Positions 1 to 37,150 of a stretch of 37,150 nt of DNA are shown here, one piece after another; the stretch's first letter is position 1; the number at the start of each line of letters is the position of its first letter. The stretch spans positions 1 through 37,150 of the forward strand of contig CAYYKU010000002.1 of NCBI GenBank assembly GCA_964440825.1. The letters run 5' to 3'. This DNA is from Candidatus Woesearchaeota archaeon. GTDB taxonomy: Archaea > Nanobdellota > Nanobdellia > Pacearchaeales > GW2011-AR1. The position numbers and the translations under genes are program-made. The notes under the pieces are model-generated. The model was not told the DNA's origin, did no database searches, and saw only the letters and a program-made list of their open reading frames with translations.

Positions 1-60
1 TTGCGAAAGCAAAATTACTATTCTAGGCTAAATGTTTAATTTAGACGCAAAGCCCTAGTA

Positions 61-573
61 TTAGAAACCACTTGCATAAAAGATTACTGGTCGATTAGCG
101 TGTCCTGCTCCTGTTAATGTCCAACTAGTTTCTTTTTTGAAAGAAGTAGTGGTCCTTCCATAAACATACATCCCAGCACTATACTCCGTATTTGTCCACT
201 TTTCTTCGCTAGTACTATTTCCGCCAAAATAAGCTAGTAGTAATGTATACTTATTATTAGTAAATGCTGTTGGTAAATCAATAGCAGTATAATCATTTGC
301 AAATGAAATTCCACCTTGTTCAATCCAACCACTATTGTATTTTCTATACCATGAAGTATTATCACTAGAACGCCAAGTAGTAACTACATAATCAGCACCA
401 GCAGGAAGACCACTTACACTGCCTTCAATTTCATCAGCAGAATGGCCCATCACACTCGGAGCAGCGCCAGAATTATATGCAAAACTTAATCCGACAAATC
501 CAATTAAAATAAAAAATCCGACAATCAAAGACCAAACTTTCCAACTTAGATCAACTTTAACACTTCTTTTCAT
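61..573 (-). CDS. membrane-anchored extracellular protein, C-terminal region reminiscent of phage tail-fibre/collar domains (hypothetical)
   Basis: The ORF track gives 61..645, but codon 645 is a TTG that overlaps gmk. The ATG at 573 (MKRSVKVDLSWKVW...) lies exactly 29 nt from a TTTATAAA box at 595-602. There is one TM helix (WSLIVGFFILIGFVGLSF), then GHSADEIEG, then WYRKYNSGWIEQGG...LPTAFTNNKY...FYASGF. The tail-fibre resemblance is from memory only. Confidence 0.6.
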   Translation of the reverse strand: MKRSVKVDLSWKVWSLIVGFFILIGFVGLSFAYNSGAAPSVMGHSADEIEGSVSGLPAGADYVVTTWRSSDNTSWYRKYNSGWIEQGGISFANDYTAIDLPTAFTNNKYTLLLAYFGGNSTSEEKWTNTEYSAGMYVYGRTTTSFKKETSWTLTGAGHANRPVIFYASGF

Positions 574-594
574 AATAAAATTAAATCTCTTCTG

Positions 595-612
595 TTTATA
601 AATATTTTTAAA
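595..612. promoter_or_regulatory. back-to-back divergent TATA boxes (TTTATAAA for the minus gene starting at 573; TTTTTAAA for gmk starting at 634)
   Basis: Box 595-602 is 29 nt from ATG-573 on the minus strand. Box 605-612 begins 29 nt upstream of ATG-634. The same spacing recurs throughout the window. Confidence 0.5.
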
Positions 613-633
613 CGCCAATAGAGTATAATATTC

Positions 634-1197
634 ATGAAAGGACAAATTTTTATTATAACTGGCCCATCTGGAGTTGGCAAAACCGAAATCTCCAAAAGAA
701 TTTTAGCAAATTTAAAATTGAATACTAAGAAAGTAATAACTTGCACAACTAGGCCAAAAAGAGGGGGTGAAATAGACGGAAAAGACTATTTTTTTCTTTC
801 GAGAGAAGAGTTTAAAGAAAATCTAAAAAATAACAAATTTTTTGAATTTGCAAACGTTTATGGTAACTATTATGGGAGTAGAAAAGAAGACGTTGAGAAA
901 ATCCTGCATGCCGGTACAAACGTTTTGTTCGTAATTGATGTTCAGGGTGCAGTAAATATGAAAAAAATAGATCCAGACTGTAAGGTAATCTTTATTCAGG
1001 CAGAAAGTTTAGAAGAATTAAAAGTAAGACTTATGAGCCGAAATTCTGATGATGAAAGAGTTATAGAAAAGAGACTTTCTACTGCTCTAACCGAAATGGA
1101 ATCTGCACAAGAATTTGATTTTACCGTATATAACTTGCACGACAAACTAGGTGAAGCTGTAAGAGAAGTTGAAAAGATAATCTCGGCAAAAGTTTAA
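634..1197 (+). CDS. gmk: guanylate kinase
   Basis: P-loop GPSGVGKTE, the TTRPKRGGEIDGKDYFFLSREEF guanylate-binding motif, and a length (187 aa) typical of Gmk. Confidence 0.9.
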   Translation: MKGQIFIITGPSGVGKTEISKRILANLKLNTKKVITCTTRPKRGGEIDGKDYFFLSREEFKENLKNNKFFEFANVYGNYYGSRKEDVEKILHAGTNVLFVIDVQGAVNMKKIDPDCKVIFIQAESLEELKVRLMSRNSDDERVIEKRLSTALTEMESAQEFDFTVYNLHDKLGEAVREVEKIISAKV

Positions 1198-1200
1198 ATA
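1193..1200 (+). promoter_or_regulatory. TATA box (TTTAAATA) for tyrS, leaderless geometry
   Basis: The box begins 29 nt upstream of ATG-1222 and overlaps the gmk stop codon. Confidence 0.5.
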
Positions 1201-1221
1201 ACACAAAAACAAGAGTTAACT

Positions 1222-2370
1222 ATGGCAAAAAAAGAATTAACAGTTGAAGAAAAACTAGCTCTGATTAAAAGAAATACTGAAGAAATAATCGGAGAAGAAG
1301 AGTTGGTAGAACTTTTAACTAACAAAGAAAAATTAAAGCACTATATTGGTTTTGAGATTTCAGGTAAACCTCATTTAGGACACGGTTTAGTTTGTATGTC
1401 AAAAGTAAAAGATTTACACGATGCAGGTGTTGAAACTTCTATTTTCTTAGCAGATTATCATTCTTGGATTAACAATAAACTTGGCGGAGACATGAAAATA
1501 ATACAAGAAATCGGCGTTCCATTCTTCAAAGAAGCTTTAATTGCAGCTTACAAGTGTGTTGGTGGAGATCCAAAAGATTTGAAATTTGTTTTAGGAAGCG
1601 AATTATATCATAATAACGATAGATATTGGCAAACAGTTATTGATGTTTCTAAAAATACAACTTTAGCGAGAATGCAAAGAAGTATTACTATTGCTGGAAG
1701 AAAGGAAGGTGAAAGTGTTAATTTTGCAATAATGTTATATCCTGCAATGCAAGTAGCGGATATTTTTGAACAAGGAGTTAATTTAACTCATGCTGGAAAC
1801 GATCAAAGAAAAGCACAAGTTATTGCAAGAGAAGTCGCTCTTCAAATGAAGTTCTCTCCTTTATTAAATAAAAAAGGAGAAAAAATAAAGCCTGTTGCAG
1901 TTCATGGACACTTAATTTTAGGACTTCAAAAACCAACTATTTGGCCTGTTCCAAAAGAGAGTATGCAAGATCTTTGGGCACAAATGAAAATGTCAAAGTC
2001 ACTTCCAGGTTCAGCAATCTACATGGTAGACAATGAAGAAGAAGTAAAGAAGAAGATTTCCGGAGCTTTCTGTCCCGAGGGAGAAATAGGGTTTAATCCA
2101 TTGATGGATTGGGCAAAATATTTAGTTTTTATTAATGATAAATCCACATTAGAAATAAAAAGACCTGAGAAATTTGGCGGTAATAAAACTTACAAAACAT
2201 TCGAAGAATTAGCAGATGATTTCACAAACAAAAAACTTCATCCAATGGATTTAAAATCTGCAATGGCAGAAAAAATCAATGAAATTTTAGCACCTGCAAG
2301 AGAGCATTTCGCACAAACAAAGGTTAAGAAACTTAAAGAAGAAATGGATAAACTCTTGATTACTCGATAA
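1222..2370 (+). CDS. tyrS: tyrosyl-tRNA synthetase, archaeal type
   Basis: LIKRNTEEIIGEEEL, the HIGH-type motif GKPHLGHG, YPAMQVADI, KMSKS, and the C-terminal IKRPEKFGG...LHPMDLK. It is colinear with Methanocaldococcus TyrRS as I recall it. Confidence 0.9.
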   Translation: MAKKELTVEEKLALIKRNTEEIIGEEELVELLTNKEKLKHYIGFEISGKPHLGHGLVCMSKVKDLHDAGVETSIFLADYHSWINNKLGGDMKIIQEIGVPFFKEALIAAYKCVGGDPKDLKFVLGSELYHNNDRYWQTVIDVSKNTTLARMQRSITIAGRKEGESVNFAIMLYPAMQVADIFEQGVNLTHAGNDQRKAQVIAREVALQMKFSPLLNKKGEKIKPVAVHGHLILGLQKPTIWPVPKESMQDLWAQMKMSKSLPGSAIYMVDNEEEVKKKISGAFCPEGEIGFNPLMDWAKYLVFINDKSTLEIKRPEKFGGNKTYKTFEELADDFTNKKLHPMDLKSAMAEKINEILAPAREHFAQTKVKKLKEEMDKLLITR

Positions 2371-2372
2371 TT

Positions 2373-2756
2373 TTACAATCCTAAATTCTTAATAATATCT
2401 CCAACACGATTTTCATTTTTTATAAAAACTGGAACTCCCAAACCTTCGACTTTTTCTTTCAATGCCCCTTCAAGTCCGCTTGTATGAATAACCATTTTAG
2501 TGTCGGGAGACTTTCTCTGTGTTTCACGAACTAGTAAAAGACCTCCAAGTTCTGCAGATAACTTAGAATCATCGGCATATCTGGGCATCATCATATCATA
2601 AATCGCACAATCAGGACGTAATGATCTCTCACTTAAAACTTTCTGAGCAATTTGACTGTAAGAATAACAAACAACTTTATGTCCTTTTTGTTCTATTGCA
2701 TCAATAAGATATTGAACTTCTTTTATTTGATCATCCACTATAAGCACTGTAGCCAT
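2373..2756 (-). CDS. stand-alone CheY-like response regulator receiver domain
   Basis: Acidic pair LIVDDQ, phospho-acceptor context AIYDMMMP, conserved T (IHTSG) and K (VFIKN). It is 127 aa with no output domain. Confidence 0.8.
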   Translation of the reverse strand: MATVLIVDDQIKEVQYLIDAIEQKGHKVVCYSYSQIAQKVLSERSLRPDCAIYDMMMPRYADDSKLSAELGGLLLVRETQRKSPDTKMVIHTSGLEGALKEKVEGLGVPVFIKNENRVGDIIKNLGL

Positions 2757-2777
2757 AAAAATAGTCCTGAAATTCTA

Positions 2778-2785
2778 CTTAAATA
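2778..2785 (-). promoter_or_regulatory. TATA box (TATTTAAG on minus strand) for the receiver gene
   Basis: The distal end lies 29 nt from ATG-2756. Confidence 0.45.
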
Positions 2786-2786
2786 A

Positions 2787-3272
2787 TTATCTTTTCCTCA
2801 CAGAACCATAATCAAGATGCAATTGAGAAGCAAGAACAGAGTCATTAAAACAAGCAGATCCCTTTTCAGCAGAATACTTCCAAAGAAAAAATGCCTTTCC
2901 GTCGCAAGAAACAAAGTTTTGATCCTGTAATTCACAAGGTTTGAAAGGAATAACCGGTATTTGATAATCATAAAATAATCTTCTTACTTGTGAGAGGCTA
3001 TTTCTCTCAGTATCTTGTACTACAACTTTTAATTCTATACCTTTGTTTATTGCCCCTTCAAAAGCAGCGTAAACTCTTTCACTATTCCAAATAGGCTGTT
3101 CAAGTGTTCTCCAAAATAAATTTATTTCTTTATTGGCAGTCGAAACAAGATTATCTAAAACAACAGCAGTATGGTCTAATCCTTTTACTTCAAGTAATTG
3201 AGAAGAGTCATCTTTAATTAACGTTTTAACTATTTCTTCATAAAAATTAAAGCCCAATGTTTGTTTTCCCAT
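2787..3272 (-). CDS. hypothetical protein, paralogue A of the 3314-3802 gene (possible HKD-less PLD/TrmB-C-like fold)
   Basis: It aligns by eye with the neighbouring ORF: MGKQ..NFYEEIVKTLIK / MGKP..NFYSKLFEDLIK, STANKEINLF / SAANKEVCIC, and a C-terminal FND motif. The fold assignment is weak inference. Confidence 0.6.
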   Translation of the reverse strand: MGKQTLGFNFYEEIVKTLIKDDSSQLLEVKGLDHTAVVLDNLVSTANKEINLFWRTLEQPIWNSERVYAAFEGAINKGIELKVVVQDTERNSLSQVRRLFYDYQIPVIPFKPCELQDQNFVSCDGKAFFLWKYSAEKGSACFNDSVLASQLHLDYGSVRKR

Positions 3273-3293
3273 AAAAAGTCTTCAAAAACCCAG

Positions 3294-3301
3294 ATTAAAT
3301 A
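3294..3301 (-). promoter_or_regulatory. TATA box (TATTTAAT on minus strand) for paralogue A
   Basis: The distal end lies 29 nt from ATG-3272. Confidence 0.45.
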
Positions 3302-3313
3302 GATTTCTATTTT

Positions 3314-3802
3314 TTAATCAAGTGGTCTTCTTAAGTTAAACGCGCCAACTGGATCGTTAAAAGCCACCAAACCTTCTAGTGCATCAGAATTCATTATAGT
3401 ATATGCACGAGTATCGCTTATTATCATATTTCCAGGTTCTGTATGGTCAGCAATAGCGTATCTAATCTGGACACTGTGTTTTAGAAGATAAGCTTCTAAA
3501 TATTTAGGAACTGGACCTTCAGAGGTTATATTAAAAGATACATTTCTATCTAACGCTCTGGAAAGACTCGTAAACACTTTTGGATCCATCCATAAATCAG
3601 CAGAGAACTTGCTACAACAAATGCACACTTCTTTATTTGCCGCTGAAATTAAACCCGAAGTAACAATCTTGGCCTGCATTAAGCCTTTAAATTCATATCC
3701 ATAATTAGCCTCGCTTTTAATTAGATCTTCAAATAATTTGCTGTAAAAATTGATACATAATTTAGCGTTTTCTTCCCTACTCGAAGCAACAGGTTTTCCC
3801 AT
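3314..3802 (-). CDS. hypothetical protein, paralogue B
   Basis: The track start is 3838. I prefer ATG-3802 (MGKPVASS...) because it matches the MGK start of paralogue A and has an A/T-rich box upstream, whereas start 3838 has no box at -29. Confidence 0.6.
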   Translation of the reverse strand: MGKPVASSREENAKLCINFYSKLFEDLIKSEANYGYEFKGLMQAKIVTSGLISAANKEVCICCSKFSADLWMDPKVFTSLSRALDRNVSFNITSEGPVPKYLEAYLLKHSVQIRYAIADHTEPGNMIISDTRAYTIMNSDALEGLVAFNDPVGAFNLRRPLD

Positions 3803-3837
3803 GATTACATTATTCAAATAAATTAATTTTGTGTACA

Positions 3838-5874
3838 CTATTCAGTTCTCATAAAATTAGAACGTTTCATAATATCTGTTAATTTGTCTTGATTTCTATC
3901 TATGTCAGCCATAGCTATAACTTCCATAATCTCCGAATTACCAATGTGGAAATCTGTTTTAGCAATCTTCAACTCTCTCATTAATTTCTGTCTAAATGAC
4001 TGTGAAACAAGTATTTTGCCTTCACTTAAGTCAGATATTCTCTTTGCAAGCACAACACCATTTCCAATATTTGTATAGGCTAATTTTCCATTTACTAATG
4101 CAGAAACCATCTCCCCAGCATTCAATCCGATGTTATATACTATTTTATCTTTAAATTTACTATTATATTTGTCCAGCTCATTTCTTATCTTCCAAGCTGC
4201 TTTAGAAGCAATTATCTCGTTCTTGTAAGTCCTAGTAACCAAGGGAGAATAAATAATCAACATGTGTTGTCCTCTAAATTCTAAAACTCCGTATTTGTCC
4301 TTAGCAGTCGAAATAATTTCATTAAGTCTACTTCTAGCTTCCACACCTAAATGAGCATAATTCTTTATATTGACCGCAATAACTGAGCAATTATCTTTAT
4401 TTCCCTTTAATGTAGGTACTGATTGAGCTTCGTTTACTATTGGGTTTGCCAAATTCAGGAATTGTTTTTTCTGGAAAGCTTTTTTGCTGATTTCGTTCAA
4501 GTCTTCATCTTTCATTTCTTTTTGTGCTCTTTCATGTGATCTTGCTTTATAGTCATATGTTCTATTATTTCTGAACTTCATGAAAACTATTATTCCTGCT
4601 ACAATTAAAATAAGTGCAATAAAAAACCAAACCAAAGGATATTGTTCGAATAAACCGACTCCGGTCCAACTGCCAACTGAAACTGCATGCCCAGTTAAAC
4701 TTAATTGGCTAGCTGCAGAAAATACTCCTGTTTGTGCAAGAACATCATATATGCCGTCTGGCGCATGTAAATTATATCTTTTCTCCTCTCCTAATTTTAA
4801 ATCTACTAAAATTGTCTCAGTTTCATTTCCTATTGTAACATTTAAGCTATCTGAATAGGGGACATTTCCTATATTTGTAACAGAAACCATCTTCAAATCT
4901 TCAAGTAAAACAACGGAGATATTAGCGACTTCTTTTACTGTAAATTCTTTTTCAACAGAAAGATCTCCAATTGTAGCAGTTAAAAGATAACTTCCAGGAG
5001 TTGCATCACTTGGAAAGTCTATAGTTCCAGTTGTTCCAGATAAAATATCTAAATTATTTTGCTCGTTTTTTGGAGAAGTATATTTAACAGAAACACTTCC
5101 AGGCATTTTCAATCCTATTTGATCAGTCAAATCGACAGAAAAACTAAAATTTTGGTTTGGTGTTGCTTCAAAACTACCTAAACCAATTTCTAATTTTCTA
5201 GGGACTTGCTTAACTTCATAATATAATGCATATTTTTTCTGATTTAAAATATTATTAATCTCCCCATCATAAACCCATACAACTACTTCATATTTTCCAG
5301 CAGGAGCATCATTAGCAATTTGATATAATGCTGTAGCTATTCCTTCTTCTACATTTCCATTCAAATTAGCTGAGCTTGAAAGTTGATAGTGTCCATTTAA
5401 GGAGATGCCATTTGCTTTTTTAGCTTCCATAGAAATAGAAACAGTTTCTCCTGGGCTGTATAATGCCTTATCTATTTTAGTGGTTAATGAAATATCCTCA
5501 GTTAATAGAAAATGATTAGAATTTACAGACTCGCTTCCTAAAAAGGATTGAATATAACAGTCACCAATTAAAGAACCTAAATATTCTTTAGTAAGTATTA
5601 TTTTATGATTTATTTTTTGCGGAACATTTGGTGAAAAAGCACTTTCTGCAGGAGCTATTTTATAAAAATTTACTGAGTTTCCATCACAAACTAAATTTAT
5701 TTCAAAACTACCAGTTACATTTGAAGGATTTAAACTTACAGAAGTGAATACTGTATCTCCAAAATTGTAAACTTCAAAAGGTTGTTGTGTTATTTCTATC
5801 GTCGCTGAAGCAAAAGCCAAGCTAAATAAAACTGCAAAAGCAAAAATAGATACTAAACTTCCTCTCTTTATCAT
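3838..5874 (-). CDS. single-pass receptor-like membrane protein: signal peptide, beta-sandwich/Ig-like ectodomain, TM helix, cytoplasmic degenerate class III nucleotidyl-cyclase-homology domain
   Basis: Signal peptide (LVSIFAFAVLFSLAFASA). About 400 aa of beta-rich repeats (PGETVSISMEA..., APAGKYEVVVWVYD, ATPGSYLLTATIGD). TM helix WFFIALILIVAGIIVFMKF. The C-terminal 183 aa follow the cyclase pattern: CSVIAVNIKNY..., NIGLNAGEMVSAL, YTNIGNGVVLAKRISDLSEGKILVSQSFRQKL. Confidence 0.7.
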   Translation of the reverse strand: MIKRGSLVSIFAFAVLFSLAFASATIEITQQPFEVYNFGDTVFTSVSLNPSNVTGSFEINLVCDGNSVNFYKIAPAESAFSPNVPQKINHKIILTKEYLGSLIGDCYIQSFLGSESVNSNHFLLTEDISLTTKIDKALYSPGETVSISMEAKKANGISLNGHYQLSSSANLNGNVEEGIATALYQIANDAPAGKYEVVVWVYDGEINNILNQKKYALYYEVKQVPRKLEIGLGSFEATPNQNFSFSVDLTDQIGLKMPGSVSVKYTSPKNEQNNLDILSGTTGTIDFPSDATPGSYLLTATIGDLSVEKEFTVKEVANISVVLLEDLKMVSVTNIGNVPYSDSLNVTIGNETETILVDLKLGEEKRYNLHAPDGIYDVLAQTGVFSAASQLSLTGHAVSVGSWTGVGLFEQYPLVWFFIALILIVAGIIVFMKFRNNRTYDYKARSHERAQKEMKDEDLNEISKKAFQKKQFLNLANPIVNEAQSVPTLKGNKDNCSVIAVNIKNYAHLGVEARSRLNEIISTAKDKYGVLEFRGQHMLIIYSPLVTRTYKNEIIASKAAWKIRNELDKYNSKFKDKIVYNIGLNAGEMVSALVNGKLAYTNIGNGVVLAKRISDLSEGKILVSQSFRQKLMRELKIAKTDFHIGNSEIMEVIAMADIDRNQDKLTDIMKRSNFMRTE

Positions 5875-5895
5875 ATTTATATTAGATAAAACCCT

Positions 5896-5903
5896 TATTT
5901 AAA
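5896..5903 (-). promoter_or_regulatory. TATA box (TTTAAATA on minus strand) for the receptor gene
   Basis: The distal end lies 29 nt from ATG-5874. Confidence 0.5.
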
Positions 5904-5945
5904 GATTATTATTGTCTATAAATTATTTTTGTATGCTATTTTAAA

Positions 5946-6845
5946 CTAAAAATAATAGGCCGTAACATTAATTAGAGTATTTTTAATAGTTAGGGCATGC
6001 TTTTCAACTTCATCTTTAATGTGAAACTCCTCTTCTACCTTTAATCTTTCTTTATAGCTTCTTTTTTTAAGCATTTCGAGTCTTTCGTTAGATTCCCGAA
6101 TCATACGCATAATAATATTTCTATCTCTTTCATAAGATGTATGTCTAAGTTTACTCTGCAATAGTTTGATTTTATTTGCACAACTTTCTACTTCATCATC
6201 TTTTTCTTTAATTTGCTTATTATAGTGACTCTTTACTCTAGTTAATTCTCTTTCAAGTTTCTGTTTCAAAATTTTCTTAATGGGTTTTATATCGCTCGAG
6301 ATTCTTTCTCCTAATTTTTTCTTTGCAAGTTGATAGTATTCTTCAGAATTCAAAGTTTGAATTTCATCTTTATTACCTTTCTGTGTTTTAAATTTAGAAA
6401 CATCTATCTCTAATATTTTTCCGTCTTTAACAAAAAATCTATTCAAAGACTGCTTTTTATCATTGAGATATTGATAAGTTGACATAAAAGAAAATTCGTA
6501 AAATAATTTTTCTCCTTTTATTTTGGAAAGTGTTGATTTTCCTGGAATTGCTTGGAGTTTTACTAAACTTGTCTGACCTTTATTTTCCAAATAATCTCTA
6601 ATAGCTAATAAAAAATAACTTCCTTGCATTATCAATTCAGAGTTAGCTACTTTATTATGTGTATTAATATCAAAAACAAATTTATAGGGTGCTTTTTTGC
6701 CAATAAAATTTTCAAAATCTTCCGGAACATTAGTTACATGTAATACTCTTTCTTTCTCTTCAGTAGAAAAATCCTTAAAAAACTCCATAAGAAAATTCTT
6801 TGAAATATCCTGATTTTTAGAATTAATTTTTATGTTTTTGCTCAT
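5946..6845 (-). CDS. hypothetical coiled-coil protein translationally coupled to the SNF2 helicase (possibly YqhG-like)
   Basis: ATGA overlap with the helicase stop (6842-6845). The N-terminal globular part reads FLMEFFKDF...LHVTNVPEDFENF...PYKFVFD...GSYFLLAIRDYL. The C-terminal half is K/E-rich and helical. Confidence 0.6.
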   Translation of the reverse strand: MSKNIKINSKNQDISKNFLMEFFKDFSTEEKERVLHVTNVPEDFENFIGKKAPYKFVFDINTHNKVANSELIMQGSYFLLAIRDYLENKGQTSLVKLQAIPGKSTLSKIKGEKLFYEFSFMSTYQYLNDKKQSLNRFFVKDGKILEIDVSKFKTQKGNKDEIQTLNSEEYYQLAKKKLGERISSDIKPIKKILKQKLERELTRVKSHYNKQIKEKDDEVESCANKIKLLQSKLRHTSYERDRNIIMRMIRESNERLEMLKKRSYKERLKVEEEFHIKDEVEKHALTIKNTLINVTAYYF

Positions 6846-8692
6846 TTGTCCAACAACTCCGAAGTATATTTTTTAGTTTTTTCGTAATCCTTTATTCCCC
6901 TACTTATTTCAGTTTCAACCTTATCAACTTCAATAGCAAATCTACTTAAATTATTTTTAGAATTAATAAAAGCATTCATAAGTTTTTCTTCGAATTTATT
7001 TGCTCCTGTTGTTCCACTTGAATCTAGTCCCATATTAAATAAAATAATTGGTAATTCACCCATAATTAAACCGATGCAGCACATTTTATTAATAATTAAA
7101 TCAACAACATGCTCTTCCATCGTTCCCTTTGTCGCAAGATTGTAAACGTAAATATCACTCTTTTGCCCAATTCTGTCTAACCTACCTATTCTCTGTTCTA
7201 CTGCCATCGGATTCCAAGGCAAGTCATAATTAACTATTATGGAGCAAAATTGAAGATTAAGACCTTCAGAACCTGTTTCAGTACTTACCATAATTTGTGT
7301 CTTATCTTTAAAATCTTGTATTCTTTTTGTTTTTTCCATAGGTGTCAGGCCGCCCTTAAATTCGGTAATGCTAAAATTTTGTTTCTTTAAAGTATTCGAG
7401 ATGTATTCTAAAGTTGCAGGATGTTTTGTGTAAATTAGTACTTTTTTAGTTTTATCTCTTGCCATTATCTCACTAATTATATCAATTAATTTACTTAACT
7501 TACTATCAATTGTCAATTCTTTGAAATCCTGTAAAATTTCTTGTGCAATTTCTACTGTACTAGTATGATATTTAGGATTATCAATAAGATTTTCTAAAAA
7601 CTCAATTGAAGACTTTGAAGAACTTGTTATCTTTGGAAGAATTGAATGTGCTGCCAAAACAGTATTTATTGGAATTCCGTTAAAATCTAGATAATGTACT
7701 AATAATAAATCTACAACCTGCTCATAAGCTCTTTTTTCTGGAAGAGTCATTTCCACTGACTGGATTCTTGGAATTCTTTTCATGTATTTTACTCCCTTAG
7801 CTTCATCTCTTCTCCTCCTAATCATTACCTCAGATAATTTTCTTTTTAATTCTCTAGGATTTAGTGGCTGTCTTTCATTCCCATCTACTAAAAAATTAGA
7901 TCTAAATTCACTAATTGTTCCCAAATGACCTCTTCTTAAAAGTGAAAGAAGATTATATAATTCAATCAAATCATTCTGGAATGGAGTTGCAGTCAATAAA
8001 AGAAGTCTTTTCTTTTGAAGTTTATCTACAAATTTCCATCTGTACGTATTTTTATCTTTTAGTTTATGTGCTTCATCAATAATAATAACATCCCAATAAA
8101 TTTGATGTGCCTGTCCATGTTTAAACTCATTTGTTTGTGGATTGAAATTTTTAACCTTATCAATAGAAGCAATAGCAAGCTCTGCACTTTCCCATTCACT
8201 CTCTTTATTAATTTCAGTAAAATCCAATTCAAATTTTGTTTTAAGCTCTTCTTTCCATTGGTTTACTAAAGATGGTGGCGTTAGAATTAAAGCTCTTCTG
8301 ACAAAACCTCTTACAATGCATTCTTTTAGAACCATTCCAGCAGTAATTGTTTTACCAAGACCAACCTCATCTGCTAATAAGGCCCTACCGTCTAGATCTC
8401 TTAAAATTTTCAAAGCACCTTCCTGTTGGTGGGGTAGGTTATATGTTAAGTTTTTTTTAATTAACGGATAGGAAATAAGTTCTTTAATCTCAGATTGCCT
8501 GGCTGCTTCCTCAGATTTAAGCTTCAATTCAAAAATATCTCTAGATTCGAATTCTTTATTCTTAATTTTTTCAATAACTTTCAAATCTTCCTTTGAAAAA
8601 CTCTCAACAACTTTCAAATTATCCGTATAGCTAATTTTTTCATTAGGGTTGCCAGCTGGTTTCTCTGAGGAGGTTATTTTTTTAGATTTCAT
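6842..8692 (-). CDS. SNF2/RapA-family DEAD/H-box helicase ATPase
   Basis: Motif I LADEVGLGKT, motif II IIIDEAHKLK, LLLTATPFQNDLIELYNLL, and C-terminal motifs STETGSEGLNLQ and NPMAVEQRIGRLDRIGQ. The track start 8707 is a TTG. ATG-8692 has an ATTAAAAA box ending 29 nt upstream. Confidence 0.9.
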   Translation of the reverse strand: MKSKKITSSEKPAGNPNEKISYTDNLKVVESFSKEDLKVIEKIKNKEFESRDIFELKLKSEEAARQSEIKELISYPLIKKNLTYNLPHQQEGALKILRDLDGRALLADEVGLGKTITAGMVLKECIVRGFVRRALILTPPSLVNQWKEELKTKFELDFTEINKESEWESAELAIASIDKVKNFNPQTNEFKHGQAHQIYWDVIIIDEAHKLKDKNTYRWKFVDKLQKKRLLLLTATPFQNDLIELYNLLSLLRRGHLGTISEFRSNFLVDGNERQPLNPRELKRKLSEVMIRRRRDEAKGVKYMKRIPRIQSVEMTLPEKRAYEQVVDLLLVHYLDFNGIPINTVLAAHSILPKITSSSKSSIEFLENLIDNPKYHTSTVEIAQEILQDFKELTIDSKLSKLIDIISEIMARDKTKKVLIYTKHPATLEYISNTLKKQNFSITEFKGGLTPMEKTKRIQDFKDKTQIMVSTETGSEGLNLQFCSIIVNYDLPWNPMAVEQRIGRLDRIGQKSDIYVYNLATKGTMEEHVVDLIINKMCCIGLIMGELPIILFNMGLDSSGTTGANKFEEKLMNAFINSKNNLSRFAIEVDKVETEISRGIKDYEKTKKYTSELLDK

Positions 8693-8776
8693 TTTCGCCC
8701 AAGCCAACTCTGCTTTTTAATTGTTTGCCTTTTAGTTTATTATTTTGTATCTTTAAAGGAGTAACATGCAGTAAGG

Positions 8777-8784
8777 TTTAAATA
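8777..8784 (+). promoter_or_regulatory. TATA box (TTTAAATA) for the 8806 gene
   Basis: The box begins 29 nt upstream of ATG-8806. Confidence 0.5.
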
Positions 8785-8805
8785 GTATAATTAAGCTGGT
8801 ATTTT

Positions 8806-9474
8806 ATGGTAGAATCTAACTCCTCCCTACAAAATCCTTTGTATTCTGAATCATGGCATACAGATAACTCCATCCTAGAAAACTTCCTGCATTTTGAATC
8901 ATGGCATATAGATAAGATGGCTTTAAGAAATATTAAAGCAGGAATAATTCTTCCCAGAGGAGCTAGAGCAAAATATTCAGATTTTATGAATAGAAATTTT
9001 CAGCTAGGCAGGAATAAATCTCTAATCTGCGATCGACTAGGTGAAGTTTGCATGTCTTATAATGAAGAAAAACAAACCATTGATTTCACAATTGATGCTT
9101 ATGGTGGTTCGGGTAGTCATCACAAATTTGTAATTGGGCATGAAGAGGGACATGTTGCAGATCTGACTGGGAATTTAGCAGTATTATGGCAAACTGCAAA
9201 AAAATTAGGATTTGAATTTGATTTTTTTAGCGAAGAATATGCTCATACCTCTGATGAGTTTACTAAAAAGTTATTTTATGAGGGTTTCAGTGAAGAAGCT
9301 ATGGCTCGGTCTTGGAAGAAGCCACATAATGAAAGAGAAATACTTGCGCATATTGGCGGTCTAGTAGCTATTGCCCAAATAGATGTAAGTTCAAGTTTAA
9401 TTAATAGGGTTGAGCGCGCTATTAGGACTAATTCTGAAATCCAAGTTAGAAAAACACTGGAAATTGCAGCCTAA
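8806..9474 (+). CDS. hypothetical protein with HExxH zinc-metallopeptidase-like motif
   Basis: The only recognisable motif is FVIGHEEGHVADL (H-E-x-x-H). The N-terminus carries a duplicated ESWH(T/I)D unit. Confidence 0.5.
   Translation: MVESNSSLQNPLYSESWHTDNSILENFLHFESWHIDKMALRNIKAGIILPRGARAKYSDFMNRNFQLGRNKSLICDRLGEVCMSYNEEKQTIDFTIDAYGGSGSHHKFVIGHEEGHVADLTGNLAVLWQTAKKLGFEFDFFSEEYAHTSDEFTKKLFYEGFSEEAMARSWKKPHNEREILAHIGGLVAIAQIDVSSSLINRVERAIRTNSEIQVRKTLEIAA
8845..8915 (+). repeat. two copies of a 23-nt direct repeat (TGAATCATGGCATA[C/T]AGATAA core) spaced 48 nt apart
   Basis: 8845-8867 tctgaatcatggcatacagataa and 8893-8915 tttgaatcatggcatatagataa. Both lie just inside the 5' end of the 8806 ORF. 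Confidence 0.7.
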
Positions 9475-9480
9475 TCCAAA

Positions 9481-10260
9481 ATGGTAGAAAATCTTATTAA
9501 AACGCAAATAACAGATGAAGATGCTAGAAAATTAGGAGAAGGCATAGATTTATTAGTTGAAAGATGGCACAGTACTCAGTTCGGTAATGGCGATATTAGT
9601 TCACCAGATTATATATTTTTAACAGAAACTTCTTCAATTCCATACGGATTTGCTATAAAAGAAGCTTGGAAAAGAAGATTTCCTACTGAACAGACTCCAA
9701 AATTTTCTAGGATTGATCCTGTAAGGTTGGGTTCAATGAATCATGGATGGGAGGAACCAGATTATACGATGGTAGTAACTGACAGTGAAGTAATAGAAGA
9801 TTATTTTGCCAAAAGAATTAGAAAAAAAGATGCAAAAATTATTCTTTTTGAAGAGGAAGTAAGTACTAGAAGGAGTATTGAGTTAGTGACAGACTTTTTT
9901 AAAAAGTGGAATACTAATCTAAATCTAAACTCTCAAATTGTAGCCAAATATGGTAAAAGTAATTGTCCTCATTACACAACAGAACAACTACCGACAGAGA
10001 TTGTTGAGAATTTCTATTATCGTAAGAATCTTCATCCAGAACTTGGGCAGAGAGGACTAATTCCCAAAATAACGGGAAAGTACAAAGCCAGAACAAATTG
10101 TAATGTTTCAAAATATGAACAAATGATAAGAGATGAAATTAAATTTGGGGAAAGGTTATTGCCTCAAAGACTTACCGGATTTACAATTCATGGGGAAGAG
10201 GTGCAGTATGCTCAGCAGTTTATTAGAGAATTAAAAGATATAGGAAAAAGAGTAAGATAA
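9481..10260 (+). CDS. hypothetical protein, degenerate phosphoribosyltransferase-like fold
   Basis: DAKIILFEEEVSTRRSIELV resembles the PRPP-binding loop (hydrophobic stretch, acidic pair, x-x-T-G-x-T), with EEE in place of DD and RR in place of GG. It lies 6 nt after the previous gene and has no TATA box of its own. Confidence 0.45.
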   Translation: MVENLIKTQITDEDARKLGEGIDLLVERWHSTQFGNGDISSPDYIFLTETSSIPYGFAIKEAWKRRFPTEQTPKFSRIDPVRLGSMNHGWEEPDYTMVVTDSEVIEDYFAKRIRKKDAKIILFEEEVSTRRSIELVTDFFKKWNTNLNLNSQIVAKYGKSNCPHYTTEQLPTEIVENFYYRKNLHPELGQRGLIPKITGKYKARTNCNVSKYEQMIRDEIKFGERLLPQRLTGFTIHGEEVQYAQQFIRELKDIGKRVR

Positions 10261-10264
10261 TTCT

Positions 10265-10750
10265 TTAGCAACAGTACAATTTATCCGGATCAGCTTTTCC
10301 ACCTTCAAAGGGACTTCCCGTTTTTCTAATAGTTTCAATCATCTCTCCATTATTTTTCAAACTTTTACCATCTAAAACCAATGCCTCTCTTGCTCTTTTC
10401 ATAGCATCACATATTTTTAAATTTAAAGGGCACTTTGCTTCACAAGCTTTACAAAGATTGCACTGAAAAACCAATTCATTCAGAATATTTTCATTAAGCA
10501 TAATTGCATGTCCTCTTGGGGAAATTTCTTCTTTCTTTAGAGTCTTAAAAACTGGGCAAAGGGACTTACACATTCCGCATTTTATACATGGTGAAAGAAT
10601 TTCTTTTACTTCTTCCATCGCATTTCTTACGCTTACATTTGTTTTAACTTTCTGTTTTGGAACATCATCAAAGAAACCTTCATCTTTCTTCAATTTCAAT
10701 TGTATCGGTTTCTTTCCCTGTTTTGTAGATGTTTTTTTCTTCGCTACCAT
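10265..10750 (-). CDS. 2x[4Fe-4S] ferredoxin-type iron-sulfur protein (GlcF/HdrC-like N-terminal module)
   Basis: Two CxxCxxCxxxCP motifs: CIKCGMCKSLCP and CNLCKACEAKCP. Confidence 0.8.
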   Translation of the reverse strand: MVAKKKTSTKQGKKPIQLKLKKDEGFFDDVPKQKVKTNVSVRNAMEEVKEILSPCIKCGMCKSLCPVFKTLKKEEISPRGHAIMLNENILNELVFQCNLCKACEAKCPLNLKICDAMKRAREALVLDGKSLKNNGEMIETIRKTGSPFEGGKADPDKLYCC

Positions 10751-10818
10751 ATAAGTTAGATTATCAAGAGCTTTTTTATATGTTTTGAAAGTAAGATATA
10801 TATGTAATGCTAATAATC

Positions 10819-10826
10819 CTTAAAAG
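10819..10826 (+). promoter_or_regulatory. TATA-like box (CTTAAAAG) for the interrupted 10848 ORF
   Basis: The box begins 29 nt upstream of ATG-10848. Confidence 0.4.
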
Positions 10827-10847
10827 TAGACCTGGTTTTTTAGAGGC

Positions 10848-11354
10848 ATGTGGAATCCGGAAAAACCCTTAAAAGAGCTAGGCGGCATGAGTTTTCATTA
10901 TATTGATCATGCTGAATATTTGTATTATGACTTGCTAAACAATAAACTCTGGATCTCCACTAAGCCCCATCTGGAACCAAAGCATGCGGATCATAAATTG
11001 AGAGTGGTTTTAGCAGAAAACCCTGCTTGGTAAAGTCAATTATACCACTCTCAAGATTCTTTTAGGCGAGATCTTTCAATTAGGTCACTTGACAGATTAA
11101 GAAAGGGGAAAGATTTGCCATTTGAAATGGCTAGGAGTAAAGGCAATTTGTTTATGGAACGAATTAGATTTAGGTATGACACTGTATATAGAGAACTAAT
11201 ACATAGCGATTTAACTAAAGGATATTATTCAGATGGAGAATTTATTCAGCCAAATGATGAAGTTAGGGCGTATTTTAATATGCCTCCGCTTTATGTCACC
11301 ATAAGAAAAAAGGCAAATGAAAGTTCTGGAGATTTAGAATCTCTTCCATTCTAA
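10848..11354 (+). pseudogene. 168-codon reading frame of unknown function interrupted by one in-frame TAA (11031-11033)
   Basis: Track ORFs 10848-11033 and 11115-11354 are in the same frame. Hand translation of 11034-11114 shows no further stop. The second part has only a TTG start and no promoter or SD of its own. Confidence 0.4.
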
Positions 11355-12386
11355 TTAAATTCTAAATTTATCTGGGTCTATTTGTTTTAATTTTTCTTTA
11401 AATTTATCTAAATCTTCAGCATGTATCTGTGCTCCTGCAGCAGACTTATGCCCTCCAGCTAAACCGTCTTTAAGATCTGTAACTCCTTCCTGTAAGATTT
11501 TACTAACATCATATATTCTAGATTGATTTCTCGCAGAAAGACTAATCATCTCTTTTCCCTTTTTTGTAGAGAACACTAATATATTTTCCATTTCTTTTCC
11601 AGAAACCTCATTAATAAATGCAGATTTCACGCCAGGGTATTTTGTTTCTATATTATAATAGATAAATTTTCCAAATAGTTCACTATTTTTAAGATAATCT
11701 TCTCTTATTCTTTCCATATCTTTTTCAACAGGCCCATAATATTTTGCAAGTCTCAGAATATCTTCTAATCTTTTCATTTTGGAAACTTCCGTAAAAGCTT
11801 CTTCTAAAGAAGGGGAACCAATTAATGCAAAATTAAATTTAAATAAGTATTTCAGCAATTCTTCATGTGCCATTCCTAGTTTTTTGTAAGAATTTTGCAA
11901 AAATTCTGTATTTTCTGGATATTTCTCAGCATAATCAGATAGAGTTCCGGCAGTAGCGAGCCATAATTTATCTGCATTTTCTTTTTCAGTTAGTTCATAA
12001 ATCGTTCTAGTGGAAGGAACATATCCTTGAGAAAGAGTTCTTAGTTCAAATACAAAATCAGGTATTGGTTTATCCTTCTCTTCCTGGTGGTGATCTGTAT
12101 AAAAAATTTCTTTATCTTTTAACGTTGCTAAATCTTCCCAAATCAGGCTAGGGCCTAGGTCAGTTATAAATATTTTATTAAATCCCCCAAGAGGCGTATC
12201 TGAAATTCTTGTAACTCCTGAATTTATAATTCTCACTTCTGTTTTAGCTCCTTTACTAATCAAGTAGTCTTGTAATAGAATTCCAGCAGCAAATCCATCC
12301 ATATCGGTATGGGTAAATATCATTGCATTATCTTTATCATTTACTCTTTCCAAAAATTCTCTTGCTTGTTTAAAATCTATTTTCAT
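11355..12386 (-). CDS. DHH/DHHA1-family phosphoesterase (RecJ/NrnA-like)
   Basis: THTDMDGFAAG (DxD), ITDLG, YTDHHQ (DHH) and GGHKSAAGAQ (DHHA1). The track start 12398 is a GTG. ATG-12386 forms an ATGA overlap with the upstream stop. Confidence 0.8.
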   Translation of the reverse strand: MKIDFKQAREFLERVNDKDNAMIFTHTDMDGFAAGILLQDYLISKGAKTEVRIINSGVTRISDTPLGGFNKIFITDLGPSLIWEDLATLKDKEIFYTDHHQEEKDKPIPDFVFELRTLSQGYVPSTRTIYELTEKENADKLWLATAGTLSDYAEKYPENTEFLQNSYKKLGMAHEELLKYLFKFNFALIGSPSLEEAFTEVSKMKRLEDILRLAKYYGPVEKDMERIREDYLKNSELFGKFIYYNIETKYPGVKSAFINEVSGKEMENILVFSTKKGKEMISLSARNQSRIYDVSKILQEGVTDLKDGLAGGHKSAAGAQIHAEDLDKFKEKLKQIDPDKFRI

Positions 12387-13015
12387 ATAGTGTTCCACTC
12401 CTTGACGAATTTATTTACGAAATCAAGAGTATAATCATATTTTTCCTTTGCTATACTTCTTGCATATTTAGTATTAAAATTTTCTGGTTTATTTCTTTTT
12501 AATTTTTCAATAATATGATTCATTATAGGTTTTTTTGACCAATGTTCTTCTGTATTTTTATTTTCAGGATCATACAGTGGCGTACCATGTTTTCCAGCAG
12601 ACAGTAAAAATCTCACAATTAAAGATACGCCTAGGCATTCCAATCTGTCTGCATCTTGTATTATTGCCGCTTCTATTGTTTCAGGCTTAAGGCAAGTACT
12701 TTTTCTGTGAATTTTTATCGCATAACAAACTGCATCTATTTTTTCTTTTGGAAAATCAAATCCTTCTAATAACTCTTTAGCTATTTTGGCTCCTTCGGTT
12801 GCATGACACTCCACTTCTTCTTTGTTTTGTTTATTTTTTGCAATGTCATGCAATATTGCTGCAGCAACTATGATATCAATGTCTCCGCCTTCTTTTTCAG
12901 AAATTTCTATTGCATTTCTCAATACGTTTTTTGTATGATCTAACCCGTGAGCAACGCTATCTCCAAAATAAGGATTTACTTTTTCTAATAATTCTTTTAT
13001 CTGTTTGTTGTTCAT
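12383..13015 (-). CDS. HD-domain metal-dependent phosphohydrolase
   Basis: HGLDHTKNV ... AAILHDIAK ... IQDADRLE. Confidence 0.8.
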   Translation of the reverse strand: MNNKQIKELLEKVNPYFGDSVAHGLDHTKNVLRNAIEISEKEGGDIDIIVAAAILHDIAKNKQNKEEVECHATEGAKIAKELLEGFDFPKEKIDAVCYAIKIHRKSTCLKPETIEAAIIQDADRLECLGVSLIVRFLLSAGKHGTPLYDPENKNTEEHWSKKPIMNHIIEKLKRNKPENFNTKYARSIAKEKYDYTLDFVNKFVKEWNTI

Positions 13016-14124
13016 AAAATCTTCCCAGAATTAAATTTATTTGTTGGATCTATTCTATTTTTAATAACTGTTAAAAGTTTTTTATCGTTAACATCAACAA
13101 ATTCCTTCTTTAATAAACCAATTCCATGTTCTCCAGAAATTTGTCCAGATAATCTTTTAGTAATTTGCATTATTTCCGGAATTAATTTTTCCTGTTCTTT
13201 TGAAAAACAAGGATGTAAAATACCGACGGATAAATGCCCAAAAACAGGAACTCCATAAGATTCTAAATAATTAAATAGTTTTGTAAATCTATCCAGTAAT
13301 ATTTTTGGATCTTCAATTCTAGTATATCCTTTTTCTGCAAGCATCGGATAAACTTTATCCCTCACATTAACTAACTTTGTAAATTCTTCTCCTTTAATTT
13401 TGCCTTCCTCAGATCCGTATTCAATAATTAAATGATATTTGAATGGTAAACCTACAAACTCTGAGACTCTTTTATCTAAAAATTCTATCATTGAAACATT
13501 TGGATTTCGTTTTAAATCTCTGACAATATTTACAATCTCATCGATATAATCTCTAACAACTAGATCTCCACTTAAAATAACCGGTTTGTCAATTAACCTT
13601 AAACTAGCTTTCGAAATAACTCCTGTAATTCCTTCCATTCCTGAATAATCACTTAATTCTGTTTGAGCCTTTCTTTCAACATCACCATATGAATTAACAA
13701 TCTCGAGCCAATTCAACCATTCAGAAGTTTTGCCATATTTTATTGCTCTAGAACCTACGGCATTTGTTGCAATCATTCCTCCAAGTGTACAAATTCCATG
13801 CGAAGAAGGATTAACGGGAAACTCTAATCCAAATCCTGCTAAATAATCATTCAGATCATCCAAAATAATTCCTGCCTCAACTTCAACAGTTCTTCTATTT
13901 GTATCTAAATTACTTATTTTCTCCATCAAAGACATATCTAAAACAACTTCATCCTGTGGAACAGCACCTCCTGCAAGTCCACTTCCTCCTCCACGAATAC
14001 AAATCTTAGGGTTACTCTTAACAAACATTTTCAATTCTTGCATACTTGCAGGTTGCAAAATATTTGTAGCTTTTCCTTTAACTTGCGATGCATCAGTTTC
14101 ATAAACTATTTTTTCAGTGTTCAT
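13012..14124 (-). CDS. FAD-linked oxidase (GlcD / D-lactate dehydrogenase-like)
   Basis: PCMH-type FAD-binding motif IRGGGSGLAGGAVP, and a C-terminal ISGEHGIGLLKKEF motif typical of GlcD-family enzymes. Confidence 0.8.
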   Translation of the reverse strand: MNTEKIVYETDASQVKGKATNILQPASMQELKMFVKSNPKICIRGGGSGLAGGAVPQDEVVLDMSLMEKISNLDTNRRTVEVEAGIILDDLNDYLAGFGLEFPVNPSSHGICTLGGMIATNAVGSRAIKYGKTSEWLNWLEIVNSYGDVERKAQTELSDYSGMEGITGVISKASLRLIDKPVILSGDLVVRDYIDEIVNIVRDLKRNPNVSMIEFLDKRVSEFVGLPFKYHLIIEYGSEEGKIKGEEFTKLVNVRDKVYPMLAEKGYTRIEDPKILLDRFTKLFNYLESYGVPVFGHLSVGILHPCFSKEQEKLIPEIMQITKRLSGQISGEHGIGLLKKEFVDVNDKKLLTVIKNRIDPTNKFNSGKIL

Positions 14125-14480
14125 TTTATATCTTCCTTCCCAAGAATTTTATAATATTTTGAACTTTTCTTGTTAGATAATTTGAAGAGCTCAGAATAAA
14201 TATGTTCAACAGATTCTAAGTTATCAAAATCTAACTTTCGTATTTTCAAGCATATATCCCAAATCGGAGATATTTTATCAACATCTTCTTGTTTAACTCT
14301 TTCTTTGACAAAAGATAAAATAGATTTTACAGCCAGTTCTCTTTGTGTATTAGAAGTAAAACAAAACTTTTTAGTATTTACTCCAGCTAGATAAATCATA
14401 AATTTATATTCAAGCACGTTGATTGAATTTTTCTCAACAACTTTCTTATCATGAATACATGGTGCGATTTCCATTTTCAT
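14121..14480 (-). CDS. hypothetical protein
   Basis: An ORF embedded in the ATGA-overlap chain, overlapping at both ends. No recognisable motif. Confidence 0.5.
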   Translation of the reverse strand: MKMEIAPCIHDKKVVEKNSINVLEYKFMIYLAGVNTKKFCFTSNTQRELAVKSILSFVKERVKQEDVDKISPIWDICLKIRKLDFDNLESVEHIYSELFKLSNKKSSKYYKILGKEDIK

Positions 14481-15310
14481 CTTATTTCCACATAAGCAAA
14501 GATAGGATAATGATCTGAAGCCATCTCTGCTAATTTATTTTTAACTATTCCAGATTTTAAAACCCTTATAGTTTTAGAACAGAAAATATAATCAATCCTC
14601 ATTCCAGTCTTATTATTTGTAACATTATATCTTTTTGTAGGCATTGTGCTATCATATTTTTCATTACGCACATAATAACTGTCAATTAATCCTGCTGAAA
14701 TAACTTTTTTTAGCATTGCGCAACTAAGTGCGTCTCTTACATTTGACTCTGCCTTTTCTTTGCTTGCATGGAAAACAGTAAACTCCTTTGTCAAAACATC
14801 TACTTTATATCTGTCTTTTGGAGATAAGGCATTAAAGTTTCCAAGTAAAATATATGGTTCTTCTTTTTTATCTAAAACTTTACTAACCCATTCAGTTTTA
14901 TCTTTTTCAGAAATAGTTGGATACGGGTTAATCATATCAATATTAATTTTCTTTCCTTCAATTATAAAATGAGATTTGATATAAGAGCTATCTTTAATTG
15001 AAAAATTCTCAGTAGTAAATGGGAAATGAGAAAGAATAACTTCTCCCTTTCTAGAAGTTTCATCAGGCCTAGAATAATAAACGTAAGGAAAACCAAATTC
15101 TTTTCTATAATCAACTGTCTTTATTTTTGGGCCTTTAATTTTGCAAAGTGGATTAAAATCTCCCTCGCCAATAAAAAGAATATCTGGATTCATAACTCGG
15201 ATAATATTTCTAGCCGCTTCTAATCTTCTAGGTTCAAAAGAAAAAGAGCCATCTGGCTTTTTATTGTGAAATCCTCTCAAAACATTATACCAACCAATTT
15301 TTAAGTTCAT
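14477..15310 (-). CDS. endonuclease/exonuclease/phosphatase (EEP) family protein
   Basis: WYNV..., LLGNFNA, RIDYIF, and the C-terminal SDHYPIFAYVEI. The track start 15331 is a GTG. ATG-15310 (MNLKIGWYNV) has AAGGAG 6 nt upstream and an ATGA overlap with the upstream stop. Confidence 0.75.
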   Translation of the reverse strand: MNLKIGWYNVLRGFHNKKPDGSFSFEPRRLEAARNIIRVMNPDILFIGEGDFNPLCKIKGPKIKTVDYRKEFGFPYVYYSRPDETSRKGEVILSHFPFTTENFSIKDSSYIKSHFIIEGKKINIDMINPYPTISEKDKTEWVSKVLDKKEEPYILLGNFNALSPKDRYKVDVLTKEFTVFHASKEKAESNVRDALSCAMLKKVISAGLIDSYYVRNEKYDSTMPTKRYNVTNNKTGMRIDYIFCSKTIRVLKSGIVKNKLAEMASDHYPIFAYVEIR

Positions 15311-16035
15311 GTTAATCTCCTTAAAACCCACGTTGAAAATTCAACAACAGAGTCATCGGCAGTCTTTAAATTAGCAGTACAAAGTCCACAAGGTGTTAAA
15401 GTAAATTGGGCATCGGTTGGTTTTTCATCCATTCTTTTTTTAGCAATCTTCTTAGCAGTATCTGGATAATTTGCCCGCATCCCACCACCAGCACCACAAC
15501 ATAAAGCATTTTCTTTATTATGTCTCATTTCCTTCAGTTCTCCACCTAATAACTTAATTATTTCACGAGGTTCATCATAAATTCCAGAATATCTTCCTAA
15601 GTGGCAAGGATCGTGATATGTGACAATTTCTCTACCTGAAAATTGTTTTAGTTTTCTGTTTTTCAAAGCGTTAAGAACTGTCTGCGTTACATGCTCAACT
15701 TCAATGTCCCACTCTCTTAACAACTTAGGATATTCATTCTTGAACATATTGTAGCATCCTGCACACGGAGTAATTATTTTATCAATATTCTGCTTTTTGA
15801 ATAAAGTATAGTTCTTTTTAGCTAAATCTTTTGTATCTTTTTTATAGCCCGCATTCATAACTGGGCTACCGCAACAAACTTCAGTACTTGGCAACATAAC
15901 AAAGTCAATTCCCAAAAGATTGAAAATTCTCTTGTAATTCTCCTGTTCTGCAGTCATAACGTTTTTCAACATACAACCAGGATAATACAGTGTCTGGGCA
16001 TTCATCCCTTTTAAAATATCTAAGATTTTAACCAT
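15307..16035 (-). CDS. cysteine-rich CCG-domain Fe-S oxidoreductase subunit (HdrB / GlcF C-terminal / LutA-like)
   Basis: Two CCG modules: YYPGC...EVCCGSP...PCAGC and HDPCH...ALCCGAGGG...PCGLC. Confidence 0.8.
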   Translation of the reverse strand: MVKILDILKGMNAQTLYYPGCMLKNVMTAEQENYKRIFNLLGIDFVMLPSTEVCCGSPVMNAGYKKDTKDLAKKNYTLFKKQNIDKIITPCAGCYNMFKNEYPKLLREWDIEVEHVTQTVLNALKNRKLKQFSGREIVTYHDPCHLGRYSGIYDEPREIIKLLGGELKEMRHNKENALCCGAGGGMRANYPDTAKKIAKKRMDEKPTDAQFTLTPCGLCTANLKTADDSVVEFSTWVLRRLT

Positions 16036-16075
16036 AAAACTCTATAGTTTGGCACTTTAAATCGTTTTTGGTAAT

Positions 16076-16657
16076 CTATGCAGCCAAAGTAACTAGATTG
16101 TAAGCACCCGTAAATATTAACTCTATTGCCATTGCAGTTAAAAATAAACCTAAAATTTTAGAACTGATTTCAATAACTCTAAAGTTTATCTTCTTTATAC
16201 TATAGGAGAATAAGACAAAAACAAGCCCTACTAAGATGAATGTAAATACTATGTTCAACAAAAGAGTAGTTCTACCAATTTCCAATGACTTAATTATAAT
16301 AAATGAGATTGTAGCAGGTCCAGTCAAAAGAGGTGTTGCTAAAATTGAGATTAAACTATCAACTTTTCCAACGTTTTCTTTCACGTGTTTATCTCTAATA
16401 GTATCTAAACCTAGTAAAAGCAAACAAATACCGCCTGCAATTCTAAAAGAATCAACCGTTATTCCAAAAAATCCGAATAATTTAGCGCCAATCAAACAAA
16501 TAATTACTGCAATAACAAAAGCCAAGATAGAAGCTTGAACTGCAATTTTCTTAACGTTCATTTTATTCTGGTGGGCCGTAAATAAAACTGGAAAAGATGA
16601 AAAGGGATTTATTAATACAAACATCTGTGCAATTAAGGCAATACTTATCCATTCCAT
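16076..16657 (-). CDS. MarC-family (UPF0056) integral membrane protein
   Basis: Six predicted TM helices. N-terminal LINPFSSFPVLF motif. 193 aa. Confidence 0.65.
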   Translation of the reverse strand: MEWISIALIAQMFVLINPFSSFPVLFTAHQNKMNVKKIAVQASILAFVIAVIICLIGAKLFGFFGITVDSFRIAGGICLLLLGLDTIRDKHVKENVGKVDSLISILATPLLTGPATISFIIIKSLEIGRTTLLLNIVFTFILVGLVFVLFSYSIKKINFRVIEISSKILGLFLTAMAIELIFTGAYNLVTLAA

Positions 16658-16678
16658 GGCTATAAGATAATAATTAGT

Positions 16679-16686
16679 TTTTTAAA
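16679..16686 (-). promoter_or_regulatory. TATA box (TTTAAAAA on minus strand) for the MarC-family gene
   Basis: The distal end lies 29 nt from ATG-16657 and overlaps the stop of the upstream gene. Confidence 0.45.
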
Positions 16687-17395
16687 TACTTGCTTGTCTC
16701 AAAGAACCTTCAATTATTCTGTGTGTACGATACATAGATTCCCCAGATACTAAAAATGCTAAACCAGATATACTGTGGCTAGGTAGTGCTTTAGAGAGTA
16801 AATTTGTAAGTTTAAACCCTTCTCCGCACTCTGGAATTCCTTTAATGGGTACGGATTCTACAATAGCATGACTGTGTCCATGCTCTGTCGCATTTCTTAT
16901 TGGGGCAACAACTGATTGAGTCATGTCATTTAGGCAATTCAAATCTTCCAAGCAGTAATCTAAACTACCTGATTCTCTTAATTGGACAATCTTTTTTAAG
17001 TTAAACTCGTCGCCTACTGCAGAAGTAAAATCTTTTTCAGATTCATTAATTCTTTGATCTTTTCTGTGAATTTCTTCTTCAGGTAAATAATTTGCTTGAA
17101 GAAATCTATTTACATTATCATACATAGATTTAGCAGAACTAAAGGCTACTGCTGCATTGTTTGAGATGGAATCTTTTATTTTTTTTCTAAAAGGAGATAA
17201 AAAAGTGGGGAGAATTGCATAAGCGATATCGGTAATTAACATTCTGTTTGTTGCTCTAGACATTCTGTATGCTTCAGACCTAGCCCCTTCTAAGAAATAA
17301 TTAATATATTTACTCCTTGTTTCACTATTAGTGGGCTCGGCTTTTGCTTTATCTACTATCTGTCCAAATATTGTGCGTTTAATTATTCCATCCAT
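16682..17395 (-). CDS. hypothetical protein
   Basis: A long ORF with its own TATA box (17417-17424, 29 nt from the ATG). It contains NATEHGHSHA. No confident family assignment. Confidence 0.5.
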   Translation of the reverse strand: MDGIIKRTIFGQIVDKAKAEPTNSETRSKYINYFLEGARSEAYRMSRATNRMLITDIAYAILPTFLSPFRKKIKDSISNNAAVAFSSAKSMYDNVNRFLQANYLPEEEIHRKDQRINESEKDFTSAVGDEFNLKKIVQLRESGSLDYCLEDLNCLNDMTQSVVAPIRNATEHGHSHAIVESVPIKGIPECGEGFKLTNLLSKALPSHSISGLAFLVSGESMYRTHRIIEGSLRQASI

Positions 17396-17472
17396 AAAAT
17401 GTCAGCTACAAATATGTTTTTAAACCTTCCTATTTGTAACTACTAAATAGATACAACTAAATCTTCAATATT

Positions 17473-17480
17473 CTTTTAAA
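17473..17480 (+). promoter_or_regulatory. TATA box (CTTTTAAA) for the zinc-ribbon gene
   Basis: The box begins 29 nt upstream of ATG-17502. Confidence 0.45.
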
Positions 17481-17501
17481 GAAACTTTGGGCTATAAGTA
17501 A

Positions 17502-17750
17502 ATGGTAAAAAAGAGTATGCAAAAGATACCTACTTCAATTATTTTGGTTTGTCCACATTGTAAAAAAGGAACTACTGCAAAAGTCTCAATCGAATCATCT
17601 CCTCAAAAATATACTTGTCCAAAATGTAAGGAAGAAGTTAGAACGCCAATAACGAGTTGCTGCGTAATCTGCGCTTTCTCAAAATCTGGCACAAAATGCC
17701 CTAGAGAATTATATATGAAAGCAAGAGTTAGGGGATGGGAATTAAGATAA
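17502..17750 (+). CDS. small cysteine-rich zinc-ribbon protein (GDCCVxC-like arrangement)
   Basis: CPHC...(20 aa)...CPKC zinc ribbon, followed by TSCCVICAFSKSGTKCP. Confidence 0.55.
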   Translation: MVKKSMQKIPTSIILVCPHCKKGTTAKVSIESSPQKYTCPKCKEEVRTPITSCCVICAFSKSGTKCPRELYMKARVRGWELR

Positions 17751-18314
17751 TTACTCTTTCAAATAACTGCCCTTTTGTAATTCCCAAAGTTTCTTGTATT
17801 CTCCAGATTTCCTTATCAATTCGTTATGTTTGCCCATCTGAACAATCTTCCCTTCTTTTATAACAACAATTATATCTGCATTCATAATAGTTGAAAGTCT
17901 GTGTGCAATAACAATAGATGTCCTTCCTTCCATTAATTTCTGCAAGTCCTTCTGTATTTCATGTTCTGTTTCGGAATCTAGTGCAGATGTTGCTTCGTCT
18001 AAGACTAGTACTTTCTTATTAGCCAAAATAGCTCTAGCAATAGAAACTCTCTGTTTTTCCCCACCAGATAATTTTATGCCTCTTTCACCAACAATAGTAT
18101 CTTCTTTATTAGGAAATCTACTAACTATCTTGTCTAATTGTGCAAATTTAATTGCCTGCATTACTTGTTCTCTTGTAGCTTTAGGATTTGAGAATTTAAT
18201 ATTATTATAAATAGTATCATCAAACAAGATACATTCCTGTGGGACGATAGCCATCTCATTTCTCAAGGATTCATGTTTTACATTTCTAATGTCTTTACCT
18301 TCTATTGTTTTCAT
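17751..18314 (-). CDS. ABC-exporter ATP-binding domain fragment lacking Walker A and any transmembrane domain (possible pseudogene remnant)
   Basis: It starts at the equivalent of ...IxIDGxDIR, just after the P-loop. It retains the Q-loop (VPQE), the signature LSGGEKQRVSIARA, Walker B VLVLDEATSALD and the H-loop IAHRLST. AGGAG lies 5 nt upstream of its ATG. Confidence 0.6.
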   Translation of the reverse strand: MKTIEGKDIRNVKHESLRNEMAIVPQECILFDDTIYNNIKFSNPKATREQVMQAIKFAQLDKIVSRFPNKEDTIVGERGIKLSGGEKQRVSIARAILANKKVLVLDEATSALDSETEHEIQKDLQKLMEGRTSIVIAHRLSTIMNADIIVVIKEGKIVQMGKHNELIRKSGEYKKLWELQKGSYLKE

Positions 18315-18323
18315 TAAGTCTCC

Positions 18324-19403
18324 TTAAAACAACTTACCTTTCAATAAGTATAATCCTAATAACACTAAGACAACGCCCGCAGCAAATCTCATCCATCTCT
18401 TCTCACCATTTGTCCATCTTTGCAACATTTCAGGAGAAGTTCCTTTGTAGATAATAAGAGTAATTATAACTAAGGGCAAAACAAAAATTAAGTTATATAA
18501 GAATAAATATCCCCAAGCAAAATTCCCATGTTTAGCCATTAGCGAAAGAATAGCCAAATAAATTCCACCCGTACAAGGTAACTCGAATAATGAAACCAAA
18601 ACACCCAAACCAATTATTGCTGCTAATGTTCCTTTATGACTCATTCTTTCAAGCAAAGGTTTTGCACTTGTAGGGATTTTCAAAATTGCTTTTTTATCTT
18701 TTTTAGCTCTGAAGAAATCAACAAATTCTAACATACCAAACATTAAAACTAAAAATCCTGCAACAATATAAACAACATTTCCCAAGTAAGAAACCGACTG
18801 TATTGCCTTAAAAATTCCAAAACCAGCCATAAAATAAACCAAGAAAACAACAAAACTGTAAATTAAACCATATCTTAGGGCTCTTTTTGAAGAACCTACT
18901 TTTAATAAAGAAATTAGTAAGAAAATCAAAACACCAAATGCACAAGGATTAATAGAATCAATTACTGCGGCAACAACAATACTTCCAAGAGTAATCTGAT
19001 CATTTGAAATTTCAGGAATACTTGTTTCAGAAATAGGGGTGAAATTCCCGGTCTTAGCATAATTCTCAGCATTGGCAATTATTGGTTTATCACCGACTAA
19101 ATAAGTAACTTTTCCAGAATAATTAATCATCATAAAGGGAATTCCTTTTTCATTATCTTTTACATTTAATAAACTTTGAATTTCCTTAAACTTTTCCTGC
19201 CCTTTAACATCATAATATACTTCATATTGGGTTAGACTAACTCCTTCTATGCCTTCTACCTTCTCCAAAACTCCCGAATCTGCAACAATCGCACAATGTG
19301 GGCATCCAATACCATGAAAATATAAAACCTCTGTTTGAGCGTAAGCGCTAGAAAGCATAAAAACCATACATAATATACTCAAAAATAACACACCTTTATT
19401 CAT
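18324..19403 (-). CDS. thioredoxin-like domain fused to CcdA/DsbD-type thiol:disulfide transmembrane electron-transfer domain
   Basis: Signal peptide, then a CxxC (GIGCPHCAIV). The membrane domain carries the two conserved Cys motifs INPCAFGV and ELPCTGGIY. Confidence 0.75.
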   Translation of the reverse strand: MNKGVLFLSILCMVFMLSSAYAQTEVLYFHGIGCPHCAIVADSGVLEKVEGIEGVSLTQYEVYYDVKGQEKFKEIQSLLNVKDNEKGIPFMMINYSGKVTYLVGDKPIIANAENYAKTGNFTPISETSIPEISNDQITLGSIVVAAVIDSINPCAFGVLIFLLISLLKVGSSKRALRYGLIYSFVVFLVYFMAGFGIFKAIQSVSYLGNVVYIVAGFLVLMFGMLEFVDFFRAKKDKKAILKIPTSAKPLLERMSHKGTLAAIIGLGVLVSLFELPCTGGIYLAILSLMAKHGNFAWGYLFLYNLIFVLPLVIITLIIYKGTSPEMLQRWTNGEKRWMRFAAGVVLVLLGLYLLKGKLF

Positions 19404-19424
19404 GAAAACACTACCAAAAGAACA

Positions 19425-19432
19425 TTTATAAA
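19425..19432. promoter_or_regulatory. single palindromic TATA box TTTATAAA shared by divergent genes starting at 19403 (-) and 19454 (+)
   Basis: The 50-bp intergenic region is 21 nt + 8-nt box + 21 nt. The box is 29 nt from both start codons. Confidence 0.5.
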
Positions 19433-19453
19433 AGTTACTAGGTAATTAGTTTC

Positions 19454-19966
19454 ATGGTTAATATTGTAATTTTAACTGGTCCACCCGGAGCCGGAAAGTC
19501 TACAATAAATGAAATCCTAGCTAGTAAAATGCAGAATAGTGCTGTTGTTTCTTCAGATAGTTTAAGAGACTTTATAAAAAATGGACATGCTAATAGGGAT
19601 GACTTAGATTGGCAAAAACAGTTGTCTCTTGGTGCAGATAATACAATTTTACTGGCAAAGAATTTTTACAAAAATGGATTTAATGTTTTTATAGATGATG
19701 TTCTAATTGGGGAAAAGTTTTATCAATATTTTGACAGTTTAAAAGATTATAACTTAAAAATATTTCTTCTTTTGCCGAATAAAGAAGTAGTGGCTAAACG
19801 AGACCTCGAAAGGGGTGAATGGGCAATGAAAGAAAGAGCAATGTATCTTTATGATAAGTTTGAGCAATTCTTAATAAAAGAAAAAAGATTTATTATTATA
19901 GACAGTTCGACACAGACACCTGAAGAAACAGCACAAATAATAGAAAATGAACTAAAAATTACTTAA
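19454..19966 (+). CDS. P-loop kinase-like ATPase (AAA_33/zeta-toxin-like small kinase)
   Basis: Walker A LTGPPGAGKST at the extreme N-terminus, Walker B-like VFIDDV, 170 aa. Confidence 0.6.
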   Translation: MVNIVILTGPPGAGKSTINEILASKMQNSAVVSSDSLRDFIKNGHANRDDLDWQKQLSLGADNTILLAKNFYKNGFNVFIDDVLIGEKFYQYFDSLKDYNLKIFLLLPNKEVVAKRDLERGEWAMKERAMYLYDKFEQFLIKEKRFIIIDSSTQTPEETAQIIENELKIT

Positions 19967-20042
19967 ATCATTTTAATAAAAGTTATCTGGAGACTAGTTT
20001 CAGGAGAGAAAACTATTTAATGGAGATTATTTATATTAAATA

Positions 20043-20369
20043 ATGAAAATTAACAAAATAATAATTGTTCTTCTTGTAATTGTTATAATTATTGGAATAA
20101 CATCATTTGTAACAATAAAACTTTTTGTTAAAAAAGAGCTTGTCTGTAATTCTCAGCAGGTTTACAAAGGAAATAGTAATAGTATAGGAAGTTGTGACGA
20201 CATCTGCAAAAATGCTGGAGAATTATATTTTAATACAAATAAAATGTTCTGCACTGGAGCAAAAAACATTGTTGAAGAAAACGGAGTAGTAAAAAATATT
20301 TATGACCATGCCTGCAACGATGTGACAATTGATTTTCCAAAAACATGTAATTGTTGTACATATAAATAA
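20043..20369 (+). CDS. small membrane-anchored Cys-rich protein (hypothetical)
   Basis: N-terminal TM helix (IIIVLLVIVIIIGITSFVTI), then eight Cys in about 75 aa. A TATTTAAT box begins 29 nt upstream. Confidence 0.45.
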   Translation: MKINKIIIVLLVIVIIIGITSFVTIKLFVKKELVCNSQQVYKGNSNSIGSCDDICKNAGELYFNTNKMFCTGAKNIVEENGVVKNIYDHACNDVTIDFPKTCNCCTYK

Positions 20370-20420
20370 TTCCTCTTTTCCTACCTAAATCATTTTAAAC
20401 CCTGCCTTCTAAAAAATTTT

Positions 20421-21179
20421 ATGGCAAGATATTCTCACTCAAAAATTTCAACCTATGAAAACTGTCCTTTCCAATATAAATTACACTATATAGATAAAGT
20501 AAAACCAGACGCGCCAAACACAATTGAAGCATTTATGGGTAGTATGGTTCACGAAGCACTAGAAAAGCTCTACAAAGACAGAAGTGAAGGTAAACATAAC
20601 ACAATAATTGACATTAAAATATTTTTCAAAGAAACTTGGGAGAAAAATTACACGCCAGACATTCTAATCGTGAAATACGGAATGACAGAACAAGACTACA
20701 AACAGAAGGGATGGAACTTTCTCAAGAATTACTACGATTCAATTTTTCTACACGATCAATTAGATATAATTGGATTAGAAACAGAAGATTTAATGGAATT
20801 AGCAGATGGGAGCCATTGGAGTGTTAGAATAGACAAACTTGGAAGGGATAAAGAGGGAAACTTTTATGTTTGCGACTACAAAACAAACTCACGAATGAAG
20901 GAGCAAGTTGATGCAGATGAAGATAGACAGCTTGCGATGTATTCTATTTGGGTAAAGAAGAATTTCCAAGATGCGAAATCCGTAAAGCTAATCTGGCATA
21001 TGTTGGCATTTAATGAAACAGTTATCTCCGAGAGAAATTCAAAACAAGAAGAAAGGCTGGAGCAAGAGATTATTGAAAAAATAAAAGCAATAGAACAAGC
21101 TGAAAAAGATTGTAATTTCCCAAAAAATCCAAGCAAACTCTGTGATTATTGTTTATATAGAAAAACCTGTTGGAAATAA
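20421..21179 (+). CDS. PD-(D/E)XK nuclease, Cas4/RecB-like with Fe-S cysteine cluster
   Basis: N-terminal Cys (YENCPFQY), the nuclease core D...VCDYKTN, QLAMY, and the C-terminal CDYCLYRKTC. Confidence 0.8.
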   Translation: MARYSHSKISTYENCPFQYKLHYIDKVKPDAPNTIEAFMGSMVHEALEKLYKDRSEGKHNTIIDIKIFFKETWEKNYTPDILIVKYGMTEQDYKQKGWNFLKNYYDSIFLHDQLDIIGLETEDLMELADGSHWSVRIDKLGRDKEGNFYVCDYKTNSRMKEQVDADEDRQLAMYSIWVKKNFQDAKSVKLIWHMLAFNETVISERNSKQEERLEQEIIEKIKAIEQAEKDCNFPKNPSKLCDYCLYRKTCWK

Positions 21180-21181
21180 AG

Positions 21182-21922
21182 TTATTTTAGTCTAAATACT
21201 ATTGGAGTCCAAATTTGTCTGTTACTAATATCATTCTTTGGCACAAAAGTATTTGATTCAATAATTCTTGCAATATGAGTCAGTCTTTCGTCTATGTGGA
21301 TTGATTGATTTAAGAACGATTCGTCTTCAGGTTTAAGAAAAGATTTATAAAAAGGATTCAAACCTTTTGAACAATAGATTAAACCCTTAGGTTTTAATTT
21401 AGATTTTAGCCTATTTATTAATTCCTTTAGAGTAATCTTCATATTAGTATCTTCTATATTAGATAAGTACATTTTTGAAACAGGGCTAATGGAATCTAAC
21501 CCTTCAAAAAAATCGCCCCCTATTACCTTTAATCTTTCAGCATTATCTGCTATTTTATCGAATCTTATACGCATATTTTCGACACCAAATGAACGAAAAT
21601 AAGTATTTCTTCTTACAAGATTATAACTACTGAGTTGAGAATATCCAGAAAGATATAAACTATCGTCTTCTACTCCCTTTTCTGTGACTTTTAAAAATCC
21701 ATCTATATCTCTATCTAGTAAAAATTCTAATCTTTTTTTTATTAATTCTATCTGTTTCGGTTCGTTATCAACAGCAATAACTTTTTTTACATATTCTAGC
21801 ATTGCAAATGGCAAATCTCCGCTCCCACCAACAGAGTAGACTTCATCATGCGGTTTTAAATTCAATCCAAGTGTTACTGCAGCGATGCTTTCATTGGTCC
21901 TAGAATATCCTAATTCTGTCAT
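21182..21922 (-). CDS. Rossmann-fold SAM-dependent enzyme-like protein (DUF3419/BtaA-like)
   Basis: VYSVGGSGDLPFAMLEYVKKVIAVDNEPKQIELIKKRL matches the pattern I recall for that family. A TATA box lies at 21944-21951, 29 nt from the ATG. Confidence 0.45.
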   Translation of the reverse strand: MTELGYSRTNESIAAVTLGLNLKPHDEVYSVGGSGDLPFAMLEYVKKVIAVDNEPKQIELIKKRLEFLLDRDIDGFLKVTEKGVEDDSLYLSGYSQLSSYNLVRRNTYFRSFGVENMRIRFDKIADNAERLKVIGGDFFEGLDSISPVSKMYLSNIEDTNMKITLKELINRLKSKLKPKGLIYCSKGLNPFYKSFLKPEDESFLNQSIHIDERLTHIARIIESNTFVPKNDISNRQIWTPIVFRLK

Positions 21923-21960
21923 GTTGGAAAAATAAGAGACATATTTTTAAACGTATCGAA

Positions 21961-22869
21961 TCAATTAAATCTTTCTTTAAATGTTTCAAAATAAACTATC
22001 AGTAAAGTCAATAATATTGGCCCAATAAATATGCCCGGAAGTCCGAACATTGTAGCACCACCTATAACTCCTATAATTACTAATATTGGGCTCACTTTGG
22101 CTTTAGACTGTACGATCTTCGCAAGCAAGACATTATCAATCGTACTAATTACTAACATGCCGTAAAAGAACAAAAATATTCCCTTTATTAATATCCAAGT
22201 ATTATTGGAAAAATAGCCTGTTAACATCAAGAAGGCAGAAGTTGGCACCCAGACAAGAGATGTCCCAACATTAGGAATAAGTGCACAGAATGCCATTACA
22301 ACGCCTAAAAACATAGGAAATGGAACACCTAGGAGATAGAAACCTATCGTACCAACAACTCCCTGTACAAATGCAACAAACAACTGCGCATAAATAACTG
22401 TATGAGTAATATTTCCAAATTCAGAAATTAATCTATTTTTAGTTTTAGTTCTCATAGGGATTAAATCCGTTATTTTTTTCAATATATTCTCCCAATCCTT
22501 TAAAATAAAAAAGGCAATAATAAAAGTAAGAAATATCTCGGCAATTAAAATGGGGATGCTAAATACAAAATTACTTATTTTATCTTGTAAAAGCAATAAC
22601 AAATCTTCCAATCTAGTATCAAAACCGAATTTAGAGAGATATTTTGTGCTAAATCTTTCTGCTTTATTTATCAAGGAACAAATCATTGATTCGGAACTAA
22701 TGCAAGATAAACCAAATAACTCTCCCTTTATCGTATCTCCAGATAAAGAATTGTATAAAGAATACCCTTGTTGTGTAACTTCAAATGCTAAAAAAGAGAA
22801 AGGAATTAGTATAATAATCAAAACAGTAAATAAGGATAAAAAAATATCAATACCCTTAAAAACTCTCAT
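21961..22869 (-). CDS. AI-2E family (PerM/UPF0118) transporter
   Basis: A multi-TM protein with ALIPNVGTSLVWVP and a C-terminal GLPGIFIGPILL motif. The N-terminus looks short for the family, and there is no TATA box at -29. Confidence 0.65.
   Translation of the reverse strand: MRVFKGIDIFLSLFTVLIIILIPFSFLAFEVTQQGYSLYNSLSGDTIKGELFGLSCISSESMICSLINKAERFSTKYLSKFGFDTRLEDLLLLLQDKISNFVFSIPILIAEIFLTFIIAFFILKDWENILKKITDLIPMRTKTKNRLISEFGNITHTVIYAQLFVAFVQGVVGTIGFYLLGVPFPMFLGVVMAFCALIPNVGTSLVWVPTSAFLMLTGYFSNNTWILIKGIFLFFYGMLVISTIDNVLLAKIVQSKAKVSPILVIIGVIGGATMFGLPGIFIGPILLTLLIVYFETFKERFN
22855..22862 (+). promoter_or_regulatory. TATA-like box (CTTAAAAA) for the small acidic ORF
   Basis: The box begins 29 nt upstream of ATG-22884. 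Confidence 0.35.
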
Positions 22870-22883
22870 TCTACTAACAAATT

Positions 22884-23042
22884 ATGGAAGAAGAAACAAA
22901 AACACAAGAACCTGTTGAACAAACAGCTCCAGTAGCTGAAACAACAGAAGCTGAAAAACCAGTAGAATCTACTGAATCAGCTGAAAACCCTGCGGAAGAA
23001 ACTCCAAAGGTTGAAGAAAAAGCAACACCAGCCGATGCTTAA
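22884..23042 (+). CDS. 52-aa acidic low-complexity micro-protein (not in ORF track)
   Basis: Hand translation gives MEEETKTQEPVEQTAPVAETTEAEKPVESTESAENPAEETPKVEEKATPADA*. It has a correctly spaced TATA-like box, is followed by T-tracts, and is locally richer in G+C than the flanking spacer. Confidence 0.35.
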   Translation: MEEETKTQEPVEQTAPVAETTEAEKPVESTESAENPAEETPKVEEKATPADA

Positions 23043-23094
23043 AACTTCACAATAGAACTAAACTGATAGGTTTTATTGAAACAATTTTTTATCA

Positions 23095-23118
23095 GGGACG
23101 GAGGGTGGGATTTTTTTT
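23095..23118 (+). terminator. G-run cluster (GGGACGGAGGGTGGG) followed by T8, candidate archaeal oligo-T terminator
   Basis: This is the only G-rich patch in the spacer. T8 at 23111-23118 lies downstream of the micro-ORF. Confidence 0.3.
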
Positions 23119-23176
23119 AAAGAATAAGCGAATAGTATACACTATATAAATAATTTTTTAATATGGGTCTTTTTTT

Positions 23177-23198
23177 AAAAAATAAAAAAATAAAAAAA
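23177..23198 (-). terminator. three consecutive oligo-T tracts (T7, T7, T6 on minus strand) just after the stop of the 23211-23852 gene
   Basis: The plus strand reads aaaaaataaaaaaataaaaaaat. Archaeal termination uses oligo-T tracts. Confidence 0.5.
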
Positions 23199-23210
23199 TA
23201 AATGATGCTC

Positions 23211-23852
23211 TTATTCTGTAGCTAAGAATGCCCACCAGGGTTTTTTAGCTTGGATAATTGCACCATTTTCAGCATCTACTTGGGCTTGTACTTTCATTTG
23301 CGCTTTAAATAATCCCAAAATTTTTGATTGTTTTTGAGTTTTTATTTCATAAGCAGCTTTTGTTTGATTTCCAGTTCCAACTTCTTTAAGCTCGATAGTG
23401 CAATTATTCTCTTCGCATTTTGCACCAAGTCTTGCTAATGCAGTTTCAGAAGCAGTGTTTGGCATTATCTTAATCTCAGAATTTAATCCATTAGATAATT
23501 TGACTTGAAGTTTTGTTCTATTTTGAACTTGTTCTTGAGTCATCTCCATAGAAGTTTCTGCCTCTATTCCTCCAGTTCGTAACGATATTTTACCTTCGCC
23601 ACCAGATTGGATTTGCATTTGCTCGCCTTCCTGATTCATATAAGTTCCGACTTGTGCCTGAACTTTATTCTGAAGCTGTGTTTCTTCACCTTTATTTTGG
23701 ACAGCCAATTCAGTATTAACTTGAACCTCTGAACCTTCTCCAGATTCAGAACCTAAAACTGCTTGAGCTCCGGCCTGTGTATTATCGCTTGCTGCAAAAA
23801 CTAATGAAGTTGTTGCTAGTAGTGCTAAAAAAATTAATAGTATTTTACTCAT
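23211..23852 (-). CDS. secreted Q/E-rich protein (hypothetical, PepSY-like C-terminus possible)
   Basis: Signal peptide MSKILLIFLALLATTSLVFA. Strong SD AAGGAGGT 8 nt upstream of the ATG. The C-terminus reads ILGLFKAQMKVQAQVDAENGAIIQAKKPWWAFL. Confidence 0.6.
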   Translation of the reverse strand: MSKILLIFLALLATTSLVFAASDNTQAGAQAVLGSESGEGSEVQVNTELAVQNKGEETQLQNKVQAQVGTYMNQEGEQMQIQSGGEGKISLRTGGIEAETSMEMTQEQVQNRTKLQVKLSNGLNSEIKIMPNTASETALARLGAKCEENNCTIELKEVGTGNQTKAAYEIKTQKQSKILGLFKAQMKVQAQVDAENGAIIQAKKPWWAFLATE

Positions 23853-23975
23853 TATTTATACCTCCTTTCAAAAATTTTCATTTTTATCTAATAAGTCGCA
23901 CCGATCCTAGTATTTATTTGTTTCGATATTTTAATTAATACTACTTTGATGTCTCAATTTAACTAAACCAAAACC

Positions 23976-23983
23976 CTTTTAAT
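23976..23983 (+). promoter_or_regulatory. TATA-like box (TTTTAATC) for aIF5B
   Basis: The box begins 29 nt upstream of ATG-24005. Confidence 0.4.
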
Positions 23984-24004
23984 CTTAGTTTTAATCAGTT
24001 TTTC

Positions 24005-25747
24005 ATGGCAGAAGTAAGACAACCAATTGTTACGGTTTGCGGTCACGTAGATCATGGAAAAACGTCTATTTTAGACAAACTTAGGGGAACTTCTATCCAA
24101 GAAGGCGAAGCTGGCGGAATTACTCAAAAGATTTCTTTTACAATGATGCCGAAAGAAACAATTATTGAAAGAGCTGGAATAGTTATTGAAAAATTTAAAA
24201 TTCCTCTAGAAATCCCAGGATTTTTATTTATTGACACTCCTGGCCATGCAGCATTTACAAATCTAAGAAAACGTGGCGGTTCTTTAGCAGATTTAGCAGT
24301 TTTGGTTATTGATGTTAATGAGGGGATTAAACCTCAAACTTCAGAAGTTCTACAGATTTTAAGATTAAACAAAACACCATTTATCATTGCATTGAATAAA
24401 ATAGACAATATTTCAGGTTGGCATAAGGCCGAGTCTGGTTTGTTTATGGATAGTGAAAACGCCCAAGGTATGGTTGTAAAACAAAATTTTGATGAGAAAA
24501 TCATGACAATTATGGGGACATTAAATCATTATGGAATAAATGCGGATTTATACAATAAAATTTCAGATTTTCAAAAAACAGTTGCAATAGTTCCTTGTTC
24601 AGCAAGAACAGGAGAAGGCATATCTGAAATTTTAGCAATGCTTTCAGCCCTAAGTCAGAAATTCCTGAAAGAAAAAATTGCAGTCAAAGGCGAAGGTAAG
24701 GGAGTTATCTTAGAAGTTAAAAAAGAAAAAGGGGTTACTTATCTAGAGTCTATTCTGTATGACGGTGAATTATTTCAAACAGATGAAATTTTAATTCCGG
24801 GATTTGACAATGTAATTGTAACAAGAATAAGAAATATTCAAGAAGCTTTACCTTTAAACAAAGGTTTCAAAACACAGGAAAAAGTTCATGCAGCAACAGG
24901 AGTTAAACTACAAATAATTGAAAAAGATGAGGTTCTGCCAGGAATGCCATTCAGAGTTCTAAGGGGAAAAACAGAAGAAGAAATTAATGAAATGAAGTTA
25001 GAAATGAAAACTGAATTGTGTGAAGAAATACAAACAGACGATCATGGAATTCTTGTAAAAGCAGAATCTTTGGGAAGTTTAGAAGCTCTTTTAGTTTTAT
25101 TAAAGCAAAAGCAAATACCTGTTGTTAAAGCAGGAATTGGGAACATTTCTAAAAAAGATATTTATATTGCGGGCTCATTACCTGAAGAAAATAGAATTAT
25201 TTTAGGATTTAATTCAGAATTGGCAGAAGAAATCACTTCTGAAGAGTCAAAAGGAATAAAGATTTTATCTAACGCTGTCGTATACAAATTAATTGAAGAT
25301 TTTGAAAAATGGAGAGAGAATAAACAAAAAGAGTTGGAAAGGAAAAAACTAAGAGAACTTCCCCAACTAACAAAAATAGAAGTCTTAGAATTCGTTTTTA
25401 GAAATACCAATCCTGCAATTTTTGGAGTTAAAGTTTGTTCTGGCTTGTTAAGACAAGATGTAGAAATGATAAATAATCAAAACAAAAAAATTGGATGGAT
25501 AAAAGCTATCCAAGCAGATAAAACTTCTGTACAAACAGCAGAAAAAGGAAAAGAAGTTGCAATTTCTATGTCCGGAGTTAATTTTGAAAGAGAACTTACC
25601 GTTGGAGAATTCCTTTATAGTAATCTCTCAGAATTCCAGTTTAGAAAATTCAAAGAATATAAAGAAATCTTAACCCCTGAAGAAAAAACAATTGTTCAAG
25701 AAATTGCTCTAATCAAAAGAAGACTAGAAGAAACTTGGGGAATATAA
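24005..25747 (+). CDS. infB: translation initiation factor aIF5B (archaeal IF-2)
   Basis: RQPIVTVCGHVDHGKTS (G1), IDTPGH (G3), NKID (G4). It is 580 aa with no bacterial-type N-terminal extension and no intein. Confidence 0.95.
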   Translation: MAEVRQPIVTVCGHVDHGKTSILDKLRGTSIQEGEAGGITQKISFTMMPKETIIERAGIVIEKFKIPLEIPGFLFIDTPGHAAFTNLRKRGGSLADLAVLVIDVNEGIKPQTSEVLQILRLNKTPFIIALNKIDNISGWHKAESGLFMDSENAQGMVVKQNFDEKIMTIMGTLNHYGINADLYNKISDFQKTVAIVPCSARTGEGISEILAMLSALSQKFLKEKIAVKGEGKGVILEVKKEKGVTYLESILYDGELFQTDEILIPGFDNVIVTRIRNIQEALPLNKGFKTQEKVHAATGVKLQIIEKDEVLPGMPFRVLRGKTEEEINEMKLEMKTELCEEIQTDDHGILVKAESLGSLEALLVLLKQKQIPVVKAGIGNISKKDIYIAGSLPEENRIILGFNSELAEEITSEESKGIKILSNAVVYKLIEDFEKWRENKQKELERKKLRELPQLTKIEVLEFVFRNTNPAIFGVKVCSGLLRQDVEMINNQNKKIGWIKAIQADKTSVQTAEKGKEVAISMSGVNFERELTVGEFLYSNLSEFQFRKFKEYKEILTPEEKTIVQEIALIKRRLEETWGI

Positions 25748-25779
25748 ATATTTATTAATTACTTAATTCTTAGAACATT

Positions 25780-26121
25780 ATGCAAGTAATTAAGTATAAT
25801 AGCCTTGAAAGTAAAACATTTGATGCAAGAAATATTTCTATCGTATTCAAAAAAGGAGAAAAATTAGAATTAGCATTAGACAAAGAAGTAAGTGGATTTA
25901 AGATAAAGGTATTCATACCAAGCATTAACTCTAATTACTTATTACAACAATACGCACTATCAAAAGAAGAAATGGCGAGAAAAGACTTTGAAAAATACTT
26001 AAAAAAATTAGAATCTGGCAGATATGCTTTATATATAACTGAAGAATTAACCGCCGAATTAGTTCCAAGAAAAAGTTATACTGTAGATATATCTCAAACA
26101 ATTAGAGGAAATAACTATTAA
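25780..26121 (+). CDS. hypothetical protein
   Basis: A 113-aa ORF with a TTTATTAA box beginning 29 nt upstream. No recognisable motif. Confidence 0.5.
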   Translation: MQVIKYNSLESKTFDARNISIVFKKGEKLELALDKEVSGFKIKVFIPSINSNYLLQQYALSKEEMARKDFEKYLKKLESGRYALYITEELTAELVPRKSYTVDISQTIRGNNY

Positions 26122-29100
26122 ATAGCCTTAGCAATAACACCACATATAGCATTCTCGTTTCCATAGAAGTCCTGGCATTTCACAAAATAACTTGAACCTT
26201 TCTTCCAACTAGCACCATGCTCTGTAACTGAACTGTCCAGCATCAAGGTCAAATTAGGGTGAGAAATTGTAAAAGCACATCCAAGCCCCATACTTAAAAC
26301 ATTAGTAAACTTGCATATTGCAGGTTCATTTGTTGTCAATTTGAAATTACCCTTATCATTATAAACTCTTGAAATTAAAGGTGCAGTTCTATCATATCTA
26401 ATCTCCAATGTATTGTCGTAAGTTGCTCTATTTTCTGCTTTATCTGTGCAAATGACTGAAAGAGCATAATCTCCTTCTGTAAGTTGATCTATTGTTTGAG
26501 ATTTGTAAGTACTTTGATATGTTGGGAAATCAGAGTATGCGGTAGAACTATTTTTATAATTTAAACTCCATCTGCAGTCTGTAGCACCATTATACCCACC
26601 ACCAATAGTTTTAACTGACAATGGCCAACTTGCAAAACTCGGACCTAAAGTGACTCTTTTTGTAGGGTTTATTTCGCTAATCTCTAATTTTGCAGAAGCC
26701 TTCAAGATATAATCTTTACTTTGCGGGCTTTTTATTCTATAATAAGTATCCGTTTCCCTGTTATTATACATTTCAATAAAATTATCTACTTCTCCAGGTA
26801 AATATCCATCTCCCTGCATAAAATTTCTAATTTGCTCTTCAGAATATGCTCCAGATAAGATAGTGCTAATCTCCGAATCTGAATAGCCATCATTTTTCAT
26901 ATAATCTACTAATTGCTGCCTTTCAATTAAATAAGGTTGATCTTTACATCTAATATAAAATTTACTACTATTTCCTACTGTTCTTGTAATGTTTGTAAGA
27001 TTAGTTTCACAGTTATATCCGCTAATTTCATCCATAAATACGGGTTTATCGCTGCAAATAAAACGGTTATTCATAGCATCATAATCTATATCAGTCATTG
27101 ACCATCTGCAATCTGCAGGTTCATTTATTGTTGCAATAACTTTCTTTGAAGTTGTATTAAATGCTATTGGAGAATCCGTGGCAGGAGTTAATTTAAGTAC
27201 AACAGGCGGGTTTTTATCAGGAGTTCTAGGGACTGTAAAATTACATAACTTTGCAGACTCGCTATCTCCATTACCTTTTGGATCAACGCATCTAATATAT
27301 ACATCATAATTTCCAGCCCTAGTTATTAGGGGATATTGTAATATTCCTCCAAAGGTTGCACTATTTGAACCTGGAATAGAAAGTAAAACTTTATGATCTG
27401 TTGTCCAAGTAGTTCCTAAATCATAAGACATTAAGTCATAATTAGCTGTTGCACTACCAACACTAAATTTGCAATATGAAACTTCAGATGTGGAAACATT
27501 AATACTAACTGGTTTTTGAATCCCAATAGACGAAGAATCTGGGCAGGCAATTGTAATAGTGGGCGATTCTAAGTCACCTTTACTTTCACAAGTCCCAGAA
27601 GAAGAACTATATTCACAATTTTGGCCAATAGCTTGACAAGAATATTTGGTGCATGCACTTCCTTCAGTATTGCACTTAGCACAATCTGCATTCAAAGGAG
27701 CCTTTCTAGGAGCACAAGTATATTCAAATGAGGAATCTTTATCACCATATACAACCGGAAATTTATCTTTAGGATAGTTTCCTAAATCGTAAGATTCTAC
27801 TCCTGTGGGAGAATCTAAATAACTATTCAAAAGTTCAACTGTTTTTGCCCCAGAATTTTTACCTTCGGCAAAACTAATTCCCCTTTGTTCTATTTGATCC
27901 AAAACTTCGTTTTTTGTTTGATAATCTACACCATTTGAAGAATTTCTACCATATGTACCAACCCAGCTTATTTTTCCAGTGCAATCTGCAATTCTGCTGC
28001 AACGATAATCTAAGAAGGCAATTAAACTAGGGTTTAACAATACAAAATTATTTTCAGGAGAAACAATAAAAGAAACTCCTATTTCTGCATAATCGGATTC
28101 AAAATCCCCTTGAGAACAGAGACTGCTAGCCGATTGGTAGTCACTACTTCCACCCGGGATTTTAGGTAAACATTTTGCAATCTCTAATATATCGAGTGTG
28201 GTTTTATTAAGGCCGCTCATTTGTGGAGAAAACCAAATACATGAATTACTATCACAATCTTGTTCAGTTTCTGCGCTTAAACAATCTCTCCATTCATTAT
28301 CTGTACATTTTCCACCAGTACCTGCTGAAGATCCGCTTAAAGAGTTACTTTGACCGCTACAATATTCTTCTTTCTCATCACTGCACGCTTCTGTAATAAT
28401 TTTCCCACCAATACAATATCTACTAAAAAACTTTAAACCTGCAGCAGTCGTAATTGCATTACCAAATTTATTCAGATCTCTTGCAACTTCATCGTTTGCC
28501 AATGGTACGTTGCCATTTGTAACACACCAAGATTCTCCAGGGTTTCTTACAGAAGAGCTAAATCTTGGAACTGTTAAATATAGCTCATCTACGACAAAAG
28601 AAGAATAATCAAAATTATCTAAACAACTAGCATCTATACATTCTGCATTTGTATTCGCCCCAGCTGAAGCCTGTTCACATACCTTTCCAGAGTTATAATC
28701 ACATATTTGTACTAATTCATCACGATTTCCGCAAGTATCCGCAAAATAAACATCATTAGCAAAGCAGATTTTACTTTCTGTTTTATTACAGGGTGAAGAA
28801 GTTATTGTACTACATAATACATTAGGTAAAAAACTTCCGATACATTGAGTTCTAGTCACAAATCTGCAAGTTTGTTTTCCTAAGCCGTTTACAGTGTTAC
28901 ATGCTCCCCATTCTTGAGATTTTATTAAATTATTGCAATCATTTGTTGTTTTTATAAAACTGAGTGTTAAAAAACCCCGATCCACTGTTTCAGTTTGACA
29001 TTGTCCACGAGTCATTCTTGCAGAATCTAATCCTAACATACAACAACCACTATCACAAACTGTTTGACTAGTACAAGAAAGGTCATTAATGAAAAAAGTT

Positions 29101-29255
29101 CCACCATACTGTTCACAGCTAGTTTTTTCACTATTTTTAGAACACGTTTGTTCATCCGAACTGACACAGCAACCTAAAGAACTTGCAAATCCAATAGTTA
29201 AAATAACTAAAAATACCCCTACATATAAACTAAATTTATTCTTTATACTACTCAT
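26118..29255 (-). CDS. large secreted/surface protein: Cys-rich N-terminal half plus four Ig-like modules
   Basis: Signal/anchor FSLYVGVFLVILTIGFASS. About 40 Cys in the first 560 aa by hand count. The C-terminal half holds four repeats of a module of roughly 85-115 aa. ATGA overlap with the upstream gene. Confidence 0.7.
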   Translation of the reverse strand: MSSIKNKFSLYVGVFLVILTIGFASSLGCCVSSDEQTCSKNSEKTSCEQYGGTFFINDLSCTSQTVCDSGCCMLGLDSARMTRGQCQTETVDRGFLTLSFIKTTNDCNNLIKSQEWGACNTVNGLGKQTCRFVTRTQCIGSFLPNVLCSTITSSPCNKTESKICFANDVYFADTCGNRDELVQICDYNSGKVCEQASAGANTNAECIDASCLDNFDYSSFVVDELYLTVPRFSSSVRNPGESWCVTNGNVPLANDEVARDLNKFGNAITTAAGLKFFSRYCIGGKIITEACSDEKEEYCSGQSNSLSGSSAGTGGKCTDNEWRDCLSAETEQDCDSNSCIWFSPQMSGLNKTTLDILEIAKCLPKIPGGSSDYQSASSLCSQGDFESDYAEIGVSFIVSPENNFVLLNPSLIAFLDYRCSRIADCTGKISWVGTYGRNSSNGVDYQTKNEVLDQIEQRGISFAEGKNSGAKTVELLNSYLDSPTGVESYDLGNYPKDKFPVVYGDKDSSFEYTCAPRKAPLNADCAKCNTEGSACTKYSCQAIGQNCEYSSSSGTCESKGDLESPTITIACPDSSSIGIQKPVSINVSTSEVSYCKFSVGSATANYDLMSYDLGTTWTTDHKVLLSIPGSNSATFGGILQYPLITRAGNYDVYIRCVDPKGNGDSESAKLCNFTVPRTPDKNPPVVLKLTPATDSPIAFNTTSKKVIATINEPADCRWSMTDIDYDAMNNRFICSDKPVFMDEISGYNCETNLTNITRTVGNSSKFYIRCKDQPYLIERQQLVDYMKNDGYSDSEISTILSGAYSEEQIRNFMQGDGYLPGEVDNFIEMYNNRETDTYYRIKSPQSKDYILKASAKLEISEINPTKRVTLGPSFASWPLSVKTIGGGYNGATDCRWSLNYKNSSTAYSDFPTYQSTYKSQTIDQLTEGDYALSVICTDKAENRATYDNTLEIRYDRTAPLISRVYNDKGNFKLTTNEPAICKFTNVLSMGLGCAFTISHPNLTLMLDSSVTEHGASWKKGSSYFVKCQDFYGNENAICGVIAKAI
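26136..27569 (-). repeat. four tandem protein-level repeats (aa ~563-1040) sharing the T-x-E-x-[AS]-x-C-[KR]-[FW] ... Y-x-[IV]-[RK]-C-x-D pattern
   Basis: STSEVSYCKFS...YDVYIRCVDPKGN; TINEPADCRWS...KFYIRCKDQP; GATDCRWS...YALSVICTDKAEN; TTNEPAICKFT...SYFVKCQDFYGN. Confidence 0.65.
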
Positions 29256-30139
29256 TTACAACCCACCTCCATATTAGAGCATTCCGGAAAGCAGTTTACA
29301 ACTGCAAAACTAAAAGTTTCAGAATAATATTCTTCCTTCATCCCAATTATATAAATTTTTTGACCGCTCCTATTTAGATTTGTTCTATAAAACAAAAAAG
29401 AAGGGTAGCTATTTGCAAGTTTTGCCAAGTCTGCATCACAGTTAATAATTCCAGGGATTACTGTTGCAAAGGGATCACTGGATGGTTCTTCCATAACTGG
29501 AGATAAACTATACTGGCAAATACAAGAAGATTCAGTATTAACAATATTGTTAGCCAAAGTAAGAAAATCAAACAAATTAGAATTAATGTTAATATCAAAA
29601 TTTTCAAAATATGTAGATTCTTCGCCATTATTCAAGGTTAAAGGTTTTCTAATTTTAACAGATACAAATCCTTTCTGTAACTTTAAACTAAAATCAAGAA
29701 CGCCTTCAGTGACTTGCAAGTTAGGGAATTTATTCTTATATTGGTTAAAGCAAGAATCTACTTTAGATTTCAAACTAGAAGTCATTAAAGTTTCTATTTC
29801 ATTTATTATAAGTGGGTGTGTATTAATACAAGAAGTTTCTGTTTCGTTTGTAGTGCATAAAAGAGAAAAACTCGTGCCATTTACATTTAAAAATTCATCT
29901 TTATTAGTCCCAGTATAATAAATTCCGCCAGTAGAAAGAATACTCTCGAGCATAGGATTAATAGTCTCTTGAGCACAATTTTCAATAAAAGTATTTGGAT
30001 TTGTATTGGCTCGAGTAGTAATTCCTAGCTCATTTTGGAAAATAAACACTACAATTATGCCTAAAACCAACAAAATTCCTACAATAATAAAAATAGTTAC
30101 CTGGCCATTTTTATCTAGTCTTCTTCCCTCTTTTATCAT
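29252..30139 (-). CDS. membrane-anchored protein with archaeal class III (type IV pilin-like) signal peptide
   Basis: The track start 30151 is a GTG. ATG-30139 is 29 nt from the TTATAAAT box at 30161-30168. The N-terminus MIKEGRRLDKNGQ is followed by the hydrophobic stretch VTIFIIVGILLVLGIIVVFIF. Confidence 0.55.
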   Translation of the reverse strand: MIKEGRRLDKNGQVTIFIIVGILLVLGIIVVFIFQNELGITTRANTNPNTFIENCAQETINPMLESILSTGGIYYTGTNKDEFLNVNGTSFSLLCTTNETETSCINTHPLIINEIETLMTSSLKSKVDSCFNQYKNKFPNLQVTEGVLDFSLKLQKGFVSVKIRKPLTLNNGEESTYFENFDININSNLFDFLTLANNIVNTESSCICQYSLSPVMEEPSSDPFATVIPGIINCDADLAKLANSYPSFLFYRTNLNRSGQKIYIIGMKEEYYSETFSFAVVNCFPECSNMEVGCK

Positions 30140-30160
30140 CGAAAGAAGCACGTTATTTTT

Positions 30161-30168
30161 ATTTATAA
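30161..30168 (-). promoter_or_regulatory. TATA box (TTATAAAT on minus strand) for the pilin-like/giant-protein operon
   Basis: The distal end lies 29 nt from ATG-30139. Confidence 0.45.
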
Positions 30169-30201
30169 ACTTTCTTAAGTAGAATTTTCCTAAGGAAAGG
30201 C

Positions 30202-30209
30202 CTTATAAA
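30202..30209 (+). promoter_or_regulatory. TATA box (CTTATAAA) for cca
   Basis: The box begins 29 nt upstream of ATG-30231. Confidence 0.45.
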
Positions 30210-30230
30210 TCCTAGTTTATTAATGATTTA

Positions 30231-31457
30231 ATGAAAGTAGAAAAAATTCTATCTAGTATTTTACAAGAGATTTCTCTAACAGATAAAGAAATTAAACAAA
30301 TAGAGAAAGAAACCAAAGAGCTTGTAAAGATACTTAAGAAAAATAAACTGAACGCAAATATTGGTGGCAGCCTTGCTAAAGGAACAATATTAAAAAAAGA
30401 TAATCAAGATGTAGATATTTTTGTAGTCTTGAAACCTAAAGAACTCTCTAAATTTGAAAAACTTGTGGCTAAGACAAAAATAAAGTACGATTTGATTCAT
30501 GGATCTAGAGATTATATTCAAATAAAAAAAGAAAACCTAACATTTGAGTTAATACCTGTTTTGAAACTTGATAAAAAAGCAAGAGTAGACAATGTAACTG
30601 ACTTCTCTTTAATTCATGTCAAGTATATTAAAAGCAAGATAGGCAAAAACAAAAGATTAGCAGATGAAATAAAACTAGCAAAAGCTTTTTGCCATGCAAA
30701 TAAGGTTTATGGGGCTGAAAGTTATATTGGTGGTTTTTCAGGCTATGCTTTAGAAGTTTTAGTTTGCTATTATGGGGGTTTCCTTAAATTCCTTAAAAAA
30801 ATACGGTCTGAGAAGATAATTGATCCAGAAAAACAATTCAAAAATCAAGGCGAAATAATGAGGGAGCTAAATCAGAGCAAATTGCAGTCTCCACTAATCT
30901 TAATTGATCCGACATACAAATATCGAAACGTTTGCGCAGGATTAATACAAGAAACATACTCCCTATTCTTGCAAAAAGCATCAGAATTTCTAAAAAACCC
31001 ATCAGAAGATTTTTTCCATAAGAAAGAATTTAGTCTACATAATCTGATACGATCAGCAAAAAATGAAAATCTAACAGTTTATGAGTTAAATATGGATACA
31101 AACAGGCAAGAAGGAGATATTGCTGGAACAAAGATGAAAAAGTTATTCAAATTTTTAATCAGAGAGTTAGAAAGAAAAGAGCAGAAAGTAATTTACTCAG
31201 AGTTTATTTATAATAATAAAGGTAAAGAATCAAAGGGATTTTTGGCAATAAAGAGAAAAGAAATAATTGAAATAGAGGGGCCTCTACTTGGAATGGGAGA
31301 TGCTATAAAAGAATTCAAAAAAGTTAGAAAAAACACCTATATTTCTAGTGGATATGTTTATGCAAGAGAAAAAGTTTCAATAGAAAATATATTTGTGGGA
31401 TGTATGTCTGCAGCAGAAAGCATGGGTACTGGATTTGAATTTAGTAAAGTAATTTAA
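30231..31457 (+). CDS. cca: CCA-adding enzyme (tRNA nucleotidyltransferase), archaeal class I
   Basis: GGSLAKGTILKKDNQDVDIFV nucleotidyltransferase motif, and VYGAESYIGGFSGYALEVLV, which is characteristic of archaeal CCA enzymes. Confidence 0.85.
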   Translation: MKVEKILSSILQEISLTDKEIKQIEKETKELVKILKKNKLNANIGGSLAKGTILKKDNQDVDIFVVLKPKELSKFEKLVAKTKIKYDLIHGSRDYIQIKKENLTFELIPVLKLDKKARVDNVTDFSLIHVKYIKSKIGKNKRLADEIKLAKAFCHANKVYGAESYIGGFSGYALEVLVCYYGGFLKFLKKIRSEKIIDPEKQFKNQGEIMRELNQSKLQSPLILIDPTYKYRNVCAGLIQETYSLFLQKASEFLKNPSEDFFHKKEFSLHNLIRSAKNENLTVYELNMDTNRQEGDIAGTKMKKLFKFLIRELERKEQKVIYSEFIYNNKGKESKGFLAIKRKEIIEIEGPLLGMGDAIKEFKKVRKNTYISSGYVYAREKVSIENIFVGCMSAAESMGTGFEFSKVI

Positions 31458-31813
31458 AATTTAACCTGAACATCTTCCTTTCTTACAATTACATTCTTAG
31501 GTCTAAATTGATCTTTCAAACCATCTAAAAGTATTTTTTCATCTTTTTCTCCACAACTGTATAAATGAAAATAAATAGTTTTATGCTCTGGATAAGTGTG
31601 TACTGCAAAATGGGACTCTGAAAGTAAAACAACGAAAGTGTATCCTTGTGGGCTGAATTTATGCTCCATAACATGCAATACATTAAATTTTGCACTCTTC
31701 AATAAATTCAAAGAAGTATTTCTAATTAATGTATGGTCATTTATTTTAGGCAAATCAACACCATTAAAAATGACGGTCAATTCATACCCTTTTTCATTAG
31801 CCTTAAATTCCAT
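31454..31813 (-). CDS. speH: S-adenosylmethionine decarboxylase proenzyme, small pyruvoyl type
   Basis: HKFSPQGYTFVVLLSESHFAVHTYPE contains the self-cleavage ES site and the HT-x-PE motif. 119 aa. Confidence 0.85.
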   Translation of the reverse strand: MEFKANEKGYELTVIFNGVDLPKINDHTLIRNTSLNLLKSAKFNVLHVMEHKFSPQGYTFVVLLSESHFAVHTYPEHKTIYFHLYSCGEKDEKILLDGLKDQFRPKNVIVRKEDVQVKF

Positions 31814-31816
31814 CTT

Positions 31817-32476
31817 TCAAAATACCTTCACATGTTTAAATAAACTTCTATACATCTTTAACAGCGCAAAATAAGTAACTGTTCCAAAAAAGACCCACCT
31901 AAGTGCGATTAATATGATATATTGAATTGAATAAGAAGGTATGCCTAGAAAACTATATGTGGCTGAATTTTCAAAATTTACATCGCAAGAGTAGAAAATA
32001 CAATTTATATTATCGTCCTGGGCAGAAAAAAAGAAAGGCATTATCATTGTAAATAAAAGAATACCTACTGCCACAAAATATCCCTTTCTATTAAATCCAT
32101 ACAAAATAGTTGCATAAATTGCAATAGGTATAAGGGCTAAGTGGATAATTACTGAGGGTAAAATAGATAAAATTGGCAAAGAAAACATCCATGTAGTTCT
32201 TCCAAAACCACCAAAACCTAAAATTTTTATAGCAAAATCCAATATCCAAAAAAACTGGGCAGGTATTGCAGTTATTAGAACTCCGCTAATCAAATAATTT
32301 TTTTTAAATAAGATACCTAATGAAAGGAGAATCGCTGCAAAATCGCAATACCATAAAATCTCAGTCCAACCATCGCTCCAATAAAAAAAATTAATTGAAA
32401 CATTAAAAATAATAAATAAAATTAGTAAAACAGCGATAATATTCAAAAGTTTTTCATAGAATATTTTATTTTTCAT
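31817..32476 (-). CDS. polytopic membrane protein (hypothetical) inside the polyamine operon
   Basis: About 6 TM helices. It overlaps the upstream gene by 11 nt and ends 3 nt before speH. Confidence 0.55.
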   Translation of the reverse strand: MKNKIFYEKLLNIIAVLLILFIIFNVSINFFYWSDGWTEILWYCDFAAILLSLGILFKKNYLISGVLITAIPAQFFWILDFAIKILGFGGFGRTTWMFSLPILSILPSVIIHLALIPIAIYATILYGFNRKGYFVAVGILLFTMIMPFFFSAQDDNINCIFYSCDVNFENSATYSFLGIPSYSIQYIILIALRWVFFGTVTYFALLKMYRSLFKHVKVF

Positions 32477-34043
32477 TCTTTATTAACATCCTATAACTCG
32501 GTTTAAACACACTATTTACAGAAACATATTCGGAAAAAACAAACATTTTCCAAGTTAAATCGCTATAAATTTGAGACAATTGATAAACATAATCGCTTTT
32601 AGAAATGTCTATTTTTCTAGAATTATTATTTGAAAATATAAGATAATCTTCAACAGGGAATCTAGTCTCACCAACCTTGTATGAGCTATAATTTATAAAG
32701 TATTCAAAATCTGAAGCAGCAAGAGTGTTCATTAAAATTTCTGCATATTCTGGATTTTCCCTAAAAGAGTAAACCCAGGCAATTGCCATCCCATTATCTT
32801 TTAATACTCTATTAACAGACAAGAAAAATTCTCGAGAGTAAAGCGGTAGCAGCTTATCTTCTTTCAAACCTGGTAAATCCAATATAACCAAATCATATTT
32901 ATTTTGTGTATTTTTAATATATGAAAAACCATCTCCAATAGTTAAATTAAGTAGTGGATAATCAAAAGAGTTATTTTGATATTTTGAAACAAACTCGCTA
33001 TTTTTTCCATATTCTACAAATTCCTTATCAATATCTACCTGGTCAACACGAACACCGTATTTGCTAAGGTAATTTACTGCAATGCCATCTCCTCCTCCTA
33101 TTAAAAGAACACTTATGTCGGTGGTATTCTCAAAAAAAGCCATTGGAACATCAACAAGGCCTGCATGATATTCATGCACCCAGCTATCGCACAGTTGTAT
33201 ATGTCCATCAATATTCATGCAAGTGTTATTTAATTCATGTGCCATTCCTTGATTTAGAACAATAGAATAAAGAAAAACCATTTGATAGGGAGTAAATACC
33301 ACTTCTTTTACATTCACAGCTATACTTTCAAAAAACCATCCGGAGTAAAAATTTAAAATTGAATTAGAAAGATAAACCTTCATTAAATAATCTGAAACCG
33401 CAGAAATATTTACCAAGATTAATATAAAAACCAAAATTAAAAAAGAAAAAAATACAGTAAGGGGAATATTTCTTTTTCTATATAAAAACATAAACAGTAA
33501 AAGTGCGACGAATAAATTAGTAAATGCGACTATCGCAGAAGAGAAAATAAGCCCCTGGTATGGATACAAAACTAAAGAATAAATAACTGTTCCGGCCAGA
33601 CTTCCAAAATAATCAACTCCTAAAACTTGAGAATATACTGAGCTTTTCTCACCTGCAAAAAAAGAAAGAAGAGGCAAATCAAGGCCACTAAGAATTCCAA
33701 TTAATGCAATAGGGATATTAGAGAGTATAACTCTCAATAAATGGGGTAAAAATCCAAAATAACTATTTAGAAAGATAATAAAAACAACACCGAAAAAACC
33801 TACAACCGAAAGACCAATTTCTACAAACACGAAAAATTTCTTTTTATCATATTTTTCAAGATAATTATATAAAAAAGAGCCAACACCTAAACAAAACAAG
33901 AATAAACCAATAGTAATTGAATATCTTAGTACTGTTCCACCAAAGATAACTGTTAACAATTGAGCATAAACCAACTCATAGATAATTGTACAAAATGAAA
34001 CTAAAAAAGTAACTGCAAAAACTAGAGCATTTTTAAGCTGCAT
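32466..34043 (-). CDS. speE: spermidine-synthase-like aminopropyltransferase with N-terminal multi-TM domain
   Basis: The N-terminal ~220 aa form about 7 TM helices. The C-terminal domain carries VLLIGGGDGIAVNYL and DLVILDLPG...LYSREFF. Confidence 0.75.
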   Translation of the reverse strand: MQLKNALVFAVTFLVSFCTIIYELVYAQLLTVIFGGTVLRYSITIGLFLFCLGVGSFLYNYLEKYDKKKFFVFVEIGLSVVGFFGVVFIIFLNSYFGFLPHLLRVILSNIPIALIGILSGLDLPLLSFFAGEKSSVYSQVLGVDYFGSLAGTVIYSLVLYPYQGLIFSSAIVAFTNLFVALLLFMFLYRKRNIPLTVFFSFLILVFILILVNISAVSDYLMKVYLSNSILNFYSGWFFESIAVNVKEVVFTPYQMVFLYSIVLNQGMAHELNNTCMNIDGHIQLCDSWVHEYHAGLVDVPMAFFENTTDISVLLIGGGDGIAVNYLSKYGVRVDQVDIDKEFVEYGKNSEFVSKYQNNSFDYPLLNLTIGDGFSYIKNTQNKYDLVILDLPGLKEDKLLPLYSREFFLSVNRVLKDNGMAIAWVYSFRENPEYAEILMNTLAASDFEYFINYSSYKVGETRFPVEDYLIFSNNNSRKIDISKSDYVYQLSQIYSDLTWKMFVFSEYVSVNSVFKPSYRMLIKNEK

Positions 34044-34098
34044 AACTTGGCCTCTTTTCCATAAAATGAAATACCTTAACTATTTTATAAACATTATG

Positions 34099-34506
34099 TT
34101 AGCTATCCTTCTTATTTGAAGAATCTTTGTTCTGTTTCAAACTTGCCTCAACATCTATCATATATTTTCCTTCTTCTAACTTGAAAACTATAGGTTTCCT
34201 ACTCAATAAAGAAACTAAATCAATCTCATATTTCCCTGGAGCAACAACCCTTACTGACTCAATATCTAGAATAACAGGCATCTCCTCATCTTCAACTTTC
34301 AATATTTCCCTAACGTCTGATTCTACTTTCTCTTTTTGAGCAGAACTAAACTCTTGTAAAGGAACTTGCGCCTGCTCTCTCATTCTCTGAGCAACTTCAT
34401 CACGAATATAAAAAAAGAATCTACTTCCACATTTAGAACATCCATCTAAGATTTCCTTACTACCTATATCTATTATTTTACTGCAGTGTACGCATTGATG
34501 TGGCAT
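34099..34506 (-). CDS. archaeal Zn-ribbon protein (DUF2072/COG3364-like)
   Basis: CVHC...(14 aa)...CSKCGSRFFFYI at the N-terminus, followed by an acidic linker. Confidence 0.6.
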   Translation of the reverse strand: MPHQCVHCSKIIDIGSKEILDGCSKCGSRFFFYIRDEVAQRMREQAQVPLQEFSSAQKEKVESDVREILKVEDEEMPVILDIESVRVVAPGKYEIDLVSLLSRKPIVFKLEEGKYMIDVEASLKQNKDSSNKKDS

Positions 34507-34582
34507 ATTAGAACCTCTTTACTAACAAAAAATAGAATATCCAACGCTTAATAAATGTTATTATGATAATTTAATCTAATTA

Positions 34583-34987
34583 CTATCTTCGTTTCAACAT
34601 TAATTCAATCTTTTTTGGATCTTTCTTAATTTCCTTAACAAAGGTAGCCGGACCTATTAAAGTAATAGCATCCTGTTCTCCAACTAAAATTCTAGCAATA
34701 TTATGTCTCACTTTGTCAAAAACAGTCTGATCAGTATCTCCAGATAAAGTAGAAATCTCAACCCCTTGGAATCCTTTCAAATTTCCAATAAGTGCCATTG
34801 TAGTTTCAATTAACTTAGTTTCTTCCTCAGGTTTTAATCTGCCTTGTAAGATAACTATTCTATTTTCTAAAATTAAACCCATTAATTTCTTTATTCTCCC
34901 CATGCTATCTTCTTTAGCAATTTCAGAATAGGGCATAAAATGTATAGTCAAGTCTTTATTATTCCCTTTAGCCTCTTTTTTAACCAT
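34583..34987 (-). CDS. DUF2073-like protein partnered with the GTPase
   Basis: It starts immediately after the GTPase stop. The motif VILQGRLKPEEETKLIETTMALI...FQGVEI matches my recollection of that archaeal family. Confidence 0.55.
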   Translation of the reverse strand: MVKKEAKGNNKDLTIHFMPYSEIAKEDSMGRIKKLMGLILENRIVILQGRLKPEEETKLIETTMALIGNLKGFQGVEISTLSGDTDQTVFDKVRHNIARILVGEQDAITLIGPATFVKEIKKDPKKIELMLKRR

Positions 34988-35653
34988 TTACCTCACCTTT
35001 TTTACTAATTTAAATATCTCGTCGTAAAAGTTATCAATACCTTCGCCACTCTTTGCAGAGATCCCTACAACTTTATACTCTGGGAATGCAGCTTCTATCT
35101 TCTTAATATCTGACTTTTTTAAATCTACCTTGTTAGCAACAATTAAAACAGGAATATTTCTTGCAGCAAGATTTCCAATAATAGTGATATTAACTTGGGA
35201 ATAAGGGTTCTCAGAAGAGTCAAGAACAATCACAACTGCATCCATATCATCTAACCATTTAATAGACTCAATAATACCTTGTGTAGCTTCTTTAGCCCTT
35301 GAATGTGCCTCTTTCTTACTCAAACCAAATGCTAAAAACTCCTCATAATCAATCTTTGTTGCAATACCAGGAGTATCTATCAATTTGAATTCTAATTTCT
35401 TACCATTTTTTTCAATTTCAACTTTCTCTTTAAACTGGACACTTCTTGTTTCATGAGGAACCTTACTAACAGAACCTATGTCCTCTCCAAGCCAGTCTTG
35501 ACATATCTTATTAGCTAAACTCGTCTTGCCAGCATTAGGCGGCCCATAGAAACCAAGTTTAACCTGTCCTTGAGACTTGAAAAACTTCATCCACAATTTT
35601 TTTGTAAACTCTTTAAGCTTATTCATCACCATGCTATTTTTATTTTTTTTCAT
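34988..35653 (-). CDS. small GTP-binding protein (archaeal Era/Arf-like GTPase)
   Basis: G1 GPPNAGKTS, G3 DTPG, G4 NKVD, G5 SAKSG. Confidence 0.85.
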   Translation of the reverse strand: MKKNKNSMVMNKLKEFTKKLWMKFFKSQGQVKLGFYGPPNAGKTSLANKICQDWLGEDIGSVSKVPHETRSVQFKEKVEIEKNGKKLEFKLIDTPGIATKIDYEEFLAFGLSKKEAHSRAKEATQGIIESIKWLDDMDAVVIVLDSSENPYSQVNITIIGNLAARNIPVLIVANKVDLKKSDIKKIEAAFPEYKVVGISAKSGEGIDNFYDEIFKLVKKVR

Positions 35654-35707
35654 GTTTATTAATCTTTGGATTATTTATAATCCTATTAAATTTATAATAG
35701 GTCCTTT

Positions 35708-37150
35708 CTATCTTCTATAGATATTTCTTCCAGAGTTACCTGTAAAATTTCCCGGAGCTCTTCTTTGAGGAGGCATATGTTCAAAATTTGCTGAGGGTGC
35801 AGGAACCTTGACGTTCCTTACTTTCTCTGCCTTTTTCATTTCATAATAAGCTATAATTTTTTGAACTGGTAAAATTTCATACATACCTGTATTTCTTCCT
35901 TCTGATTTCTTAATAGCATAATCTATCTGTTCCCCAGTCCAACCATTGGAAGCAAGCGCGGAAGCAATTGAATTTCTATTAGCCCCATTTAATTTTGAAT
36001 TATTAATAAAAGCAAGTAAATTAAAAATGAAAGCCCGATCCTTAAATAAATATTCTTCATACTTTACTACATACCATAATTGTAATATTGTGTAAACAAT
36101 CAGCATAAAAAGCAAAACACCTACAATTGCCAAAGTAGTTGGCAAAATAGCTCTGCAATCTTGAGGACAATTGCTAGAATTTTCGCCATCTTGTTTTTGA
36201 CAAACATCATTAACAATACAAACAGAAATATCTTCTTCCGCTTGTAAAACACCTAAAGAGGGAGAAATAAACATGACAAGATCATCCTCTCCAGAATAAT
36301 ATACTGAAAACTCTAGAGATTGCATCGGAGAAACTTGAATATAAGAAGTATCTGCATCAAGCTCTTTTACATCGACACCCATACTAAAAGATAAACTAGA
36401 AGCGGGTTTTTTAAATATAAAATAAGAATCCTGGTCTGAAGAAGATTTTAAACTAAATGTATAGTATACTAAAATTTTTTCTACATCATTATTTTTTTTA
36501 ATCACTTCAAATTTTTTCCTAACAATATTAGAATTAATATTAATAAGTTGCCATGCAAAAATAGGGGCCGCATATTTGTCTAAATTAGAATAATTTCCAG
36601 GTTTAATTTTTTGAATTATTGAAGGATCTATTTCTGAATAGGAAGAGGCTAATGAACTCGTACGAGTTTCATATTCAAAAATAGAATAGGGGATATCTAA
36701 TGCATCTACTTTATACACTAGATCTAAATAATCCTCTGGAGAAACTACCTTTACACGGTCAATCTCTAATTGGTTTAATCCATTTTGAAGAGAATCATAT
36801 TCTATTTTTTGTTTAATCACTTCCCTTATTGAATAAGGCAAGCCTTCAATTTTTAAACTGAGGTTATTAAATAAATTTCTTTTAAATGATATGGAATCAT
36901 TAACATAAACTTCTGGAGAAACAGTATTTATAATAAAATATTTAGATATTGATGAATTTTTACCAAAAACATTAACTGTAAGATTATACCTAGATGAAAC
37001 ATTATTATATTTATGAGTAGTATATGGAGTATTTGACTCAACTGTTGGAGTCCCATCGCCAAAATTCCAAACTACTTTACTAAAATCACCCCCAATATTA
37101 GCATAAAAATAAACATCAATCCCTGCAGGAGGATTAGTAGGATAAATGCT
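35708..37150 (-). CDS. PKD-domain surface protein with C-terminal TM anchor and cytoplasmic tail (5' end outside window)
   Basis: The track start 36841 is an internal TTG. Hand translation shows the frame stays open to position 37150. The upstream part reads ...VVWNFGDGTPTVESNTPYTTHKYNNVSSRYNLTVNVFG, a classic PKD signature. Downstream come CQKQDGENSSNCPQDC and the TM helix AIVGVLLFMLIVYTILQLWYVV. Confidence 0.7.
   Translation of the reverse strand, partial: SIYPTNPPAGIDVYFYANIGGDFSKVVWNFGDGTPTVESNTPYTTHKYNNVSSRYNLTVNVFGKNSSISKYFIINTVSPEVYVNDSISFKRNLFNNLSLKIEGLPYSIREVIKQKIEYDSLQNGLNQLEIDRVKVVSPEDYLDLVYKVDALDIPYSIFEYETRTSSLASSYSEIDPSIIQKIKPGNYSNLDKYAAPIFAWQLININSNIVRKKFEVIKKNNDVEKILVYYTFSLKSSSDQDSYFIFKKPASSLSFSMGVDVKELDADTSYIQVSPMQSLEFSVYYSGEDDLVMFISPSLGVLQAEEDISVCIVNDVCQKQDGENSSNCPQDCRAILPTTLAIVGVLLFMLIVYTILQLWYVVKYEEYLFKDRAFIFNLLAFINNSKLNGANRNSIASALASNGWTGEQIDYAIKKSEGRNTGMYEILPVQKIIAYYEMKKAEKVRNVKVPAPSANFEHMPPQRRAPGNFTGNSGRNIYRR

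Follow-up and report, generated by a model that had tools for sequence, protein, structure and literature searches.

A family of macroglobulin-like surface proteins in DPANN archaea with a cyclase-homology domain predicted to be catalytically inactive

Introduction

The catalytic domains of class III nucleotidyl cyclases all form head-to-tail dimers, and in the heterodimeric cyclases, namely the mammalian C1/C2 adenylyl cyclases (AC) and the alpha/beta soluble guanylyl cyclase (sGC), the two halves divide the catalytic residues between them. A dead site may also be reused as a regulatory pocket, as at the forskolin site of AC C1/C2, at the inactive sGC alpha/beta site and in degenerate GGDEF receptors such as PopA and PelD, and in each of these systems an active site or enzyme is also present in the complex or pathway. 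Coupling of an ectodomain to a cyclase-homology domain (CHD) through one transmembrane (TM) helix is the logic of animal GC-A (PDB 9bcv) and of the trypanosomatid receptor adenylate cyclases (PMC7719234, PMC6027212), which are catalytically active, have periplasmic-binding-protein-like ectodomains and, in GC-A, carry an additional kinase-homology domain. Galperin's census found archaea to be almost entirely without class III cyclases (PMC1183210).

Here we describe an archaeal protein that follows this receptor logic and differs from the receptor cyclases in its four macroglobulin (MG)-like domains, in a CHD without catalytic residues and in its archaeal host. The initial annotation of the locus called such an architecture unusual for archaea, a remark that agrees with the census (PMC1183210). 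In contrast to AC C1/C2, sGC and PopA/PelD, the family to which the protein belongs is degenerate throughout and has no evident active partner of class III. With Rv1625c of M. tuberculosis (PDB 7yz9/4p2f) and Cya2 of Synechocystis (PDB 2w01) the archaeal CHD has its fold in common, a palm-like beta-alpha-beta-beta-alpha-beta core with a dimerisation arm; it keeps the class III beta4-beta5 'arm' hairpin and the A-[KS]-R helix with its Arg, and its (G/N)-I-G-L-N-x-G-E motif is the equivalent of the class III R-I-G-I-H-T-G. Unlike class III cyclases, it has neither of the metal aspartates, nor the Asn, the specificity pair or the beta7-beta8 loop with its Lys, it has newly conserved residues (K504, N505, T547, T549 and K611), and it possesses an additional N-terminal strand and C-terminal helix.

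Results

The gene lies in a window of 37,150 nucleotides, the whole stretch of DNA that was analysed, as an open reading frame (ORF) of 678 aa with an ATG start in the ORF list, at exactly the coordinates given in the initial annotation. Its translation contains AVNIKNY (aa 500-506), FRGQHML (533-539), NIGLNAGEMVSAL (581-593) and YTNIGNGVVLAKRISDLSEGKILVSQSFRQKL (600-631), and the full-length AlphaFold model has a pLDDT of 84.3. The parts of the gene are as follows.

3838..5874, minus strand: complete gene, with an ectodomain of four MG-like domains, a TM helix and a CHD (678 aa plus stop)
5803..5874, minus strand: signal peptide, aa 1-24, ending ...AFASA before T (hydrophobic window aa 4-29; model helix 5-21)
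4669..5802, minus strand: extracellular region, aa 25-402, four tandem MG-like beta-sandwiches (secondary structure, Pfam, Foldseek)
4570..4638, minus strand: single TM helix, aa 413-435 (Kyte-Doolittle peak 3.1 at aa 414-432; model helix 413-435)
4432..4569, minus strand: juxtamembrane linker, aa 436-481, basic and poorly conserved (pLDDT <50 for 454-477)
3910..4431, minus strand: class III CHD without the catalytic set, aa 482-655 (Pfam, PDB profile search, Foldseek, hhalign)
3844..3903, minus strand: C-terminal helix, family-specific, aa 658-677 (helix in both AlphaFold models)

The all-beta region at ~25-402 and the helix at 413-435, the cytoplasmic side of which carries positive charge, bear out the topology first proposed, in which an ectodomain is joined by one TM helix to a cytoplasmic CHD. 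In the signal peptide, S23 and A24 are nearly invariant across the family. The CHD itself is real, but its limits had to be moved, since it starts at ~aa 482 (nt 4431) and not at aa 496, and ends at ~aa 655. The C-terminal helix lies beyond the region that hhalign aligns with cyclases, and its R671, part of a ...[FL][LM]KR motif, is nearly invariant, being kept in >90% of the family. A cyclase-transducer-element-like motif before beta1 was weighed by eye and found to be unsupported.

What had been described as a ~400-aa Ig-like ectodomain is indeed a beta-sandwich ectodomain, which Pfam MG2 and Foldseek refine to four MG-type domains at ~25-125, 127-221, 227-313 and 319-402 (pLDDT ~90 in the AlphaFold model). 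Pfam MG2 is matched by 44 of 60 family members with a best E of 1.2e-12, A2M_BRD is matched too, and Foldseek aligns the ectodomain with the MG arrays of complement C3/C4/C5 and alpha-2-macroglobulin at E ~1e-11 over ~440 columns; the TM-scores to these arrays are low (~0.2), indicating that the inter-domain arrangement differs. The tandem MG-type beta-sandwiches that mark alpha-2-macroglobulin, C3-C5 (PDB 5jpm, 6tav, 2wii) and other thioester-containing proteins are thus present in the archaeal protein, but they number only four within ~380 aa, the thioester domain, CGEQ motif, CUB domain and bait region are absent, and the whole is membrane-anchored and carries a cytoplasmic domain. No CGEQ occurs anywhere in the translation, which has three Cys only (C63, C106 and C496); the C63/C106 pair, in MG-like domain 1, is invariant. 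With CGEQ lacking and the MG domains limited to four, a thioester or protease-trap ectodomain was ruled out.

The resemblance of the cytoplasmic domain to class III cyclases, first proposed from motif patterns, is upheld by Foldseek, a PDB profile search and hhalign. Pfam Guanylate_cyc (PF00211) matches the C-terminal 200 aa with E 7e-4 at 19.7 bits (18.5 bits for the full protein), which is formally below the gathering score of 21.9 bits, and the alignment spans only profile positions 79-170 because the N-terminal half of the domain is strongly diverged; 16 of 60 homologues independently match the same model at E<=0.01. When the family profile was searched against the PDB, all 13 matches at E<=1 were class III cyclases (best 2w01, E 6.5e-4); single-sequence phmmer against the PDB gave marginal matches only (E>0.7), and an NCBIfam scan returned nothing relevant. 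The AlphaFold model of the CHD has a pLDDT of 84.5 and, like the full-length model, contains the arm hairpin (aa 580-603). Its best 50 Foldseek matches in the PDB are all class III cyclases, led by Rv1625c (7yz9_A, E 5.2e-11, TM 0.76 on the target, with the fold shared over ~185 residues), and the GC-A cyclase domain ranks third. A direct HMM-to-Rv1625c alignment covered the C-terminal half only and was superseded by a profile-profile alignment of 205 family domains with 35 genuine PF00211 cyclases plus Rv1625c, whose sequence was checked against PDB 7yz9/4p2x; this gave a probability of 98.1% and E 4.8e-13 over 163 columns. Owing to the Foldseek best 50 and the profile-profile alignment, we regard it as secure, at the level of sequence profiles and models, that the CHD is truly homologous to the catalytic domain of class III nucleotidyl cyclases despite the sub-threshold Pfam score. 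A GGDEF or other palm domain was ruled out, as there is no Pfam GGDEF match at E<=10 and the best folds are all class III cyclases.

Mapping onto Rv1625c through hhalign reproduced all three substitutions that had been read by eye: the first metal Asp (D256) corresponds to N502, the second (D300) falls within FRGQHML at H537, or at Q536 by the hairpin register (a one-residue ambiguity), and the transition-state Asn (N372) corresponds to V608. There is no acidic residue in aa 533-538 of this protein. The statement that every residue performing chemistry is replaced was nonetheless slightly overstated, since the transition-state Arg (R376) is retained as R612. Neither of the two metal-binding aspartates of an active cyclase is therefore present, and of the Asn/Arg pair the Asn is replaced and the Arg kept. 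The specificity pair (K296/D365 for ATP, E/C for GTP) is also missing, K296 aligning with a gap and D365 with T601; R344 aligns with N581, and the beta7-beta8 loop that bears the gamma-phosphate lysine (K411/K413; NVKGKG) is deleted in the target.

The same pattern extends across the 205 homologues. Position 502 is K in 99, N in 44, S in 18, R in 15 and H in 12, which makes it Lys/Arg in 56% of the family and acidic in a single sequence. Asn is found at position 608 in just 19/205, position 601 is mostly M (103) or T (84), and position 612 is K/R in 203/205 (K140, R63). On the beta2-beta3 hairpin, position 536 is Asp/Glu in 113/205 homologues, the target not being one of them, and many other members have an acidic residue at 532/533. 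A charge-associated covariation of positions 502 and 536 (83/114 vs 25/76) is suggestive, being phylogeny-confounded and without support from APC-corrected MI. Conserved in >90% of the 205 sequences are K504, N505, T547, T549, N552, N571, G587, G604 and K611, and P544 is likewise listed among the family-specific conserved residues of the CHD; N552 and N571, which are helix caps, fall in hhalign on positions that canonical cyclases conserve too. The alignment indicates that catalytic loss is ancestral and family-wide and not the decay of one gene. Residual or altered chemistry may nevertheless occur in the family, conceivable in view of the Asp/Glu at 536 in 113/205 members and the retained Arg.

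The family comprises at least 483 clusters (50% identity) at E<=1e-30 and is spread over Woese-, Pace- and Nanoarchaeota (DPANN). Its 64 full-length homologues have a constant length of ~665-680 aa. Among the best 150 representative matches, the full-length proteins (~650-850 aa) all have the order MG-TM-CHD with the CHD at the C-terminus, preceded by ~420-600 residues, and the shorter matches look like fragments. Mean pairwise identity of the CHD (0.40) equals that of the best ectodomain modules, and the linker is the lowest segment at 0.21. Against two relatives, dN/dS was 0.10 for the CHD and 0.20 for the ectodomain (L006), and 0.13 and 0.14, respectively (L007). By these comparisons the CHD is under purifying selection as strong as that on the remainder of the protein. 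Literature searches found no description of an MG-TM-pseudo-cyclase family; the family is unnamed, and its database entries read 'hypothetical protein' or carry the automatic mislabel 'class 3 adenylate cyclase'. We read it as a new subfamily of catalytically degenerate CHDs set in a new receptor architecture.

A scan for related loci that started from the single protein gave three loci. The gene stands in the order FAD oxidase, DHH, Fer4, gene, class Ib tRNA synthetase in relatives of 27-48% identity, and this conserved gene order marks it as a syntenic core gene. The class Ib tRNA synthetase and the Fer4/DHH synteny are all that recurs across loci; a conserved operon partner was ruled out, as the immediate neighbours differ among L001, L003, L005 and the window. 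Immediately downstream in the window lies the following feature.

2373..3838, minus strand: downstream cluster, sub-lineage-specific, co-directional, with tiny gaps (two paralogous ORFs and a receiver)

Its ORFs at 3314-3838 and 2787-3272 are mutual paralogues (E 3e-14), and the ORF at 2373-2756 is a CheY-like receiver (Response_reg, 31.1 bits). This order is repeated, with two receivers, in L006, a relative of 72% identity, and the cluster is absent from L001, L003 and L005. It possibly represents accessory or output genes of this lineage only; no output-pathway neighbour is conserved across the loci, the receiver genes adjoining the gene only in close relatives.

Discussion

We interpret the protein as a type I surface receptor or adhesin, with a four-MG stalk and a cyclase-fold cytoplasmic domain that lacks catalysis and is predicted to bind a ligand or partner, and assign this reading a probability of about 0.62. 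Because the two-metal-ion machinery is lost, the CHD is predicted from its sequence to be inactive as a cyclase and to make neither cAMP nor cGMP. The loss of nearly all catalytic residues from a domain that is yet strongly conserved means that it is most likely a non-catalytic binding or dimerising module and not a cAMP/cGMP synthase. The protein would sit on the cell surface of a Woese-/Pacearchaeota-type DPANN archaeon, crossing the membrane once and holding its stalk of four macroglobulin-like beta-sandwiches outside the cell. By analogy with other class III domains the CHD probably pairs head to tail, and the receptor as a whole would then be a dimer. The residues kept or newly conserved around the former active site are basic or polar: K504-N505 lie on the phosphate-binding loop after beta1, K611-R/K612 stand at the N-terminal end of the 'NxxxR' helix, and position 502 is Lys/Arg in 56% of members. 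For this reason the two interfacial pockets left by the former active sites are most likely metal-free sites for an anionic ligand, of which a nucleotide or another phosphorylated molecule would be a candidate; alternatively, they may serve for docking of a partner protein. By way of such a pocket, what happens at the MG ectodomain, such as contact with a host cell or surface, would be relayed to the cytoplasm with no second messenger being made. The role of signalling scaffold or nucleotide sensor suggested in the initial annotation is therefore plausible.

The alternative that survives best is a purely structural one, in which the dead CHD is a dimerisation or anchoring plug of an adhesin or S-layer-associated protein, with neither ligand nor signalling. 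The MG ectodomain does resemble surface- or adhesion-type beta-sandwich arrays, the family profile weakly matches Sap, an S-layer protein (E 0.025), the neighbourhood contains no signalling partner that is conserved across lineages, and many of the invariant residues are structural (Gly, Pro and the helix caps N552 and N571). Among non-structural residues, however, the most conserved, K504, N505, K611 and K/R612, map to former triphosphate-binding elements and not to the hydrophobic core, the T547-x-T549 motif and R671 of the C-terminal helix suggest specific interactions, and the dN/dS of the CHD, which does not exceed that of the ectodomain, reflects more constraint than a plug should require. 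We thus consider a purely structural role rather unlikely.

Continued enzymatic activity through non-canonical, relocated residues, such as lysine-assisted or single-metal chemistry directed at cyclisation or at phosphoryl or nucleotidyl transfer, we regard as improbable. The retained equivalent of Arg376, the strongly conserved polar cluster and the acidic residue at 536 in 113/205 members, or at 532/533 in many others, would be compatible with such chemistry, and 'migrated' catalytic residues have been noted among pseudoenzymes (PMC10211241). Against this, the first metal position is Lys/Arg in 56% of the family and acidic in 1/205, the protein from the window has no acidic residue at 533-538, the equivalents of Asn372, K296 and D365 are missing, as is the K411 loop; furthermore, the acidic residue of the hairpin varies across the family, so that no common catalytic set can be defined.

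The combination of absent aspartates and a kept Arg superficially recalls the C2 half of a heterodimeric cyclase, and the CHD could be pictured as supplying this Arg to a separate, competent class III cyclase. This is very improbable, as the Asn, the specificity Lys/Asp and the gamma-phosphate Lys, which the C2 side also contributes, are absent, neither the 37-kb window nor the called flank genes of L001-L005 contain another CHD, the best 150 representatives include no distinct partner architecture, their full-length members being all MG-TM-CHD, and archaea are generally reported to be without AC3 enzymes (PMC1183210). Finally, a place for the protein as cyclase-fold sensor or effector in an anti-phage defence island with SNF2 helicase and PLD-like genes, at which the BrxHI and DrmD matches of the SNF2 helicase (6842-8707), the weak DrmC match of the downstream paralogue at 2787-3272 (E 0.003) and the variable flanking genes of relatives might hint, was ruled out by the absence of a PADLOC match for the target (0 families at E<=0.01) and by its core-gene synteny, the gene occurring in L001, L003 and L005 without SNF2 or PLD-like neighbours, the SNF2 similarity being generic and the defence-like genes being insertions around the target and not conserved partners.

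The reading as a non-catalytic surface receptor or adhesin bears on the biology of these organisms in several ways. The genomes of DPANN archaea are minimal and encode very few signalling proteins, and nonetheless the MG-TM-pseudo-cyclase gene is kept across hundreds of lineages; in view of its syntenic retention and strong purifying selection, it is a good candidate for a key component of the surface or of host interaction in these uncultivated ultra-small archaea. The family offers a clean natural case of cyclase-fold pseudoenzymes at the level of a whole family, and it provides a soluble domain amenable to binding and structural work; recognising the family also guards against wrongly inferring cAMP signalling from DPANN genomes. 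DPANN symbionts are generally thought to obtain nucleotides from their hosts. A more far-reaching proposal, which we put forward tentatively, is that across DPANN these proteins are receptors in which the cyclase site has become a metal-free, lysine-lined interface pocket that senses a cytoplasmic anionic metabolite, such as a nucleotide, or recruits a partner and is tied to the MG surface apparatus. Such a pocket would link the nucleotide or energy state of the cell to the MG apparatus for host or surface contact, in an inside-out or outside-in direction and with no second messenger involved. If this is true, the protein would represent the first functional, lineage-defining archaeal pseudo-cyclase receptor.

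Architecture of the target protein

The open reading frame at 3838-5874 on the minus strand, which the initial annotation had described as a receptor-type membrane protein with an apparently dead class III cyclase domain, was confirmed in the ORF list as a 678-residue protein starting at ATG, and all the sequence strings cited in its support lie in the protein where they had been placed. A hydropathy scan finds a signal-peptide-like N-terminal segment (aa ~4-29, ending AFASA/T) and a single strong transmembrane (TM) segment (aa 413-435), and the Lys/Arg-rich stretch that follows the latter places the C-terminal ~245 residues in the cytoplasm. The full-length AlphaFold model (pLDDT 84.3) divides the protein as follows.

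aa 25-125, 127-221, 227-313 and 319-402: beta-sandwich domains 1-4
aa 413-435: TM helix
between TM helix and cyclase-homology domain: linker, modelled with low confidence
aa 482-655: cyclase-homology domain (CHD), preceded by a short extra strand
aa 658-677: C-terminal helix

The ectodomain belongs with macroglobulin-type (MG) beta-sandwich domains: Pfam MG2 is matched by 44 of 60 family members, and Foldseek aligns ~440 columns (E ~1e-11) with the MG-domain arrays of complement C3/C4/C5, alpha-2-macroglobulin, CD109 and TEP1, with a TM score of ~0.2 that indicates a different inter-domain geometry. The target protein contains no thioester motif.

Within the first MG-like domain, C63 and C106 (window 5557-5688, including 5686-5688) are invariant in 60/60 aligned homologues. 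These residues probably form an extracellular disulfide, which would be unusual enough for a small anaerobe-associated archaeon to merit mention.

Homology to class III cyclases

Single-sequence searches detect the relationship at the margin. The Pfam Guanylate_cyc match is confined to profile positions 79-170; it scores 18.5 bits with the full sequence as query and 19.7 bits (E 7e-4) with the C-terminal 200 aa, both short of the 21.9-bit gathering score. Against the PDB, phmmer gave marginal matches and an NCBIfam scan of the protein nothing useful. Guanylate_cyc is matched independently by 16 of 60 family members, and when a family profile of the cytoplasmic region was searched against the PDB, all 13 matches at E<=1 were class III cyclases, the best being Cya2 (2w01, E 6.5e-4). 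For aa 436-678, AlphaFold modelling from 42 family sequences gave a confident structure (mean pLDDT 84.5, core >90), and each of its best 50 Foldseek PDB matches is a class III adenylyl/guanylyl cyclase domain, led by Rv1625c of Mycobacterium tuberculosis (7yz9; E 5.2e-11, TM 0.76 on the target) and followed by CyaB, GC-A, RhoGC, CyaC, Cya2, sGC and AC C2. For profile comparison, 120 genuine PF00211 proteins were collected with a Cya2 fragment as query, and the Rv1625c sequence used was checked to be identical to 7yz9_A residues 72-250. Set against a cyclase profile of 36 sequences, the profile of 205 family sequences gave an hhalign probability of 98.1% (E 4.8e-13) over 163 columns covering the whole domain. 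The PDB profile matches, the Foldseek matches and the hhalign result thus establish the C-terminal domain as a class III cyclase homologue in sequence and fold, with a score below the curated Pfam cut-off.

Loss of the catalytic residues

In Rv1625c, by roles established in the literature, D256 and D300 bind metal, K296 and D365 specify the substrate, and N372 and R376 act on the transition state.

Rv1625c elements and their counterparts in the target protein (hhalign)
D256: N502
G259-F260-T261 (P-loop): N505-Y506-A507
K296: one-residue gap between F533 and R534
D300: H537, or Q536 if the G-D turn is paired with the modelled G535-Q536 hairpin turn
R344: N581
D365: T601
N372: V608
R376: R612
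NVKGKG loop with K411/K413: deleted

For D300 and the C-terminal half, this register is also that of the HMMER alignments to 2w01, and aa 533-538 of the target hold no acidic residue. The proposed loss of both metal-binding Asp residues and the transition-state Asn stands in this mapping (N502, H537/Q536, V608); the claim that the entire catalytic set is replaced went slightly too far, as the target lacks six of the seven catalytic positions or elements but keeps the Arg (R612).

Sixty-four homologues were retrieved from the database, 26-100% identical and with few exceptions 660-680 aa long. They come from archaeal metagenome bins called Pacearchaeota, Nanoarchaeia and Nanoarchaeota; most are annotated as hypothetical and two as 'class 3 adenylate cyclase' (JGI). 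When 1.84 billion representatives were searched exhaustively with the profile, the clusters matched numbered 483 at E<=1e-30, 618 at E<=1e-10 and 1430 at E<=1e-3. In the best 150 matches, the full-length proteins run to ~650-850 aa and carry the domain C-terminally, and the remainder are fragment-like. Across 205 aligned domains, position 502 is acidic in one (K 99, N 44, S 18, R 15, H 12), Asn stands at 608 in 19, position 612 holds K in 140 and R in 63, and position 536 is variable (D 77, E 36, N 34, G 25, Q 15). Judged from these alignments, loss of the catalytic residues is ancestral and family-wide.

More than 90% conserved among the 205 are A483, G491, K504, N505, P544, T547, T549, N552, N571, I578, G587, G604 and K611. 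N552 and N571, which we interpret as helix caps, fall on positions that canonical Cya2-like cyclases also conserve (hhalign); K504-N505 stand where the D-I-x-G-F-T phosphate loop has x-G, and K611 immediately precedes the retained Arg. Position 536 is acidic in 83 of 114 domains with K/R502 and in 25 of 76 with a neutral polar residue there. Phylogeny confounds this association, and the top corrected-MI partners of 502 do not include 536. In one subgroup, a K/R502-D/E536 ion pair may fill the former metal site; the target carries the neutral pair N502/Q536 (nt 4369-4371 and 4267-4269).

Mean pairwise identity is 0.40 in the CHD, 0.41 and 0.40 in the best ectodomain modules (D1 and D4) and 0.21 in the linker. 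Against the relative at locus L006 (72% identity), dN/dS is 0.10 for the CHD and 0.20 for the ectodomain, with dS >1 and near saturation; against that at L007 (84%, partial) it is 0.13 and 0.14, respectively, at a dS of ~0.5-0.6. On these substitution patterns, the CHD is kept by selection and is not decaying.

Gene neighbourhood

The window is AT-rich (GC ~31-33%) and holds no tRNA genes. The nearest titled genome match of the target is a Candidatus Woesearchaeota MAG (84%). Features around the target gene were compared with loci of relatives carrying its homologues.

2373-3838, minus strand (L006 2885-4702): two paralogous ORFs and a CheY-like receiver, downstream of the target gene with overlaps or tiny gaps
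5946-8707, minus strand (L007 313-3047): SNF2 helicase (621 aa) and an overlapping 299-aa coiled-coil-like ORF
8806-10260, plus strand: two adjacent ORFs (222 and 259 aa) within the region inserted relative to L001
~10265-16035, minus strand (L001 1868-5955; L005 2726-4905; Woese-/Pacearchaeota-type contigs): upstream block of CCG-domain protein, PHP, FAD-linked oxidase, DHH/DHHA1 phosphoesterase and 4Fe-4S ferredoxin-like (Fer4) protein

The syntenic order (CCG, PHP, FAD oxidase, DHH/DHHA1, Fer4, target gene, in some cases HAD, class Ib tRNA synthetase) is found again in relatives with 46-48% identity, and adjacency of the target gene and the synthetase holds even in a 27% relative. In the window only Fer4 and DHH are matched genes, the other assignments being inferred from ORF sizes; the phosphoesterase near a pseudo-cyclase may be coincidence. 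The helicase and 299-aa ORF are inserted between Fer4 and the target gene relative to L001, an insertion shared by L007. No family match was found for the 299-aa ORF, nor any Pfam or PADLOC match for the 222- and 259-aa ORFs. The downstream paralogues (174 and 161 aa; 24% mutual identity, E 3e-14) resemble, by eye, PLD-type domains without an HxK motif. L006 keeps the gene order with two CheY-like receivers to the window's one, and more distant relatives lack both paralogues and receivers. One paralogue weakly matches PLD-like DrmC (E 0.003) and Pfam DUF7931 (E 0.013). The 194-aa ORF at 61-645 (minus strand) has a hydrophobic segment at its N-terminus and matches, weakly and below threshold, the C-terminal domain of phage tail-fibre protein gp53 (PF21882, E 0.003).

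Discussion

Our sequence comparisons and models present the target as a genuine class III CHD that lacks the two-metal machinery of catalysis, joined via one TM helix to an MG-domain ectodomain, in a large, conserved and DPANN-restricted family. Its nearest solved relatives are the bacterial cyclases Rv1625c and Cya2. Animal and trypanosomatid receptor cyclases have an analogous architecture, but their ectodomains are of another kind and the target lacks the catalytic residues. In a 2023 review of second messengers in archaea, class III cyclases come up for bacteria and eukaryotes only, and the archaeal candidates discussed are confined to the CYTH (class IV-like) family (PMC10249747); our literature search found no published description of the present family. 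We classify the family as a degenerate CHD subfamily within a new receptor architecture, and consider the homology and predicted deadness of the domain solid and its phyletic pattern striking.

Rival readings, less probable than the one proposed below, are that the conserved domain acts as a purely structural dimerisation plug or that it supports non-canonical catalysis. Less likely still is that it serves as the C2-like subunit of a heterodimer; no second CHD is encoded elsewhere in the window. That the target is a defence-island component is improbable: the strong PADLOC matches of the neighbouring helicase to BrxHI, DrmD, DpdE and ZorD-type models are probably generic SNF2 similarity, and PADLOC returned no defence-system match for the target itself.

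As the most likely reading, we propose that the CHD would dimerise as its relatives do, with the former interfacial active sites lined by K504, N505, K611 and R/K612, and by K/R502 in many members. Such pockets would bind an anionic ligand or partner without catalysis, and the protein would therefore be a non-enzymatic receptor or adhesin. Pseudo-cyclase sites already have precedent, and this function is put forward for the family as a proposal.
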